The position numbers and the translations under genes were made by a program. The notes under the pieces are model-generated. The model was given only the letters and a program-made list of their open reading frames with translations. It was not told the origin of the DNA and searched no databases. A stretch of 64,000 nucleotides of DNA from an uncultured Trueperaceae bacterium (lineage in GTDB: Bacteria > Deinococcota > Deinococci > Deinococcales > Trueperaceae), in contig CAWCXJ010000006.1 in NCBI GenBank assembly GCA_963799485.1, positions 416,001 to 480,000 of the forward strand, given 5' to 3'. Below are positions 1 to 64,000 of the stretch, one piece after another. Position 1 is the first letter of the stretch. The number at the start of each line of letters is the position of its first letter.

Positions 1-133
1 GCCAGCCACGCCGGAGGCGCAGTTCACCGTCTTGACCGCCCTGTGGTGCCGGGAGCGGCTGAACCCTGACTCTGGGGAGGGCGTGCGCGCGGCGGCGCGT
101 CAGGTCGGGCGCATTAACAGGTCTTAACGCCAT
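1..133 (-). CDS. ftsI: 5' end of probable septal penicillin-binding protein (partial, runs off the window)
   Basis: ATG at 133 overlaps the end of ftsL; frame stays open to base 1 (MALRPVNAPDLTRRR...); assignment by position after mraZ-rsmH-ftsL only. Confidence 0.5.
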   Translation of the reverse strand, partial: MALRPVNAPDLTRRRAHALPRVRVQPLPAPQGGQDGELRLRRGW

Positions 134-444
134 AGGGTATACACCTCCAGCTCGCCCTGAGGCAGCACCACCGTAGGCGCGGGCGCAGGGTTGACTTCGC
201 GGATGTTGAGCGCTTCGGGCGCGGGTACCATGCCGCGTGCCAGCGCCCAGTTACGGACGGCGAGGGTGCCGTTTACGCTCGCCGCGTCGCGGCGCAACCC
301 TTGCAACTGCGCCTGCAGGGTTCTCTTTTGCTGCAACAGATATTCGTGCTGGTAATAGCCCCGCTGGTTTTGCACCCCCAGGTAGGCGAGCACCAGAAGC
401 GCGCTGAGGTAGAGAGCGAGCAAGTTTCTGCTGGACCGGGTCAT
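124..444 (-). CDS. ftsL: Cell division protein FtsL-like
   Basis: One N-terminal TM, coiled coil, W-A-x-x-x-G-M motif; follows rsmH. Confidence 0.7.
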   Translation of the reverse strand: MTRSSRNLLALYLSALLVLAYLGVQNQRGYYQHEYLLQQKRTLQAQLQGLRRDAASVNGTLAVRNWALARGMVPAPEALNIREVNPAPAPTVVLPQGELEVYTLWR

Positions 445-1361
445 AACGGCTCCTCGGAGGTTGTGGGGGACGGTTGCATAAGCTGGGCGACGCGCAGTTT
501 GGCGCTGCGCGACCGTGGGTTGCGGGCGATCTCGGCGTCGGTAGCCGTGAGCGGTTTTTTGTGGAGCGGCGTCAAGAGGGTGCTGCCCTTAAAAAAATGC
601 TTGACGAGACGGTCCTCGAGTGAATGGTAGGTCAGGATCACCGCGCGCCCTCCGGGTGCCAGCGTTCGTGCCAAAGTTGCCAAGGCACTTTGCAACTCAC
701 CGAGTTCGTCGTTGACGGTGATGCGGAGCGCCTGAAAGGTGCGCCGCGCCGGGTGGTCACGGCGGCGTCCGGGCGGGTAGCCGCGCGCGATGATCTCGGC
801 GAGTTCTTGGGTTGTTTCGATAGGTGCGGCTTCGCGCGCTTCGGCAATGCGCCGCGCGATACGGCGGCTGTAACGCTCTTCGCCGTAGCGGAAGATCAGG
901 CCGGCGAGTTCTTCGGTAGACGCGTGGTTGACCAAATCGGCAGCGGAGAGCCCGGTTTTGCCCATCCGCATATCGAGTGGGCCGGCTTGCCGAAACGAAA
1001 ACCCACGTCCCGGTTCGTCTATTTGCATCGACGAAACGCCCAGATCGAGGAGAATTCCGGCAACCGGGGCGACGCCGAGCCGTTCGGCGTGAACCTCTAG
1101 TTCGCTAAAATTACCCTCGGCAAAGAGCAAGTGCCCGGTCTCGAGCGCCGCCGCAAGGGTCGCCGTAGCTAAAAACCGCTGCACGTTCGGGTCGCGGTCG
1201 AGTGCCAGCACCCGCCCACCCGCCGCCAAAATGGCAGTCGTGTGTCCGCCCGCGCCGAAGGTACCGTCGATGTACCAGCCGCCGGGCTTTACAGCCAGGT
1301 ATTCCAGACACTCATCTAGCATCACGGGCGCGTGAGGTGCTGCGCTCATATCAGAAGTCAT
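441..1361 (-). CDS. rsmH: 16S rRNA C1402 methyltransferase
   Basis: HAPVMLDE, DGTFGAGGH, DLGVSSMQID, PLDMRM, HSLEDR, NPRSRSAKLR motifs; start set by ATGA overlap with the mraZ stop. Confidence 0.97.
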   Translation of the reverse strand: MTSDMSAAPHAPVMLDECLEYLAVKPGGWYIDGTFGAGGHTTAILAAGGRVLALDRDPNVQRFLATATLAAALETGHLLFAEGNFSELEVHAERLGVAPVAGILLDLGVSSMQIDEPGRGFSFRQAGPLDMRMGKTGLSAADLVNHASTEELAGLIFRYGEERYSRRIARRIAEAREAAPIETTQELAEIIARGYPPGRRRDHPARRTFQALRITVNDELGELQSALATLARTLAPGGRAVILTYHSLEDRLVKHFFKGSTLLTPLHKKPLTATDAEIARNPRSRSAKLRVAQLMQPSPTTSEEPL

Positions 1362-1786
1362 CCGACCATGCCCTGGAGCAATTCGGGAGCATCGAGGTCG
1401 TCGTGCATCGCTTCGATGGCGTCGCTCCAGCGCGTTTCGTTCCAAATCTCCAGGTGATTCGGCGCACCCGCGACCATCACACTGTTCTCGAGTTCGGCGA
1501 AGGTGCGTAGCGTGCTCGGCAGAGTGATACGGCCTGCCCCGTCGAGTTTGGCGTTGGCGGCTCCGGAGTAAAAGTAGCGCAGAAACTTGCGTGATTTGAG
1601 ATCGGTCATCGGGAGTTCCTCGAGCTGTTTGACGACCCCCGCCCACGCCGTCACGGGAAACACATAGAGACATTTCTCCATCCCGCGTGTGATAATCATG
1701 CCGTGTTCGACGAACGTCCGAAACGGTGGAGGAACGATAACCCGCCCCTTGTCGTCCACCGTATAAGGATATTCGCCAAATGGCAT
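1358..1786 (-). CDS. mraZ: Division/cell-wall cluster repressor MraZ
   Basis: Paired DDKGR / DGAGR motifs, EIW; start MPFGEY. Confidence 0.97.
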   Translation of the reverse strand: MPFGEYPYTVDDKGRVIVPPPFRTFVEHGMIITRGMEKCLYVFPVTAWAGVVKQLEELPMTDLKSRKFLRYFYSGAANAKLDGAGRITLPSTLRTFAELENSVMVAGAPNHLEIWNETRWSDAIEAMHDDLDAPELLQGMVG

Positions 1787-1883
1787 CTTCCACCCGTCCC
1801 CCACCTGAAGTTGCGTACTATTTGGTCTTTGGAGTTCCCCGACCCCGCGACCCACGCCGTTCTCGCTAGGGTAGAGCTTAACA

Positions 1884-1925
1884 CACTTTCCCACGTTCTC
1901 CCACAAGTCCCCACGAACCCTCCAC
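1884..1925 (-). promoter_or_regulatory. MraZ operator (GTGG[G/A] direct repeats, about 10-bp period)
   Basis: Minus strand reads GTGGAGGGTTC GTGGGGACTT GTGGGAGAAC GTGGGAAAGT upstream of mraZ. Confidence 0.8.
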
Positions 1926-2284
1926 TTTTGCCGGCATCCAGGCATGTTTTACCACCAGGGCCCTCTTAAAAAGATGCGCGGTTAATTATCTGTGGGATTG
2001 TAGCGGGCTGGCGGAGGGTATAAATAAGGGGCTCGGCCTCGGTTACGAAGCGCCGTCCAGCCAAAAAAGCGTAGCGGTTTCGCTACGCTTTGGTATCAAG
2101 AACCTCGAGTGCCGGGGGACAGCTTGTCGAAAGAGTGAAAATAGGGGTACGACGAGCACACCCCGTTTTTGACGAACTACGCTGAGTACGCTGTTTACCG
2201 TTACCTGGGGGTTGATAATTACCTGAACCGCCGGGTAAAAACACATCGTCTCAGCTCACCGGTAGTGGGCAATCGGCAGGGTAG

Positions 2285-2644
2285 TTACGCCCCACTATCA
2301 TTCGACTCCGCAGGATTGGTGTCGGGGCTGACGTGCTCCGCCTTGCTTTTGCCGAGCGCGACATAGTGAACGCTGTGGGCAGGAACCGCAAAGGTTGTGT
2401 TGCGAAAACCGACGATTGTCGTTTTCCCTGTGTCAATAGCTTCACAAAGGTCTCGAAGCGCCGCTTCAGCCTCCTCACGCGTGGCGTAATGAGCGTAGTG
2501 AACGCGTGGTAGCGCAGGCGAGTTAAACACAAACGACCTGTGTCCTGCCGGAAGTTCGTTCTTGTCAACGCTGATCTGCGACTGCTCGAGCGGGACCAGC
2601 CCACTCTCTTTAAGCCAGATGATAATTGCGTATACCTCGGCCAT
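2285..2644 (-). CDS. Hypothetical protein (119 aa)
   Basis: ATG with AGGAG RBS; no recognised motif. Confidence 0.7.
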   Translation of the reverse strand: MAEVYAIIIWLKESGLVPLEQSQISVDKNELPAGHRSFVFNSPALPRVHYAHYATREEAEAALRDLCEAIDTGKTTIVGFRNTTFAVPAHSVHYVALGKSKAEHVSPDTNPAESNDSGA

Positions 2645-2845
2645 AATCTACTCCTATCGTAGTTGCCTTTCCCTGCTTGTGAAAACGCGTGCTGGTGTAA
2701 CGATTACAAATACCGCGCGAAGCTCGCAGCTGCTATCCCCGAAGGCGCGCACGGACGCTTTTTCAGCCTCCCAGGTTGATATGCGCGAGCTCGAGCTGAT
2801 CCTCGTTGCTTGTCACCGTCACGTCTTTACCGCTCGACTGCGTTA

Positions 2846-3544
2846 CTAACGCTGCCCCCGGCTCTGATCACCAAGTTGGCGCAAGGTAAAAACTGCCAGT
2901 AGCCCAAAACCTACCTTTGCGACGATATCCAGCACCGTATAGCTAAGCGCCTCCGGCGTCTCGCCGATCAGTCTAAGCCCTTCAGTGCTGAGAATCCAGA
3001 CGACGGGGTAGAGCGTCCAGAGGGTAAGGTGAACCGTCAAAAGGCGATCAAAGGCGGCTGAGTTGTCGGGATAGGTCTCTTTAGCCTGACGACGGTAGGG
3101 CCCGAGAAGCAGATAGACGATGGCGAGGTAAGCGCCCGTACTGACCAGATACCACACATAATTATACGGTTCGGCGACGAGCGTAGCCACGAGGCCGGTG
3201 GCAATCATAAATACGTCCGCACCCAGCAAGGCTGTTACTGTCGGCAGTCGCGAGCGGCCCAATGAGGTGAGCACAAGTACCAGCAGCGGGGTTGATAAGC
3301 CCCAGGTCACGTAGCGTACCCAAACAGTTCGGGTTCCGACACCCTCAGCGGCTTCAAAAGCGCCGTAGCCTGTTGCCATAACCAGGTAAAGTGCACTAGC
3401 AATAAGGCAGATGAAGAAGTTGAGTTGGAAAATCTTCGCTGTCCGTTCGTCTGCAGCTCGAGCCGCGCCGTAACCGAAGTAAAAAGCGCCTGCACTCATG
3501 CTGAACACACCGAACCAGTAAAGCAGTTGCGTCGTTGTTGTCAT
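2846..3544 (-). CDS. Microbial rhodopsin, cyanobacterial-halorhodopsin-like, TSV motif (predicted chloride pump)
   Basis: Seven TMs; helix C RYVTWGLSTPLLVLV; helix F VHLTLWTLYPVVW; helix G DIVAKVGFG with retinal Lys; AAGGAG RBS before ATG 3544. Confidence 0.92.
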   Translation of the reverse strand: MTTTTQLLYWFGVFSMSAGAFYFGYGAARAADERTAKIFQLNFFICLIASALYLVMATGYGAFEAAEGVGTRTVWVRYVTWGLSTPLLVLVLTSLGRSRLPTVTALLGADVFMIATGLVATLVAEPYNYVWYLVSTGAYLAIVYLLLGPYRRQAKETYPDNSAAFDRLLTVHLTLWTLYPVVWILSTEGLRLIGETPEALSYTVLDIVAKVGFGLLAVFTLRQLGDQSRGQR

Positions 3545-3793
3545 AATAGCTCCTTGTGAAGTCCGCGCGGGCATCAGCCCGCGCGGTAGTCGAGTTTGTA
3601 CTAGCTTGAGTTTGTACTGCAATTTCGCGCTGAACCGACGTTGTGGCGCTTTACCTTCTTCGTAACTACGTTTTAGCGTGGCAGCGCGGTGCTCTGTTTT
3701 TGCCCAGAGGTTTTCGAGCCGGTTGACGCCAGCTTCGTTCCAGCGAAGGTTGTGCCCTTGCGTGAACAAGATGCGCCTTCGCTGGGCTGCCTT

Positions 3794-5299
3794 CTACTGG
3801 TTTTGCGTCATGCGCCAGATTGTAGCTGTTCCCGGCTCTGCTTTGAGCCCGGTTTGCGTTACGCTAATGACGCCGAAATCCACGACAAAGAGCGAACCGT
3901 CCGGAGCCCACTCGAGCTGCATAGGCCGCTCCAGCCCACCACCGGCAGTGACCGAGGCAGGCTTGCCGGATTTATTGACCAGAAAATCCGAGACCTCCTG
4001 CGTATCCAGATTGACCCGAATGACCTCGAAACCGGGTAGCTTTTCGCGTAAGCTGCCGATGTTGGTACCAAAAGCTGCAACGAGTGCTTCGTTATTTCCC
4101 AAGTCGAAGTTACTCCCACCCAGCACGAGACCTTGCGCGGCGATATGCGGCTCGAGCTTGACCAGCGGCTGAATAGGCGCTTTGCGGTTGCCGAGCAGCG
4201 TTTGCCGGGTCTTTTCGCTCAGCACAAAGCCGCGCTCGGCACCTTTAAGCTCAAAGCGCGGGTCGGTGATCGGCAGGCCGCTGTAAAAGTCGGGCCAGCC
4301 GTACCAGGCACCCTCTTGCACTTCGTAAATCTGCTCCCAGTCGTTGTAGAGCGGGCGCGGCGGGATAGGGTTGCCCGAGTTTTGCGTGGCGATGAGCCGC
4401 CCGTCGGACGAAAAGCGGTAGCCGTAATCGCTTCGCAGCCCCCAAGCGTAGACTTCCAGGTTTGAGCCGTCCGGGTCGGCCCGCAAAAATGCGCCGTTGC
4501 AAGGGACTTCACCCTTGATGGTCTGGCCTGCCGTCGTTTCGGTACCCAAAGTAACGTAAACACCGGTCAGTTCCGTGTCGCCGACGCTCGGCGTCGAAGG
4601 GTCTTCGACCGGCACGGCGAAGTTCTTGCCGGTCAAGGTTACGTCTTCACAGGGCACCTCTTTGGCACCCGGTTTATTGAGCGCATTGATGACCTCGAGC
4701 CACTCCTGGTCGATAGGGCCGGCGTTACCCTGCGTAGAGAGAAAAAAGTACATTTTGCCGTCGGGCCCGAAGATGACCTTGTCGTTCGGAAAAAAGCCCC
4801 AAGACGGCATCCCGTTGACGATCGTTTTGAACGCACCTGTTTCGGGGTCGAGCGTCGAAACGCGGGTACGGTGTGCTACATATAAAAGCCCGTCATCGGG
4901 GTTAAAGGTCACGCCGGTCACGGGCGGAATCAGACCTTCGGGCATGTCGTTAGATGAGGCGTTCGCGCGGATATCCTTAAACGACACGTTTTTGTCGTAA
5001 ACGACCTTGTTGCTGCCGTCCGGCATGATCTGCAAGATACGCGCGGGTGGAGCCTCGTCGGGTGTCAAGCCGTAGGAGTGATATCCGGTTTCGGCTACAT
5101 AAACCTCTCCGTTCGCCCCAAAGGTGATATCGCTGGCGAAGTTGAGCCCCGACGCTGCGACCGTAAGGGTATAACCTTGCGGAACCTGCACGTCCGCCGG
5201 GTCTTTTTGAATAGGTTCTTGCGCGAACACAGCAGCTGCAAGGAGTGTTGCGCCCATCAACCAAGTTTGCCGCACGGTACTATACCAGTTTCGTTTCAT
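3794..5299 (-). CDS. Exported glucose/sorbosone dehydrogenase-family beta-propeller
   Basis: Signal peptide ending AVFA-Q; FGPDGKMY, AWGLR, YGWPD, GGLERP...PDGSLFVVDFG motifs. Confidence 0.8.
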   Translation of the reverse strand: MKRNWYSTVRQTWLMGATLLAAAVFAQEPIQKDPADVQVPQGYTLTVAASGLNFASDITFGANGEVYVAETGYHSYGLTPDEAPPARILQIMPDGSNKVVYDKNVSFKDIRANASSNDMPEGLIPPVTGVTFNPDDGLLYVAHRTRVSTLDPETGAFKTIVNGMPSWGFFPNDKVIFGPDGKMYFFLSTQGNAGPIDQEWLEVINALNKPGAKEVPCEDVTLTGKNFAVPVEDPSTPSVGDTELTGVYVTLGTETTAGQTIKGEVPCNGAFLRADPDGSNLEVYAWGLRSDYGYRFSSDGRLIATQNSGNPIPPRPLYNDWEQIYEVQEGAWYGWPDFYSGLPITDPRFELKGAERGFVLSEKTRQTLLGNRKAPIQPLVKLEPHIAAQGLVLGGSNFDLGNNEALVAAFGTNIGSLREKLPGFEVIRVNLDTQEVSDFLVNKSGKPASVTAGGGLERPMQLEWAPDGSLFVVDFGVISVTQTGLKAEPGTATIWRMTQNQ

Positions 5300-5377
5300 A
5301 CTTCCCCCTCGTTGGTTGTGGTTTTTGCAGTTCATGTTTAGTGAGCGGCTTTCTAAACGCTGCTCACGGCCTGTAAG

Positions 5378-5731
5378 CTACCGGGACGGGGCCGTGCCAC
5401 TGGCTGCGGCGCTCCGCCAGCCCAGAATAATCACGAGCAGTCCGATCAGCACGTCGTTCCAAAGTGCTGAACTAACTCCGGCGTAACCTAGTACGAACGG
5501 TGCAACGACGAGCCAAGCGCCAAGTACGACGTTCGTCCAACTCATACCGGCTTGGCGAAAGGCACCCCCAACCCGAATCGCGGCGAAAGTAGCGACCGCC
5601 AAGCCCACAATCACGTCGTTCCACAGTGCCGCCGTAACGCCCGCGTAGAGCAGCAAGAACGGCGCGACAAGGAGCCAAAGTTCCAAAAAGATGTTGGTGC
5701 CACTGTCCCAAAGAATCCGCTGCCGGTTCAT
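5378..5731 (-). CDS. SPW-repeat-like small membrane protein
   Basis: Two repeats WLxxAPFxLxY...ALWNDVxxG. Confidence 0.8.
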   Translation of the reverse strand: MNRQRILWDSGTNIFLELWLLVAPFLLLYAGVTAALWNDVIVGLAVATFAAIRVGGAFRQAGMSWTNVVLGAWLVVAPFVLGYAGVSSALWNDVLIGLLVIILGWRSAAASGTAPSR

Positions 5732-5785
5732 CTGTTCCCCCTATCCCCTGAACGTATCCGGCAATTACCTACTGTTGTCGCTTAC

Positions 5786-5926
5786 CTACTGTCGTTGCTG
5801 CCGTGATGCCTGCCGGGCGACGGGTACGCGGGCCAAGCTGTAGCTAGTCGGCAGGTCGGTAGAATCTGCCCGGCGACGTGACCACACCTCACGTAGCTGC
5901 GCAAGCTGCTGAAAAAACCTTTTCAT
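5786..5926 (-). CDS. Possible small protein (46 aa, MKRFFQQLAQLREVWS...)
   Basis: GGGAG RBS then ATG; co-oriented with neighbours; below the ORF-track cutoff. Confidence 0.35.
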   Translation of the reverse strand: MKRFFQQLAQLREVWSRRRADSTDLPTSYSLARVPVARQASRQQRQ

Positions 5927-6112
5927 AAGTTTCTCCCATAAACTCGAGGATTGACCGCTTTCTTTCCGCTGGCCTTATGGCCCAAGCCACCAGTGTGCGA
6001 CCGGTTGTTTTACCGGTAACTCTGCAGCGTGCAACTCCTTACATCATGGCTACCCCCATCGGCCCACTCCGCCATCCCCACTACATCGTCGTCACTTCGT
6101 TTTTAGGTCGGC

Positions 6113-7378
6113 CTAATCGGTCGCCGGTGGGGCCGTTGCCGCCGCTTGAACCCCTGACCCGGTACGCCGCAAACCCTGCACCTCGAGTAGTCCTGCATAC
6201 TCACGCATGGCGTTGTCGGGAACGTTTTCGGCTGATCCCAAAATCCAGGCGAAGTTGAAGACCTGCTGACTCGGATAGGTATAGGTAGGCTTGAGAACGT
6301 CGCCGACGTAGGTGCGCACTACTGCCGGCAACGAACCGTCATCGTTTGTCAGCATGAGTGGGGCGTGCTTACCCATGTGCGAAAGCACGAAACCGGGAAC
6401 TACCTCACGCCAGTCGCTAGGGTTTGCCAGGAGGGTGTTGTGACCGGGTTCGGCGATACCCCAGCCCGCGCCACGTTCGCGTTGACCAAACCACCAACCC
6501 AGCATCCGGCCCGAATCCTTATAGCCCGCCCAGCGAACGGCCATCTCTTGCGGCGTTGTACCGGGGATACGCTGTACGTGACCGTAACGGGCGAGTTCAG
6601 CCATGATCTCCGGCCCGACCACCGACGGCGGCGCGAACACGTAGATATAGGGATAGTTCGGGGCGCGCCGTTCGAGCATTCGTTTTGTGGCCTCGGGTAC
6701 ACCGTTTTCGGTGACGTACGCGAAAGCGTCGCCCGCGTGGGCGTTCCAGCTGGCGGCAGGGAGACTGTACTGAGGCGCTGCTAATGCGCCGATAAAGACG
6801 TTTTCGCGGTGATCGGACTCCATCACTGCAAGAAACTCGTCCAGGACTTCGGTAAAAGCTACCGGATCGGGCGCGTAGATGCGGCGGGTGCTAAGGCCCA
6901 GGTCTGTCTCAATCTCGGTGGCGAGCGTAGCTGCGATGTCGCCGACCAAATAGACCTGCACATTGTTGTCCATCATCACGCCCTCGGGGTCGAGGCGCTC
7001 GAGTTCGTCGCGCGTCGCCTGGGGCAGCGTGGTGCCGCCGCCGCTTACGAAGAGCATCGGCGCGTTGACCGGCATGTGCTGGAGCCGGGTGGTGGCGATT
7101 GCGGTAGCCGGGTCGTCGTCGCGAACCAGCACGACCGCTCCGGGGCGATCTTGGTCTTGCGCAACTGCGTAGATAGCTTGCGAGTAGGCGGTCGCGGTCT
7201 CGAGGTAGTCCGCGCCCGAAAGACGGGCCGTCGTACCGGTCAGTGTCAACATTTCAGCGTTTTGTGTGGCGCTGGCGCTCAGCGGTTCGCCTTGAGGCTC
7301 CCAGGTCGAAACAATCCAGAAAAGCCCGCCAAGCAGTACCACCAGCCCCGCCAGAAAGGTATAAAGCGGTCGGATCAT
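6113..7378 (-). CDS. Membrane-anchored protein, cell-wall-binding-repeat-2-like
   Basis: N-terminal TM; RLSGADYLETA, APMLF, GWGIAEPGH, KHAPLML motifs. Confidence 0.65.
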   Translation of the reverse strand: MIRPLYTFLAGLVVLLGGLFWIVSTWEPQGEPLSASATQNAEMLTLTGTTARLSGADYLETATAYSQAIYAVAQDQDRPGAVVLVRDDDPATAIATTRLQHMPVNAPMLFVSGGGTTLPQATRDELERLDPEGVMMDNNVQVYLVGDIAATLATEIETDLGLSTRRIYAPDPVAFTEVLDEFLAVMESDHRENVFIGALAAPQYSLPAASWNAHAGDAFAYVTENGVPEATKRMLERRAPNYPYIYVFAPPSVVGPEIMAELARYGHVQRIPGTTPQEMAVRWAGYKDSGRMLGWWFGQRERGAGWGIAEPGHNTLLANPSDWREVVPGFVLSHMGKHAPLMLTNDDGSLPAVVRTYVGDVLKPTYTYPSQQVFNFAWILGSAENVPDNAMREYAGLLEVQGLRRTGSGVQAAATAPPATD

Positions 7379-9511
7379 CTACATACTCCCGTTCTTCCAG
7401 CCGCGCCGGGCCATCACGTAGTTTGGAATCAGCGCGGTAAAAAAGCCCATCGCCGCGCCCCACCAGAGCGGTGAGACCCAGAGCCAGATATCTTCTTCGC
7501 TCATCAGACCCTGCCAGTTCATCCACCACCACACCAGCGTCCACATACCGACCGAAGATGCGATCATCGAAATAGCAACCGGCCAGAAACCCTTCTTGAC
7601 CCCCTGCCAGTAGCTCACACCGTGCATTTCGCTCATCATCGGCCCCATGAAAACGAAAGCCGAGATTAAAATCGCCGGTATTACCATGATGAACCACATA
7701 AGCGCCGCCATCGGTGCAGCCAGCCAGAAAAGCGGGGTGAACTCGAGGGCCCGAAAAAGCGGCAAACCGTTGAGTTCAAAAAGGTACATCGACGCGATCA
7801 TCAGCGCCATCCCGATACCCATGCCCATAATCGTGGCTGAAACTGCCCGTGCCCAGGTAGGACGGACGAAGCTGGGCATAGGCCCGTCTTTGTTGACCGA
7901 CCGATTCTGGTAGGCCAAGAAGAAGGCAACGATACCTAGCGGGCCCAGTACCAGCATCGACAGCGGCCAGTAGAGGCGCGGGTAAAAACCCGATTCGGGT
8001 ATCCGCACGGGCATAGCGAAAAGCGCCCAGATCGCCCCGGCAAGCCCGATAAAAACCCAGCTCCAGCCGAGGATCGCCAACCCGCTGGCCCCCTCTACCT
8101 GTTGCCGGTACGGATGCGTTTCCAGAGCTAGATCGGGGCGCGCTTGGGCGTTATAAGAAACGCTTTCGGGGCCGCCGATCACACGTATATTCATAAACGG
8201 CCCGTCGGAGGGCTGGTTGAAAAAATCCGGCCCGAGTCGCCAGACGTACTGATCGGTCAGTTCGTCGAGATCGGCTTGCGGCGTATACAGCAGTGGCCCG
8301 TAATTGCCGAGGTAAGCCAGCGGCAGCCCCGCTGCCGCAAAGCCGGAATCCGCCGGATTTGTGAGGGTAAAGTAGTAGTAGCCGTCTTTCTCCAGGTTTT
8401 CGTTCATCCCCCAGCCGAAATCGCCCCAGCGTCCTCTCGCCCAGAGCAGTGCGTGGCGGTAGAGGCCGTCGGCGGCGACGCGCTCGACGTTGCCGAAGGC
8501 GCGTAGCGGCGCTAGTGCACCGTTACCTATCAGCCGCGAGGGGGCGGCTACCAAGATGCGCTTGTTTCGCACACCGTTTAACGCGCCGACAGCTTCTGCA
8601 AGCGTCAGGACGGGCGCACGAAAGTGCGCCGCAGCGTAGGCGGCGGGGAGTGCGTAGGCAGGTTCCGTGTCGGCGACGACCACAATAACCGGACTCTCCC
8701 GGACAAGCGCGGCTTGTGCTGCTGCAAGGTCTGGCGACGCTCCCTCGGCCCCGTAAACGAGCGTCAGTCCCTGCGCGGCGGCGAGCGGCGCGAGTTGTGC
8801 CGCCGCCAGCGGGTCAGCGGGTACGTTCGCCGTATTGCCGCCCACCATCTCGGCCACTGCGACCCCGGCTGCCACCGGCGTGTCGGCAGGTACGCGCTGC
8901 ACGTTCTTGAGGGTGTAACCGAGGCGCGCCCCCTGATCGGAACCGTTACCGTAATCTGCCGACAAAAACCAGATGTAACCCAGCGCCGTCAGCAGCACGC
9001 CGGTGGTGAGTACGCTAATAAGCCAGGCGAGAACGCGGTTTAAGCTCAGCCGCTGCTTGGGCGACGGTGTTTTTGTAGCATCTTCACCGTGAGAACGTTC
9101 AACCAAGTTGCCGCCGTAACGCCGCGCCAGACTGCTTACGCTGTCGTCCGTGTCAGCTACCGTAACGTGGTAGCCGGACGTGTGCGAGGGTTTAACGGGC
9201 TCGAGGGCCACGAGACCACCCAGCAGTGCGCCGAGGCTCCCGCCGAATATCGACAAAAGTGCCGTCACCGCGCCCAGTGGCGCAGCAAAAAGCGGCTCGA
9301 GCCGCGGCAGCCCTACCATTCCTGCCTCGGCAAACGCACCTAAAAGGCCGAATAACGTCCCGCCGACAAGTGCGCTGAGCGCAGCCGTGCGAAACGCCTG
9401 CCGAGTTACCGGCTTTGTGGCGCCGCCAAGTTTGACCTGATGACCGGCAGTGCGCACCTCAACCGAAAAGTTGTAGGCGGCCTCTGCCGATGGAAATTCA
9501 ACTGTACTCAT
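7379..9511 (-). CDS. Multidomain membrane protein: Gly-zipper N-terminus, CWB2-like middle, Met-rich DUF4396-like C-terminal TM bundle
   Basis: 710 aa; WPLSMLVLGPLG and final GFFTALIPNYVMARRGWK resemble DUF4396 proteins; middle domain shares motifs with 6113..7378. Confidence 0.6.
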   Translation of the reverse strand: MSTVEFPSAEAAYNFSVEVRTAGHQVKLGGATKPVTRQAFRTAALSALVGGTLFGLLGAFAEAGMVGLPRLEPLFAAPLGAVTALLSIFGGSLGALLGGLVALEPVKPSHTSGYHVTVADTDDSVSSLARRYGGNLVERSHGEDATKTPSPKQRLSLNRVLAWLISVLTTGVLLTALGYIWFLSADYGNGSDQGARLGYTLKNVQRVPADTPVAAGVAVAEMVGGNTANVPADPLAAAQLAPLAAAQGLTLVYGAEGASPDLAAAQAALVRESPVIVVVADTEPAYALPAAYAAAHFRAPVLTLAEAVGALNGVRNKRILVAAPSRLIGNGALAPLRAFGNVERVAADGLYRHALLWARGRWGDFGWGMNENLEKDGYYYFTLTNPADSGFAAAGLPLAYLGNYGPLLYTPQADLDELTDQYVWRLGPDFFNQPSDGPFMNIRVIGGPESVSYNAQARPDLALETHPYRQQVEGASGLAILGWSWVFIGLAGAIWALFAMPVRIPESGFYPRLYWPLSMLVLGPLGIVAFFLAYQNRSVNKDGPMPSFVRPTWARAVSATIMGMGIGMALMIASMYLFELNGLPLFRALEFTPLFWLAAPMAALMWFIMVIPAILISAFVFMGPMMSEMHGVSYWQGVKKGFWPVAISMIASSVGMWTLVWWWMNWQGLMSEEDIWLWVSPLWWGAAMGFFTALIPNYVMARRGWKNGSM

Positions 9512-9543
9512 CTTCCCCCTAACCTAAATATGTTCAGCTTCGA

Positions 9544-9780
9544 CTAAGTAAGGTCTCGCTCAAGCCGGACAAACTCTTCGGCGGTAATCTCACCCCGTGC
9601 ATAACGCTGCCGGACGATCTCGAGCGCGACACTTTTGTCGGTTCCCTGTTCCCTTACCGTCAAAGCATTTTCGCCTTGCGGGAACATTATCTTTATGAGC
9701 CAGATTACCAACGCCACAAGTCCCACAAGTAACACCGATATCCAAACAAAGCTGAGATCCATCATGCCGGAGCTCATCAC
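9544..9780 (-). CDS. SHOCT-domain membrane protein with Met-rich N-terminus
   Basis: ALEIVRQRYARGEITAEEF; one TM; GGAGG RBS. Confidence 0.9.
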   Translation of the reverse strand: MMSSGMMDLSFVWISVLLVGLVALVIWLIKIMFPQGENALTVREQGTDKSVALEIVRQRYARGEITAEEFVRLERDLT

Positions 9781-9803
9781 GAACGCACCTCCCTAGCCAC
9801 ATC

Positions 9804-9857
9804 AGCGTAGCGAAGCTTTGTTACGTAGCGATAAAAGTTTTGTAAATTTTTTGTAAA
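9804..9857 (-). promoter_or_regulatory. Promoter with 11-bp-period direct repeats (probable OmpR-family site) and -10 TACGCT
   Basis: TTTACAAAAAA TTTACAAAACT TTTATCGCTAC GTAACAAAGCT on the minus strand. Confidence 0.6.
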
Positions 9858-9860
9858 GTT

Positions 9861-10979
9861 TCACTTTACCCGCAGCAAGGTAAACCAGAAACGACTGCCC
9901 TCGCCCAACCGGCTTGTTGCCCCGATGGTTCCGCCCTGGGCTTCGGCGTAGTGCTTGGCGATGGTAAGTCCCACGCCACTTCCGCTCCCTTCTTGAGAGA
10001 ACCGCGACGGGTCGCCACGAAAAAAGCGGGTAAAGATGTAAGGGAGCAGGGCTTCGGAAATCCCCTCGCCGTTATCGTGGACGTTCATGGTGACCCGGTC
10101 GGGGTCGCTTGCATCGGCCCAGATCGTCACCTCGCCGCCGGTTGAGGTGTGCCTGAGGGCGTTCGTAAGCAGGTTGGCCAGAATTTGCGCGGTGCGCTGG
10201 GGGTCGACGTTTACCATGAGGTCGGGGGGTATCGGGAGACAATGTAGACGTACGCCTTTAGCGGTAAAAAGAGGCCTCAGCGCTGCGAGGGTTTGCTTGC
10301 AGACACGCTCCAGACTGATCTGCTCGAGCCTGATCGCACTTTGCTTTTCAGCCCGGTCAACTTCGGCAAGGTCGCTGACCAACCGCTCGAGGCGCGCGAC
10401 CTCCCTTAAACTCACCGCGATCGTTTCGTCTTCAAGGGTAAAAAGGCCGTCTTGAAGCCCCTCGAGGTTGCCCCGTAAACTGCTTAGCGGGGTGCGAAAC
10501 TCGTGTACCACGTTGCCGAGGACTTCGGTACGCTGAGCCTCAGCTTGGTTTAACGCCGTAACCATAGCGTAAAAAGAACGGGTCAAGTCGCCGATTTCCC
10601 CCGGAGCGGAGACTTGACCTACCTCGTATTGCCCCGACGCAACCCGGCGACTTGCGCTTTGCAAACGCCGCAGGGGTGAGACGATCTGTCTGGTGATAAA
10701 GAGACCGACGCCGCCGGCTACAAAGGTCGCTGCGAGCGCGCCCCAAAGCAGTGACTGGCTAAAGGTGCGGCGGTACGCCTCGCGGAGGTTCGCCAGCATC
10801 GGGTCGGTTCCCTGAGGCAGATTATGAAGTGTAAAGCCCATACTCGCGAGGTGCCGCTCAGCTAAAAAACGACCGAAGATTTCGCTCGTCCCCAGCAGTG
10901 TAGCGCTACCTACCAAAATGACCAGCACATAAGAGACGAACAGCCGCCAATACAAACGGGAGCTTTGCCGGGTCTTCAA
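9861..10979 (-). CDS. Sensor histidine kinase (HAMP, BaeS-like)
   Basis: HEFRTPL, NLLTNA, DNGEG, GSGVGL boxes; two TMs. Confidence 0.95.
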   Translation of the reverse strand: MKTRQSSRLYWRLFVSYVLVILVGSATLLGTSEIFGRFLAERHLASMGFTLHNLPQGTDPMLANLREAYRRTFSQSLLWGALAATFVAGGVGLFITRQIVSPLRRLQSASRRVASGQYEVGQVSAPGEIGDLTRSFYAMVTALNQAEAQRTEVLGNVVHEFRTPLSSLRGNLEGLQDGLFTLEDETIAVSLREVARLERLVSDLAEVDRAEKQSAIRLEQISLERVCKQTLAALRPLFTAKGVRLHCLPIPPDLMVNVDPQRTAQILANLLTNALRHTSTGGEVTIWADASDPDRVTMNVHDNGEGISEALLPYIFTRFFRGDPSRFSQEGSGSGVGLTIAKHYAEAQGGTIGATSRLGEGSRFWFTLLRVK

Positions 10980-11668
10980 GCGCCCTCCTCGGCGAGCTTG
11001 TAGCCGACGCCGCGAACGGTAAGCACCCGCGTCGGTGTGTCGGGGTCGGCCTCCAACCTGCGCCGCAGATGAGAGATGTGCACGTCCACCACCCGGTCTA
11101 CGCCGGTAAAATCAGGACCCCAGACCCGGTTTAAGAGTTCATCGCGGCTGAACACGCGGCCCGGTTGGCGCATCAAGGTGTAGAGCAGTTTGAACTCGAG
11201 GACGGTCAGCGCGAGCGGCGTACCCGCACGGGTGACTGTTCGCTTACCAAAATCGAGCTGCAAAGAGCCTGCGGTGAGTACCGCGTCGTCGCCTTCGTCC
11301 GGCAATTCGGTGCGGCGCAGCACCGCTTTGACCCGCGCCACGAGTTCGCGTGGGCTAAAAGGTTTGGTCACGTAATCGTCTGCGCCTAGCTCGAGACCCA
11401 AGATGCGGTCGTTTTCTTCCGTGCGTGCAGTAAGCATGATAACGGGGGTGCGCTGCTCTTGGCGCAGCCGCCGCATAAACTCGAGGCCGTCTAAACCCGG
11501 TAACATCCAGTCGAGTACGATAAGTGCCGGTGGTTCGGTAAGCGTACGCTTTAGAGCAAACAGACCGTCGGCTGCTACTGCGACGTCGAAACCTTCCCGT
11601 TCCAGATACGCTTTTAGCGCGCGGACGATACCGGGGTCATCTTCGACGACCAGGATTTGGCCTTTCAT
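10976..11668 (-). CDS. OmpR-family response regulator
   Basis: EDD, LDWMLP, GADDYVTKPF, RVVDVHI, TVRGVGY. Confidence 0.97.
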   Translation of the reverse strand: MKGQILVVEDDPGIVRALKAYLEREGFDVAVAADGLFALKRTLTEPPALIVLDWMLPGLDGLEFMRRLRQEQRTPVIMLTARTEENDRILGLELGADDYVTKPFSPRELVARVKAVLRRTELPDEGDDAVLTAGSLQLDFGKRTVTRAGTPLALTVLEFKLLYTLMRQPGRVFSRDELLNRVWGPDFTGVDRVVDVHISHLRRRLEADPDTPTRVLTVRGVGYKLAEEGA

Positions 11669-11770
11669 TGGTACCTCACCTGTTGTGTGTGAATTTGGCG
11701 CATCTAGTGTTCAATATAGAAGAGAACGCCCCGCGCGAAGGCGTCTAAAACAGCATTTTCGGAAAGACAA

Positions 11771-11835
11771 TGGTTTTACTTGATGGTTTTGCCCGGTGGT
11801 TTTGCCCAGTGTTTTTACTCGATGTTTTTACTTGG
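11771..11835. repeat. 13-bp tandem repeat x5
   Basis: TGGTTTTACTTGA TGGTTTTGCCCGG TGGTTTTGCCCAG TGTTTTTACTCGA TGTTTTTACTTGG. Confidence 0.85.
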
Positions 11836-13150
11836 TGGTCACCAGCCGGTAGACTTTTCCGGTGTTACCCTTCGGCCCTTCCGTCTCTTTGGTCAGCACA
11901 TACGGCTCATCGCTGGCGTTTTGACCAAAAGCGAGCAGACGACCCGGCAACAGTCCGCCTTCTTCACCGCCGACTACCTGAAGCTGCCTGAAAGACCACA
12001 TACCCGTTTCGGAGGGCGTCGCACTCAGCAGCACGCCGTGGTGATTTTCTGCGGACCCGGCGTGGTTGCCGAAAAGATATTGACCTTCGTAGATAAGTGT
12101 TGCCACGGTAGATACAGCCGCCGATAATGGCGATGCCTACGTCGTGGCTTTGCTCGAGCACCGGGTCGATCAAGGGTGTACCGTCCGGTGTGCTGTCCGG
12201 ACAATTTTCCGGCGGTTGTTCAGGCGTTTGTGTCGAAAAGCAGTGCGCTCCCTCTTTAACGTGCCAGCTGTAGTTGCCCCCTTTTTGGACGATGTTGACC
12301 TCTTCAAAAAGCTCTTGCCGCAAGTCGGCGGTGTAGAGTGTTCCGTCTTGGTCGAATGAGAGAGCCCATGGGTTGCGAAGGCCGTAAGCCCACACTTCTT
12401 CAGCGCCGTTTTGTCCGACAAAGGGATTGGCCTGGGGAATAGCTGTAAGCTTTGCCCCCTTGCCGGGCATCGACGTCAATACGCAAGAGCGTACCTAACA
12501 GGTTCGTAGCGAGGCCTTGAGCGTTTCCGCCGTCGCTGACCTCGTACCAGTTGTCGATGTGGCCCACGTCCTCGTCGTTTGCGCCGCCGTCGCCTAAAGA
12601 AATATAGCGATAATCGTCCGGTCCAAAAGCAATCTGCCCGCCGCTGTGGTTGAGTTGCAGCTCATCGACGCGGAGCAAGACCCGCTCTGAATCTGGGTCT
12701 GCGCGGTTGGGTTCGTCTGAGACGCTAAACTCCGAGACGTGGCTCGTACTGCTCCAATCCGAGAGTGCGCTTTTCACGTAGGGGTGCGCTGTAATAGACG
12801 TAGAAACGCCCGTTTTGCGCGTAATCGGGGTGAAACGCCAGTCCCAGAAAGCCGCGTTCGTCGTAACTTTCGTTTGGGTCGACCAGCGCATCACGAAGGT
12901 CGAGAAAAGGCTGTGTGATGAGTTGACCGTTCGCGTCTATAATCTTGATAACGCCGATTTGGTCGACCACGAGAAGCCGCCCGCTGTCGTCCGGAGACGG
13001 TACAAGCACCGTCGGCGCGGTAAAGCCCTCGGCGACTAGCTCGAGCCCTATTTGCGGTGTCTGGGCGAAGCCGGTGTTTGCCGTTATAAGAATAGCTGCG
13101 AGCACGCCGGTTCCAAGTAAACGAGACGGAAGAAAAGGGGGCTTGACAGC
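11828..13150 (-). pseudogene. Frameshifted PQQ-dependent sugar dehydrogenase family gene
   Basis: Motifs ERGFLGLAFHP, NHSGGQIAFGPD, AYGLRNPW and AFGQ..DEPYVL are spread over four ORFs (12725..13327, 12400..12894, 11964..12479, 11828..12106). Confidence 0.85.
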
Positions 13151-13190
13151 GGGTTGTCCTTTCAGTTTTGCGCGCACAAAGTTGCAAAAC

Positions 13191-13222
13191 CGCCGGGCTT
13201 TACGGCTGGGTAAAGCCCGGCG
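13191..13222. repeat. Perfect 13-bp inverted repeat (hairpin downstream of the csp gene)
   Basis: CGCCGGGCTTTAC-GGCTGG-GTAAAGCCCGGCG. Confidence 0.7.
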
Positions 13223-13403
13223 ACATACAAATATGCTTGATTCAGATGTAGTTGGTTCAGGTGTGGCTAGTTCAAATCGGCAAGCCGGCGAATAGACCCT
13301 CGGGTGTGTGAGAACTCGATCCCTCACCAGACAACCGGGATACCGACGCTGCTGTCGGCACCTCGGTTGTAATCGCTTTAGACAACGGTTTTAGACAGTA
13401 GCT

Positions 13404-13814
13404 TCAGACCTTCGGCCCAAGCTGTTGCAAAAGTGCGTTACACGCTTCTTCGCAGCTCCGGCAGCTTTCCATACACACCTGACAGTGCGCGTGCATGTCT
13501 TTATGCTTTTCGCACTCGCTGCCGCACAGCTTGCACGCCGTCATGCACGCCTCCAACTGTGCGCGCAAAAGCGTCATCTCGGGTTCGGTCTGGCGCGACA
13601 GGACTCGCGCGGTAGTGTCACAGATATCGGCGCAGTCGAGGTTCTGCCGAATGCAGTAGCGTAAGTCGGCCACCATCTCTTCGGACAAACAAGCGTCGGC
13701 GCACGACGTGCAGATTTGCGCGCACTCGAACGCCGAGTCGATAACTTTTGTCAAGGCGCTGATATCTACGTTCATGGGTTTCGGGTGTTCCCCCAACATA
13801 CGCTGTGTGTTCAT
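13404..13814 (-). CDS. Four-helix-bundle copper storage protein (Csp3/DUF326-like)
   Basis: 16 Cys in CxxxC/CxxC arrays; HAHC; no Tat signal; GGAGG RBS. Confidence 0.92.
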   Translation of the reverse strand: MNTQRMLGEHPKPMNVDISALTKVIDSAFECAQICTSCADACLSEEMVADLRYCIRQNLDCADICDTTARVLSRQTEPEMTLLRAQLEACMTACKLCGSECEKHKDMHAHCQVCMESCRSCEEACNALLQQLGPKV

Positions 13815-13962
13815 TTTTTTCCTCCAAAACGGTATCGTACCAACCAAAATTTTGACGTGTCTGCCGCTACTCCGCTGCCCCTTTCTTAAGTATTAGTAGA
13901 CCTTAACAAGAAAACGCAAAACCTTTATAAAGCACGGCTACTGTATTTTGGTAAAGGCGCTC

Positions 13963-15390
13963 TTACCCGCCGAAGACCCGCCCCAGATACTGTGTCACTG
14001 AAAGGGCAGTGCTCGGCAGTACCCCGAACAAGAGTGTGCCGAAGACGCTGATACCGAGCGCCAAAAGATACCCCGGCCAATTGGGAACACGACTCTCGGT
14101 CTCCGGAGCCCGCAGGTACATTTCCACGATGGGCAGCAGATAGTAGTACAAGGCCACGGCAAAGTTCACAATGGCAATGACGGCAAGCCAGGTCAGCCCG
14201 CCTGAAAGCGTAACGTCTAACAGCAAAACCTTTCCTGCAAACCCGGCGAGTGGCGGGATACCGGCGAGCGACAACAGCGACAGGGTAAGGCCCACAGCTG
14301 CCAGGGGTGAACGTTGGCCCAAACCCCGTAGACCCCGCATCTCGTCACTGCCGGTGAGGCGCTCCAACTGCGCTGCAACGACAAATGCGCCCAGGTTCAT
14401 CAGCAGATACGCGAGCAGGTAGTAGCCAGCGGCGCTCAGAGCTGAAGGTACACGCTCAGCAACAGCGACGACCATTAGTACGTAGCCTGCTTGAGCGATG
14501 CTCGAGTAGGCCAACAGCCGTTTAAGCCGCGTTTGCCGCAACGCGATAAAGTTACCGAGGGTCATCGTCAGCGCAGCCAAGACAGCCACGGCAAGGGGCC
14601 AAGCGGCGAGCCCGCCCGGTAGCGCCACGAGGAGAAAGCGCAGCAGCGCTGCAAACCCCGCCAGCTTAGGGACGACCGTCAAAAACCCGGTGACGGGCGC
14701 AGACGCCCCGGTATACACGTCGGGCGCCCAGAAATGAAACGGCACCGCGGTAATTTCAAAGGCGTAACCGATTAGCACCAGACCGAAAGCGAGCGCCACC
14801 CAGACCCTATCCGCGCCTGCCAAACCTGCGCCAATCGCGGGCAGCGACAAGTTCCCGGTGAGGCCGTAAAGAAACGAAAGCCCGTAAGCCATGACCGCCA
14901 GGGCCACCGCGCCGTAGATAAAGTATTTAAGCGCTGCCTCGTTCGCCTCCCTGTTGGTTCGGACCAGCGCCACCAAGATGTACGAGGCCATGCTGAGCAG
15001 CTGCAAAAAGAGCACGATAAAGCCCAGATCGAGGCTGCTCGCCGCCAGCACTCCGCCGAGCGTCGAAAAGAGCAGCGCGACCGCCGCGTGCCCCTCTTTG
15101 CCCGTCCCGCGAAAATGTGACCCGATAGTAAAAATTGACAAGAGTGCGCCGAGCAGAATCAGGAGCTTAAAGACCGTACCGAAACCGTCTACCGCGTAGA
15201 CACCGCAAAAGACGGCCTGGTCTTGCCAAGAAAGCATCCGCACGCTAAAAACAGCTGCGGCGATAAGGCCGCAAACCGCCAAAAATACGACGACGTTTTG
15301 ACCCCGCCCTTTGCTCAGACCGGCAACCGGAACCAGCGCAAGCGCAAATCCTGCAAGAATCATCTCGGGCACAATCGCCCAGAGGTCCAT
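13963..15390 (-). CDS. nuoN: NuoN-like antiporter subunit
   Basis: EAALKYF, PFHFWAPDVY, KRLLAYSS, GIPPLAGFAGK. Confidence 0.92.
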   Translation of the reverse strand: MDLWAIVPEMILAGFALALVPVAGLSKGRGQNVVVFLAVCGLIAAAVFSVRMLSWQDQAVFCGVYAVDGFGTVFKLLILLGALLSIFTIGSHFRGTGKEGHAAVALLFSTLGGVLAASSLDLGFIVLFLQLLSMASYILVALVRTNREANEAALKYFIYGAVALAVMAYGLSFLYGLTGNLSLPAIGAGLAGADRVWVALAFGLVLIGYAFEITAVPFHFWAPDVYTGASAPVTGFLTVVPKLAGFAALLRFLLVALPGGLAAWPLAVAVLAALTMTLGNFIALRQTRLKRLLAYSSIAQAGYVLMVVAVAERVPSALSAAGYYLLAYLLMNLGAFVVAAQLERLTGSDEMRGLRGLGQRSPLAAVGLTLSLLSLAGIPPLAGFAGKVLLLDVTLSGGLTWLAVIAIVNFAVALYYYLLPIVEMYLRAPETESRVPNWPGYLLALGISVFGTLLFGVLPSTALSVTQYLGRVFGG

Positions 15391-15403
15391 GCACTCCACC
15401 GCG

Positions 15404-16885
15404 CTAACCGCCGCTTCCGATTCGGCTCAGCATGATGATCGTACCGTCCAACACCCGCAAGAACGGCCCCGGCAAAAGCCCAATCGCAAGTGACAGTGCA
15501 GCCAGCGGGATGACGGCTGTGGCCTCACGCGGATTCAAGTCGTGCACCTCGGGCATGTTGTCGGGCGCTGTACCCATCAAGAGAGCGGTGAGAATCTTTA
15601 GGTAAAGACCCGTCGAGATAATCAGTCCCAAAACGGCGACCAGTGCCAGCCAGATATTTACCGACAATGTTGCGCCGATCACCTGAAACTCGGCGACAAA
15701 GCCTGACAGCCCCGGTAAGCCCAACGACCCGAACGCCAGCAAACCCAGAAGACCGCTGTAAGCCGGTATTTTGCCGAGCAAACCGCCGAACCGTGCCAGC
15801 TCCCGTGTCCCTGCCTGATGCTGCAAAATCCCGGCCAAAAAGAACATCCCACCCGTCAAGAGGCCGTGGCTGATGGTTTGCAAGACCGCGCCGCTGAGGG
15901 CGAGCTGCCGCACGCCGGGGTCGCTTGAAAGTCCCCATACCGCCACGCCCAACAGCACAAACCCCATGTGGTTGACCGAGGTGTAGGCGATAAGGCGTTT
16001 GAGGTCGCTCTGCGCGAGCGCCGCCAGCGCCCCGTAAACGAGCGACACGAGTGCCAGCAGCATCAGTAACCAGGCGTACTGCCGCACCGTATCGGGCATG
16101 GTCGGGAGCATAATGGCTAAAAAGCCGTACGCCCCCATCTTGAGCTGAATCCCGGCGAGCATCACGCTGCCTTCGGTCGGCGCTTCGACGTGGGCGTCGG
16201 GCAGCCAGTTGTGGAGCGGCACGGTCGGCAGTTTGACGCCGAAACCGAGCAGTAAGCCCAAAAAGACCCAGAACCCGGTTGCTGAACCCGCGAAAGGCTG
16301 CGCCGCGCTGATGTCGGCGAGCGAAAAACTGCGCCCGCTCGCCAGGTAGAGCGCCAAAAAACTGAGCAGCATCGCCAAACTGCCGACGCGAGTATAGAGA
16401 AAGAACTTCAAGGCTGCGTAACGGCGGTTTTCGCCGCCCCAAATCCCGACGATAAAATACATCGGGACGAGGCCGATTTCGAAAAATAGGTAAAAAAGCA
16501 GCAGGTCGCGAGCCGCAAACAGTCCCAAGAGCCCGGTGCCCATCAGCAAAAACAAAAACGCATGTTCTTTAGCCCGGTCGCGCTCGGGCAGCACGTAAAC
16601 CATCGTCAGGGTCATCAGTAGCGCAGTTAAGACAATCAGCGGGAGTGAAAGTCCGGTGACGGCGACGTCATAGCTCGCACCCAAACTTGGAATCCACGGC
16701 GTAGTGGCGCGCCACTGAAGCTGCGGGCCGGCGGGATTGTAACCTATCCACAAAACGAGCGTCAAAAGCAGTGTCAGCAGCGACCCGGCGAGAGCCGTCC
16801 AGCGCATGGCGCGCGCTTTCTCTCGGGGTAGTGCGAGGACGACGAGCCCCGTTAGAAGCGGTAAAAAGATGGTGATACTCAGCAT
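15404..16885 (-). CDS. nuoM: NuoM-like antiporter subunit
   Basis: FFE, VKLPTVPLHNWLPDAHVEAPT, LKMGAYG, DLKRLIAY, GFVAEF. Confidence 0.95.
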   Translation of the reverse strand: MLSITIFLPLLTGLVVLALPREKARAMRWTALAGSLLTLLLTLVLWIGYNPAGPQLQWRATTPWIPSLGASYDVAVTGLSLPLIVLTALLMTLTMVYVLPERDRAKEHAFLFLLMGTGLLGLFAARDLLLFYLFFEIGLVPMYFIVGIWGGENRRYAALKFFLYTRVGSLAMLLSFLALYLASGRSFSLADISAAQPFAGSATGFWVFLGLLLGFGVKLPTVPLHNWLPDAHVEAPTEGSVMLAGIQLKMGAYGFLAIMLPTMPDTVRQYAWLLMLLALVSLVYGALAALAQSDLKRLIAYTSVNHMGFVLLGVAVWGLSSDPGVRQLALSGAVLQTISHGLLTGGMFFLAGILQHQAGTRELARFGGLLGKIPAYSGLLGLLAFGSLGLPGLSGFVAEFQVIGATLSVNIWLALVAVLGLIISTGLYLKILTALLMGTAPDNMPEVHDLNPREATAVIPLAALSLAIGLLPGPFLRVLDGTIIMLSRIGSGG

Positions 16886-16919
16886 GATGCCCCCACTGAA
16901 CTTGCTTTACGTTGATTTG

Positions 16920-18773
16920 TTACCACCACAGCAACCCTCCGACCAGGGCAGCCGCAACCCAAACGAACAGAACAAGCGTATAAAGGTAAAGCTTGCCGCT
17001 CTCGGTTACGCGCAGCCGTTCGCCGGAACGGCCCAGCAGGCGGGCGAACGCGTTGCCACCACCTGAAAACCCTGCTTGTTCGGCCCGCTCGGTTCCGGCA
17101 GCGGTGCTTGTAGCAGCGGCGGCGAGGCCGCGAGCCCCGCTGTCAAAGCTGCGCTCGAGCCTGTTCACGCCTGCTGCAACTGCTTGCACTGCGGTGACCG
17201 GCGCAGCGGTCACGGTGTCGAGGCCACGCCCTAGGCCTGTCGAAAACGCTCCAAAGGCAGGTACAGGGCCGTGCTGCAGCGTTCGCCAGCTCCCGAACAC
17301 AAGCCCTGAAACGCTCGCCGCTACTGCCCAGAAGCTCCAGACGGCACGAACCTCCAGCGCTTCGGCAAAGTTCAACGAGGACTCGAGGGGCCCCACTAAC
17401 AACCAGCCTGCGACAAGTGCAAGCACCGCCAAAAGAACCATCGGCAAGGCCATCCACACGCCCGGTCTTTTACCGGTCGGTTTCGGCGCATCCGGCCAGG
17501 AGAGAAAGGCCGCCACACCCGCCCGGCTGATATATACCCCCGCGAGAAAAATCACCAGCAGTAAAAATGCACCGGCAAACGGACTTACAAACACAGCCCT
17601 TGCCAGAATCGCCTCTTCGCTCCAAAAGGCGGAAAAAGGTGGAAGCCCTGCCAGTGTCAAGCCCGCCGCTGCAAACACCCCAGCCGTTAGGGGAAGTTGT
17701 CGCCAGAGTCCGCCCATCTTCCGCAGGTCGTAACCCCCGGCGACGTGCCCGACCGCGCCCGCCGTAAGAAATAGCGCCGCCTTGAAGAGCGCCTGCATAC
17801 TCAGGTGAAACGCAGCCGCAAAAGCGCCGCCCAGTCCCAGCGCGAAAAACATCTCACCGAGTTGTGAAACCGTAGACCACGCCAAAACCTGTTTCAGATC
17901 GGTCTGCACCGTAGCGACGAGGGCGGCAAAAAGTGCCGTTAGTGCGCCCAGCCAGAACACCAGCGCAAGTACACCTGGGGCCGCCTCGTAGAGCGGAAAG
18001 AGCCGCAGGGGCAGATAAACACCTGCAGCTACCATCGTCGCGGAATGAATCAGCGCCGAGACGGGCGTCGGGCCGGCCATCGCGTCGGGTAGCCAAGCTG
18101 TTAGTGGGAGCTGGGCGCTTTTGCCGAGCGCCCCGAGGAGTAAGAGGAAAGCAGCGAGTGTCGCAGTGCCCAAAGGCAATTCGCCTATAGCGCCCAAAGT
18201 TGTCTGAATGTCGGTTGTCCCGACCGCTAAGAGCAGCAGCAGCCACCCGAGTAGCAGACCAAGGTCGCCTAAACGGGTCATCAGAAAGGCTTTGCGCGCC
18301 GCTTCTTTCGCGTCGATTTGGCTGTACCAGAACCCGATCAGCAAATACGATGCGAGCCCGACGCCTTCCCAGGCGGCAAACAAAAGTACCATAGAGTTGC
18401 TTAAGACAAGCGTCAGCATTGCGCCGATAAAAAACGACAGGGTGCTGTAAAAACGCGGTTTGCCCTGTTCATCAGCCATGTAACCGACTGCGTATATCCC
18501 GACGAGTAGCCCGACACCCGCCACCAACACTGCCAGCAGGTATGAAAGTGGGTCGAGGCTGAGACCCACCGTCAGGGTATAGGGGCCGATCACCAACCAC
18601 TGCGCCGTCACGCTGGGTTGCGACCCAAAGAGGATAAGCAAAAGCGTCAGCGAGACGCCGGTTGCACCCGCACTCAGCCAACCGCCGCCACTGGGTAACC
18701 GCTTTCTAAGAACAAAGATAACAAGCGCCATCAAAAGCGGTACGAGCGGTGTAGCGATAACGAGCGCCGTCAC
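16920..18773 (-). CDS. nuoL: NuoL-like antiporter subunit
   Basis: WEGVG, KSAQLP..WLPDAMAGPTPVSALIH, transverse helix and final TM. Confidence 0.95.
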   Translation of the reverse strand: MTALVIATPLVPLLMALVIFVLRKRLPSGGGWLSAGATGVSLTLLLILFGSQPSVTAQWLVIGPYTLTVGLSLDPLSYLLAVLVAGVGLLVGIYAVGYMADEQGKPRFYSTLSFFIGAMLTLVLSNSMVLLFAAWEGVGLASYLLIGFWYSQIDAKEAARKAFLMTRLGDLGLLLGWLLLLLAVGTTDIQTTLGAIGELPLGTATLAAFLLLLGALGKSAQLPLTAWLPDAMAGPTPVSALIHSATMVAAGVYLPLRLFPLYEAAPGVLALVFWLGALTALFAALVATVQTDLKQVLAWSTVSQLGEMFFALGLGGAFAAAFHLSMQALFKAALFLTAGAVGHVAGGYDLRKMGGLWRQLPLTAGVFAAAGLTLAGLPPFSAFWSEEAILARAVFVSPFAGAFLLLVIFLAGVYISRAGVAAFLSWPDAPKPTGKRPGVWMALPMVLLAVLALVAGWLLVGPLESSLNFAEALEVRAVWSFWAVAASVSGLVFGSWRTLQHGPVPAFGAFSTGLGRGLDTVTAAPVTAVQAVAAGVNRLERSFDSGARGLAAAATSTAAGTERAEQAGFSGGGNAFARLLGRSGERLRVTESGKLYLYTLVLFVWVAAALVGGLLWW

Positions 18774-19081
18774 CCGCGTAGCTCCGCGAAGTCGTCAACC
18801 TGCGCGGTCTGCCGGGTGCGGTAGAGCATCATCATGATGGCCAGCCCGATGGCCATTTCAACGGCTCCCAGGGTCACGATGATAATCAGAAAAATCTGCC
18901 CGGAATAGTCTACGGGTGCAACAAAACGCCAGAAAGCCACGATATTAAGCCCGACCGCGTTTAAGAGCACCTCGACGCCCATCAGGATCATGACTGCCGA
19001 ACGTTGCGCGATAACGGTGTAGATACCGATACCGAAGAGGATAGCAGCGACAATCAAAAAAGCTGTCAAGGGTAAAGTCAT
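18770..19081 (-). CDS. nuoK: NuoK-like subunit
   Basis: Three TMs; MGVEVLLN and AVEMAIGLA with both conserved Glu. Confidence 0.93.
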   Translation of the reverse strand: MTLPLTAFLIVAAILFGIGIYTVIAQRSAVMILMGVEVLLNAVGLNIVAFWRFVAPVDYSGQIFLIIIVTLGAVEMAIGLAIMMMLYRTRQTAQVDDFAELRG

Positions 19082-19962
19082 GCGTTGTCCTCCAACGGTT
19101 TCAAGGTGTCATCCTCGAGTTCAGACGGCATTTCGTCCTGCCCTACACGTACCTCGCGTCCTTTGTCCGACGGATGACGGTCGGGCCGGGCGATATACAC
19201 CGCGCCGAAAATACCCACTAAAATCAGGAAGCCCGCCCCCTCGAACGCCATCATGTACTTGCTCATCAGCAAGTCCCCGACCTGCTTCGCCGAATCGGGG
19301 TTGGGCAGCGCGTCCATAACGGGCCACGCCGGTCGCAGCAAAAGCAGCAACACGAGCAGCGCGCCCGTCGCTAAGCCGAGCCACACTGCGTAGGGGCGCA
19401 CCGGTGTGACCATTGACATATCCATGTCGCCCATATCCATGTCGCCGTGATTCATGCCCTCGTGGTTCATCTCGCCGTCATCACTATGATCTTCGTCCTC
19501 TTGAGGACCCTCATCGCCCGCACCTTGCTCACCGGATGACATGTCGTGATGCGCGTGCTGATGGTTTTGCTGCTCATCGTTAGCTTCGGCATTTTGACCT
19601 AGGTTCTCGACACGGGACGCTTTCACGTCATTTTCTTCTTTGGGTAGCAGACCTCGACTAAAAAAGTTTTCAACCGGGGCCATGTCCATCCCCGCCATCA
19701 TGCTGCCGCCGGGGTCGTGCATCAAGAGCACCATGAAAAGCACCATCACCAGCATCCCGCCGATATACATCATGATTTGCAGGAGCCCCAAGAGGTCGGC
19801 GGAGAGCAGGATAAAGAGCCCCGACACCCCGATAAACGACGCCATCAGGAAGATGCCGCTGCGAAACATGCTCATCGTTGTCGCCATGCCGAGCGCACCC
19901 AAAATGGCAATCAGCGACAGCAAGCCGAAGGCAAATATTTGGGCTACAGCTCCCAAAATCAT
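19078..19962 (-). CDS. nuoJ: NuoJ-like subunit with His/Met/acidic insertion
   Basis: QIMMYIGGM (TM3), VGDLLMSKYMMAFE; start by ATGA overlap with the nuoH stop. Confidence 0.88.
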   Translation of the reverse strand: MILGAVAQIFAFGLLSLIAILGALGMATTMSMFRSGIFLMASFIGVSGLFILLSADLLGLLQIMMYIGGMLVMVLFMVLLMHDPGGSMMAGMDMAPVENFFSRGLLPKEENDVKASRVENLGQNAEANDEQQNHQHAHHDMSSGEQGAGDEGPQEDEDHSDDGEMNHEGMNHGDMDMGDMDMSMVTPVRPYAVWLGLATGALLVLLLLLRPAWPVMDALPNPDSAKQVGDLLMSKYMMAFEGAGFLILVGIFGAVYIARPDRHPSDKGREVRVGQDEMPSELEDDTLKPLEDNA

Positions 19963-20858
19963 GCCGGCCCTACGCCTAAAAGGATAAGCCCACCGACCAG
20001 CAGCACATTGACCATGCCGACGGGAATCAGCACGCGCCACGAGAGCTGAAGCATCTGGGCGGTGCTGAGCGGTTTGACGAGTCGCCCCAGGCCGAGCATC
20101 AGCGTCATTACCCCGAAGGTTTTGACAAGCATCCAGACCGGCGCAGGCAGCCACGGCCCCTGCCAGCCGCCCAGATAAAGTACGGCTCCCATCGCTGAGA
20201 CGGCGAAAAACAGTCCGGCAAGTACAAGACGCCAGACAAGCGCCTGCCAGCCGCCGACTACGCCCAGCACACCGCCACCGATGAACCGGGAAAACGGTTC
20301 CATAAAGGGTGCGCGGTACGCCTGCATCAGTCCGGTAACAAGGTAAAGCGCAAAGCCGACGGGCTGGAGCACTACAAACCATAAACTGCTCTGGCTTTCG
20401 ACGATGCTTACAATAGATAAAGACTCCGCCATCATGATCGCGCCGACATAGGCAAGCCCCAGCGGGACGATGTAGGCGACGAGCTGCGCGGTGATGCGGT
20501 AGTACGCGTCTACCGCGTCCGGTATGTTCGCGCCCCAACCCGTAAGCGCCACGCCCAGGACGACATAATCGACCACGACGATAAAGTAAAACGCGCCGAT
20601 ACCGATATCTTCTGCGACGAGGCCGGGGCCGAAAGGAATGACGACGAGGGCGAAGGACACGCCTAAGAGCGCCGAGACTGCACCTGCTGGGTAGAGCCAG
20701 CGGTCGGCGCTAAGGAGTTTGGCATCTTCCCGGATATGCGGCGCAGTCGCCGGCCCTAACTCGGCGCGGCGGCGCATGAACCGCTCGAGCCCCATCGTCC
20801 CCAATCCGCCGACAACGAGCGTTGCAAGAACGAAAAGCGCACCCGTAACTATTCCCAC
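19959..20858 (-). CDS. nuoH: Degenerate NuoH-like subunit
   Basis: ER, ADRWLY, IPFG, AQLVAY, RAPF, YLGGW, VKT, QML..SW; GTG start inferred. Confidence 0.85.
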   Translation of the reverse strand: MGIVTGALFVLATLVVGGLGTMGLERFMRRRAELGPATAPHIREDAKLLSADRWLYPAGAVSALLGVSFALVVIPFGPGLVAEDIGIGAFYFIVVVDYVVLGVALTGWGANIPDAVDAYYRITAQLVAYIVPLGLAYVGAIMMAESLSIVSIVESQSSLWFVVLQPVGFALYLVTGLMQAYRAPFMEPFSRFIGGGVLGVVGGWQALVWRLVLAGLFFAVSAMGAVLYLGGWQGPWLPAPVWMLVKTFGVMTLMLGLGRLVKPLSTAQMLQLSWRVLIPVGMVNVLLVGGLILLGVGPA

Positions 20859-21166
20859 TCGAGCCCCCCCATCGCCCAGGCGTAGGTAATTCCGGTTGAA
20901 AGAATCGCGATAAAAACGAGCATGTCTAAAAAGGCCTCGAGCCCTCTTTCGGCGAATACCACCGCCCACGGATACATATAGATCATCTCCATGTCGAACG
21001 AGAGGAATATCAGCGCGTAGACGACGTAACCAAAGCGAAACTGTGCCCACGCTGCGGGCGCTTTTAAGAGCCTCGCTTGCGGTCGCCAAAAGGCCGCGCC
21101 GAGCAGCGCAAGCCCGGCGGCGATGAGAGCCAGCAGACCGACGACGGCGTAACTGCCGAGAATCAC
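20849..21166 (-). CDS. nuoA: NuoA-like subunit lacking the YECG loop
   Basis: ALIFLSFDMEMIYMYPWA, YAW..GGLEW. Confidence 0.9.
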   Translation of the reverse strand: MILGSYAVVGLLALIAAGLALLGAAFWRPQARLLKAPAAWAQFRFGYVVYALIFLSFDMEMIYMYPWAVVFAERGLEAFLDMLVFIAILSTGITYAWAMGGLEWE

Positions 21167-21273
21167 GGCGCGTGTCCCAAAGTCCTATTTGGGCCGCCGC
21201 GAGCCGTGGGTTTACAAGACGTAGGTCTAAACGTGTAACTACCAACAAACCTCAGAATGCCATTTTGCTTCAT
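21163..21273 (-). CDS. 36-aa leader ORF coupled to nuoA
   Basis: AGGGGGAG RBS, ATG at 21273; TGA overlaps the nuoA GTG (GTGA). Confidence 0.5.
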   Translation of the reverse strand: MKQNGILRFVGSYTFRPTSCKPTARGGPNRTLGHAP

Positions 21274-21299
21274 CTGAACTCCCCCTACAGTCTGGCTAC

Positions 21300-21331
21300 A
21301 ATCTAGAAAATTTTTGTTAAGCGGCGATAAA
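21300..21331 (-). promoter_or_regulatory. Promoter of the nuo-like operon sharing a motif with 9804..9835
   Basis: TTTATCGCCGCTTAACAAAAATTTTCTAGATT, -10 TAGATT. Confidence 0.6.
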
Positions 21332-21379
21332 GGGGCCAAGCTAGGCGTCGGGCATATGTAAACGCGTCGGCAACCCGGC

Positions 21380-21814
21380 TTAGCGACGTGTCAGCGTAAA
21401 ACCTGCCCGCTGCCAAGCGATCATGCCACCCTGCAAATCCGTCACGTCGGTGTACCCGAGCCTGAGCAGCGTCTTTGCCGCAATCTCCGACATCCGACCG
21501 CTCATACAGTAGACGGCGATCTTCGCCGCTTTGTCTTGCGGTAAGCGGGCGCGCTGCGACGCAATTTTGTCGAAGGGGACAAACGTGTCGGTTCCCGGAA
21601 GTTCACCCTCGTAGGGAATATGGACGTTGATTAGCACAACATCATTCGTGTTCTCTAGCACGGCTTTCAACGTTTTTGGAGGCACAAGGTCGTAGGTACC
21701 AAAAGGTGTCGTGACGCTTTGCGCGGGTGCAGTTGTTCCCTGCGCTTCGACGTGAGTCCCTGCCCCGAACCATAACCCTAGCGCGACAACGGCGTACAGC
21801 AGCTTGAAGCTCAT
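21380..21814 (-). CDS. Exported rhodanese-like protein
   Basis: Signal peptide (VEA-Q); VYCMSGRMS, LQGGMIAW. Confidence 0.9.
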   Translation of the reverse strand: MSFKLLYAVVALGLWFGAGTHVEAQGTTAPAQSVTTPFGTYDLVPPKTLKAVLENTNDVVLINVHIPYEGELPGTDTFVPFDKIASQRARLPQDKAAKIAVYCMSGRMSEIAAKTLLRLGYTDVTDLQGGMIAWQRAGFTLTRR

Positions 21815-21850
21815 GCTTTCTCCCTTATTAAACAGCTATTGCCCTTATAT

Positions 21851-21935
21851 TCTTAGAATTGTACAAACCAACCTCTAGTACTTCACCCCGCCCAGGACAA
21901 CGCGGGCCCTCATCTGTCTTAGAACTGTACAAACC
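21851..21935. repeat. 19-bp direct repeat x2, 66 bp apart
   Basis: TCTTAGAATTGTACAAACC (21851) and TCTTAGAACTGTACAAACC (21917). Confidence 0.8.
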
Positions 21936-22015
21936 TCCTAAAATCAGTGTGACCTGAGTTAGGCTGAGTCACCTAAGTTACGATACCGCCTTTTACGGTA
22001 TTGCTACAAAGATGA

Positions 22016-22603
22016 TTATGAGTGCGACACAGACAGCGGTTGTGCGGAGCTGCGTACCTGCCTTATCCGACCAAGCAAGACGGTGATTCCTAGCAGGGCA
22101 AGGCTGGTGAGGAGTAAAAATGCGGCGTAGCCGAGCGGCTGGACGTATTCCGGTACGTCACGTGCGAAGCCGTCTTCAAAACGCGCCGATACAGTTTTCG
22201 ATAAAGCTTCCCCACGGCCTGATGGGGGCGACACATTGACCGTCAGCCAGGTCACCAGACCGGCTTGTCCTGGACCGTAGCGCAGATAAACGTTCCAGTC
22301 GCCCGGTGCCGGAAACGTATAGCGGAGCCGGTAGACCCCGGGCGCGCTGGGCTGGAGTACCCGGCGCTTGTAACGTCCTGCCTGACTGAGCGACAAGTAG
22401 AGTTCGCCGCGGTTGGCGCTGCCGGGCTCGAGGCGCACCTCAACCAAGCTTGGCTGCTCGGCCCCACTGCTGGTGATGGAAACGGTAGCAACCGGGGCGT
22501 TCGGGTCAACGGTCCGTTCACGGTTCGGCTCATGAGCCAAGCCCGGCGGCAGGGCCGTGAAACACAAAACCATAAACGTCCGCACTATAAACGTCCGCAT
22601 CAC
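22016..22603 (-). CDS. Exported protein with predicted mature N-terminal His, beta-rich domain and C-terminal TM
   Basis: Signal ...PPGLA-HEP; PGVYRLRYTFPAPGDWNV; C-terminal hydrophobic helix. Confidence 0.8.
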   Translation of the reverse strand: MMRTFIVRTFMVLCFTALPPGLAHEPNRERTVDPNAPVATVSITSSGAEQPSLVEVRLEPGSANRGELYLSLSQAGRYKRRVLQPSAPGVYRLRYTFPAPGDWNVYLRYGPGQAGLVTWLTVNVSPPSGRGEALSKTVSARFEDGFARDVPEYVQPLGYAAFLLLTSLALLGITVLLGRIRQVRSSAQPLSVSHS

Positions 22604-23691
22604 AGCTCGGCCCGCTTGGTTACCAGCGCCTTGCGAGAACGTGAAGCCGCCCTAGTCTCATCGGCGGTTCCGCTTGTGGTCTCGCCACGAAGTGCAGCTG
22701 CCACCCACGCACCTAACCAACCCATTAGCGCAGCTAAGCTGAGGCCCGGTAGCGCAGCTTGCAAGAGTACATCCGGGTACCAAACAATCCCCTCGCCAAA
22801 AGCGATAAGTAGCCAGTTGGCGGCGAGCATCACCGCACCGGCGACCAGCCCGAGCAACCAGGCCGGCAGGTTCCGGCGACTTAGTAAATCGACGGCTAGG
22901 CCCGAAAAAATCACAAGCGAAATAAGGGGCCGGGTAGCCCCTGCCCAACCTAGGCCGGCTGTCGTTATCAGCCAAGCTGCTAGACCCAGCCGGAACACCG
23001 TGTAAAGAATTGTAGTTACAGTAGCGGCCCACCGCCCCAGCGCCAACCGGCTTACCAGCAAGAAGACAAACGGAGGTAAGCCTACGAGCAGCACGGGGTG
23101 CCAAAAACTCGGAAACTGCGGGGTATTGAAGTCAAATTCTGCCAGTAGGAGTACCAGCCAGCCGAGTAGTGCAGCTGCGAAAAAAAGGGTCACGCCACTC
23201 AGTAAGTGCCTGCGGCTTTCACTTAAACGGCGTTCGAGCCAGGCGCTTACCAGGCCACCGAAGCTCGCAAGCGTAAGGCCTAAGATTCCAATGAGATGCA
23301 TCGGTGCCCAGAGCGTAACGTCGATGCCGAACAGCTCGTGCCAGAGTTCATCTAGTGGTGCAAACAGCAGCTCGAGCGCGGCACCGACAGCGACGATGAG
23401 GATACCGGGGTGAAGCCTGAGCTTACCCAGGCGCAGATGAAAGGGGGTGTTGCGGCGGTCGCGCAGAAGGCCGTAAAAGCTCGTTAAGAGTACGACGGCA
23501 ATACTCGAGTAAAGAAAATTGTGTGGCAAGGTAAAAAAACTATCACGCCCGATATCGATATGCCACGCTATATCCCAGTAAATACCGAGCAGTCCGGCAA
23601 GTGCGCCCAAGCTTAACACCGGCAAAACACCAAGCGCCCAAAGGTCCGGGCGGTCTTTTCCTGCTAACGTCGCCACTTCAGGGGTGTCCAC
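22600..23691 (-). CDS. Polytopic membrane protein with PmoC-like copper motifs and PmoA-like C-terminal half
   Basis: DIAWHIDIGRDSFFTLPH and DELWHELFGIDVTLWAPMH; AAGGAG RBS. The CDS is solid; the functional label is inferred. Confidence 0.7.
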   Translation of the reverse strand: MDTPEVATLAGKDRPDLWALGVLPVLSLGALAGLLGIYWDIAWHIDIGRDSFFTLPHNFLYSSIAVVLLTSFYGLLRDRRNTPFHLRLGKLRLHPGILIVAVGAALELLFAPLDELWHELFGIDVTLWAPMHLIGILGLTLASFGGLVSAWLERRLSESRRHLLSGVTLFFAAALLGWLVLLLAEFDFNTPQFPSFWHPVLLVGLPPFVFLLVSRLALGRWAATVTTILYTVFRLGLAAWLITTAGLGWAGATRPLISLVIFSGLAVDLLSRRNLPAWLLGLVAGAVMLAANWLLIAFGEGIVWYPDVLLQAALPGLSLAALMGWLGAWVAAALRGETTSGTADETRAASRSRKALVTKRAEL

Positions 23692-23808
23692 GTCTGGCTC
23701 CTTTCAGAGCGTCGCCGAGCCTGACTTACCACTTCCGTTCGGCGTCTAGCTAAACAGAAGGCTGTATACGAGACTATAAGACTCAAGCTACGAAACTCAA
23801 CCTATAAT

Positions 23809-24129
23809 TCAACCTTTGTACTTGAGCGCTTCCATTAGTTCGTCTACGATATGCTCGGTATCGCCGCGCAAGATAGCGGTCGAAACGTGGTCTCTGACAT
23901 GTGCGCGCAGCACCTTGTCGTTGACTTTAGTCAATGCCCCTTGTACCGCGCTCAGCTGTTTCATCACATCGACGCAGTAAACGCTCTCGTCTCCCAGCAT
24001 CCGCAAGATACCCTCGAGATGCCCCTTGGCACTTTTAAGCCGCAAAACGGCATCTTTGCGTGTTTCAGGGTCGAGATGAAGGCATTCCGAGGCGACAAGC
24101 GCCTCGGTTGCTTCAGCGTTGGGGGTCAT
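23809..24129 (-). CDS. csoR: Copper-sensing repressor CsoR
   Basis: RLKSAKGHLEGI, YCVDV, HVRDHV (Cys-His-His type as in Thermus). Confidence 0.93.
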   Translation of the reverse strand: MTPNAEATEALVASECLHLDPETRKDAVLRLKSAKGHLEGILRMLGDESVYCVDVMKQLSAVQGALTKVNDKVLRAHVRDHVSTAILRGDTEHIVDELMEALKYKG

Positions 24130-24329
24130 CCCGTTTTGAGCGTAGCCTGATAACCTTCGTCTTCGACGGCGGCGATCAGCGCTTCAGGTGAAGCCGTACC
24201 TTCAACTTCAGCCGTGCCGTCGGAAAGGTCGACGTGCGCTTTTTGGGTACCCGCGACAGACTCGAGCGCCGAGGTGACCGCTTGCTGACAATGTCCACAG
24301 GTCATACCGGAAATATCTAGCTTTGTCAT
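24126..24329 (-). CDS. copZ: Copper chaperone
   Basis: GMTCGHC HMA motif, 67 aa; GGAGG RBS. Confidence 0.95.
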   Translation of the reverse strand: MTKLDISGMTCGHCQQAVTSALESVAGTQKAHVDLSDGTAEVEGTASPEALIAAVEDEGYQATLKTG

Positions 24330-24346
24330 GCTTGCCTCCTTACATT

Positions 24347-24367
24347 CCCCCCCCACCTGGGGCGGGT
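24347..24367. promoter_or_regulatory. CsoR operator (copZ promoter)
   Basis: CCCCCCCCACCTGGGGCGGG C/G-tract pseudo-palindrome. Confidence 0.75.
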
Positions 24368-24469
24368 AGAATAAGAGTATAATCTTCGGGGGCGGCTTAG
24401 GCAAGTCCCGCAGACGACAATAGCAGACGACAGCAGCAGATGACAGCAATAGTTTATAAAGGGGACACC

Positions 24470-25297
24470 ATGAAAGTCCGTGCAGGTTGTGAACTTACCT
24501 ATAGGTCGGAGTATGAGACGCCGATACTGTTGAGCGTCCGCACGCGGCCTGGCAGCCGCTACCACCAAACACTCGCAGAAGCGCGCGTAGCCACGCCGCA
24601 GAGGACGCTGAGCGAGTACCGCGACCTTTACGGCAACGAGGTCTGGCGCACCGTCGTCGGGCCGGGAACCTTTAGTGTCCGGCACGACGTGCTCGCCGAG
24701 GTGCCGCCGACGCCCGACGCCGTACTGCCGGGACTCGCCGCGACGCCGGTTGCGGCGCTGCCCGACGAGGTGATGATCTACACCCTGCCGAGCCGCTACT
24801 GTCAGCTCGAGCCCTTTAGCGACGACGCCTGGCAGCTGTTCGGCAACCTCCGACCCGGTTGGGATCAGGTGCAGGCGATCTGCGACTGGTTGCATGAAAA
24901 TATCAGCTACGGCGCGGGCAGCACCACGGTGACGAGCAGTCACGAAGCTTATCTGGGACGCTGCGGCGTCTGCCGCGATTTCGCGCACTTGGGCATTGTT
25001 TTTTGCCGCGCGCTCAATATCCCGGCGCGTTACGTGTGCGGCTACCTGCCCGACATCGATGTACCCCCGGACGGCAGGCCGATGGACTTTCACGCCTGGT
25101 TCGAGGCGTTTATCGGCGGTGAGTGGCGCACCTTCGACGCGCGGCATAACCGCCCGCGTATCGGGCGCGTGCTGATTGCCTACGGACGCGACGCCGTCGA
25201 TACCGCCTTTTCGACGGTTTACGGCAACGCCCGGCTCTTGCAGATGAATGTTTGGGCCGACGAAGTAGCCGATGACTTTGTGTTGCCGCAGGAGTGA
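24470..25297 (+). CDS. Transglutaminase-like protein
   Basis: PSRYC, GVCRDFAH, IPARYVCGY, DFHAWFE, FD catalytic triad. Confidence 0.93.
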   Translation: MKVRAGCELTYRSEYETPILLSVRTRPGSRYHQTLAEARVATPQRTLSEYRDLYGNEVWRTVVGPGTFSVRHDVLAEVPPTPDAVLPGLAATPVAALPDEVMIYTLPSRYCQLEPFSDDAWQLFGNLRPGWDQVQAICDWLHENISYGAGSTTVTSSHEAYLGRCGVCRDFAHLGIVFCRALNIPARYVCGYLPDIDVPPDGRPMDFHAWFEAFIGGEWRTFDARHNRPRIGRVLIAYGRDAVDTAFSTVYGNARLLQMNVWADEVADDFVLPQE

Positions 25298-25334
25298 CCG
25301 GACGCCTGGATGATCAGGCTTTGGCTATCTCCGA

Positions 25335-25355
25335 CCCACCCCACCCGGGGGTGGT
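25335..25355. promoter_or_regulatory. CsoR operator (copA promoter)
   Basis: CCCACCCCACCCGGGGGTGG, matching the copZ site; TATGAT follows. Confidence 0.75.
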
Positions 25356-25401
25356 GGTGTATGATAAGTAAGCTCTCAAGTTTTATGAGGAGGTAAACCC
25401 G

Positions 25402-27924
25402 GTGAGCGAGATACGTACAGAGAACAAATTGAGCGTCGGCATTCAGGGGATGACCTGTGCGAGTTGCGTGGCCCGTGTTGAACGTGCGCTTACAAAAGTA
25501 GACGGCGTAGCAGAGGCGTCGGTCAACCTGGCAACTGAAAAAGCCAGCGTAACGTTCGACCCGCAAAAGGTCACTGTCGCGGCACTCTTGGGAGCCGTCA
25601 AAGAACGCGGCTATACGCCCGTTACGGCAGAGGCAAGTTTGAGCATCGAAGGGATGACCTGCGCGAGCTGTGTGGGCCGGGTCGAACGCGCCTTGAAGAA
25701 AACAGCCGGGGTGTTAGACGCTTCGGTCAACCTGGCAACCGAACGCGCCAACGTCAGCTATTTGCCGGACAGCGTAAGTCTAGGACAGCTCAAAGCCACC
25801 GTCCGCGGGGCCGGGTACGAAGTCCGCGACGAGACTCCCGGCAAAGACCGTGCCGACACCGAACGTGAAGCCCGCGAGAGCGAACTACGCAAATTAAAAA
25901 CGAACCTGATCGTAGCGGCAATCTTTTCTACGCCGCTGGTTCTGCTGGTGATGCTCCCTATGCTGGTCCCGGGTCTGGAGGCTCAGCTCATGCGCCTGGT
26001 ACCGATGCAAACGATGTTTTACGCTTCGTTCGTGCTGGCAACGGTTGTGCAGTTCGGCCCCGGCCTTCGTTTTTACCGCTCGGGTTGGCCCGCGCTGCGG
26101 CACGGCTCCCCGGATATGAACTCGCTGGTGATGCTGGGCACGTCGGCGGCTTACGGCTACTCGGTGGTGGCGACGTTTTTACCGCAGCTGCTGCCTGCCG
26201 GCAGCGTTCACGTCTACTATGAGGCGTCGGCTGCGATCATTACGCTGATCTTGCTGGGCAAGTACCTCGAGGCTCGCGCCAAGGGCCGCACCGGTGAAGC
26301 TATCAAAAAACTGATGGGCTTGCAGGCTAAAACCGCCCGGGTCGAGCGAGGCGGGGAGGCGCTCGAGCTGCCCATTGACGAAGTTGTACCCGGTGACGTA
26401 GTACTCGTGCGCCCTGGAGAGAAGATTCCGGTAGATGGACACATTGTATCCGGCTCCTCGTTTATCGACGCTTCGATGATCTCCGGCGAACCTGTACCAG
26501 TAAAAGCGGGCGAAGGCGATGAGGTCGTCGGCGGCACCCTCAACAAGACCGGCAGTTTCCGTTTTACGGCGACCAAAGTCGGGGCCGACACGGTGCTCTC
26601 CCAAATCATCAAGATGGTCGAAGACGCGCAGGGCTCGAAAGTCCCGATTCAAGCCCTCGCCGACAAGGTAGTCAGCGTGTTCGTTCCGGTCGTAATCGGG
26701 ATTGCGCTCGTGACCTTCGGAGTCTGGTTGGCGTTCGGCCCCCAACCGGCGCTGACCTTTGCGCTCGTAAACGCCGTCGCCGTGTTGATTATCGCGTGCC
26801 CGTGTGCGATGGGGCTGGCGACACCGACCTCGATCATGGTCGGCACCGGTAAAGCCGCCGAGTTGGGCGTTTTGTTCCGCAATGGTAGCGCGCTGCAGGG
26901 CCTGCAAGAAACCCAGATCATCGCGCTCGACAAGACCGGCACCCTGACCAAGGGTAAACCCGAACTGACCGACTTTACGGTGCAACCCGGTTTTGCCAAA
27001 CGTGAAGTACTGGCGCTTGTCGCGGCAGCCGAACAAAACTCGGAGCACCCGATTGCCGAGGCGATTGTGCAGGCAGCAAGGGCCGACGAGCTTACTTTGC
27101 CCGAGCCTGCAGCGTTCGACGCGGTTCCCGGTTACGGCGTGGAAGCGCAGATAGACGGCAAGCTCGTCCAGGTCGGCGCAGACCGTTATATGACCCGGTT
27201 GGGGCTCGACGCGTCGGTGTTTGCCGCTGAAACCGGGCGTTTGGCCGATGAGGGCAAGTCGCCGCTCTACGCCGCCGTAGACGGCAAGCTTGCGGCGGTC
27301 ATCGCGGTTGCCGATCCTATCAAGGACTCGACGCCAGAAGCGATCAAAACCCTGCACGGGCTCGGTTTACGCGTCGCCATGATTACCGGCGACAACCGGC
27401 GCACCGCCGAGGCTATCGCCAGGCAGCTCGGCATCGATGAAGTTCTCGCCGAAGTGCTGCCGGACGGTAAAGTAGACGCCGTAAAAAGGCTGCAGGGCGA
27501 AGGCCGCAAGGTTGCGTTCGTCGGCGACGGCATCAACGACGCGCCTGCCTTGGCCCAGGCCGATGTCGGTCTCGCTATCGGTACCGGAACCGATATTGCC
27601 ATCGAGTCCGCCGACGTGGTACTGATGGCGGGCGACTTGCGCGGGATTCCGAACGCTTTGGCCTTGTCCAAACGTACCATCACCAACATCAAGCAAAACC
27701 TCTTCTGGGCGTTTTTTTACAACGTCATCTTGATTCCGGTGGCTGCCGGGGTGCTGTTTCCGGCGTTCGGTATCCTGCTTTCGCCGATTTTCGCCGCCGC
27801 TGCGATGGCGGTCTCGAGCGTGTTCGTCCTTACCAACGCCCTGCGCTTACGCGGTTTCAAGCCGCCGCTACAGGCCGAAACCAACACGGCTCCCCCCAAG
27901 GAAGCGCCGCTGGTAACGGCGTGA
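25402..27924 (+). CDS. copA: Cu(I)-exporting P1B-1 ATPase
   Basis: Two GMTCASC, CPC, DKTGT, SEHP, GDGIND, YN and MAVSS. Confidence 0.98.
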
Positions 27925-27972
27925 GGTGGCCCGTTACAGGCCGGTTTACGGCGCGTCTTGCGGAGGCAAACT

Positions 27973-28263
27973 GTGCCTGATTCTTCAACAAAAGGTCACG
28001 CCGAAGTTACTCTTTACACTGTTCCCGGTTGCGCCGACTGCGCGGCTGTCAAACGCTACCTCGCACATAAAGGGGTAGCGTTTCAAGAAAAAGATGTCAG
28101 CACCAACCCAGCCTGGATTGACGAGATGAAAGAGGTTTCGGGGGTACGCATTGCCCCCGTTACCGTCGTCGGCGACCGCGCGTTTTACGGTACTTTCGAC
28201 AGGCAAAAAGAGGGGCTCGAGGAGGCCCTGGCGTCGGTTCAACAAGAAAGCCGGGCGTTGTGA
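27973..28263 (+). CDS. Glutaredoxin/NrdH-like protein
   Basis: YTVPGCADC, cis-Pro IAPV; GGAGG before GTG. Confidence 0.85.
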   Translation: MPDSSTKGHAEVTLYTVPGCADCAAVKRYLAHKGVAFQEKDVSTNPAWIDEMKEVSGVRIAPVTVVGDRAFYGTFDRQKEGLEEALASVQQESRAL

Positions 28264-28326
28264 CCACGTTTGGTCAGATGAAGCTAAATACCTCGGTTTG
28301 AATCTGGCTAATTTATCTGAACGGTA

Positions 28327-29235
28327 TTACCCGGCTCGAAAATAGCTGTTGACCGTTTCCACGAACGCCCCCGTCGCTTCCCTCGGCAACCAGTGCCCAC
28401 ACCGCCTGACGAGCTTAATTGCTGCGTTCGGCGCTGACTTGGCGGCCCGCCGCGCCCCCCGCACGGGCACGACCAGATCCCGCGTGCCGTGCAAAAAAAG
28501 CGTCGGTACCGTCAGCTCGGTGATGCGGCGGCTGTAGTCGGTCGCGTAGTGAAACATGCCCAACTCGCCGCGCAACCAGGCGACAAAGGCGGCTTCGCTA
28601 CCCTCCTCGGCGAGCGGTTCACGTACTTCGTCTAGCAGCTGCTCGGTCACGGCCCTGGCATTGCCGAAAATCACGTATTTGAGATACCACGGTAGCAGCC
28701 GCCGGTAGCGGCGCAAGGTGCGCCAGAAAAACCGTACCAGCCAGGGCATACGGAGGGCGAAGTAGGGCAAAAACGGAAACGTGACCCAGTGGTTGAGCGA
28801 GTACGCGCTAACCAGCATAAGTTTGTGGACACGCTTGGGATGCTCCAAACCTACCCCCAAGGCAATCGCGCCGCCTTTGGAAAAACCCACCAGATTGACC
28901 TTTTTCAGCCCCAACGCATCTAAAAACTTGACGACAAAACCTACATAATCGGCAGTCGTGTAGTACCTTTGCGGCGATCCGCTGAGGCCGTATCCCGGCA
29001 GGTCGGGCATAATCACGTCGAAGTGTTCAGCCAGCGGCCCGAACGCAGGGCCGTAGGTAAGGTCGCTCGAGCCCACCGTAAACCCGTGCAGCAGCAGCAG
29101 CGGCGCACCCTGACCACCTCTGACGTAATAGATGTCGGTACCGTCAATCGTTATCTGACGTTTAACCGGCTGACTGGTTTGTTGCGCTATTTTTGTCACT
29201 GCGGCTAGAGTTTCCCGGTCATGCTCAACACCCAA
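28327..29235 (-). CDS. Alpha/beta hydrolase
   Basis: LHG, DLPGYG, GFSKGG, GTRD, CGHW. Confidence 0.92.
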   Translation of the reverse strand: MGVEHDRETLAAVTKIAQQTSQPVKRQITIDGTDIYYVRGGQGAPLLLLHGFTVGSSDLTYGPAFGPLAEHFDVIMPDLPGYGLSGSPQRYYTTADYVGFVVKFLDALGLKKVNLVGFSKGGAIALGVGLEHPKRVHKLMLVSAYSLNHWVTFPFLPYFALRMPWLVRFFWRTLRRYRRLLPWYLKYVIFGNARAVTEQLLDEVREPLAEEGSEAAFVAWLRGELGMFHYATDYSRRITELTVPTLFLHGTRDLVVPVRGARRAAKSAPNAAIKLVRRCGHWLPREATGAFVETVNSYFRAG

Positions 29236-30337
29236 AGAGCGTTTCAGCGATCAAAAAGTCCACCACGGCTTTCGGGTCTTGCGTGCGCTCCAAAACCTCC
29301 AACTGCCGGTCGGCGCTGGTCCCGCGCTCCAAAATCGTAAACACGTGTTCGACCTCGTGGCGGCTGCCGAGTTCGTCCAACACATCGTCGACGAATTCGA
29401 CAAGTTCTTCTAACAGTCCTTTTGCGGGAAGTTCCTCTTGCCGCCCGAAATCGATAAGTTTGCCGCTCGTCCCGTAACGCACTGCCCGCCACTTGTTCTC
29501 CTCGACCATGGCGAGCGGATAGTGCCGAAACGACACGTTATCGACGCGCATTTTGTAATGTTTTAAGACCAAAGCTTGGAACAGTGCCGCGCAGCAAATC
29601 GCGTCGTCCACGTTTGTGCAGAGGTCGCAAATCCGAAACTCAAGGGTCGGGTAACGGTGGTGCGGGCGGATGTCCCAGTAGATTTTTGAAGCGTCCGGGA
29701 TGCTGCCGGTTTGCACGAGTACGTCGATAAAGTGTTTGTACTCGCTGTACGAACCGAAGTCTATCGGTAAACCCGTACGCGGAAAGCGCTTGAAGAGGGC
29801 GCTCCGGTAGCTTTTGAGGCCGGTGTTGCGCCCTTCCCACATCGGTGACGACGACGAGAGCGCCAAGATGTGCGGCGTAAAGTAACGGAGCACGTTCATG
29901 CTGTCGATAACTTGTTCGGGGTCTTCGATAGCCACGTGCACGTGCATCCCGAAAATCAGCATCTGCCGCGCCAAGTCCTGCATGTCCTGGACGATGCCTG
30001 CGTAGCGTTCTTGCGGGGTAATTTGCTGTGTTTGCCAGCTCGAGAACGGATGTGTTCCCGCCGCCGCGATCCGCGCCCCTTGCCGTTTTGCGTAGGTAGA
30101 TACCCGGCAGCGCAAGTCAACGAGTTCTGTCCGCGCCTCTTGAATGGTCGCGCACGCTTTCGTCCCGACCTCGACCATGCTCTGATGCAGCTCGGGTTTA
30201 AGCTCTAGCGTCCGTAAAATACTGTGGTCGCCCTCTAAAAACTGCGTGATGTAGCTTTTGAGCTCGCGCGTTTCCGGGTCGATAATCTGATACTCTTCTT
30301 CGATACCAATGGTAAGTGAGGGGCGCTGGATGGCCAT
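29225..30337 (-). CDS. Carboxylate-amine ligase (GCS2/YbdK)
   Basis: GIEEEY, FGMHVHV, WDIRP, TLEFRICD, ENKWRA. Confidence 0.93.
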   Translation of the reverse strand: MAIQRPSLTIGIEEEYQIIDPETRELKSYITQFLEGDHSILRTLELKPELHQSMVEVGTKACATIQEARTELVDLRCRVSTYAKRQGARIAAAGTHPFSSWQTQQITPQERYAGIVQDMQDLARQMLIFGMHVHVAIEDPEQVIDSMNVLRYFTPHILALSSSSPMWEGRNTGLKSYRSALFKRFPRTGLPIDFGSYSEYKHFIDVLVQTGSIPDASKIYWDIRPHHRYPTLEFRICDLCTNVDDAICCAALFQALVLKHYKMRVDNVSFRHYPLAMVEENKWRAVRYGTSGKLIDFGRQEELPAKGLLEELVEFVDDVLDELGSRHEVEHVFTILERGTSADRQLEVLERTQDPKAVVDFLIAETLFGC

Positions 30338-30457
30338 CTTGGGCTCCGTTCGTCCTGCGGCTTAGCTTAGGCTCCACTATAAACGCTGGGGGACGTTACT
30401 GAGTCTCGAGAACGGCTCGAGCCCCGTAAAACCGCCACAACGTGCCATCATAGCCCC

Positions 30458-31054
30458 ATGAACCCCGTCCCCCTAGACCAACTCAAGTGGTACAACTCGC
30501 CCCCAAGCACCGCCGTAAAAGACGGCAGCCTTACCGTAACGACCGGCGACCAGACCGACTTTTGGCGTGAAACGTTTTACGGCTTTGTGCGTGACGACGG
30601 ACATTTCGGCTTTACCGAGGTGTCGGGCGACTTTAGCGCGGGAGTTTCGTTTGCGGGAGACTACACCGAGCTCTACGACCAGGCCGGGATGATGATTCGC
30701 TTGGACGCCGCAACCTGGCTTAAAGCGGGCGTCGAGTACACGGACGGACAGCATCTGAGCGTGGTCGTTACGCGGGGTGTGTCGGACTGGTCGGTACTGC
30801 CCCTCACAGGATTTATGCCCGTACCACCCGCTGAAATCAAGTTGCGGCTGACACGTTTGGGCGGCGCGGTACTGGTACAGGCGTCGCTAGACGGCGGGGC
30901 AAGCTACACCATGCTGCGCCTCGCCGCACTGACCGACGCCGCGCAGGTGCAGGTCGGGGTGATGTGTTGTTCGCCGAAACGCTCAGGCTTTCGGGCGACG
31001 TTTCGGGGGCTCGAGCTCGGTGCGCCGGTCGTCACCGAGCTGCACGCCTCATGA
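30458..31054 (+). CDS. DUF1349 family protein
   Basis: TDFWRETFYGF, YDQAG, WLKAGVE, SDWS, CSP. Confidence 0.88.
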   Translation: MNPVPLDQLKWYNSPPSTAVKDGSLTVTTGDQTDFWRETFYGFVRDDGHFGFTEVSGDFSAGVSFAGDYTELYDQAGMMIRLDAATWLKAGVEYTDGQHLSVVVTRGVSDWSVLPLTGFMPVPPAEIKLRLTRLGGAVLVQASLDGGASYTMLRLAALTDAAQVQVGVMCCSPKRSGFRATFRGLELGAPVVTELHAS

Positions 31055-31106
31055 AGCTCGTCTCCCAACCCCGCTGAGACCACGCGGCACACCGTAGACT
31101 GTAGGG

Positions 31107-32663
31107 ATGGAAGGTCTTCTTATCGCCGAACAGCTCCGGCGCGTCACTCCACTGTTGCCGAGCACTCGTCTGAGCTGGCGGTTTCCCGACCCCTACACCT
31201 TTGTCCTGCCACTCAAAAAAGGCGGCTTGTGGTTTTACAACCGCCCGCCGAACGCGCAATTCTCGTACCGTGACAAGGTGCCGAGTTTTGGCCGGACGTA
31301 TACCGGGTTTCAGGATTTACTGGTGGCAAGGGCCGCCGGCGATCTGCTTCAGGCCGAGCAGGTCAAGCTCGACCGGGTTTTACGGCTGAGCTTTGCGCCC
31401 GGTCAAGGCTTCGTCGAAACCCCCGGCGTCGTATTGGTCGCTGAGCTGACCGGGCGTAACTGCAACCTGATTCTGCTTGACACGGACGGGATGATTTTGG
31501 GTGCTGCAAGAGAAGTGGCGAGCAGCATCAACCGTTTCCGGGAGGTGCGGGCCGGACTGCGCTACACCCCGCCGCCGCCTTACGAAAAACGCGACCCGCG
31601 CACGCTCTCTGCAGCCCAACTGACCGAACTTTTGACGGGCCGTAAACTCGCGGAATTACGCGATTTGCTTGACGGCCTCGGACCACAGCTGACGGCTGCT
31701 GCCGCGCAACTCGCCCAAGTGCCGCGTAACGCTGTGCTGGACGAAGAGAACGCCGTAAAAGCCGCCGCCGCCGTAAAACGTATCGGCGACGCGCCGAGCG
31801 CCGTTCTAGACGAAATCGGCGGGCGCGCCGACCTGAGCGCTTTGCGCGCAGCCGAAGCGCAAGAGGCGAGGATTCAGCGTTTACGGAGCGCATTGGGGAA
31901 ACGCCACGCCCTCGCCCAAAAACGTCTCGACGACCTCTCGAGAACGCTCGAGTCGGCTTTGGAGGCCGACACCTTACGCGCCGACGCCGACCTCTTGATG
32001 GCGTACCCGAAAGAGGTTCCGGCGCACGCCGCAAACGTCACGCTTACGGATTTTGCGGGTGAGCCCAGGGAGATTACCTTAGACACGCGGCTAAACGCCG
32101 TTGAAAACGCGCAAGCCTTATACGAACGGGCGAAGAAGCGGGAGGGGAGGCTCGAGGGCGCAGCGGCCCGTGAGGAGGGTCTCAAGGCCGACCTTGCCGA
32201 ACTGACGGAGCTGCTCGCGCGCCTGCCGACCTTGCCCGACGACGATATTAAAACCCTCAGCCAGGCCTACCTGAGCGAAACCAAAGCTCAGGGCCGCGCT
32301 GCACCGGGCACGCGCTACACCAGCCCGCAAGGGTTCGACGTGTGGGTGGGCCGCAGCTCGAGGGGCAACGACGAGCTGACTTTCAAGCTCGCCAAAAGCC
32401 GTGACGTGTGGTTGCACGCGCAGGGCTATCCCGGCTCACACGTCATCGTCAAGGCCGAAAACCGCGAAGTGCCTTTTGAAACCGTACTTTTCGCCGCGCA
32501 ACTCGCCGCCGCTTACTCGAAAGCCGGCATGTCGGACAACGTGCCGGTGGATTACACGCTCAAAAAGAACGTCTGGAAGCTTAAGGGTGCTGCGCCGGGG
32601 GCCGTAAACTTCAGTCAGCAGAAGACGGTTTATGTGACGCCGAGCCGTCGACCGGAGGAGTAA
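31107..32663 (+). CDS. rqcH: Ribosome quality control protein RqcH (NFACT/FbpA)
   Basis: DR, ELTGRNCN, ENAQALY, GR...ND, WLHA...GSHV, VDYT. Confidence 0.92.
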   Translation: MEGLLIAEQLRRVTPLLPSTRLSWRFPDPYTFVLPLKKGGLWFYNRPPNAQFSYRDKVPSFGRTYTGFQDLLVARAAGDLLQAEQVKLDRVLRLSFAPGQGFVETPGVVLVAELTGRNCNLILLDTDGMILGAAREVASSINRFREVRAGLRYTPPPPYEKRDPRTLSAAQLTELLTGRKLAELRDLLDGLGPQLTAAAAQLAQVPRNAVLDEENAVKAAAAVKRIGDAPSAVLDEIGGRADLSALRAAEAQEARIQRLRSALGKRHALAQKRLDDLSRTLESALEADTLRADADLLMAYPKEVPAHAANVTLTDFAGEPREITLDTRLNAVENAQALYERAKKREGRLEGAAAREEGLKADLAELTELLARLPTLPDDDIKTLSQAYLSETKAQGRAAPGTRYTSPQGFDVWVGRSSRGNDELTFKLAKSRDVWLHAQGYPGSHVIVKAENREVPFETVLFAAQLAAAYSKAGMSDNVPVDYTLKKNVWKLKGAAPGAVNFSQQKTVYVTPSRRPEE

Positions 32664-32665
32664 AA

Positions 32666-32723
32666 AGCAACGAGCAACGCGCAATGAGAGAAAAGCCTTT
32701 ACTCATTGCCCGGTACTCGTTGC
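32666..32723. repeat. Imperfect inverted repeat after rqcH (terminator or REP-like)
   Basis: AGCAACGAG..GCAATGAG / CTCATTGC..CTCGTTGCT. Confidence 0.55.
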
Positions 32724-32752
32724 TCACTGCTTTTAGAGCGTAAACTCGACGT

Positions 32753-34108
32753 ATGGCGGCCTCGAGTGCTTCAAAAACAGTTTCTAACCGCATTGCCCTG
32801 ACCGGGGTAAGTCTTTCGGTGCTCCTAATCGCCGTTCACGCGACCAACGACGCTTTCAGCAGTATGTTGGCGGCGCTGTTGCCGACCTTTCAGCTTCGTT
32901 TTGGCCTGAGTGAAGGGATACTTGCGCTCCTCGTTGCCACGCTGTCGTTTTCGTCGTCGGTGTTGCAACCCTTTTTCGGTTCGCTTGCCGATAGGTTCGG
33001 ACGGCGGCTCGTCGGGGCGCTCGGCATCATCACGAGTTCGTCACTACTTAGTTTGATGGGTGTCGTCCCGGACGCGGCGCTGCTTTTTGTGTTGCTCTTT
33101 GTCGGTGGCCTCGGTTCAGCGGCGTTTCACCCTTCGGGGACGAGTATGGCGAGGGCGGCGGGTGGTCAAAATAAAGCGCTGACGGTAAGCCTTTTTAGCG
33201 CCGGGGGAACCCTTGGGCTGGCGTTAGGGCCATCGATTATCCTGCTTCTGGCGAGGACAGTCGGGTTGCAGTTCAGCCCCCTGCTGATGATTCCGGGCGT
33301 TCTTTTGGGCGTCGCCATGTACTTTCTCATTCCGGTTCAGCCCAAAACCGACAGAGCGGTAAATCCGCGTTTTTTCGACATGGCGCTGTTTCGCGGGCCG
33401 GTTGGGGTGCTGTGCGTTTCAGGTATTTTGCGGAGCGTTTCCTATGTGACGTTTACCAACGCCGTGCCGCTCTACTTGGTGTCGCAGGGCGCAGCGCGGG
33501 ACAGTTCGCTTATCAGCACGACGCTGCTGGCATTTTCGCTGGCGGCAGGGTTCGGGGGGATTCTGGCCGGCATACTCGGGCGGCGCGTCGGCTCGCAGCT
33601 CCTGATTACCGGGACGATGCTTTTAGCGTTGCCGCTCTTTCTCGCCATCTTCTGGGTTCCGGCGGGGTCGGTGCTTTATTTCGTTTTCGTCGTACTTGCA
33701 GGTATTCTCGTCAACGCGGGACTGCCGCTCATGGTCGTTGCCGCCCAAGACCTCGCGCCGCACGCGGTCGGGACAGCCTCGGGGATGATGATGGGGTTTA
33801 CCTGGGGTTGCGCCGGGATTCTCTATATCGGTAACGGGTGGGTGCAGCAATATGTGGGGCTGACAGCGGCGATGCAGTTGAGCTTTTTGAGTTTGCTGCC
33901 GGGGGCGGTGCTGGCGTTTTGGGTACTCGAGAAAGCAACGTTATGCTCACAGCTGAGGTCAAAAGAAGTACCGACCGGAGCGTGCTTTGCTGGTTGGCAA
34001 CCGTTTCAAAGGACGGCGCACCCAACGTATCGCCAAAAGAGATATTTTTGGCTGAGGATGACGCGTACCTACTCATTGCACATATCGCCTCGAGCGGCAG
34101 CGTGCTAA
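32753..34108 (+). CDS. MFS transporter (Fsr-like); 3' end reads into the next gene remnant
   Basis: HATND, QPFFGSLADRFGRR, AFHP; twelve TMs end near 33930. Confidence 0.88.
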   Translation: MAASSASKTVSNRIALTGVSLSVLLIAVHATNDAFSSMLAALLPTFQLRFGLSEGILALLVATLSFSSSVLQPFFGSLADRFGRRLVGALGIITSSSLLSLMGVVPDAALLFVLLFVGGLGSAAFHPSGTSMARAAGGQNKALTVSLFSAGGTLGLALGPSIILLLARTVGLQFSPLLMIPGVLLGVAMYFLIPVQPKTDRAVNPRFFDMALFRGPVGVLCVSGILRSVSYVTFTNAVPLYLVSQGAARDSSLISTTLLAFSLAAGFGGILAGILGRRVGSQLLITGTMLLALPLFLAIFWVPAGSVLYFVFVVLAGILVNAGLPLMVVAAQDLAPHAVGTASGMMMGFTWGCAGILYIGNGWVQQYVGLTAAMQLSFLSLLPGAVLAFWVLEKATLCSQLRSKEVPTGACFAGWQPFQRTAHPTYRQKRYFWLRMTRTYSLHISPRAAAC

Positions 34109-34295
34109 ATATCCGCAGCAACCCGAACGTCGCGTCAGTTTTATTGATGTCTTTGTGCAAAAGGGTTACAAGCTCAAGAGGCATGCAACGGTGATTCTGG
34201 ACGATGACCCGACGTTTGAACCACGCTTGGCACCGTTAAAAAAGAAAGCTGAAGACGCGTTCAAAGTTAGAGCGGTTATCGCCGAAAGTTCATGA
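33943..34295 (+). pseudogene. Pyridoxamine 5'-phosphate oxidase-family remnant
   Basis: SVLCWLAT...PNVSPKE; frameshift near 34132, continuing VSFIDVFVQKGYKLK; appears truncated. Confidence 0.75.
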
Positions 34296-34357
34296 CTTAA
34301 CTGTTTTAGCGCTGGTTATCGTTCTTCGAACAGGCTATCCTAGACCACATACGCAGT

Positions 34358-34642
34358 ATGACCGAACAAATAAAAACTGAGCAGTCGGTTTTTACGATGA
34401 GAGCATTGACCGCCTATGCCTTAAAGGATATAGAACGCTCGCGGTTTGTCGAGCTTCTAAAATTGTTTGAAGCTGATGTAGACAGGTCAACTTTGGATCA
34501 AACAAGAAACCTTTACAAATACCGAAGTTGGGTTGCCCACGGCAAGCGAGGACAAAAGCCGATCATTACCGATCCTGTCAAAACTTACGAGACGCTTTCT
34601 TCTTTTCTTGACAAAATTGGCAAGGTTGCGGGTTCGAGCTAA
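34358..34642 (+). CDS. AT-rich hypothetical protein with RxxxxH motif (HEPN-like fragment)
   Basis: YRSWVAHG; lower GC than flanks. Confidence 0.45.
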   Translation: MTEQIKTEQSVFTMRALTAYALKDIERSRFVELLKLFEADVDRSTLDQTRNLYKYRSWVAHGKRGQKPIITDPVKTYETLSSFLDKIGKVAGSS

Positions 34643-34647
34643 AGATT

Positions 34648-35325
34648 TTACAAATAGCTCAAGCTCAGCACAGCCCGGTTAACCGCCCTCACCGCCCCGC
34701 CAATATCCCACCGCACTTTATCCCGTTCTCCAACGACGTTGCTGATACCTCGCAACTCCGCAAAAGGTACGCCTAGCGCGGTGCAAACCTGTGCGGCGGC
34801 AGCTCCCTCCATCGACTCTACGGCGACCTCAAACCGTTTGTAAAAAGATGCGGCGAGAGCCGAATACCCTGTCACGGTTTCAGACGTACCGAACGCGCAG
34901 GGCGTCGCCCCGGTGAGCGTTGTCAAAGTCCGGGTCAGCTTTGGGTCGGTCGGAAACGTATTGTAGTGTTCTCCTACGAGCGGAAATCCGAGCGTTTCCA
35001 TATCGTGCCAGTCTTCTAACTGAACGCCGGTGTCGAGATGCGTCTCTTGGGTCGCTACGGCAACTTGACCCAGCTCGAGCCCCGCCTCAGAGAACGCCCC
35101 GCCGATCCCAAACTGAATCACTCGGTCCGGTTTCAACGTGTGCAGCGCCAGCGCCAGACCCGCCGCCGTATTGACTTTGGCGACGCCCAAATGTGCCAGA
35201 TAGATGTCCTGCTCAGGCAAGCTAAAAAGCTCGCCGTAAAAAGAGGGGAGAGGTTGCCAGGGCAGAGCAGCTTTGAGGGGCGCGGCCTCGAGCCCCGTCG
35301 CCGTAACCAGTAAAGTTACCGCCAC
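34648..35325 (-). CDS. mqnB: Futalosine hydrolase
   Basis: AT..E, GVAKVN, GIGG, ESMEGA, ELRGISNVVGERD..W. Confidence 0.9.
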   Translation of the reverse strand: MAVTLLVTATGLEAAPLKAALPWQPLPSFYGELFSLPEQDIYLAHLGVAKVNTAAGLALALHTLKPDRVIQFGIGGAFSEAGLELGQVAVATQETHLDTGVQLEDWHDMETLGFPLVGEHYNTFPTDPKLTRTLTTLTGATPCAFGTSETVTGYSALAASFYKRFEVAVESMEGAAAAQVCTALGVPFAELRGISNVVGERDKVRWDIGGAVRAVNRAVLSLSYL

Positions 35326-35969
35326 AGCTCAAACGCTCCCGTTTCAACCTGTTCAAAGACGAACGCAGCTTTGCCCCGCGTCTCGGCTTCAAAATGTAAT
35401 CTTGCCCGGAGTGCGGTGTCAGCTTGACCTGTGAGGGACTCGAGCACAAACGCCGTAAACTGTCGGCAGTTCTTGTACCACCATCGCCCCGACAGGACGA
35501 CCGTCATAAGCAACGAACGCGGTCAGGGTGTTTTCTAATTGCAACGCCAGGCCAACACTTGTCCTACAGCAACGGCGTACAAATCTAGTGCATAGTTTAC
35601 GGCGATAACCTCGCCAAGCGTGCGCGTCTGCGACCAGCTCACCTGTTCGACCGCCAAAGCGCCCGTTTTTACGGCGTCAACCGGCGTAAACCCGTACTGC
35701 GCCGTCCGTAAAAAGCCCGCGTTGCTAAGCGCCATTTGCCTCAGCCCGTCGTCGAGCTCGGCTGATAAAAAGCACGACGGCGAAACGTCTTGTTCACCGT
35801 AAAAGTCGTGTAGTTCGGCAATGCTTTCAGGTTCGGGATACCAGAGCGCGTTGCTCAGAACGATAGGCGCGGCGGTGTTGACGAGCGCTTTACTGCTGCC
35901 GAGTGGCGTATAGATTTCGGCAAGCAGCCGCCAGAAGTTGAACGCTTGGTCGTATCCGTCTGAACTCAC
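35316..35969 (-). pseudogene. Hypothetical gene split by two apparent frameshifts
   Basis: GTG just after ftsY; continuous protein-like reading needs shifts near 35550 and 35462; end overlaps the mqnB start. Confidence 0.5.
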
Positions 35970-35970
35970 C

Positions 35971-36914
35971 TCACGCAGCGGCAGTTTCGGGCATATCGAG
36001 CAGCGCCCGCACGTAGGCGGCGGCGTCGTAAGGCTGTAAATCTTCGGCCCTTTCACCGACGCCGATAAATTTGATGGGGAGCTTTAGCTCGCGGACAATC
36101 GGGAGCAAGATGCCGCCCTTGGCGGTGCCGTCGAGTTTGGTGACGACAACGCCCGTTACACCTACGGCTTCGTGAAACTTTTTGGCCTGTGCCAGACCGT
36201 TTTGTCCGGTTACGGCGTCGAGAACGAGCCAGACCTCTTTGGGTTCGTCCGGGTCGGCTTTGGCAATGACGCGTTTGACCTTTTTGAGTTCTTCCATCAG
36301 GTTGTGTTTGGTATGGAGGCGTCCGGCAGTGTCAACGAAAAGGAGGTCTAGGCCGCGAGCCCGCCGCGCCTGCGCTGCGTCGAAGGCTACTGCGCCAGGG
36401 TCGGAGCCGTCCGGCCCGGAAATCGTCGGGATGCCGAGGCGACCGCCCCAGACTTCTAACTGCGCCGTCGCCGCCGCCCGAAAGGTGTCACCCGCCGCAA
36501 ACATGACCTTCTCACCGTGCCCGGTGTAATACTGCCCCAACTTGGCAATCGTGGTGGTTTTACCGACGCCGTTCACGCCGACGACCATCACGACTTTGCC
36601 TTTGGGTTCGACCAGATTACGCGACACATCGAGGTTAAACCCGACCCGGCGAAGTTTTTGGCGCATCCGGTCGGGCTCGAGCTGATCCAACAAGGCTTTT
36701 TCCAACGACTCCCGGAAGCTCGTCCCACGCTCGCGTTCGCGTTTCGCCTCCGCGACAACTTCAGCGGCAATTTTCGCGCCCGTATCGGCCCCGATGAGGG
36801 CGAACTCGAGGTCGTCCCACTCCATCTCCCACGAGCGGCCCAGATCGCGCACGTCGGTGGTGAGCATGTCACGGGTTTTGCCCAGCCCTTGCCGGAGTCT
36901 GTCAAACCAGGCCA

Positions 36915-36915
<1 letters not shown>
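35971..36915 (-). CDS. ftsY: SRP receptor FtsY (no acidic domain)
   Basis: GVNGVGKTTT, DTFRAAA, DTAGR, TKLDGTAKGG. Confidence 0.98.
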
Positions 36916-38408
<1,493 letters not shown>

Positions 38409-38590
38409 GGTTCCTCCCAAGTGAGCCTAGTTTAACGTGAGCCGGTCTGAGAGGGTGTTTTGTGCGCTCTCTCACGGCTGACCGATACAGGTTCGAAGTC
38501 GTTGTAGCGAAAAGCTGTTATGGCTCTTTTCTGACGCCGAACGCAGCCTTTACAAGCGTGGGGCTGAAATAGGGCTCGAGCAAACCGTCA

Positions 38591-38691
38591 GCGTTTTACG
38601 GCGATGGTTTACGGCAGAGGTTTCGTGAAGGTTTTGCAAAAGTTTTACGGCAAAAGTTTTACGGCAAAAGTTTTACGGCGACGGTTCTACG
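38591..38691. repeat. 14-bp tandem repeat AAAAGTTTTACGGC x3 with degenerate flanking copies
   Basis: Perfect units at 38638, 38652 and 38666. Confidence 0.9.
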
Positions 38692-39511
38692 CTAGAGGTT
38701 GCAGTATCCCCAAAGCCAACAGTACGAAGACGACGACGCCTAGACCGATACGGTACACGACAAACGGCAGGTAGCTGTTACGGCTCACATAACGGAGCAG
38801 CCACGCAATCGAAGCGTAGCCGACGACAAACGAGGCGACCGTAGCGATGAGCGTCGGAGCCAAACCGGGGCCGTCACCGACTGAAATGTCTCCCAGCTGA
38901 AAAATCCCCGACGCCAAAATTGCCGGAACCGAGAGTAAAAACGAGTAGCGGGCGGCGGCTTCGCGGGTATAACCCAAAAAAAGTCCGGCGCTGATGGTCG
39001 AGCCCGAGCGCGACACGCCGGGGATAAGCGCCAAAGCCTGAAAAAAGCCGTAAACCAGGCCGTCACGGAGCGTCAGGTCGTCTACACTTTTACGCTGACG
39101 ACCCGTGCGGTCGGCCCACCAGAGCACCAGCCCAAGCAAAATGAGGGTCGTGGCGACCACCCACAGGCTACGAAAAATCGTTTCAATCTGGGTTTGAAAA
39201 AGCAGCCCGAGGACGGCAATCGGCAGCGTCCCCAAGAGGATGTACCAGCCGAGGCGGGCGTCCGGGTCGGCGCGGAGACTCGGCGTAAAAAGCGAGCGCG
39301 CCCAAACAATCAAAATGCGCCACAAGTCGCGGATAAAAAAGATAATCACCGCTGCAATCGTGCCGAGCTGAATCACGGCGCTAAAGGCCGTACCGGGGTC
39401 GCCCCACCCGAAAAGCGCGGGGAAGATGCGGAGGTGGGCGGTACTCGAGACCGGCAAAAACTCGGTCAGACCCTGCAAGGTGCCTAGGATAATGGCTTGA
39501 AACGTTGTCAT
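38687..39511 (-). CDS. uppP: Undecaprenyl-diphosphate phosphatase
   Basis: QGLTEFLPVSSTAH, PGVSRSG. Confidence 0.97.
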   Translation of the reverse strand: MTTFQAIILGTLQGLTEFLPVSSTAHLRIFPALFGWGDPGTAFSAVIQLGTIAAVIIFFIRDLWRILIVWARSLFTPSLRADPDARLGWYILLGTLPIAVLGLLFQTQIETIFRSLWVVATTLILLGLVLWWADRTGRQRKSVDDLTLRDGLVYGFFQALALIPGVSRSGSTISAGLFLGYTREAAARYSFLLSVPAILASGIFQLGDISVGDGPGLAPTLIATVASFVVGYASIAWLLRYVSRNSYLPFVVYRIGLGVVVFVLLALGILQPLA

Positions 39512-39646
39512 AAAGTGACCTCGAGCTTAAGAGTAAGGGCGAAATGTCATAGCAAAACCCCGGCACCGCCCTGTCCACCGACTGTAGAGAAAACACAGTT
39601 ACCGTAAAACGGCCCGTATCTTAAGACAACTTTGCTTTACAAAGGC

Positions 39647-39678
39647 AAAAGAAAAGGCTGAGTCGTGCTGACCCAACC
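39647..39678 (-). terminator. Intrinsic terminator after rpsI
   Basis: GGTTGGGTC-AGCAC-GACTCAGCC-TTTTCTTTT. Confidence 0.75.
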
Positions 39679-39698
39679 TCTTAAAGACCTGTAAAGCT

Positions 39699-40085
39699 CT
39701 AGCGCTTGCTGTACTGCGGGGCGCGGCGGGCTTTGCGTAAACCGTACTTTTTACGCTCGACCTCACGGGCGTCGCGGGTTAAGTAGCCGCCCGGTTTGAG
39801 GCGAGCCCGAAACTCGGGATTGACTGCGACCAACGCGCGGGCGACACCTAGCTTAATGGCGTCGGCCTGACCGCTCGGGCCACCGCCTTTTACAGTGATA
39901 AGAGCGTCGTAGCGTCCGGCGGAACCGGTGACTTTGAGGGGCTCTAGCGCCTGCACGCCGACCAGGATACCGCGAAAGTAGTCCTGAAAATCTTTGCCGT
40001 TGACCGTAATGCGGCCGCCGCCGGGGCGCAAAAAAACGCGGGCGACGGCGGCTTTGCGGCGACCTGTACCGTAAAACTGTTCCAT
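39699..40085 (-). CDS. rpsI: 30S ribosomal protein S9
   Basis: [11 protein letters not shown]...PQYSKR. Confidence 0.98.
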   Translation of the reverse strand: MEQFYGTGRRKAAVARVFLRPGGGRITVNGKDFQDYFRGILVGVQALEPLKVTGSAGRYDALITVKGGGPSGQADAIKLGVARALVAVNPEFRARLKPGGYLTRDAREVERKKYGLRKARRAPQYSKR

Positions 40086-40507
40086 TAAACGCTCATCTCC
40101 TTGGGTTGCTGGGCGGCGTGCGGATGGGCACTGCCGGGGTAGACCTTGAGGCGGCGGATCATCCGGCGGCCCAAACGGGTTTTTGGGAGCATTCCCCAAA
40201 CGGCGTGCTCTAGAATACGCTCGGGGTGCTTTGTAAGCACGGAGCGGGCGTTCGTCTTTTTGAGGCCGCCCTGATAGCCGCTGTAGCGGGTATAGACCTT
40301 CTGGTCGAGTTTTTTGCCGGTAAAGACGACCTTTTCGGCGTTGATGACGACGACGAAATCGCCGCTCAGTTGGTTCGGCGTAAAGTCGGGTTTGTGTTTG
40401 CCCCGTAACACGGTGGCAATCTGCGTGGCAAGTCTACCGACGGTCTGCCCTTCGGCGTCAACCACGACCCAGCCGTTCGTGGGTTCTTTGGGAAAGTAGG
40501 TTTTCAC
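40085..40507 (-). CDS. rplM: 50S ribosomal protein L13
   Basis: [29 protein letters not shown] start. Confidence 0.98.
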
Positions 40508-40941
40508 GTTCACATCCTCGTAAAGTTTGGTCAAAATCAAGTTCGCACCTGTATCGCGCGCTGACCCGATGACGGGTGGGGGAGGTCAGCCGCGAAGCCA
40601 AAGGGCAGTGTAGCATATTTGTTCGCGTGGGTAGTGGGTTTGGGCGCGGGGCTCGCGCCTTCTCTCGCAGCCGACCTCAGCTCGGGCTGAACTACGGTTT
40701 TTACCTGTTCTGCACCTACCTACTAAGCTGGACAGTACGCAAGCGGCGACCTCCTAAACGTCTCTAAAAGAATATTAAGAAACCTTCATCTAATTCTCAA
40801 TTTTTTTCTCATCAATGAATTATTATTTGCTCATTAAAACTACTTAAACACATTTCTTAAATACACTTCTTAATCTGGCATACTTAGTGTTCTGATCGTA
40901 AAGCTGTAGCACAAATTTGCAGTATCAGGGAGGTGGCGGGG

Positions 40942-41352
40942 ATGTCTCGAGCTTTAACTTTGTTGCTTTTGGTCAGCCTTGTTTTAACTGCGTGTTCCAA
41001 AAACGAAACGCTGAATGTCAGCGGTATCTGGGTGGGGGAGGCTACTTCTGAGGTCACCTTACCTTTACGGCTTGACCTCGAGCAAACCGGACAAACGCTT
41101 ACGGGTACTGTGACGCTCGCGGAAGTTGTAGAGCTGGACTTGACCGGCAAGGTAGACGCGCAGCAGGTCAGCTTCTCCTTTTCGTACAACCTGGGTAGCA
41201 TCAGCGGGGGCAACGAGATCGTTGCCTACTACGCTTTTACAGGCACTGTTACAGGTAACACTCTGGCCGGTGACGTGAGCGTTTCTGCCGATAGTGCGGG
41301 GCCGCCGCTGCCGCCGGTAGCGGGTACTTTCAAGGTGCAAAAGCAGCCGTAA
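40942..41352 (+). CDS. Lipoprotein, beta-rich
   Basis: Lipobox LTAC; VSGIWVG; GGAGG upstream. Confidence 0.75.
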   Translation: MSRALTLLLLVSLVLTACSKNETLNVSGIWVGEATSEVTLPLRLDLEQTGQTLTGTVTLAEVVELDLTGKVDAQQVSFSFSYNLGSISGGNEIVAYYAFTGTVTGNTLAGDVSVSADSAGPPLPPVAGTFKVQKQP

Positions 41353-41537
41353 CACTTTCTGACCTTTATCCGCTCACGCTCTGTTTCTAGGTAGGCACTG
41401 CTAAATCTTGCGAAAGGGAAACTGTTTTACGCCGCCTGAAGCCGAAACCCTGCTGAGCTGCGTAGCTGCTTGTATCCACGGGCAGCTGTATACGTTCAGC
41501 ACTCCCTGCTTTCGCAGCTACCACCTCAGAGGAGATT

Positions 41538-41687
41538 ATGTATAAAGCTCTCTTCGCCTTTCTTCTGCTGTTTCTAACGGCCTGCGGTTCGCCCGCAACT
41601 GCAGATGTTCCGCCCACCATAGAAGTACAAGGCACCTCCACAGTCTTACAAAACGCTGCAGGTGTCTACGACGACGACGGTGCGTAA
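41538..41687 (+). CDS. Small or truncated lipoprotein (49 aa)
   Basis: GAGGAG RBS; MYKALFAFLLLFLTAC lipobox; early TAA. Confidence 0.6.
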   Translation: MYKALFAFLLLFLTACGSPATADVPPTIEVQGTSTVLQNAAGVYDDDGA

Positions 41688-41955
41688 CGCCACCTTGGGT
41701 ATCAATTCGACGACGCCAAGCTTAAAAGGTAGCTACTTGTACGCCACAGCGACAGCCAGGTTGAGGCGCAAACCCGACAAGTTCCGGGTCGGCCGGGTTC
41801 ACTGTTTCTACATGCGTAAGCCCGGGTCTCACCCCTTTGCCAGGTCTTTACACCCTGCAATTTCGTGGTAAGCTTTCTTGGGGCTCACATATGCTTGTGA
41901 GCGAATAGAAGAGGCCAGAAGTGGCGCAGCTTGTATGTAGGACGTTGTAAAGAAC

Positions 41956-42032
<77 letters not shown>

Positions 42033-42062
42033 GAGAAAGCATGTGCAGCACGGCAAAAGTAG

Positions 42063-42090
42063 ACCCCCGCACTTGACGGGGGTTGCTCTT
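42063..42090 (+). terminator. Hairpin after the tRNA
   Basis: ACCCCCG-CACTTGA-CGGGGGT followed by a T-rich tail. Confidence 0.55.
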
Positions 42091-42130
42091 TAGGGGCCGA
42101 TTTACTGCTTAACTACTGCTACAGGGTTTT

Positions 42131-42540
42131 TTAGTTTGTCCCGGCGCTCTCCCTACCTAACAGCACATCTAAGCTAATCGCCGTGCGCTCCCGGTGCTCC
42201 TCAAACATATGCGAGTAGCGGCGCAAGGTAAACGAGGCGTCGGTATGGCCTACCCGGTCGGCTATCGCTTGGGGGTCTATGCACTGCTTTACCAGTAGCG
42301 AGACGTGAAGGTGCCGGAGGTCATGAAGTCTAGCCTCGAGTCCCGTCGTTTTTTTAAGCTGTTGCCACGAGCGTTCAAAGTTACGCGGGTGTATCGGCGT
42401 CCCAGCTTCAGAGACGAATACGAGCCCGGTATCAGGGGGAGCGCCCCGTTGCCCGCTGCGCGTCCTGCGCTTGCCGGTGAGTCTGAGCACTGCGTACACA
42501 TCCGGGGTAATCGCAATGCGCCGGGTGCCCTGTGTGGTCT
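42131..42540 (-). pseudogene. Tyrosine integrase C-terminal remnant
   Basis: RLHDLRH, RVGH, TLRRYSH; N-terminal part replaced by IS630. Confidence 0.88.
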
Positions 42541-42544
42541 GATA

Positions 42545-43665
42545 CTCATTCCGGCCAAATCCCGAATCAAACGAGGGGCCACCAGTGAAAGAGGGTGTGC
42601 TGGGAGATGAGGTCAGGTTGGGTACGCAAGTAAGCGCAGCGTTTGGAGAGGACCGCTTGCAGGTCGTCAAGGGTGTCGAACACACGGTTAGCAAGGGGTT
42701 TGTCGGAGAGGTTACACAGACGTTGGGCAGGTTGCAACTCTGGCGAGTAGGGGGGCAGAAAGAGTAGTTCTACCCCTTCGGGAACGCGCAACTTATCGCT
42801 GGTATGCCAACGGGCTTGGTCCAGCACCAGGAGCATAGCATGGTCTTTAGCCGCGCCCAGGTCGTGAGCCAGGTTGTCGAGCACACAGCTTAAGCTTTCG
42901 CTGTCTACGTGTGGGAGGATGTAGAACACTGACTGGCCGGCTTCAGGATTGGCAAAAGCGTACAAGTAGCGCCACTTATAGCGGTGATGAACCGGTGCAA
43001 TAGGGCGCTCGCCTTTGGCGGCCCAGATGCGTCTAAGGATCGACTTGAGTCCTAAACGGTGTTCATCAAATGCCCACACGGATACTCGGGAGTAACGCTG
43101 CTTGAGCTGGGCTACCCGCTCAGCAAGAACGTTTTTTTGAAGTCTTCTTGCGCCGCACCATCGGCTTGGCGGTGCCAGGGTCGCGGACGCTGCAAACTGA
43201 AACCGAGACGTTCCAGGTACTCACAGCCGCGTTGCACGTGAACCGGCTTGTCGAGTTGCTGAGCCATCCAAGCCGCTACTTTCTTACCGCTCCACACGCC
43301 CCCTGCTGTGGGAGGTTGTTGCAAAGCGGCGTAAAGGGCTTTTTGTTCAGCCTCGTTTAGCAAAGGCGCGAGGCCGGGGTTGTGGTGCCGTCGGTCTTTG
43401 AGTCCACCAAGTCCAGCTTCGTTATAGCGGTGAATGATGCCGACCAGCGCGGAGTGAGCGTAAGCTGTCACCGCCCTGACTTCATCCCGACTTTTGCCCT
43501 CAGCTAATAGCCACACCGTTTGGATACGTCGCCTCTCAACGGCGTCGGTCGATGATCTATATGCCGCTTTGAGTTCTTTGACCTCGTGTTGCACCTTTAG
43601 CTCGAGCTTGGGTCTCCCTGTTCGTGCCATCTCTCTTTATACTGCTTTTAGCCGGGTTCCTTATA
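42545..43665 (-). mobile_element. IS630-family element (orfA 43112..43630, orfB 42567..43079); ends approximate
   Basis: HTH orfA; TTCAAAAAAAC slippery site; FDE, LDQA..H, PPYSPELQPAQ with the catalytic Glu replaced by Gln. Confidence 0.9.
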
Positions 43666-43799
43666 ACTCGTGTACTGCGAGCCCTTGTCGCTCAGGTGAA
43701 GGCTAAGAGCCTCTGAGCTTTGCTCTAACCTGGTGATGGATCAGCTTAGAGATGTGGCGCTGTTTGGTTGCTATGCTTAGCGCCTGAAGCACGAGGTCG

Positions 43800-44200
43800 G
43801 TTTTCATGTGCTCAGCCTCATCGCGTAACCAACAATGCGCTTCGAGTAGGCGTCCATCACGACCGCCATATAAAGCCAGCCTTCAGCTGTCTTCACGAAG
43901 GTGATATCCGAGTACCAGACTTGATTGTGGTGACCTCGGGCTTGGGGACGAGCAAGTTGGCGGTTGCCGGCAACGTCTCCGGCGTTTTGCGATGTTGGTA
44001 TTTGCGCTTGGGTAAGGCGTAAATGCCTGCTCGCCGCATCAGCCTCTTGACTCGCTTCAGGAGCACTGTAGCCTTGTTCGGCAACCGGTTTTGCCGCGTC
44101 GATCTTGAAGACCATGTCGTACTGCCTCTTGTTCATGACAACTCCCTCCCGGAGCATTCTGCTCCTTCGTTTGTTGTCCGCTGAACCCTACCTGAGTCCA
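43800..44200 (-). mobile_element. IS3-family remnant
   Basis: RQYDMVFKIDA, KRVKRLMR, VWYSDITF, WLYMAVVMDAYSKRIVG in broken frames. Confidence 0.85.
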
Positions 44201-44368
44201 CTTGTCCTTGACACTAAGCCTCTAGACGATGTTTCTAGGCTTTTGTCGTGTACTTAGATCGCTGAGTACAACCTTGAGTGCGTCAGTTGGTATCTGCTCA
44301 TTACCGCTCTTTTTTGTCCCGGTAGTTAAGTGTGCAACCTACGGTTTGCAAGACGCGTCGCCATGCGG

Positions 44369-44405
44369 TTTCATTAAGTTTCCATTAAGCTTTCAGGGGC
44401 ATACT
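44369..44405 (+). promoter_or_regulatory. CATTAAG direct repeat (11-bp period) plus -10 CATACT; probable QseB/PmrA-type site
   Basis: TTTCATTAAGT TTCCATTAAGC TTTCA upstream of an operon encoding a QseB-like regulator. Confidence 0.55.
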
Positions 44406-44507
44406 CGAGGAAGCTTAGGTAGCTCGACTGCCGCCGGAGGGTCTGAACACGCAATACCAACGCTTTGACTTCAGTTAGACTCGAGGGGACGCAAGTGAAA
44501 GGTTGAT

Positions 44508-45785
44508 GTGAATAGAGTTTTAACTGCCCTCTTCGCCGCTTTGGTCGGCCTGACCCCGGTTTCTTTCGCTGCCGCCGGACTGGTCGACGCAACTCAGCTG
44601 ATGATTACGGACGCCAGCCAAAGTGCGGTCGTAGGGTACGGTACGGTCTCAAACGGTGAGATGACTTTGGAGCTTTCCGGCGCGCCCGGAACGAGAATCA
44701 AGATGGTTTTCGTCACGCCTCAGGGCGAGGTCATTCCGCTGTGGGGGACGGTACAAAACGACGGGTCGGTCAAGGTCGATGACGGTGAGCGTGAGATCGA
44801 GTTGGCGGTCTGGCTCGAGTCGCGTAACGTCGTGCTGGCTCAAAGTCTTGCCAACGAACTTGTTCCTGAAACAAACGACGACGCGCAGCTCGAGCGTGTT
44901 CCGGAAGCCGAGCTGCCGCTAGCAACCCCGCAGACGCCCGACATCGGGGGTGAATCGGGGGTCGAAAGTGCACTGCCACAGCCCGCCACAGAACCACCAC
45001 CCGCGCCGCAACCCGCCACGAACGACGCGACCGGCACTACCCCCACACCGGACGCCGCCCTGCCTACCACGGGCGAGGTTACGCCGACTGAACCTGCTGC
45101 GGGCGAGCCGCCTCCCGACAGCGCCGCAGCTGCCGACCCGGGGGCGAACGACGGTACCGCTGCTGACGCGCCGGCAGACCCAAACGCAACCGACCCCGGC
45201 GCAAACGCAACCGACCCCGAAGCGACACCCGAAACAGCGCCGGATGCAACTCCCGCCGTGCCGGACGACGGCGCGCAAGCCGCGCCCCAAGACGGTGGTT
45301 CCCAGGACGGTGGTTCCCAGGACAGCGGTTCCCAGGGCGGCGGTTCGCAAGCTGACGGAAGCGCCGACAGTAGTGGGAACACGGGCGAAACGCCGTCTCC
45401 AGCTCCCGAAGAGGACGCCGGAAGCGCTGCTGGTGGAACCGGAGGCGAGGGCGGTAGTTCGGCTCCGGCTGAACCCGACCCCGGTGAACCGGAGTCGCCG
45501 GGTAACGAAGGTGGCTCGGGTACTGCAAATAGTAGCGACGATGCCAACGCGTCTCCTGCCGACGACAGTGCGGCGGGGGACGCGGATTCGCAGGGGTCGG
45601 CACCCGACGCGTCGGCGGATAACGGTGCTGACAGTAGTGCTGACGGTGGTAGTGCTGAAGACGCGAGCGGTACGGCGGATGAGGACACTGCAAACGCGGA
45701 CACTGCAAACGCGGACGCTACGGATGAAGGAGCCGCGAGCACTACCGGTGGTGCGCCCGAACCTGTGCCTGAAAACAGTCCTTAG
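44508..45785 (+). CDS. Exported protein with long acidic low-complexity tail
   Basis: Signal peptide, about 90-aa beta domain, about 300 aa of D/E/A/P/G/S/T with GGSQD, NATDP and DTANA repeats. Confidence 0.75.
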   Translation: MNRVLTALFAALVGLTPVSFAAAGLVDATQLMITDASQSAVVGYGTVSNGEMTLELSGAPGTRIKMVFVTPQGEVIPLWGTVQNDGSVKVDDGEREIELAVWLESRNVVLAQSLANELVPETNDDAQLERVPEAELPLATPQTPDIGGESGVESALPQPATEPPPAPQPATNDATGTTPTPDAALPTTGEVTPTEPAAGEPPPDSAAAADPGANDGTAADAPADPNATDPGANATDPEATPETAPDATPAVPDDGAQAAPQDGGSQDGGSQDSGSQGGGSQADGSADSSGNTGETPSPAPEEDAGSAAGGTGGEGGSSAPAEPDPGEPESPGNEGGSGTANSSDDANASPADDSAAGDADSQGSAPDASADNGADSSADGGSAEDASGTADEDTANADTANADATDEGAASTTGGAPEPVPENSP

Positions 45786-45791
45786 GGGGCG

Positions 45792-46277
45792 GTGGTGCGT
45801 AGGAAGCTACAAACCGTTTTAGTTTGCGGGGTCGTCGGCGGCCTCGCGCTGCCGTTTTGCGCCGTCGCAGCGTCCCCGGCTGTTCGGGGAGTGCCGCCTC
45901 GAGCCGTTCCTGCTACCGGGCGCACCGAAAATCAGCGTCTGGTCAGGTTTTTCTTTTCCGACGGAGCGTGGGGCGGGGTGCCCTTTTCCGAGGCCCAAAA
46001 GCAGCGCGTGCTCGTAAAAGCGATGATGAGCGGTGAACCGGCCCGAATCGAAGATGAAGTGACGCATCTGCTCAGCGCACCCGAGGTCAGGGTACGCCGT
46101 TTTGCTGCAGTGTTCGAGGTCGATGGGAGCGTCCGACCCCCCAAGCTGCATTCGGGCTACGAACTCGAGCTGCTCGTCCCGCGCAGCCGCAAACCCCTCT
46201 TGGTCGAACTCGAGAACGCCGCAACCGGCGTCGTCAACCGTATCGAGGTCGAACCGGAAGCGGACGGTTCGTTATAG
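45792..46277 (+). CDS. Hypothetical exported protein
   Basis: Signal-like N-terminus; operonic spacing. Confidence 0.65.
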   Translation: MVRRKLQTVLVCGVVGGLALPFCAVAASPAVRGVPPRAVPATGRTENQRLVRFFFSDGAWGGVPFSEAQKQRVLVKAMMSGEPARIEDEVTHLLSAPEVRVRRFAAVFEVDGSVRPPKLHSGYELELLVPRSRKPLLVELENAATGVVNRIEVEPEADGSL

Positions 46278-46295
46278 TGAGTTTATGGAACGCTT

Positions 46296-46958
46296 GTGCA
46301 TAAGATTTTAGTGGTCGAAGACGATTTGCGCTTAGCAACACTGCTCAAACAAGAGCTGGCCCAAGAAGGCTACGAGGTCGAGGCGGTTCATAACGGTACC
46401 GACGCCCTGCTCCGGGCCGACGCCCACGTGTTCGACTTGGTTATCCTAGACCTCAACCTGCCCGACATCGACGGCCTCGAGGTCGCTACGCGGCTCCGGC
46501 GCGACTCGGAGGTGAGCATCTTGATGCTGACCGCGCGCGGCGACGTCAGCAGCCGCGTCGAGGGGCTTTACGCCGGGGCGAGCGACTACCTGACCAAACC
46601 CTTTAGCGTGCAGGAACTCCGGGCGCGGGTTCACGTGCGCCTCCGTGAAAAGGGCCAGCCGGCGGAAGTGTTGGCCTACGGCGAGCTGGTTCTCGAGCCC
46701 GCAGCGGGTCACTGCACGGTTGCCGGGCAGGGGCTCCCCTTGACGTCGCTCGAGTTCAGGTTGCTCGAGCTTTTCTTAACGCATAAAGGCCGGATATTTT
46801 CCAAGGAAGACTTAGAAGACCGGCTTTACGGCGCGGACAAACTGCCGGGGTCGAACACCGTCGAGGTATTTGTGTCCAATTTACGCCGTAAACTTGCCGC
46901 TGCCGGCGTTCAGGGGATGATTCAGACGGTGCGCGGCATGGGCTACGTGGTGCGCTAG
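46296..46958 (+). CDS. OmpR-family response regulator (QseB/PmrA-like)
   Basis: EDD, LDLNLP, KPF, SNTVEVFVSNLRRKL. Confidence 0.96.
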   Translation: MHKILVVEDDLRLATLLKQELAQEGYEVEAVHNGTDALLRADAHVFDLVILDLNLPDIDGLEVATRLRRDSEVSILMLTARGDVSSRVEGLYAGASDYLTKPFSVQELRARVHVRLREKGQPAEVLAYGELVLEPAAGHCTVAGQGLPLTSLEFRLLELFLTHKGRIFSKEDLEDRLYGADKLPGSNTVEVFVSNLRRKLAAAGVQGMIQTVRGMGYVVR

Positions 46959-47116
46959 AGAAAAAGCCGGAATCAAGCGGTTGCTCGAGTCTGGAAACGT
47001 ATGAACAGCTACAAGCTCAACCCGACCTGGTTTCACTGCCCATTCCGGACGTACCTGCACGCCGGCTCGAGCTTCAGGCTCATCTGCACGCTACGCATAA
47101 CCAGTAGATTAACCTG

Positions 47117-48451
47117 ATGACCCTTCGCGCCCGCCTCAGCTTACTCGTGACGTTTGCGCTGCTCGCGGGGCTCGTCCTTTTCGGAACGCTCGCCTACGCT
47201 TCGTTTTGGCGGCAACAACGCGTTCAGCTCGACGAGCTTCTCCTGCGCGACCTCGCGCGGGTGCAGACGCTCGTGCAGGCGGGGCCGCAGGCGATCGGCG
47301 CAGAGCTGACTTCCTCGAGCGGCGACTTCATATTGCAGTTCGTCTCTTCTTCGGAGGTGGTCGCTATCGGGCAGGGGCGCGCCCTACCGGAGAGCACCCG
47401 TCCGCAACTTACAAAACGGGATACGCGGACGCTGCTCTCCGCCTCGAAACCCTGGCTGGTACCGAATCCGGGTGAGCCCGGCGGTTTTAACGAGGTCGGC
47501 ACCTTACGCTTAGCGCTCGACGTAACCGCCGATTTGCGCGAACGGCAGACGCTTCTGCGGAGTTTATTCGTCAGCGGCGGGGTTATCGCGCTCGCGGTCA
47601 CGGTCGTCAACCTTGTTTTGCTGCAGCGGGCGCTCGCGCCGCTGGGCCGGCTTGCGGCGCAGGCGCGGCAGGTCAACCCGGCGTCGCCCGCAGTTATCCG
47701 CTATAAAGGCCCGCACGACGAGGTGGCCTACGTCGCGCAGGCGCTCAACCGGGCGCTCCGGGGTATTCGCAAACGGCAGCAGGCGGAGCGGGCGTCACTC
47801 GCGGAGATTGCCCACGAGTTGGCTGCGCCGCTGACGCTCGTGGCCGGGCACCTCGAGTCGTTGCGCGCGCTCCATCCGGGAGACGTGCGGCTCGGCGCGG
47901 CGCAGGGAGCTGCCAACGAACTGCTCTACACTTCTAAAGACCTCCTGACGCTGGCGCGCGGCGAACTCGAGCGTCCCCTAGACCTCGAGGTGTTAGACCT
48001 TGCAGGGATCGCCGAACGTATCGCGCATGAGTATCCGGGCGTGCAGATTGGAACCTTGGAACACGCCGAGATTGCCGGGAGCCCCGAACGGCTTTCGCAA
48101 CTCGTCCGCAACCTCGTCCGCAACGCGGTGCAAGCGGCGGGTGCGGGGCAGGTCTCGCTGGCGGTGTCGCTGAGCGGCGCGGAGGTGCGCCTGAGCGTCT
48201 CCGACCGGGGGCCGGGGGTTCCACCCGAAGAGTTGAAGCACCTTTTCGAGCGCTTTTATACGCGCCGTAAACAGGGTGGTACCGGCCTGGGGCTAAGCGT
48301 CGCGCAGCAGATCGCCCGGCAGCACGGCGGGCAGATTTCAGTCGCGTCTATCGTTGGGGAAGGTACCCGTTTTACGGTCAGCTTGCCGAGTCTGGGCGCG
48401 CAACTCGGGGACGAGGACGAGGTGGCAGGCACCGACGTGACGACGGTTTAG
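47117..48451 (+). CDS. Sensor histidine kinase
   Basis: AHELAAPL, NLVRNA, DRGPG, GTGLGL; two TMs. Confidence 0.94.
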   Translation: MTLRARLSLLVTFALLAGLVLFGTLAYASFWRQQRVQLDELLLRDLARVQTLVQAGPQAIGAELTSSSGDFILQFVSSSEVVAIGQGRALPESTRPQLTKRDTRTLLSASKPWLVPNPGEPGGFNEVGTLRLALDVTADLRERQTLLRSLFVSGGVIALAVTVVNLVLLQRALAPLGRLAAQARQVNPASPAVIRYKGPHDEVAYVAQALNRALRGIRKRQQAERASLAEIAHELAAPLTLVAGHLESLRALHPGDVRLGAAQGAANELLYTSKDLLTLARGELERPLDLEVLDLAGIAERIAHEYPGVQIGTLEHAEIAGSPERLSQLVRNLVRNAVQAAGAGQVSLAVSLSGAEVRLSVSDRGPGVPPEELKHLFERFYTRRKQGGTGLGLSVAQQIARQHGGQISVASIVGEGTRFTVSLPSLGAQLGDEDEVAGTDVTTV

Positions 48452-48567
48452 GTGGGGTCGATGGTTGCTTGGACAGCTTCAAGCTCCGCCTAGCCGTTTT
48501 TACTTCTCAACCTCTATCTTCTGCTCTTTTACGCCTACTGCAACAAAACCAGCTGTGATGACTCCGG

Positions 48568-49552
48568 TCAAGCCTCGAGCAGCTCCGAAAGCCGGGACAA
48601 ACAGCGGTAGTGCTTTTTGGCGTAGGCCGAACCCCGGTAGCTCGGACTAAAGAGGTCTCCCAGCGCAACGCTGCCCGAGAGCCGCAACCCTTTGTTCAGG
48701 TCGTAGAGCTTGTCGATAAAATGCACAAAACGCAGCGCGTCGTTCTGGTTTTGAAGTGTTTCTGCGCCTGCTACATAAAGCGTGCCGAACTGGGCGATAA
48801 GCCCGCCGTAACGCACCGGGTGAACGTCGCCCAAGAGCCTCCAGTAACGCCGCCCAGGTCAGCATTTCTTTGGGTTCTGCGGCCTGTTCGCAGTTGAAAC
48901 GACGCTCGAGTTCCCCGTCACTTAAAAGTTCTGCGAGCCGCTCACGGTGGCGGTAGTCCGGGCCTTGGAGCGAAACAACGGTAAACCGCTCGGCGACGCT
49001 CTGAATCTCGCGCTTGAAATCGTCGGCGTTAAACCGCCCCTGCCCCTGCGCCTCGGGCGGCGTGTTCGAGGTCGTCATCACCGACCCGCCCTGGGCGAAC
49101 ACATGCGCTAAAAAACTCTTCACAATCAGCGTGTTACCGGGGTCGTCGAGTTCAAACTCGTCGATGCAAAAAAGCTGCGTGTCGCCCAGTTCGCGCTTTG
49201 CTGCCATAACACCCTGTACGCCGACGACGTACACGAGGTCCTGAAACGACAGATACGCTTTTTTCTGCACGCCACACGCGTGAAACGCCGCCGCCAGCAG
49301 GTGCGTTTTGCCGACGCCGAACCCGCCGTCGAGGTAAAGGCCGCGCCCTTGGGGGTTTTCGCGTTTGACCCAGGGCCAACTACGCGGGCTTTTGGCAGGT
49401 TGGGCAACTTCGCGGGCAAACGCCTGCACCTTTTCCAAAGCAACCTCTTGACTTGGATGTTGCGGTTTGTAGGAGCCGAAATCGGTTTTGCCGAAGCGCG
49501 GTGGCGGCGTAAAAGCGGGGAGGCTGGTTTTGGGGGGTGGGCGCAGCGGCAT
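48568..49552 (-). pseudogene. zapE: ZapE/AFG1-like ATPase with one frameshift near 48830
   Basis: GLYLDGGFGVGKTHL, IDEFELDD, TSN; C-terminus (ALRFVHFIDKLYD, RCLSRL) in another frame. Confidence 0.85.
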
Positions 49553-49919
49553 CGGCCCGTAAGTTTAACATCCGGTTTGGACGCTTCTCGTCCAGTACTC
49601 CAAAATCAGCGCGCAGACCGATGCGGTAAACGTACCGGTCGTTGCGCGCCGTCCTGCTTTACTGCCTGTACTTACTTGCCTGTACTCCAGCGCATCCGGA
49701 CTCGAGCAGAATACCGCGAGCAGACGTTTTTCGGGCCTCCCTTTAGTCTCGAGACCCAACCTCGGCGCAGACTTACGACTCGAGGTTTATGACTCGGGCG
49801 CAGTCGCCGCTGCCGGCGGCGTAACCCCCTTGCCTGCGGCGGAGCTGCACCGTAAAGAGAAAGCGCAATACCCGGTGCGAGGCGTTTAACGCCCTTGCCG
49901 CAGCGCTCATAAACTTTAG

Positions 49920-51296
<1,377 letters not shown>

Positions 51297-51437
51297 AATA
51301 TGGTTTTATTTTGTGGCATCTTATAGCAACGGTAAAAAGCTCAGAGACCGCATAGCCTCTTTGAATATCGAACAGTGGATGAACCTGCTGAACTGCACTA
51401 ACAGATAAGAACCGTTCCTCTGAGTTAGACTAAAGCT

Positions 51438-51656
51438 ATGAACGTTATCTCTGTCATCATCGGGGTCGTTGCCCTCATCATCGCTCTGGTCGGCTTTATC
51501 CCACTTTTGGGCTGGCTCAACTGGCTCGCTATTCCCATCGCGGTCGTCGGTCTTATCGTCGGCATGTTCGACACGCGTACCAGCGGGCGGAACTTTAACG
51601 CCGTGGTACTCGTTCTTAGTATCGTTCGGCTCTTTTTGGGCGGCGGTATCCTCTAG
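51438..51656 (+). CDS. Small membrane protein (72 aa)
   Basis: Hydrophobic, IPLLGWLNW; TAGACT 6 nt upstream. Confidence 0.8.
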   Translation: MNVISVIIGVVALIIALVGFIPLLGWLNWLAIPIAVVGLIVGMFDTRTSGRNFNAVVLVLSIVRLFLGGGIL

Positions 51657-52435
51657 CTCGCCTCGCTCAGCTCGCGCGCCCGGACGCTCGCATCTTCGAC
51701 GGCCTGCATCGTCGCGTAGCGGAGGCTGTGTTTTTCTAGGGCCATTACCCCCGTGATGGCGGTGCCGCCCGCGCTCGCTACCTCGTCTTTGAGGCTGCCG
51801 GGGGTGCGGGTCTCGAGCAACACCGCACTCGCCACTAAAACCTGCTGGGCAAGGGCTTGGGCAACGTCCCGGCTGAGGCCGACGCGCACGCCGCCGTCCG
51901 CTAGCGCCTCGGCAAAAAGTGCCGCAAACGCCGGCCCCGACCCGGCGAGGCCGGTAAATGCGTCGAACAGCCTTTCGGGAACTTCGTAGACGGTACCGAC
52001 AGCGGCGAAAAGTTTGTGAGCGGTCTCCAAATCGTCCGGTGTGGCTTGCGGCAACGCGGCGACCGCTGTCGCGGAGAGCCCAACCCTTGCGCCTAGGTTC
52101 GGCATCGCCCGCACGACCCGGTTACTCCCGACCCGCCGCGCGATGACCTCCGCCGAAACGCCTGCCATGAGCGAAATATAAGCCGCCGAACGCCGCGCAA
52201 TCAGTGGCGCGACCTCGGCAAACGACTGGGGTTTGACTGCGATCAGGATACGTTCCGCCCCGTGAACGCCGTCGTCTGACAAGGGTGTCACACCGAACGT
52301 CTCGGCAAGCGTGTTGCGCCGCGTTTCGTCCGGGTGATAAATCCCGATCTCGGAGGCGTCTAAAATGCCTGCTTGAAGCGCGCCGGTCAAGACTGCGCCG
52401 CCCATTTTGCCTGCGCCGACGAGGGCGAGTTTCAT
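51653..52435 (-). CDS. proC: Pyrroline-5-carboxylate reductase
   Basis: GAGKMG, AVKPQ, RAMPN, GSGPA, SAGGT. Confidence 0.96.
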   Translation of the reverse strand: MKLALVGAGKMGGAVLTGALQAGILDASEIGIYHPDETRRNTLAETFGVTPLSDDGVHGAERILIAVKPQSFAEVAPLIARRSAAYISLMAGVSAEVIARRVGSNRVVRAMPNLGARVGLSATAVAALPQATPDDLETAHKLFAAVGTVYEVPERLFDAFTGLAGSGPAFAALFAEALADGGVRVGLSRDVAQALAQQVLVASAVLLETRTPGSLKDEVASAGGTAITGVMALEKHSLRYATMQAVEDASVRARELSEAS

Positions 52436-52491
52436 GCTTTTACCTGGTCCGTTACTCGGTGGGATGCTTGCATCTGCCCAGTCTAGCTTGT

Positions 52492-52839
52492 CTAGGGCTT
52501 ACGGCGTTCTCGTAACCGAAAAAATAGGAAGAGCAAGAGAACGGAAACGGCAGCCCCGGCGGTATCGGCAAGCCAGTCTGCAGCGTCGGCGCTCCGCCCC
52601 GGCACGTAAGACTGGTGGACCTCATCCGAGACACCGTAAACCGACGCCAGCACGACAGCCAGCCAAGCGCGGCCTGTTGCCAGATAAAGGAACCCTGCCA
52701 GCACGCCGAAATTGCCGGCATGATAGAACTTGTCCCACGGCGGCGAGAGGTTGATAAAACCGCCGACCCCCTGCGCGTCGGGCGATGAGGAGAGCCAAAA
52801 GGTCAGTCCGGCCCAGAGCAGCGCTGCGAAGCCGGACAA
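52492..52839 (-). CDS. VanZ-family membrane protein
   Basis: DKFYH, DEVHQSYVPGR, DWLAD. Confidence 0.9.
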   Translation of the reverse strand: MSGFAALLWAGLTFWLSSSPDAQGVGGFINLSPPWDKFYHAGNFGVLAGFLYLATGRAWLAVVLASVYGVSDEVHQSYVPGRSADAADWLADTAGAAVSVLLLFLFFRLRERRKP

Positions 52840-52855
52840 AAGTCTGGCGGACGGT

Positions 52856-53293
52856 TTAAGGGCGCGGATATTCGACCAGCTCCACGAGTACGCCGCCCGT
52901 CCACTTGGGGTGTAAAAAGATGACTCTGGTGTTGTGCCGTCCGGGGCGCGGTTCGTTGCCGGTAAACTGTGCGCCCGCAGCGGATAAACGGGCGATGTCG
53001 GCCTCTAAACTGGAGGTACGAAACGCCGCGTGGTGCATTCCGGGGCCGCGTTTTTCCAGAAATGCTTGGAGTGGGCTTTCGGAAGTGAGGGGCTCGAGTA
53101 GTTCTACTGCACTCTCCCCGCCGCGCAGCAGCCTCACCCTGACGCCTTCGCCTACGACTTCTTCGTCGCCGCCGTCACGCACAAGTCCTAAAAGTTCATA
53201 AGTCTGGGAGGCGGTCTCGAGGTCTTTTACGGCGATACCCAAGTGGTCGAGCGGCAAGCCTAAACGAACGGCGCTCTGCACGTCACGCTGCAC
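52856..53293 (-). CDS. mce: Methylmalonyl-CoA epimerase (VOC family)
   Basis: DHLGIAV, ELLEP, FLEKRGPGMHH, FLHPK..GGVLVEL. Confidence 0.88.
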   Translation of the reverse strand: MQRDVQSAVRLGLPLDHLGIAVKDLETASQTYELLGLVRDGGDEEVVGEGVRVRLLRGGESAVELLEPLTSESPLQAFLEKRGPGMHHAAFRTSSLEADIARLSAAGAQFTGNEPRPGRHNTRVIFLHPKWTGGVLVELVEYPRP

Positions 53294-53612
53294 TTGCCGG
53301 TTTCGGAGCCATCAGCACGAGCAGCACCAACTCCGAGTCCGAATCGTTGCGGACGCCGTGCGGCACACCGGCGCGGGCAATCACGGCGCTGCCCTCGGCG
53401 AGCAGCTCTTGCTCACCGCCGACCTCGAAAAGCGCTTCGCCTTCTAAGACGACGTAGACCTTGTCTTCGGCGGTATGCGTGTGAACACGTTGCGCCTGCC
53501 CCGGCGCGAGACAGTACTGGTCGCAGAGAAACTTTTCGGACGCGAACACCGGGACTTTTTGCAGTTTATCCGCCGCAAACGACCGCTGACCGAACAGGTC
53601 TACATATTCCAT
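53283..53612 (-). CDS. Cupin-domain protein
   Basis: PGQ...HTH, PHGVRN. Confidence 0.9.
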   Translation of the reverse strand: MEYVDLFGQRSFAADKLQKVPVFASEKFLCDQYCLAPGQAQRVHTHTAEDKVYVVLEGEALFEVGGEQELLAEGSAVIARAGVPHGVRNDSDSELVLLVLMAPKPASAA

Positions 53613-53689
53613 AACTCAGCATACCCCTTTGAGGCCGCGTGCTTCACTTCTTTTTCTCATCGACAACCGCCGTAGGCAAACCCGGCAGC

Positions 53690-54478
53690 CTACGCTTTAA
53701 GGACAACCACCGACCCGACCGTTTTACCGCGAAAAACCGGCAGCGCCACCTGCACCTTCGCTTCACGGCACCCGAGCTGCGGAAGCCCGCTCCTCACCGT
53801 TTTCGCCGCGAGGTCGGTGCGGAGTTCGTCGGCTGCCTCCGCGTCTAGGTTGAGGCTCGAGTCCCGTTTCAGCGTGTGCCCGCTCACCTTCCAAATCTCA
53901 AATATCCGTGCCAGCGGCGACTCCCCCGAACTGAGGAGCAGCACCGCGCAACTTGCCGCCTGATGTTTGAACACCGGAATCCCGAGCCCGATAGAAAATC
54001 CGGCGGCGGCGGCTGCTTGCGAGCGCACAAATCCGCGTGCGTGCGAGAGTGTTTCCAACAAGACGGGTTCGCGGGCGTCGAAGGTGACACCGGGCAGCCC
54101 TTCCAAAACGCTGAACGAAGTGTGCCGACTAAGCTGCTCGAAAGATACCTGAGGGGTCGCTTGCGGGCCGTAGTAGGCGGCGCCGAGTTTTAGCACGCCG
54201 CTTACGTCGGGCCGCCAGACCTCGAGCGCTGCCGCAAACCCGCTATCGACCCGCCAGATCAGCGTTACACACGCCCGTAAACCCCCTGCATCCAAAATCG
54301 GCAAGACCAGACCGACGCCGTTTGCGCCCTGCTCCGGAAGCTCCAGGTGAAAAATGTGTGGTTGCTGTGAACTTAAACAGGCTGCCAGCGTCGGCTCCGG
54401 CGTCAGCGTACCCGCCAAAGTGAGTGGGGCGCTCACCCGGTTTCCCGAAGGTGTAAAAATTTCTGCGGTATAGAACAC
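53690..54478 (-). CDS. GAF-domain protein
   Basis: EVW, F...EGLPG, FVR...A...G...GIPV. Confidence 0.7.
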   Translation of the reverse strand: MFYTAEIFTPSGNRVSAPLTLAGTLTPEPTLAACLSSQQPHIFHLELPEQGANGVGLVLPILDAGGLRACVTLIWRVDSGFAAALEVWRPDVSGVLKLGAAYYGPQATPQVSFEQLSRHTSFSVLEGLPGVTFDAREPVLLETLSHARGFVRSQAAAAAGFSIGLGIPVFKHQAASCAVLLLSSGESPLARIFEIWKVSGHTLKRDSSLNLDAEAADELRTDLAAKTVRSGLPQLGCREAKVQVALPVFRGKTVGSVVVLKA

Positions 54479-54678
54479 TTAAGAGGGTACCTCACGTTAA
54501 AAATGGATAGAAAAGGCGCAGACCGTTCCGTGAGACTCGAGCACAAGGCAAGTTACCGCCTTACATGCTGCGTCCAGCATAGCTGTTAAACGAGCTGCCG
54601 GCAAGTTCTACCGTAAAACCTGCCACAAAACTTGACGTAACGTAAAACCTGCCGTTTGCCTCGACTATGTTCGCCACA

Positions 54679-54711
54679 TTACTTGATAGCTTTGGTCAAC
54701 TACTATAGACT
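54679..54711 (+). promoter_or_regulatory. Rrf2-type operator next to -10 TAGACT
   Basis: TTACTTGATAGCTTTGGTCAACTAC palindrome upstream of the sulfite reductase gene. Confidence 0.5.
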
Positions 54712-54865
54712 AACCGGGTGTTAGCGGTGCGCCTCGAGTCGATTAGCTTTTTTGCAGTCTTTTCTGCGACCGACCGTGGAAGTGCCGAGCTGAAGTTCGG
54801 CGCTGGTTGCCGCTCGAGCTTTTCTTGCCCTAGTTTGTAATAGTACCCACTTTAGGAGGCGCGCC

Positions 54866-56647
54866 GTGGCGAGCCCTGCCAGACCAGCCCGTAAACCCAA
54901 GTTGTCCGTCGAAGAGATCAAAGAACGCTCGAACTACCTTTCCGAAGGGGTCGCCGAGCAGGTTTTCGACCCGGAGACCGACCATGTAGACGACGCGACC
55001 TATCAGCTGCTCAAGTTCTCCGGCATGTACCAGCAAGACGACCGCGACCTCCGCAAAGTGCGGCGTCAGGAGGGGAAAGACAAGGCGTACTCGTTTATGC
55101 TCCGTTCACGCGCCCCCGCCGGACGGCTCTCGGCGGCGCAGTATCTGGTTCACGACCGCCTTGCCGATGAGGTCGGCAACGGTACGCTGCGCCTGACGAC
55201 GCGTCAAGGTATTCAGCTTCACGGCATCGTCAAGGGCGACATCCAAAAGACGATTCAGGCTTTGCACAGCGAACTCGTTACCTCGCTCGCGGCGTGCGGC
55301 GACGTCAACCGCAACGTGATGGCCTGCCCCGCGCCCGACGCGTCGCGCCGCCACGCGCTTCTAGAAGAGATCGCGGGCGAGCTCGACGCCCGCCTCTTGC
55401 CTAAAAGCGAAGCTTACTACCAGCTCTGGTTGGACGGCGAACGGCTGCCCTCGCCCGCAGCAGCGACCCCCGACTCAGTTGATGCTAAACCTGTCGCCAA
55501 AGCCGACGACACCGAACCCATTTACGGGCGCACCTACTTGCCGCGCAAGTTCAAAATCGGGCTCGCGTATCCCGAAGACAACTGCGTGGACGTTTTCACC
55601 CAGGACGTCGGTATCGTCCCGGTGATGGACGGCGAGACGCTCCGGGGCTTCAACCTGATGATCGGCGGCGGCCTCGGGATGAGCCACACCGACCCCGACA
55701 CGCGGCCCTTTTTGGCCCAACACCTGGGTTTCGTGACCCGCGAGCAGCTCGCGCGCACGGTCGAGGGCATCGTGACGGTGCAGCGCGACTTCGGCAACCG
55801 TGAGGAGCGCAAATTTGCCCGGATGAAGTGGCTCGTCGAAACGCGCGGGATTCCCTGGTTTCGGGCTGAACTGGAAAACCGTCTCGGTTTCAAGCTGGGT
55901 GACTGGGTACCTGTCGGACGCTTTACCCTGGACGACCATCTGGGCTGGCACGCCCAGGGCGACGGCAGGTTTTATTTCGGTATCTACATCGAAAACGGTC
56001 GCATCAAAGATGAGGGCGACGGTGAAAACGGTTTGCGCCTCCGCACTGCCCTGCGCGAACTTCTAACGCGCTACCCGCATGAAATCCGCATCACCGCGCA
56101 GCACAACATCTTGTTGACCAACCTCAGCGCCGACGACGAAGCGCCGCTACGCGAGCTTTTACGCGACCACGGCGTCAAGACCAAGGAGGAGATTTCGCAG
56201 GCGCGGCGGTTTGCGATGGCCTGCCCGGCGCTGCCGACCTGTGGGCTGGCTTTGGCCGAGTCCGAACGGATGCTTCCGGGTCTACTTGATGTACTCGAGG
56301 CTGAACTCGCCGAACTCGGTTTGGCAGATGAAGAGATTTCTATTCGCATGACCGGCTGCCCGAACGGGTGCGCCCGCCCGTACACCGCCGAACTCGCCTT
56401 TGTAGGCCGCTCGCTCGACAAATACAACGTTTACGTCGGCGGGTCTTTCGAGGGCACCCGGCTGGTGCAAGAATACGCCGCGATGGTTTCGGGCGGCGAT
56501 CTGGTGAAGACGGTGAAACCGCTGCTGAGCTACTGGCGCGAAGCGCGGCAAACGGGTGAACGTTTCGGTGACTTTTGCCACCGCGTCGGTTTGGCAGGGC
56601 TCCGCGAACACGCTGAGACTTACGCCGAGGGCGCGGTCGCCGCGTGA
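54866..56647 (+). CDS. Assimilatory sulfite reductase hemoprotein (Sir/CysI)
   Basis: [34 protein letters not shown]. Confidence 0.95.
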
Positions 56648-57318
56648 GTGTGAGTAGGCCCGCTCTGGACGTCCTCGAGAAACGCGTGCTCGAGGCCAAA
56701 ACGCTTGAAACGATTCGCTGGGCGCTCGAGGGCTACCCCGACCTGCTGATGACGAGCGGCTTTAACCTAAACGGTACGGTGCTCGTTGACCTCGCCGTGC
56801 GCGCCGGGTTTCGCGGCGAACTGGTCTTTATCGACACCTTCTCGCATTTTCCCGAAACCTTGCAAACCAGAGACGAGATTGCGGTGCGTTATCCTGAAAT
56901 TACCCTGACGACGTTGACCCCAACAGCGTCGGACTTGCCCGCGTGCGGCGCGGCAAACTGCTGCACGGTGCGGAAAGTCGAACCGCTCAGGGCGTTTCTC
57001 GAGGCCAAAAAGCCCAGCGCCCTCCTGAGTGCCCGCAGCCGCTTTCAAAGTGAAACGCGGGCGATTCTCAACACGGTCGAAGACTCGGGCGACTATCTCA
57101 AGGTCAATCCGCTCGTCGACTGGACGCAAGAAGATTTGGAGACCTACGCCAAAGACTTCGAGCTGCCGGTCAATCCGCTCTACTGGCAGGGGTTCTTGAG
57201 CATCGGCTGCGCTCCGACCACGCGCGCGGTACGTGAGGGCGAAGATGTCCGCGCCGGTCGCTGGGAAGGTCAGGACAAAACCGAATGCGGGCTCTGGTGG
57301 GGTGAGAAGGCGGTCTAG
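56644..57318 (+). CDS. cysH: APS/PAPS reductase
   Basis: DT..HFPET, CC..RKVEP, SIGC, R.GRW, ECG. Confidence 0.92.
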
Positions 57319-57355
57319 GTTTTAGACTTCACGCCCGCCGCGTTACACTAAGGTT

Positions 57356-57396
57356 CCGGACGAGACGCGCCGTACCCGGTTAAGACAAGACGACGC
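57356..57396 (+). ncRNA. Guanidine-III (ykkC-III) riboswitch
   Basis: CCGGACGAG-ACGCGCCGT-ACCCGG-TTAAGACAAG-ACGACGC directly before the RBS of an SMR gene. Confidence 0.9.
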
Positions 57397-57417
57397 ACAG
57401 CTTTGAGGAGGTGCGCC

Positions 57418-57738
57418 GTGGCTTGGGTTTGGCTTATCATCGCAGGGTTTTTAGAAGTTGCCTGGGCGGTCGGGCTCAAATATACCGAAGGCTTTACGCG
57501 CCCCGCGCCGAGCGTACTGACAGCGCTGGCAATCGCAGGCAGCATGGTTCTACTTTCTGTGGCGACCAAAACACTGCCTATCGGGACGGCTTACGGGGTC
57601 TGGGTCGGTATCGGCGCATTCGGTGCCGGTCTACTCGGTATTGTCTTGTTCGGCGAAGCGGCGACGCCGGGCCGACTATTCTTTTTGGCGCTGCTCCTGG
57701 TTGCCGTTATCGGTCTCAAGGTGACGGGCGGCGCGTAA
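57418..57738 (+). CDS. gdx: Guanidinium exporter Gdx/SugE
   Basis: AWVWL.AGFLEVAWA, LPIGTAYGVWVGIG. Confidence 0.95.
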   Translation: MAWVWLIIAGFLEVAWAVGLKYTEGFTRPAPSVLTALAIAGSMVLLSVATKTLPIGTAYGVWVGIGAFGAGLLGIVLFGEAATPGRLFFLALLLVAVIGLKVTGGA

Positions 57739-57793
57739 TGCCTGAGGGGGGCGAAACCTGTAGAACGCTCTTAATAGTCCTCTAAATGGTGTT

Positions 57794-58052
57794 AAACCCC
57801 CGCCTCGAAGACGGGCGACGCTTCAGCGTGTAGATTGCGAAGATGGAGCGCTACAGCAAGGGAAGTCATACGCTCTACCACCACCGCTATCACCTGGTAT
57901 GGATCACGAAGTACCGCTACCGGGTGCTGCGGGGCGAGTTGCAGAGGCGAGTACACACGATCATCGCGCAAGTAGCTGAGGGGACAGGGGTCAAGATTCT
58001 GAACGGAGTCGTGTCGAGCGACCATAGCCACTTGTTTGTGTCGATTCCACCG
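57794..58052 (+). mobile_element. IS200/IS605 left end and truncated tnpA
   Basis: Hairpin upstream; YHLVWITKYR, DHSHLFVSIPP (HUH). Confidence 0.88.
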
Positions 58053-58745
58053 CTAAAAGCCCAAGTAGGTGAATACGGTAGAGCTATGAGCGATACCGAA
58101 CTCACAGATGAGCAGTGGAAAGTGCTCGAACCGCTGCTGCCTCCGCAACCCTCTACCGGACGCCGCCGGGAGCATGACCAAGAGGTGCTCAACAGCATCA
58201 TCTACCGGCTCAAGACAGGGATCAGGTATAAAGACTTACCCAAGACAGAGGAGTACGCAGCACGCAGCACGGTCTACTACTGGCTGAGGCGTTGGACAGA
58301 AGAAGGGGTGTGGGATGGGCTGTTCCAGAAACTCCTAGGGATACCCGACGAGGAGGGGAAGCTCAGTCTCGACGAGGGCGCATTAGACGGGAGCTTCGTC
58401 TCTGCAAAAAGGGGGGCGACAGCATCGACTATGGCTACAAAGCAAAGGGCTCAACCCTCTTAGTCGCTGGCGAAGCCCACGGCATTCCGGTCGCCTTATC
58501 TCTGGCGAGCACCAGCACCGCCGAATCAAGCGTTGCTCTCGCTGTGCTTGCAAAGATACGTGTGCCCAGACCAGGAAAGGGGCGCCCCAAAGCCCGTCTT
58601 TTAGAAATCGCTATGGACAAAGCCTATGACAGCCGTGACCGCCGGCGGTCGTTGCGGGCTCGGGGCATCCGCGCTGCCGTACCCGAAAGAAAGAGAAGCG
58701 GCAAGCGTCGCCGCAAGGGACCGAAGCCGAAATTGTACCCAGAAG
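58053..58745 (+). mobile_element. Truncated IS5-family element inserted in tnpA
   Basis: LTDEQW..LEPLLP, DGS, AAAAAGGGGGG frameshift at about 58406, DKAYD; C-terminus missing. Confidence 0.85.
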
Positions 58746-58912
58746 CTCACAACGACGATTTTCTAGGGGCCAAGGCAGTGGTGGTCAACCGGCTAACGCA
58801 GCAACTGCTCGAAAATTTTTCAGCGGACGGGGTTATTGATTGGGCCAAGCTGATTGAATACAACAGCGGGAATATTGATATCGGCAAGCTCGATGTTCGG
58901 ACCATGCCGTAA
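58746..58912 (+). pseudogene. Foreign C-terminal gene fragment, possibly an EcoO109I/PmeII-like endonuclease
   Basis: VNRLT...F..DGVIDWAKLIEYNSG; resemblance recalled from memory. Confidence 0.4.
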
Positions 58913-59097
58913 AGAGCAAAGCGGAGTTAGCTTCCGCCCGTTTTTCGCCGTTGGAACCGCCGAAAACCCGCAGCGTCAGCTGCCGGACGTACAAGCGGCA
59001 CCGCTTAACCACTTAAGCAGACGCTTTCGCCGTAAAATCCACTATCTCGTCTGTAACCCTGCGCCCGAGTAACAACCTGATACTTGCCTTCGCTTCT

Positions 59098-59709
59098 CTA
59101 CGCTTCGCGCAAATCTAGCCCGTTAAAGCGCCCCATCGCTGCCTCTTGCCCTTCTTGAAGAAGCAGCTCCACCGCGTCCGCAGCCGCGCCGACGACCGCG
59201 CGCAGTAGAGGCTGCTCCGCTTCCCTAAACCGACTCAGTACCCAGTTTTCGACCTTCCAGTTTTCGGGCGGCCTCGAGATACCCACCTTAAGCCGCGTAA
59301 ACTCCGGCCCGATCCGGCGAATCGTGTCGGCGACGCCGCGTTGTCCGCCTGCGCTGCCGCCACTTCGCAGGCGCAACCGTCCCAAAGGCAGGTCGAGGTC
59401 GTCGTGAACCACGAGCAGTTCGGCAGGGGAGAGCCTGAGCCGGGTCAGCGCGGCCTGAACTGCCGCGCCCGAGGCGTTCATAAAGGTCATGGGTTTAAGC
59501 AGTGTGAGGCCGTCCCACTTCACTTCATCCATCTGTTTGCCCTTGCGAAAAGTTAGCCCGTGACGACGTGCGAGTTCGTCAAGCACGAGAAACCCGGCGT
59601 TGTGCCGGGTTCTCATGTACTGTGGGCCGGGGTTGCCGAGCCCGACGACTATTTTGATGCTATCCGGCAGCGTCTGCCTCGTCGCTGCTTTCACCTTCAC
59701 CGTCTTCAC
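59098..59709 (-). CDS. pth: Peptidyl-tRNA hydrolase (start uncertain)
   Basis: GLGNPG..Y..TRHNAG, KPMTFMN, HDDLD. Confidence 0.96.
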   Translation of the reverse strand: MKTVKVKAATRQTLPDSIKIVVGLGNPGPQYMRTRHNAGFLVLDELARRHGLTFRKGKQMDEVKWDGLTLLKPMTFMNASGAAVQAALTRLRLSPAELLVVHDDLDLPLGRLRLRSGGSAGGQRGVADTIRRIGPEFTRLKVGISRPPENWKVENWVLSRFREAEQPLLRAVVGAAADAVELLLQEGQEAAMGRFNGLDLREA

Positions 59710-60301
59710 CGATGACTTCGGGTTCGGCGGCTTCCGCTTCGACCGGCTCGGCGGGTTCTTCGACGCGCGGCGGCAAGATGGCGATAACCGTTTCTTCAGG
59801 GTTGTCCAAAACTTCCGCTTGTGACGGCAGTTGGTCGATAACGTCGCTCAGGTGTAGCGCGTGACCGATCTCGAGCCCACTGACATCGACCTCGAGGTGT
59901 TCTTTTGGAATAAAACGCGGCAAAACGCGAATTCGCACTTCACGGCGCTGCACGTCGGTCTGGCCCCCTGCTTTGGCCCCTGCCGCAGTCCCGACAAACT
60001 CGAGTGGCACCGCAACCTCGACGGGCTGGTTCGCCGAAACCGCAAAAAAGTCGATGTGGATCGGTTGACGGCGGCGTTTGTCCATCTGCACGGCCCGAAC
60101 CAGCACGTCGTGTTCTTCGCCGTCGATGTCCAGATTGATAACGTTCGAGGTGCCCTGACTACGAAACGCTTTATCGAATTCGCGTAGCTCGAGGCTGACC
60201 GGGATATTGGTCTCTTTGTTGTAAACTACACCGGGTAAACGGCCCGCCTTGATCAGGTCGGTGGCGTTTCCGGGGGTACGCTTCTGGGCGGCTACTTTCA
60301 T
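59660..60301 (-). CDS. rplY: 50S ribosomal protein L25/Ctc
   Basis: PGVVY, HIDF, C-terminal domain, acidic tail. Confidence 0.95.
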   Translation of the reverse strand: MKVAAQKRTPGNATDLIKAGRLPGVVYNKETNIPVSLELREFDKAFRSQGTSNVINLDIDGEEHDVLVRAVQMDKRRRQPIHIDFFAVSANQPVEVAVPLEFVGTAAGAKAGGQTDVQRREVRIRVLPRFIPKEHLEVDVSGLEIGHALHLSDVIDQLPSQAEVLDNPEETVIAILPPRVEEPAEPVEAEAAEPEVIGEDGEGESSDEADAAG

Positions 60302-60323
60302 AGTGTTCTCCTACTAAGGCTGG

Positions 60324-61265
60324 TCAAACGGGAAAGAGCGAACTAACCGAAGTGTTGTCGTGAACATTGCGGATGGCGCTCGCAATCAGCCCGGCAACGG
60401 ACAAGACTTTGATTTTGGCGAGGTCGCCGTGGTACGGCACGGTATCGGTTATATAAACTTCACTGATGGCGGGGTGGGCGAGGCGCTCTAGTGCGGGCGG
60501 CGTAAAGACGGGGTGTGTGGCGACGACCCGCACGTCGGGCTGCGCGCCGAGTTCTAAAAGCGCGTCGACGGCCATCTTGATCGTCCCGGCGGTTGAAATC
60601 ATATCGTCGGCGATAATCGCGCGCATCCCCTCGACGTCGCCGATGACGTGCGTCAGGCTCGTTTCGGTAGGGCTGTTACGGCGTTTATACAAAATGGCGA
60701 TAGGCAGCCCCAAATGATTGGCGAGCCGCCGCGCTTCGGTCGCGCGGCCCACGTCCGGCGAGACGACGACGGTATCGCTGAGGTCTTGTTGCTCCAGATG
60801 CTTGCCTAAAATGCCGAGCGCGGTCAGGTGATCGACCGGCACGTCGAAAAAACCTTGAACTTGTCCGGCGTGGAGGTCAACGGCGATCACCCGGTCGACG
60901 CCTGCTTTCTCGAGCAAATTCGCCACGAGTTTGCCGGTGATAGGTTCACGCGGTTGGATTTTTTTGTCCTGCCGGGCGTAGCCGAAATACGGAATGACCG
61001 CGTTGATCCGCCACGCCGAAGCGCGCCGGAGCGCGTCGACGAAGACGAGCAGTTCCATCAAATTGTGGTTGACCGGCGAACAGGTCGACTGCACGATGTA
61101 GCAGTCTGCGCCGCGAACCGACTCGTCGATCAAAACGCGCGTTTCACCGTCGGGAAAGCTCGTTGCCCAGCCTTTAGAGAGCGTGCTGCCCAGATGCCTG
61201 GCAACCGACGCCGCCAAGTCGGGGGTCGCGCTACCGCAAAAGATACGTACTTCGTCACCAATCAC
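60324..61265 (-). CDS. prs: Ribose-phosphate pyrophosphokinase
   Basis: FPDGE, PYFGYARQDKK, DLHAGQ, DDMISTAGT. Confidence 0.98.
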   Translation of the reverse strand: MIGDEVRIFCGSATPDLAASVARHLGSTLSKGWATSFPDGETRVLIDESVRGADCYIVQSTCSPVNHNLMELLVFVDALRRASAWRINAVIPYFGYARQDKKIQPREPITGKLVANLLEKAGVDRVIAVDLHAGQVQGFFDVPVDHLTALGILGKHLEQQDLSDTVVVSPDVGRATEARRLANHLGLPIAILYKRRNSPTETSLTHVIGDVEGMRAIIADDMISTAGTIKMAVDALLELGAQPDVRVVATHPVFTPPALERLAHPAISEVYITDTVPYHGDLAKIKVLSVAGLIASAIRNVHDNTSVSSLFPV

Positions 61266-61770
61266 CGGCTGACCTCACGGGTAACGCCCTGTATAAAGCC
61301 AAGGCTGACCCGGCTGAGTACGGGTGTTTTTAGGGGATAAACCAAGGCTGACCTCACAAGCGTCCCAAAATGTCACACAAAAAAGCTGCCCAAGGTGAGC
61401 AGAGTGCCAAAGGGGAGTATACACAAAAAAGCCGGTTCGGGGCAATGAAGTGTACGCAAGTTTAGCTTGCGCCGTGGTTTTAAGGTGAGTTCTCGAGCAC
61501 AACGCCGAATATACGAAGATGTGCCGCCCGGGTTTATCTTCGTCACACCTAAGTCGTTTTGCAAAACTTTGTGACCACCGTAAACTGACCGTACAAAAAC
61601 TCTTGCTGCGCGAACTGCCCAGAAACACCTCACGAACATTCCCGTCCACGCGACGCCGGTTACTAAGTGCCACAAATACTTCAGCGCTACAAAGACTTGT
61701 GTAAACGGCGTGAGCCAAGCATAAAACAGCGCCCGACGAGATAGTGGACGCTGCCTGCTCTTAATGCCGA

Positions 61771-63441
61771 CTATCTCGCGTACTGCACGGCTCTCGACTC
61801 GCGCACGACCGTAACCTGCACCTGCCCCGGATACTCCATATCCTGCTCGATGCGGTTGGCGATGTCGCGGGCCAACAAGACTGCCGAGGCGTCGTCAACT
61901 TTTTCAGGTTCGACAATGATGCGGATTTCGCGGCCTGCTTGGATGGCATACGACTTTTCGACGCCGGGGAAGCTCGTGGCAATGGTTTCCAGACCCTCGA
62001 GCCGTTTCAAATAGCTTTCCAAACTTTCGCGCCGCGCCCCCGGACGCGCCGCGCTGATGGCGTCGGCGGCGGCGACGATAATCGGATAGAGCGTTTCGGC
62101 AAGCTCCAGCTCGTGATGGTTGGCAACCGCGTCTAACACCTCTTGGGGTTCACCGAAACGCCGCGCTAAGTTCGCACCGATTTCGGTGTGGGTTCCCTCG
62201 ATCTCACGGTCGATGGATTTGCCGATGTCATGCAGAAGTCCGGCGCGCCTCGCGAGCGCCTCATCGAGCCCGATTTCAGCGGCGATGATGCCCGTCATGT
62301 GGGCGACCTGGACAGAATGTTTAAGGACGTTTTGCCCATACGAGGTGCGAAAATGCATCCGGCCTAGAAGTTGTAGCATCCCCGGTTTGAGCCCGACGAC
62401 GTTGGCTTCCAAAGCGGCCTCGTCACCGCGTTCACGGATATAGCCCTGCATGTCGTTTTGCGCTTTGTGCACGGTTTCTTCGATGCGGGCCGGGTGAATA
62501 CGTCCGTCGGTGACGAGTTCGGTCAGCGCAAGTTTGGCGACCTCGCGGCGTATGGGATTAAACGAGCTTAAGAGGACGGCCTCGGGTGTGTCGTCGATAA
62601 TCAGGTCGACGCCGGTCAACGATTCAAATGCCCGGATATTGCGCCCCTCACGTCCGATGATACGGCCCTTCATCGCGTCGCTGGGAATCGGCACGACCGA
62701 CACACTGATCGCCGCCGAGACCTCGCTGGCGCTCCGCTGGATAGCCTGCGCGATGATATTGGTGCTTTTGCGTTTCGCCTCGGCGTCGGCCTTGTCGAGT
62801 TCGGCGCGGATACGCACGGCTTTTTCGCGCTCGAGTTCACTGCCGAGTTGGTTCATGATGATTTCGGTTGCGCTTTCGCGGGTCAGCTGGGCTATTTCAT
62901 AAAGCCTGGTTTCGATTTCGCTGCGTTGCCGCGCCAGCTCGCCCGCTTGCACCTTGAGCGCGTCTGCACGTTCGTCGAGCTGCGTTTCGACGTCGTCGAG
63001 TTTAAGCGCCCGCGTGTCCTGCTGTTCGCCGCGCCGGGTCAGGCGCTCTTCGGTCAAATCGAGACGTTCGCGGTCACGGCGGAGTTCGTCTCTCGCCTCG
63101 CGGATACGCTCCCCTTCACGTTGCACCTCGTTTTGAATACGACCCAAGTCGAGTTCGGCAGTCTGCCGCTCACGTGCAAGGTCGGCTTGCAGCGCGTTTC
63201 GGGCACGCACCGCCTCGTCCTCGAGTCTCGCCCTGGCTCCCTCGAGCAGTTCGTCGCGCTGCCTCTGTGCGCCCTGCAAAACGCGCTGCACTTCGTCTTG
63301 AGCGCTGCGCCGGAGCGCGTCGGCTTCGGCCTGGGCGCGTACCAGCAGTTCCGTATCGCGCCGCTGCCGCAGTAAAAACCCGACTGCGCCGCCGATTGCG
63401 AGTCCCAAAAAGAGGAGCAAGACGCCTACAAACACGCTCAT
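61771..63441 (-). CDS. rny: Ribonuclease Y
   Basis: TM, coiled coil, KH ([11 protein letters not shown]), HD domain. Confidence 0.98.
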
Positions 63442-64000
63442 CCCGGTTCACCCTCGGCTACCTTAGCCCCCCCCACCACGTCGACGACCCGTTGCCGAAT
63501 GGTGTCAATCAGCCCGGGCTGGTCTTGCAGATACGCGGAAGCTTTTTCCTTGCCTTGCCCGATGGTCACCCCGTCGTACTTGTAAAACGAGCCCGACTTC
63601 TGGATGATGTCTAGGTCGCTGGCAATGTTGATCAAATCCCCTACCTTGTCGATGCCGCGCCCGAACATGATCTCGACCTCGGCTTCCTTAAACGGCGGCG
63701 CCACCTTGTTCTTGGTCACCTTGATGCGCGTCTGATTGCCCACCTTGTCGGTTCCCGACTTGACGTCGCCTTTACGCCGGACTTCCATCCGGATCGACGA
63801 GTAGAACTTGAGTGCCCGTCCCCCCGGCGTGGTTTCGGGGTTGCCGTACATCACGCCGATCTTCTCCCGAATCTGGTTGATGAATATCGCGGTGGTGTGA
63901 CTCTTCGATAACACACCGGTCAGCTTCCTGAGCGCTTGACTCATCAAGCGGGCTTGTAACCCTACATGCGTGTCGCCCATCTCGCCTTCGATTTCAGCGC
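63438..64000 (-). CDS. recA: RecA, C-terminal part (partial)
   Basis: [34 protein letters not shown]. Confidence 0.98.

Follow-up and report, generated by a model that had tools for sequence, protein, structure and literature searches.

On the minus strand of the window (the whole 64-kb stretch of DNA that was analysed), seven intact open reading frames between positions 13963 and 21166 are identified by Pfam as nuoA, H, J, K, L, M, and N, in this order. Reading of the sequence places the start of nuoH at the GTG at 20858, giving a 10-nt overlap with nuoA, and the start of nuoJ at the ATG at 19962, giving a 4-nt ATGA overlap with nuoH; 4-nt overlaps are also present at the J/K and K/L junctions while gaps of 34 nt and 4 nt separate L from M and M from N, respectively. 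Because the reading frames overlap or nearly abut, there is no space in the cluster for remnants of nuoB, C, D, E, F, G, or I. Thus, Pfam and the reading frames bear out what a sequence-only reading had described, i.e. seven intact, tightly coupled membrane subunits in which nuoA overlaps nuoH and nuoH overlaps nuoJ with no trace of nuoB–G and nuoI.

Table 1 Features of the seven-gene cluster and its surroundings (window positions)
Feature	Position	Strand	Details
Two-component system	9861..11668	-	OmpR-type response regulator, 10976-11668; histidine kinase, 9861-10979
DUF326 protein, Csp copper-storage-like	13404..13847	-	Pfam; four-helix bundle, 16 Cys; 116 nt downstream of nuoN
nuoN-like	13963..15399	-	478 aa; Pfam 1.1e-61
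nuoM-like	15404..16885	-	493 aa; Pfam 9.7e-70
nuoL-like	16920..18773	-	617 aa; Pfam 2e-65 plus Proton_antipo_N
nuoK-like	18770..19081	-	103 aa; Pfam 5.1e-23
nuoJ-like	19078..19962	-	294 aa, ATG start; Pfam Oxidored_q3 4e-24
NuoJ TM3-TM4 loop insert	19399..19710	-	~residues 85-188; His/Met/Asp/Glu-rich, 0 Cys
nuoH-like	19959..20858	-	299 aa, GTG start; Pfam NADHdh 1.1e-34
nuoA-like	20849..21166	-	105 aa, GTG start; Pfam Oxidored_q4 5.3e-20
Secreted rhodanese	21380-21814	-	between csoR and nuoA
YtkA-like protein	22016-22603	-	between csoR and nuoA
363-aa polytopic membrane protein	22600-23691	-	no family match; between csoR and nuoA
CsoR-family metal-sensing repressor	23809..24129	-	Pfam Trns_repr_metal 2.3e-21
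copZ copper chaperone	24126..24329	-	HMA domain; NF047957 CopZ 93.8 bits (cut-off 85)
GC-rich palindrome CCCC-ACCT-GGGG, candidate CsoR operator	24347..24366	.	~20 nt upstream of copZ
CopA-type P1B ATPase	25402..27924	+	Pfam; two HMA domains

We searched the whole genome (completeness 99.99%) for Nuo subunits and found exactly one NuoB, one NuoC, and one NuoD, all encoded in a separate canonical 14-gene nuoA–N operon (contig C7), and no orphan copies of the three, ruling out orphan peripheral-arm genes elsewhere as far as nuoBCD are concerned. The cluster subunits are only 26–44% identical to the products of this canonical operon. In NCBIfam, NuoA, NuoH, and NuoJ score far under every equivalog cut-off (best equivalog match of NuoH, 123 bits where the cut-off is 399) and NuoL, NuoM, and NuoN are of the complex I type, exceed the TIGR subfamily cut-offs, and each best match their own complex I orthologue.

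The module shares its seven membrane subunits and their canonical order with complex I (NDH-1). Membrane subunits of complex I have also been reused as modules in MBH, MBX, FHL/Hyf, Ech, Fpo, and cyanobacterial NDH-1; however, these all keep NuoB/D/I-type subunits on the NuoH homologue while the module has none. Mrp (Mnh/Pha) systems would be the nearest functional analogue, being likewise redox-free and driven by the proton gradient through antiporter-like and small subunits, but MrpA–G, including MrpE/F/G, lack homologues of NuoH and NuoA, both of which the module has, and the module subunits match Nuo models above Mrp models.

The arrangement is less new than the sequence-only reading assumed. 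A "partial NDH-1 operon" nuoAHJKLMN has been in print since 2012 for Salinispora (Penn & Jensen, PMC3314556) and, going by the accessible text of the papers, figures among "marine adaptation genes" in Salinispora, Streptomyces, and Kocuria, where it is patchy and horizontally acquired and its NuoJ so divergent as to be annotated hypothetical (PMC3314556, PMC6676996, PMC6002675, PMC8622039). In Marinobacter atlanticus, the accessible text describes a seven-gene nuo-like cassette that lies inside a cop gene set and rose together with the copper genes (PMC8233155). The functions proposed in these texts are a proton or sodium pump or the use of copper-redox energy. From the descriptions, in which seven genes of the membrane arm follow one another as they do here, these cassettes appear to belong to the same family as the module; the window's NuoH shares 67% identity with a Streptomyces protein, and two Actinomycetota loci are family members. 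The quinone-site losses, methionine ladder, and His/Met loop reported below are new in that none of them is described in the accessible text of those papers.

Copper genes around the cluster

As the sequence-only reading had it, the cluster lies between copper genes, with the DUF326 gene downstream and those for CsoR, CopZ, and the CopA ATPase 2.6–4.2 kb upstream. The DUF326 protein scores 43 bits against TIGR04401, under the cut-off of 100. The listed copZ reading frame is over-extended to 24449 and its true start is likely the ATG at 24329; the palindrome upstream of it is the sole site of its type in the window. A glucose/sorbosone dehydrogenase pseudogene adjoins the cluster, and the island also encodes a 710-aa DUF4396 membrane protein.

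We then compared neighbours across 29 distinct loci. Within 5 kb of the module, 13 of the 29 have a copper/heavy-metal Pfam domain (CopM-like DUF305, Csp-like DUF326, CsoR, CopZ, CopA, CopCD, PcoAB, CusBC, YHS, or HMBD) and 16 have no recognised metal gene. Homologues of DUF326 lie beside the module in L010, L011, L013, and L014, those of CsoR immediately upstream of nuoA in L014 and L029, and those of the two-component system flank it in L005, L010, L014, and L028; CsoR-type palindromes precede the nuo operon in L004, L005, and L028; and DUF305 or CsoR genes end 27–100 nt before nuoA in L010, L011, L013, L014, and L029. As a control, the 28 host genomes (about 128 Mb) contain 48 DUF305 matches, so that ~0.1 matches would be expected in 0.28 Mb of flanks, while five genomes with one were observed. 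The rhodanese, YtkA-like, and 363-aa genes are not conserved beside the module in the other loci.

No flanking gene is common to all 29 loci, leaving the seven genes as the sole constant unit. Of the two options that the sequence-only reading had offered, an ion or metal transporter and a pump that works with a partner other than Nuo, the former is favoured by this constancy, by the recurrent copper neighbours, and by the residue losses and gains described below; the latter lacks a constant partner candidate. Bacteroidota/Ignavibacteriota loci bear cytochrome c and OYE genes rather than metal genes, and in eight of them the cytochrome c gene is directly downstream (six on the same strand), a position it takes in no loci outside these groups. 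Together with the 363-aa and DUF4396 membrane proteins of the island and the copper redox energy suggested in the accessible Marinobacter text (PMC8233155), this would fit a pump driven by redox or other means through a new partner, e.g. a c-type cytochrome or copper redox chemistry. We nevertheless regard such a pump as improbable: besides the absence of a common partner gene, the transmembrane parts of NuoA, H, J, and K have no conserved Cys/His cofactor-binding motif, and cytochrome c is periplasmic while the remodelled face of the module (see below) is probably cytoplasmic.

Distribution, mobility, and conservation

The order A-H-J-K-L-M-N is kept in 30 of 31 related loci, which span at least eight phyla and three plasmids. 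Metal-resistance plasmids of Methylobacterium and Rhodopseudomonas bear the module, which passes between phyla and on plasmids, and family members come from soil, concrete, sediment, freshwater, and the sea. In a NuoH tree, the family members group in a single clade with a long stem, set apart from every canonical NuoH of these genomes. All seven genes have dN/dS values of 0.05–0.10 (versus locus L004) and are, therefore, under purifying selection; with the conserved order, this rules out a one-off arrangement with relaxed dN/dS.

That the cluster is what remains of a duplicated nuo operon, in decay and without function, is in our view scarcely credible. The adjoining pseudogene would suit such a fate, as would the interruption of at least one of the seven reading frames in 10 of the 29 loci, which may reflect long-read error or decay. 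Against this, all seven frames are intact in the window, each subunit has 35–92 invariant columns across eight phyla, and the low dN/dS, the separate long-stem clade, and the low identity to the genome's own nuo genes also speak against it.

Residues lost and gained in the membrane subunits

For NuoH, 28 family members were compared with 28 canonical sequences. The window's NuoH is ~49 aa shorter than the canonical mean. In most or all family members, no acidic residue stands at the positions of eight canonical carboxylates (seven present in 28/28 and one in 27/28), i.e. E158, E210, D217, E220, E222, E224, E232, and E245 in their own numbering; R300, R305, R307, and D309 are likewise lost. Among the losses are the carboxylates of the TM5-6 loop, the equivalent of E157, and a segment of the TM1-2 loop. 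In NuoA, the TM1-2 loop is shortened and without the canonical Tyr-Glu, the Pfam match beginning at profile position 33. In complex I, these elements of NuoH and NuoA build the quinone cavity and interface and, judged by these residues, the module most likely performs no quinone chemistry.

Unlike complex I, the module has gained ~20 family-invariant methionines in NuoJ, K, A, and H that are rare or absent at the canonical equivalents. In TM3 of NuoJ, M64, M65, M70, M73, and M77 form a ladder found in 25/25 family and 0/25 canonical sequences. M76, M83, and M84 of NuoK are family-specific, with Met in 0/27 canonical sequences, and at the positions of NuoA M59, M61, M64, and M99 and of NuoH M178, M223, M243, M254, and M269, Met is not among the commonest canonical residues. 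Overall, Met makes up 9.5% of NuoJ as compared to 3.0% of canonical NuoJ. Moreover, 25/25 NuoJ sequences carry the TM3-TM4 insert (42–206 aa, 0–28 His, 6–31 Met, and 0 Cys in all), mostly rich in His/Met/Asp with repeats of the MDHGxM or MDHSQMQHG type and flanked by the conserved motifs PGGxMMAxMxM...FSxGL and GMDMSMxTPxK/R. The window's insert is predicted to be disordered, and the AlphaFold model of NuoJ is poor (pLDDT 54.9). By topology, i.e. that of canonical NuoJ and the positive-inside rule, the insert would lie on the cytoplasmic face.

Other elements of complex I are retained. Among the L/M/N channel residues checked, 11 of 13 are kept. NuoM has all four (E136, K218, K249, and E399); NuoL keeps the TM5 Glu, TM7 Lys, TM8 His, and TM11 Lys and has Glu (E386) for the TM12 Lys; and NuoN keeps K245 and K390 and has Gln133 for the TM5 Glu and Glu215 for the TM7 Lys, both family-invariant. 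E37 and E75 of NuoK, D58 and E60 of NuoA, and Y66 of NuoJ are also kept. On these residues, the proton path through NuoL, M, N, K, and A appears mostly preserved.

We considered whether the module could stand in for the usual membrane arm and dock the one canonical set of NuoB–G and I in the genome, giving a second, perhaps copper-tolerant complex I. The retained NuoK, NuoA, and NuoJ residues and the complex I-type NuoL, M, and N would agree with this, and because canonical NuoD is encoded by 27 of the 28 host genomes, a borrowed peripheral arm is compatible with co-occurrence. However, the quinone-cavity and interface elements are missing, the docking face would be filled by the NuoJ insert, NuoA, H, and J fall far under the equivalog cut-offs, and a module that passes from phylum to phylum and travels on plasmids would need to fit very different peripheral arms. 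We therefore find this alternative distinctly improbable.

A putative Cu(I)/Ag(I) exporter

The quinone-site losses, the Met/His gains, and the copper neighbours are sequence evidence in support of the earlier suggestion of a repurposed membrane machine. Also in favour of the reading given next are the conserved gene order without a common neighbour, the mostly preserved proton path, the CsoR-type palindromes, the metal-resistance plasmids, the Marinobacter cassette that rose with copper genes, and the low dN/dS. We propose, at about an even chance of being right, that this machine exports Cu(I)/Ag(I), is driven by protons, and works without redox chemistry, and from the gene content, residue changes, context, and mobility we infer its substrate, transport direction, coupling, and regulation as follows. 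The seven genes would encode a self-contained offshoot of the membrane arm of complex I that takes no part in respiration, a secondary transporter moving Cu(I), and probably Ag(I), out of the cytoplasm at the expense of the proton-motive force; such a substrate would set it apart from Mrp. Protons would flow inward via the antiporter-like NuoL, M, and N, with their largely intact Lys/Glu chains, and drive Cu(I) outward through the NuoH/A/J/K module, which is the "E-channel" in complex I. The NuoJ loop, on the cytoplasmic side at the usual docking site of the peripheral arm, would take up Cu(I), perhaps delivered by CopZ, and hand it to the invariant methionines, including the putative ladder on one face of TM3, that would serve as its path. 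Copper would turn on expression via CsoR and/or the two-component system.

Cu(I)/Ag(I) transporters with Met relays include CusA (HME-RND), which is proton-driven, Ctr1 with its MxxxM, and Enterococcus hirae CopB with a His/Met-rich N-terminus, and they have transmembrane Met ladders or pairs and flexible Met/His-rich capture regions; the module has no sequence homology to them and would resemble them in chemistry only. The E-to-Q and K-to-E changes in the NuoN channel and the K-to-E change in that of NuoL count against the exporter, as do the 16 of 29 loci with no recognised metal gene nearby, the canonical NuoD of 27 of the 28 host genomes, and the interrupted frames in 10 of the 29 loci. 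Cu(I) is bound less tightly by sites made of Met alone than by the Cys sites of CopZ, and Met/His motifs are commoner at periplasmic than at cytoplasmic Cu(I) sites. Because the loop was placed by known NuoJ topology and the positive-inside rule, the direction of transport could be wrong.

Lastly, an Mrp-like monovalent-cation/proton antiporter or proton-handling system (Na+, K+, pH), to which copper would be irrelevant, is in our estimation unlikely, even though the module shares homology with the antiporter modules of Mrp/complex I, Na+/H+ exchanger genes lie close by in L020 and L026, more than half of the loci are without recognised metal genes nearby, and ion pumping is proposed in the accessible text on the partial operon of marine actinomycetes (PMC3314556 and later papers). 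Na+/H+ exchange leaves unexplained the invariant methionines in NuoA, H, J, and K and the Cys-free His/Met loop, there is a marked excess of copper genes next to the module, family members are not confined to the sea, and the genome already has an Mrp-type locus (contig C5).

Gene content and organization of the seven-gene module

The seven nuo-like genes lie on the minus strand in the order nuoA-H-J-K-L-M-N, and each product matches a Pfam family (Table). The listed NuoH and NuoJ ORFs were over-extended, and we reset their starts by reading the DNA. nuoH and nuoA overlap by 10 nt, nuoJ and nuoH by an ATGA, and nuoJ/nuoK and nuoK/nuoL by 4 nt each, while gaps of 34 nt and 4 nt separate nuoL from nuoM and nuoM from nuoN, respectively; the ORF list shows no extra small ORFs inside the cluster. 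Because the ORFs overlap, remnants of nuoB-G and nuoI cannot be hidden at their normal places. The ORF list, the Pfam matches and the DNA reading bear out the sequence-only reading, which had described seven tightly coupled membrane subunits with no room for the missing nuo genes.

Coordinates of the module and of other features of the island (window positions)
Feature	Position	Strand	Remark
Bacteriorhodopsin-like gene	2846-3769	-	
DUF4396 membrane protein, 710 aa	7379-9511	-	
Glucose/sorbosone dehydrogenase (GSDH) gene	11964-13327	-	Split into three overlapping ORFs in different frames
nuoN	13963-15399	-	Pfam 1.1e-61
nuoM	15404-16885	-	Pfam 9.7e-70
nuoL	16920-18773	-	Pfam 2e-65
nuoK	18770-19081	-	Pfam 5.1e-23
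nuoJ	Ends 19078, ATG start 19962	-	Pfam 4e-24; start from DNA reading
nuoH	Ends 19959, GTG start 20858	-	Pfam 1.1e-34; start from DNA reading
nuoA	20849-21166	-	Pfam 5.3e-20
Polytopic membrane protein, 363 aa	22600-23691	-	8 His, 0 Cys
csoR	23809-24129	-	
Palindrome CCCC-N4-GGGG	24347-24366		Only copy in window
Phage-integrase fragment, DDE_3 transposase, HTH_33/HTH_32, rve fragment	42131-44157	-	

A whole-genome search found no orphan nuoBCD genes: NuoB, NuoC and NuoD are present in one copy each in the host genome (3.66 Mb, completeness 99.99%), all within the canonical 14-gene nuoA-N operon of respiratory complex I on contig C7. The genome has two NuoH copies and eight Proton_antipo_M genes, of which three are canonical, three lie in the module and two belong to an Mrp-type locus on contig C5. 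The module subunits are only 26-44% identical to the host's canonical paralogues.

The claim that this set of genes fits neither complex I nor Mrp antiporters also holds. In respiratory complex I, NuoB/C/D/I are encoded with the membrane arm or otherwise at its disposal, whereas the cluster encodes none of them; moreover, the NuoH carboxylates and the NuoA loop of complex I are both lost in the module. Scores against the NCBIfam equivalogs fell far short of every cut-off for NuoA (60.7 bits vs 163), NuoH (123 vs 399) and NuoJ (67.7 vs 174), while the TIGR subfamily cut-offs for NuoL, NuoM and NuoN were passed, for NuoN only barely. Mrp antiporters consist of MrpA-G, including MrpE/F/G, and have no NuoH or NuoA homologue, whereas the module has both; NCBIfam Mrp models scored far below their cut-offs on the module (e.g. 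MrpA, 312 bits vs 1104).

Distribution, mobility and conservation

With NuoH as query, 7999 candidate proteins were scored and 408 clusters reached E<=1e-3; with NuoJ, the figures were 8000 candidates and 406 clusters at E<=1e-10. The 120 NuoH matches listed have identities of 62-100% and lengths of 249-307 aa, mostly ~298, and the named members among them are from Deinococcus, Rhodopseudomonas, Methylobacterium/Methylorubrum, Streptomyces and Noviherbaspirillum. A library of 50%-identity representatives collapses the family (2174 rows at E<=1e-3, 17 of them at E<=1e-30) and gives no useful family size. Several relatives of ~300-318 aa (P0246-P0256), which are 32-42% identical to the module NuoH and score above canonical NuoH, may represent further short-NuoH, possibly headless, subfamilies. 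In another relative, P0139 (397 aa), the NuoJ and NuoK Pfam domains occur together, which may reflect a J-K fusion or a read-through.

Scanning a single genome per species, we identified 31 loci in Deinococcota, Cyanobacteriota, Chloroflexota, Pseudomonadota (alpha, gamma), Actinomycetota, Bacteroidota, Ignavibacteriota and one "delta proteobacterium". Searches by tblastn with the proteins of the window show that 30 of these have the genes in the order A-H-J-K-L-M-N, with nuoA directly beside nuoH. L012 duplicates L010, and we set aside L031, a distant 37% match with 1.5 kb between nuoA and nuoH, leaving 29 distinct loci, three of which run off a contig end (L006, L007 and L013). Three plasmids, two from Methylobacterium and one from Rhodopseudomonas, carry the module and were typed as mobilizable or conjugative; L014 is likewise a plasmid, from Deinococcus. 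Within the phylum of the host, the NuoJ type was present in 7 of 201 sampled genomes, the host's included, and was absent from the other two genomes of the host's genus.

For all seven genes, dN/dS was 0.05-0.10 against L004, the closest relative (a Truepera MAG; 78-92% amino-acid identity); the values against L005 were 0.07-0.18, with dS near saturation. Each subunit has 35-92 invariant columns across the family. The possibility raised at the outset, that the arrangement is a one-off evolving under relaxed dN/dS, is contradicted by its recurrence and by the values against L004. At least one ORF is interrupted in ten of the 29 loci (L009, L014, L016, L025, L026, L028, L030, L032, L033 and L034), many of them long-read MAGs, and these interruptions may reflect sequencing error or decay. 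That the module itself is a decaying relic is ruled out by the low dN/dS against L004 together with the many invariant columns, and we assign this explanation a negligible probability.

In a quick maximum-likelihood tree, 28 family NuoH and 28 canonical NuoH from the same genomes form separate groups (SH-aLRT 100; connecting branch 1.52+1.09 changes per site), so that the comparison with the respiratory nuo operon places the family in a clade of its own. A recent duplicate of the host's nuo operon is ruled out by this separation in the quick tree and by the low identity to the paralogues. We conclude that the module is genuine, conserved and mobile.

The arrangement itself has been published. 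Penn & Jensen 2012 (PMC3314556) describe a horizontally acquired "second partial NDH-1 operon" in Salinispora with seven genes for the membranous portion, among them a NuoJ annotated as hypothetical; this operon groups with Actinobacteria and Proteobacteria, the tree legend adds Cyanobacteria, Chlorobi and Deinococcus-Thermus, and an ion pump aiding marine life was proposed. Later papers carry the same "marine" label for Streptomyces (PMC6676996, PMC8622039) and Kocuria (PMC6002675). Judged by these descriptions, the module corresponds to the Salinispora type in its seven genes, their order, the divergent NuoJ and the patchy horizontal spread. According to Bird et al. 2021 (PMC8233155), seven co-located nuo-like genes lie inside the cop gene set of Marinobacter atlanticus and rose with copper genes on electrodes, and copper redox energy was speculated upon. 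PMC4758237 and PMC13707694 yielded nothing on the seven-gene module. Literature searches linking nuoJ to copper and methionine-rich sequences found nothing, and those for nuoA/nuoH/nuoJ with copper resistance or csoR found no description of the residue changes reported here. The gene arrangement is already published, while the reading as a copper exporter and the specific residues are new.

Copper genes and regulators beside the module

In the window, genes for a secreted rhodanese, a YtkA-like protein, the 363-aa membrane protein, CsoR and CopZ precede the module on the same strand, with CopA divergent, and a gene for a Csp-like Cys-rich protein follows it. The 363-aa protein, encoded between csoR and the YtkA-like gene, has no Pfam or NCBIfam match and was not found beside the module in other loci. 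The GSDH gene, with two-component genes on one side and the Csp-like gene on the other, has probably become a pseudogene by frameshift. The 710-aa protein combines an unassigned N-terminal part with a DUF4396 membrane domain at the C-terminus that is rich in methionine (27 Met, 0 Cys). An ORF of the Deinococcus plasmid L014 shares 60% identity with this protein, which may be a further copper-linked membrane protein.

The sequence-only reading had proposed a repurposed membrane machine among copper genes. When we assigned Pfam domains to the 233 ORFs located up to 5 kb from the module at the 29 loci, copper genes proved to be recurrent neighbours: a copper or heavy-metal domain was present in 13 loci and absent from 16. 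These domains are DUF305 (L004, L006), DUF326 and CsoR (L010), DUF326 and DUF305 (L011, L013), DUF305, CopZ and CsoR (L014), a P1B-ATPase (L016), CopCD and CDF (L017), HMBD and ZnuABC (L019), YHS (L025, L033), multicopper oxidase, CopB and CusB/OEP (L027), and CsoR and CopCD (L029). DUF305 is reported to be the CopM copper-binding family (PMC4335983), and DUF326 is the Csp copper-storage family according to the literature and the NCBIfam scan. As a control, DUF305 has 48 matches in 28 host genomes (~128 Mb), which predicts ~0.1 matches in 0.28 Mb of flanks, while it was observed in the module flanks of five genomes. The DUF305 gene ends 27 nt upstream of nuoA in L010, L011 and L013, and csoR ends ~35 nt upstream of nuoA in L014 and ~100 nt upstream in L029; this spacing suggests co-transcription. 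The Rhodopseudomonas plasmid has a DUF305 gene 135 nt upstream of the module, with CusA, DmeF and metal-sensing repressors nearby.

The palindrome CCCC-N4-GGGG lies ~20 nt upstream of the copZ start in the window. Related loci have eight sites in total; in L005 the motif stands 61 nt before nuoA, and in L004 a copy immediately precedes the DUF305-nuoA unit. L028 has a version with a longer spacer. These sites come from a scan at 70% self-complementarity with 4-nt flanks; at 80% and 6-nt flanks, nothing was found in the window and the L005 site was missed. This motif would be of the CsoR operator type, and the position of the window's copy before copZ-csoR is consistent with a candidate CsoR operator. 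In the window's CsoR, the expected metal ligands are Cys51, His76 and His80, i.e. C-H-H and not the C-H-C of classic CsoR, a pattern presumably similar to that of Thermus CsoR; against the RicR model of NCBIfam it scored 44.9 bits (cut-off 175).

An all-against-all BLAST of the 233 flanking ORFs and the window's neighbours revealed no constant partner gene, with no cluster in more than eight loci; the largest were cytochrome c (eight loci, Bacteroidota/Ignavibacteriota), histidine kinase (seven) and response regulator (five). Because no neighbour is common to all loci, we consider it improbable that the module is a pump driven by some additional partner. The cytochrome c gene follows nuoN in L021, L022, L025, L030, L033, L034 (about 16850-17550), L023 and L032; five of these loci have an unassigned protein of ~136-143 aa before nuoA, and some have an OYE flavoprotein, a CcmF-like protein and a YHS protein further upstream. 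The Bacteroidota/Ignavibacteriota loci are a different, conserved context of the module. In L024 (Bacteroidota), canonical-type nuo H, K, L, M and N (1931-8938; 26-44% identity) lie directly upstream of the module on the same strand.

Residue changes at the NuoA/H/J/K junction and predicted function

Canonical NuoJ/K, NuoA and NuoH were taken from 20 host genomes and aligned with the family. In NuoH, eight canonical carboxylates (E158, E210, D217, E220, E222, E224, E232 and E245 in own-operon numbering; seven invariant in 28/28 canonical sequences and D217 in 27/28) have given way to non-acidic residues in all or most of the family, with E158 replaced by V/I and E210 by Q in 28/28. R300, R305, R307 and D309 are also lost, and the mean length is 299 aa in the family vs 348 in canonical NuoH. 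Alignment to E. coli NuoH (7nyh_H) gave the same losses, with the Glu of "SYE" replaced by Ile, and a loop of 21 residues in the E. coli protein corresponds to PFMEPFSRFIGGGVLGVVGG in the module. NuoA has lost the conserved Tyr-Glu of its TM1-2 loop, by deletion or by replacement, and its Pfam match begins only at profile position 33. In complex I structures, the NuoH and NuoA elements lost here form the quinone cavity, the E-channel entry and the NuoB/D interface. NuoD is encoded in 27 of 28 host genomes, a co-occurrence that says nothing about independence from the Q-module; that the module borrows a peripheral arm seems to us improbable.

Other residues are retained: NuoA D58 and E60; NuoJ Y66; NuoH E25, R121, Y129, R182 and K246; and NuoK E37 and E75 (E in 27/27 canonical sequences). 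Among the channel residues checked in NuoL/M/N (TM5 Glu, TM7 and TM8 Lys/His, TM12 Lys/Glu), 11 of 13 positions are kept, including all four in NuoM and four of five in NuoL. Family-specific changes are TM5 Glu to Gln133 and TM7 Lys to Glu215 in NuoN (26/26 each) and TM12 Lys to Glu386 in NuoL (26/28).

Methionines are concentrated in the junction subunits. In NuoJ TM3, M64, M65, M70, M73 and M77 are Met in 25/25 family members and in 0/25 canonical sequences, which have I, V, I, L and V, respectively. Because M70, M73 and M77 are spaced i, i+3, i+7, they lie on one helix face. The ladder formed by the five TM3 methionines presumably resembles the Met relays of CusA and Ctr1. Further family-invariant NuoJ methionines that are rare or absent in canonical NuoJ are M30, M32, M40, M233 and M237; NuoK has M76 (beside E75), M83 and M84 (Met in 0/27 canonical sequences). 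In NuoA (M59, M61, M64, M99) and NuoH (M178, Ala in 28/28 canonical sequences; M223, M243, M254, M269), Met is not among the three commonest canonical residues. Invariant methionines number 5 in NuoA, 7 in NuoH, 16 in NuoJ (start Met excluded) and 5 in NuoK, and 3-4 in each of the much larger NuoL, NuoM and NuoN.

NuoJ also has an insert between TM3 and TM4 in 25/25 full-length members (42-206 residues, 0 Cys, 0-28 His, 6-31 Met), with repeats such as MDHGDM and MDHSQMQHG and invariant flanks PGGxMMAxMxM and MxM-x-TP. Canonical NuoJ is gapped here, in agreement with the E. coli and cyanobacterial alignments. An AlphaFold2 model of NuoJ from a 25-row alignment was poor (pLDDT 54.9, pTM 0.29), and we used only its secondary-structure string, which has five long helices with residues 104-185 unstructured. 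Canonical NuoJ topology would make the insert cytoplasmic, on the face where the peripheral arm docks; based on this topology and the Arg/Lys at both loop ends, we place it there. The repeats presumably resemble the Met/His motifs of Pseudomonas CopA/CopB and Enterococcus CopB.

Because the module has no redox module, an ion gradient is the only available energy source, and a secondary transporter of Mrp-like build and complex I descent is thus its best description. We regard an Na+/K+/H+ antiporter as unlikely. Three features suggest that the substrate is Cu(I)/Ag(I): the methionine enrichment confined to the A/H/J/K junction, the Cys-free His/Met loop, and the copper neighbourhoods and regulators. 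CsoR-type control together with the cytoplasmic loop favours export. Our prediction from these features of sequence and context, to which we give an even chance, is that the module would be a redox-free Cu(I)/Ag(I) exporter run by an ion gradient. With slightly less confidence, we propose that it may be the first transition-metal transporter in the complex I/Mrp superfamily, a natural "headless" complex I in which the E-channel would have become a thioether-lined Cu(I)/Ag(I) path and several protons would pass through NuoL/M/N per exported ion; at 3-4 protons per ion, the driving force would be similar to that of ATP hydrolysis.

If correct, a copper exporter of this kind would be an ATP-independent pump of high driving force and a new class of copper/silver exporter beside P-type ATPases and RND pumps, spread by plasmids and across phyla, and would correct the label of "marine adaptation gene", which the context data do not support. 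The central open question on complex I is how the NuoH/A/J/K junction drives the distant antiporter-like subunits; a conserved natural version free of the redox arm would offer a simple handle, as a minimal system for coupling between the E-channel and these subunits without redox chemistry. Over the published arrangement, the gain is this mechanistic reading and specific residues to mutate.

The island that contains the module and the copper genes also includes the bacteriorhodopsin-like gene. The Deinococcus plasmid L014 has the same combination: a rhodopsin gene (6561-7277), DUF4396, Csp-like, HK/RR, CopZ, CsoR and nuoA-N. A light-driven pump travelling beside a putative proton-consuming exporter is a curious pairing. 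The fragments of mobile elements in the window lie ~21 kb from the module.

Follow-up and report, generated by a model that had tools for sequence, protein, structure and literature searches.

It is a matter of debate whether the particulate methane and ammonia monooxygenases (pMMO and AMO) carry out their chemistry at the CuB site or at CuC/CuD, recombinant enzyme is difficult to obtain in active form, and the CuB ligands are dispensable in verrucomicrobial pMMO, according to the passages available from PMC13058606. Archaeal AmoB does without a transmembrane (TM) helix and the C-terminal soluble part (accessible part of PMC10030591). In the available portions of the respective papers, CcoH, a relative of FixH, is described as staying bound via its TM helix to a copper oxidase (the cbb3 oxidase; PMC7876108), YtkA domains as serving copper-site assembly (PMC13344008), and YcnI as binding Cu(II) by an N-terminal His and exchanging it with a partner, with a layout of His1, extracellular beta domain, and TM anchor (PMC12362106). 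A full-text literature search, which covered main texts and few of the subscription journals, returned among its passages no paper on the gene pair described here or on a family of PmoC-PmoA fusions; the term passages found in PMC12353581 and PMC13734099 had no bearing on the pair.

The window, a 64,000-nt stretch of DNA from an uncultured Trueperaceae bacterium, encodes on its minus strand a 363-aa membrane protein (22600..23691), in which a PmoC-like core is fused to a PmoA-like domain, followed by a 195-aa protein (22016..22603) with a predicted signal peptide, Ig-like domain, and TM helix. The genes and gene parts of the window whose coordinates are given below lie on the minus strand. The plus strand contains no open frame over 22016-22603, and a plus-strand reading was rejected. 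At the junction (...CTG-TGA-TG), the GTG start of the smaller gene shares 4 nt with the stop of the larger one, and its next codon, ATG, shares 1 nt. The original prediction had pointed to this coupling and to a C-A-B-like gene order; both are supported, the smaller gene sitting behind a PmoC-PmoA relative, in the "B position".

The AF2 model of the 363-aa protein (pLDDT 92.3) gave no Foldseek match at E<=0.001, with PmoA/AmoA chains listed at a Foldseek probability of 0.98-1.0. When the top 1000 Foldseek matches were realigned with VIA-align, A chains of pMMO/AMO took all of ranks 1-12 (Z 10.8-11.9) on the helical domain formed by residues 156-344 (22660..23226); AmoA 9pxf_D superposed on residues 161-336 with an rmsd of 2.8 over 164 residues. 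The N-terminal part, residues 1-162, aligned with PmoC 7yzy_C (Z 8.6, rmsd 4.6, 151 aligned). Such Z values are in reach of helical bundles by common arrangement, so that the sequence evidence matters for the PmoC-PmoA identity. A 94-sequence profile of the protein gave a 90.8% match (E 1.2e-6) to HmoC from Mycolicibacterium chubuense, and the ligand positions of the two coincide at every one of six residues, namely in a CuC-like set, D40/H44/H57 (23521..23574), and a CuD-like set, D114/H118/H132 (23296..23352), in which an Asp stands at the Asn of HmoC. Both sets are invariant in 94/94 sequences (alignment A3, from which the fusions described below and a 410-aa protein, P0089, were left out). 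The match of the family to HmoA was weak (1.3%, E 0.04).

Other searches with the large protein were less informative. Pfam returned no match for the 363-aa protein, which missed the AmoC/AMO gathering score; AmoC was reached at E<=1 by 8/94 members of the family, with a best E of 3.7e-4. A PDB sequence search returned nothing useful, and no relatives were found in a phage collection; close relatives carry the names Trueperaceae or Truepera. A wide VIA search with the model listed mostly four-helix bundles, and cytochrome b561 (Z 10.4) was discarded as a candidate because all four His lie on one membrane face, at helix ends of the model. The PmoA-like half (22660-23226) also resembles S-components of ECF transporters (5edl; Z 10.5, rmsd 4.8, 174 aligned), a likeness that could point to some relation of the PmoA fold to the S-components. 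Profile and model together mark the 363-aa protein as a distant relative of PmoC and PmoA joined in one chain.

The 195-aa protein, hereafter the partner, begins with basic residues and a short hydrophobic stretch that ends in G-L-A, directly before H24. Residues 1-23 (22535..22603) are predicted to be a cleavable signal peptide; their coding region contains a 15-nt tandem duplication at 22569-22598 (RTFIV-RTFMV). A cut before His24 (22532..22534) is likely, because in 17 of the 24 closest sequences a His stands in the same column right after a small-x-small (A/G) motif, and it would make His24 residue 1 of the mature protein. The AF2 model of the mature partner (pLDDT 90.7) has nine strands at mature residues 15-118 and one helix at 131-163, corresponding to an Ig-like beta-sandwich (residues about 38-144, 22172..22492) and a C-terminal TM helix (residues 155-181, 22061..22141); mature residues 1-3 are modeled with pLDDT <50 and probably form a flexible tail. 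The only other histidine, H194, lies beyond the TM helix, in agreement with the original prediction that the soluble domain has no further His. In the family alignment (A2, 58 rows, with repeat proteins, four short fragments, and three fusions left out), the soluble domain has no conserved His, Met, or Cys column. The interval that separates the partner gene from a rhodanese gene contains a 19-nt direct repeat, its copies 95% identical and 66 nt apart (21851-21869 and 21917-21935), possibly an operator.

We examined the co-occurrence of the two genes in 301 Deinococcota genomes. The large protein found some match in 37 genomes and a match with E<1e-100 in 17, while the partner found some match in 31 and one with E<1e-20 in 17; the 17 genomes with a close large subunit are the same 17 that have a strong partner match. 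In 17/17, the partner gene lies directly downstream of the large gene in the same direction (with the large gene of G235 divided between two contigs), which confirms the expected co-occurrence. These 17 genomes represent four families of the sample and, being kin, are not independent; an unpublished genome with a partial match (G252) was left out of every count. Among 12 more distant loci, one is fused, nine have an adjacent downstream gene for a protein with signal peptide, beta domain, and TM helix, and two were not resolved. At L013/L042 (G174), a stop codon interrupts the partner gene about 115 profile positions in, either a broken gene or an assembly error.

Five metagenome proteins (P0100, P0125, P0130, P0136, and P0165) carry both proteins in one chain, and close fusions keep the signal peptide as an internal hydrophobic segment. 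In the fusions P0165 and P0124, the internal signal-peptide-like segment ends in A-H, and these chains may be cut back into two. In more distant fusions, the C-terminal domain was matched by the partner profile at 95% in four proteins and at 91% in P0120. Plasmids provide further examples: M. chubuense has a fused form of 489 aa, and Chondrinema a His-rich partner of 538 aa; the M. chubuense plasmid (NC_018022.1, locus L063) holds canonical hmoCAB and the fused 489-aa family member about 165 kb apart. No conserved third gene was found beside the pair. The 195-aa protein is thus a dedicated partner of the 363-aa protein.

Co-folding of the two proteins gave a score of 0.89 in three runs, against 0.00 for the best of 3 controls, in line with the interface that the original prediction had anticipated. 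The mark was reached by 116/157 solved complexes and 2/215 mismatched pairs, counts that are only rough, as we supplied our own alignments. At least 78% of the contacts agree between the runs, and the partner has a pLDDT of at least 80. The predicted interface is large, with about 120 contacts and a TM core: the partner TM helix would pack on helices 95-106, 130-155, and 330-338 of the 363-aa protein, the contacts falling on its third and fourth helices and its last TM helix, and the beta domain of the partner would contact loops 120-131 (between H118 and H132), 189-195, 252-253, and 301-305. The best-conserved soluble residues of the partner, E67 (54/58), R108 (55/58), G110 (58/58), G112 (56/58), and R80 (45/58), all lie in this predicted interface, and the 21 soluble interface positions are better conserved than the 95 others (0.58 vs 0.45, permutation p 0.007), the same alignments having fed both the conservation test and the co-fold model. 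His1 is absent from the confident interface contacts. Two caveats apply to the score itself: two proteins that exist elsewhere as one fused chain are prone to pass, and a pass may stem from likeness to solved pMMO/AMO complexes.

What kind of protein, then, is the partner? Neither member of the pair belongs to a Pfam or NCBIfam family above the cut-off. In all three fold searches of the partner, chain 9g6b_C of FixH came first (E 8e-4 in Foldseek; Z 9.3, rmsd 3.8, 104 aligned), with YEATS and C2 domains within 1 Z unit and other sandwiches near; the beta-rich domain of the original prediction is modeled as an Ig-like sandwich whose best match has generic sandwiches close behind. Over the 58 members, Pfam YtkA was reached at E<=1 by 41 (best E 2.8e-4) and FixH by 21 (best E 3.2e-5), while the partner of the window stays under the cut-offs of both YtkA-like (PF13115; 21.1 bits vs a gathering score of 25.9) and FixH (PF05751; 13.7 vs 23). 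In the ESM Atlas, the pair has as neighbors clusters labeled "hypothetical protein", in one of which 10% of the members carry YtkA. The nearest matches of the partner, all weak, are Ig domains of the FixH/YtkA type.

The original prediction had offered membership in the PmoB/AmoB family as one option, and the brace residues do not favor it. In HmoB, which we fetched, the word matching PGDWNVY (partner residues 100-106, 22286..22306) is PGTWHVH, and the three brace His, His1 plus the two of this word, are kept in 74/74 PmoB/HmoB homologues; at the two would-be brace positions of the word, the partner has N104 and Y106, as had been read from the sequence, and its family has His in 3/58 and 0/58 members. 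PGDWNVY is followed by GPGQ, as the original prediction had read, and the PG-W word alone is weak evidence for PmoB, since filamin repeats, the only result of a PDB sequence search with the partner, align to the same stretch. Pfam Monooxygenase_B (PF04744) was reached by 0/58 members at E<=1, compared with the YtkA and FixH counts above. No PmoB/AmoB chain was among the matches listed in the three fold searches (down to Z 7.0 and 7.9), which does not thereby exclude the fold, and PmoD ranked at Z 7.4 with generic sandwiches around it. By contrast, the accessible part of PMC9038741 reports 4O65 as the best hit in a fold search with a divergent archaeal AmoB model. We found no canonical pmo/amo gene in the host genome; the 14 control genomes contained no positive control, but PF04744 did find HmoB.

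Against the profile of the PmoB N-domain, the partner profile scored 3.6-4.4% in hhalign. One run, a single-sequence comparison (E 0.31), placed PGDWNVY in register with PGTWHVH of HmoB, whereas the other, profile against profile (3.6%, E 0.012), aligned the D-G...D..Y segment and the TM helix after the last strand, so the two registers conflict. The domain is also about 25 residues shorter than that of HmoB, as the motif W is mature residue 80 while the brace His of HmoB are 106 and 108. Nevertheless, a second partner clade, presumably homologous and in the same gene position, itself scores only 6-12% against the partner family profile; the profile test is insensitive, which leaves room for a remote PmoB ancestry. 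The partner could be a very remote PmoB/AmoB of archaeal layout that lost two brace His, with His1 as a relic of CuB and the pair as a deep CuMMO branch whose three subunits were inherited together. The C-A-B order behind a clear PmoC-PmoA relative, the size and layout near those of archaeal AmoB (available part of PMC10030591), the dispensable CuB ligands of verrucomicrobial pMMO (PMC13058606, passages cited above), and the A-H start of the distant partners P0124, P0165, and L065 would all fit such a history. Set against the family-wide loss of the brace, the low profile scores with their conflicting registers, the missing Monooxygenase_B matches, and the shorter domain, we regard it as rather unlikely. 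On sequence grounds, the partner is not demonstrably a member of the PmoB/AmoB family.

The genes around the pair point to copper. Upstream lie a CsoR-family metal-sensing repressor (23809..24129; PF02583, E 2.3e-21) and a CopZ copper chaperone (24126..24329, with its ATG at 24329 and overlapping the csoR start; NF047957 over the cut-off), and copA is found further on, on the strand opposite to the pair. A C/G-tract element before copZ (24347..24376, no strand assigned; repeat family D3) has a 73% copy before copA (25335-25364); we take these elements to be probable CsoR operators. The pair is followed by a gene for a rhodanese, by nuo-like membrane genes, and by a gene of the DUF326 copper-storage-like kind. 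The nuo-like genes (complex I membrane arm, 13963-21166) also follow the partner in L089 and L090, and a glucose/sorbosone dehydrogenase-like gene (11828-13327) is in several pieces in different frames, with the Pfam match on the first piece. Three expression runs gave small shares, with reads on only about 230 nt of copZ and none on the pair, and a promoter and terminator scan stayed at chance level (3 vs 1.7, 6 vs 4.6).

Among the GTDB loci, the pair has dedicated copper genes beside it in only 3/17 (G000, G043, and G273), several loci ending at contig borders; among the metagenome loci, it has them in 3/8, all three from one assembly. In G202, haem-copper oxidase assembly genes are near the pair. 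Since copper genes occur at a minority of loci, copper defense is probably not the only role of the family. At one locus (L078, G273; 715-8133), the pair heads a same-strand run encoding an unknown exported protein, YtkA, a 529-aa membrane protein, DUF1775 (YcnI), and three CopC.

The copper island of the window, the weak YtkA matches, and a layout of His1, extracellular beta domain, and TM anchor like that of YcnI (accessible part of PMC12362106) would suit a transient membrane-tethered copper chaperone of the YcnI or CtaK/YtkA kind, which would dissociate again after supplying the large protein or other copper enzymes. However, DUF1775 (PF07987) was reached by 0/58 partner members at E<=1, and hhalign against a real DUF1775 protein gave 0.3%. 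In G273, a partner with no N-terminal His has separate YtkA, DUF1775, and three CopC genes in its run. The strict one-to-one pairing, the fusions, and the large predicted interface with its TM core and conserved residues speak against a free-standing chaperone of the YcnI type, which the original prediction had named as its second option and which we now consider very improbable.

The N-terminal His requires separate treatment, as it is not constant. In the +1 column, the 58 homologues have His 21 times, Gln 14 times, and a gap 8 times; in the partner itself, His follows G-L-A, as the original prediction had read, it is mature residue 1 by a cleavage site that is likely from the alignment, and His1 is a trait of the clade rather than of the whole family. 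His occupies mature positions 1-3 in 27/56 homologues (21 at +1, 5 at +2, and 1 at +3; two rows were dropped from this count), compared with 4/119 crudely predicted secreted proteins of this genome. His at +1 is above chance, as it occurs in 3/119 of the latter, the partner included, against 76/119 with Gln. This frequency of Gln right after the signal peptide (genome G000) resembles the pyroglutamate "Q-rule" of Bacteroidota. On a tree of 59 sequences (three N-truncated rows dropped, four fusion domains added), His1 needs 6 changes, compared with a shuffled mean of 18; being clustered in this way, the enrichment counts kin. His1 is found in 14/14 members of the clade of the window (support 0.92), where it is constant while the residues just after it vary, and in a few neighbors and three scattered cases. 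The remaining 29/56 homologues have no His at positions 1-3, and of the 17 GTDB orthologues three have His1 and two have His2, while the other 12 lack it at all three positions; the tail can therefore not be essential.

These counts bear on a further explanation, that the partner is a purely structural, metal-free stabilizer of the large subunit and that its N-terminal His is a peculiarity of the signal-peptide cleavage site in one lineage. It would account for the absence of any conserved His, Met, or Cys column in the soluble domain, for the lack of an N-terminal His in more than half of the homologues and at that place in the fusions P0100, P0130, and P0136, and for conservation confined to Gly, Arg, and Glu residues of the predicted interface. 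It explains less well why His exceeds the background and recurs at three positions in separate branches, why it is invariant in the clade of 14 and near the N-terminus of 8/8 second-clade partners, and why His1 forms lie in copper operons or behind copZ/csoR in G000, G043, and L088-L090 (not in G163). We consider this explanation unlikely. Cu(II) is bound by free amino termini in which one of the first three residues is His. A His that comes back at each of these places, on a tail modeled with low confidence, is more in keeping with an optional copper-catching tail than with a rigid brace.

We therefore favor, with about even confidence, the reading of the partner as a stable capping subunit with an optional N-terminal Cu tail and of the pair as a minimal CuMMO-like complex without CuB, a reading that falls between the two options of the original prediction. 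Pairing, fusion, the conserved ligands, and the missing brace are observed, the folds and the interface come from models, and cleavage, Cu binding, Cu hand-over, and catalysis are inferred. The remote-PmoB and structural-only explanations agree with it in making the partner a stable subunit. After export and cleavage, the partner would remain attached through its single TM helix on the helix bundle holding the metal sites, and its FixH/YtkA-like Ig domain would cap the outer loops around the CuC/CuD-like site. In the lineage of the window, the flexible His tail probably catches Cu(II) and hands it to this site. The partner would thereby take the place of PmoB in the gene order, and probably in the complex, without the CuB brace. 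If the complex is catalytic, its activity would depend on the six ligands that are invariant in the large subunit, and the pair is probably a minimal copper-dependent membrane redox enzyme. Located behind copZ-csoR, it is likely induced by copper together with them. A bolder version, in which the pair is a complete minimal copper membrane monooxygenase without CuB, made of a fused C-A chain and a remote B whose lone His is a remnant or precursor of the brace, is in our view distinctly unlikely; if true, it would offer a living model of the ancestor of methane/ammonia monooxygenase, spread through ordinary heterotrophs.

The pair is of interest as a natural two-gene system in which both C-site ligand sets are kept and CuB is absent. 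It should be easier to express, given culturable heterotroph hosts (Calidithermus chliarophilus DSM 9957) and natural single-chain fusions, and its natural His1, His2, His3, and His-less variants form a ready series on the N-terminal His in copper loading. A FixH/YtkA origin of the partner would mean that the C-A core took on a cap unrelated to it, whereas kinship with PmoB would make all three subunits older than methane oxidation. The locus adds the smallest, His-poor, and brace-less partner type, and evidence for an optional N-terminal His.

Comparison with the known systems places the pair as follows. The 363-aa protein shares with PmoC and PmoA of pMMO/AMO the six ligands at the CuC/CuD positions and, by its model, the PmoA/AmoA fold, but it is fused, has an Asp for the CuD Asn, and is missing the N-terminal PmoC helices, as is archaeal AmoC. 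Like PmoB/AmoB/HmoB (PF04744; archaeal AmoB domain 4O65), the partner comes third in a C-A-B order, has a predicted signal peptide followed by His, an extracytoplasmic beta-sandwich with a PG-W strand late in the domain, and a TM helix, and is predicted to bind the C and A parts; unlike them, it has neither the second nor the third brace His, keeps His1 in a minority of its homologues, gives no significant profile match, and binds one fused C-A chain. With the YcnI/DUF1775 mono-histidine-brace protein, whose Cu(II) site consists of His1, Glu, and Trp, it has in common an N-terminal His after a signal peptide, a beta domain, a C-terminal TM helix, and a copper operon, but no sequence match, and it differs in a His1 that is not family-wide and in strict pairing with one membrane protein. 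FixH/CcoH (PF05751) and YtkA/CtaK (PF13115) have, like the partner, a membrane-tethered Ig-like domain, and their client is a copper membrane enzyme; in contrast to CcoH, with its N-terminal TM helix, the partner is anchored C-terminally after a predicted cleaved signal, and its client is a PmoC-PmoA-like protein rather than a haem-copper oxidase.
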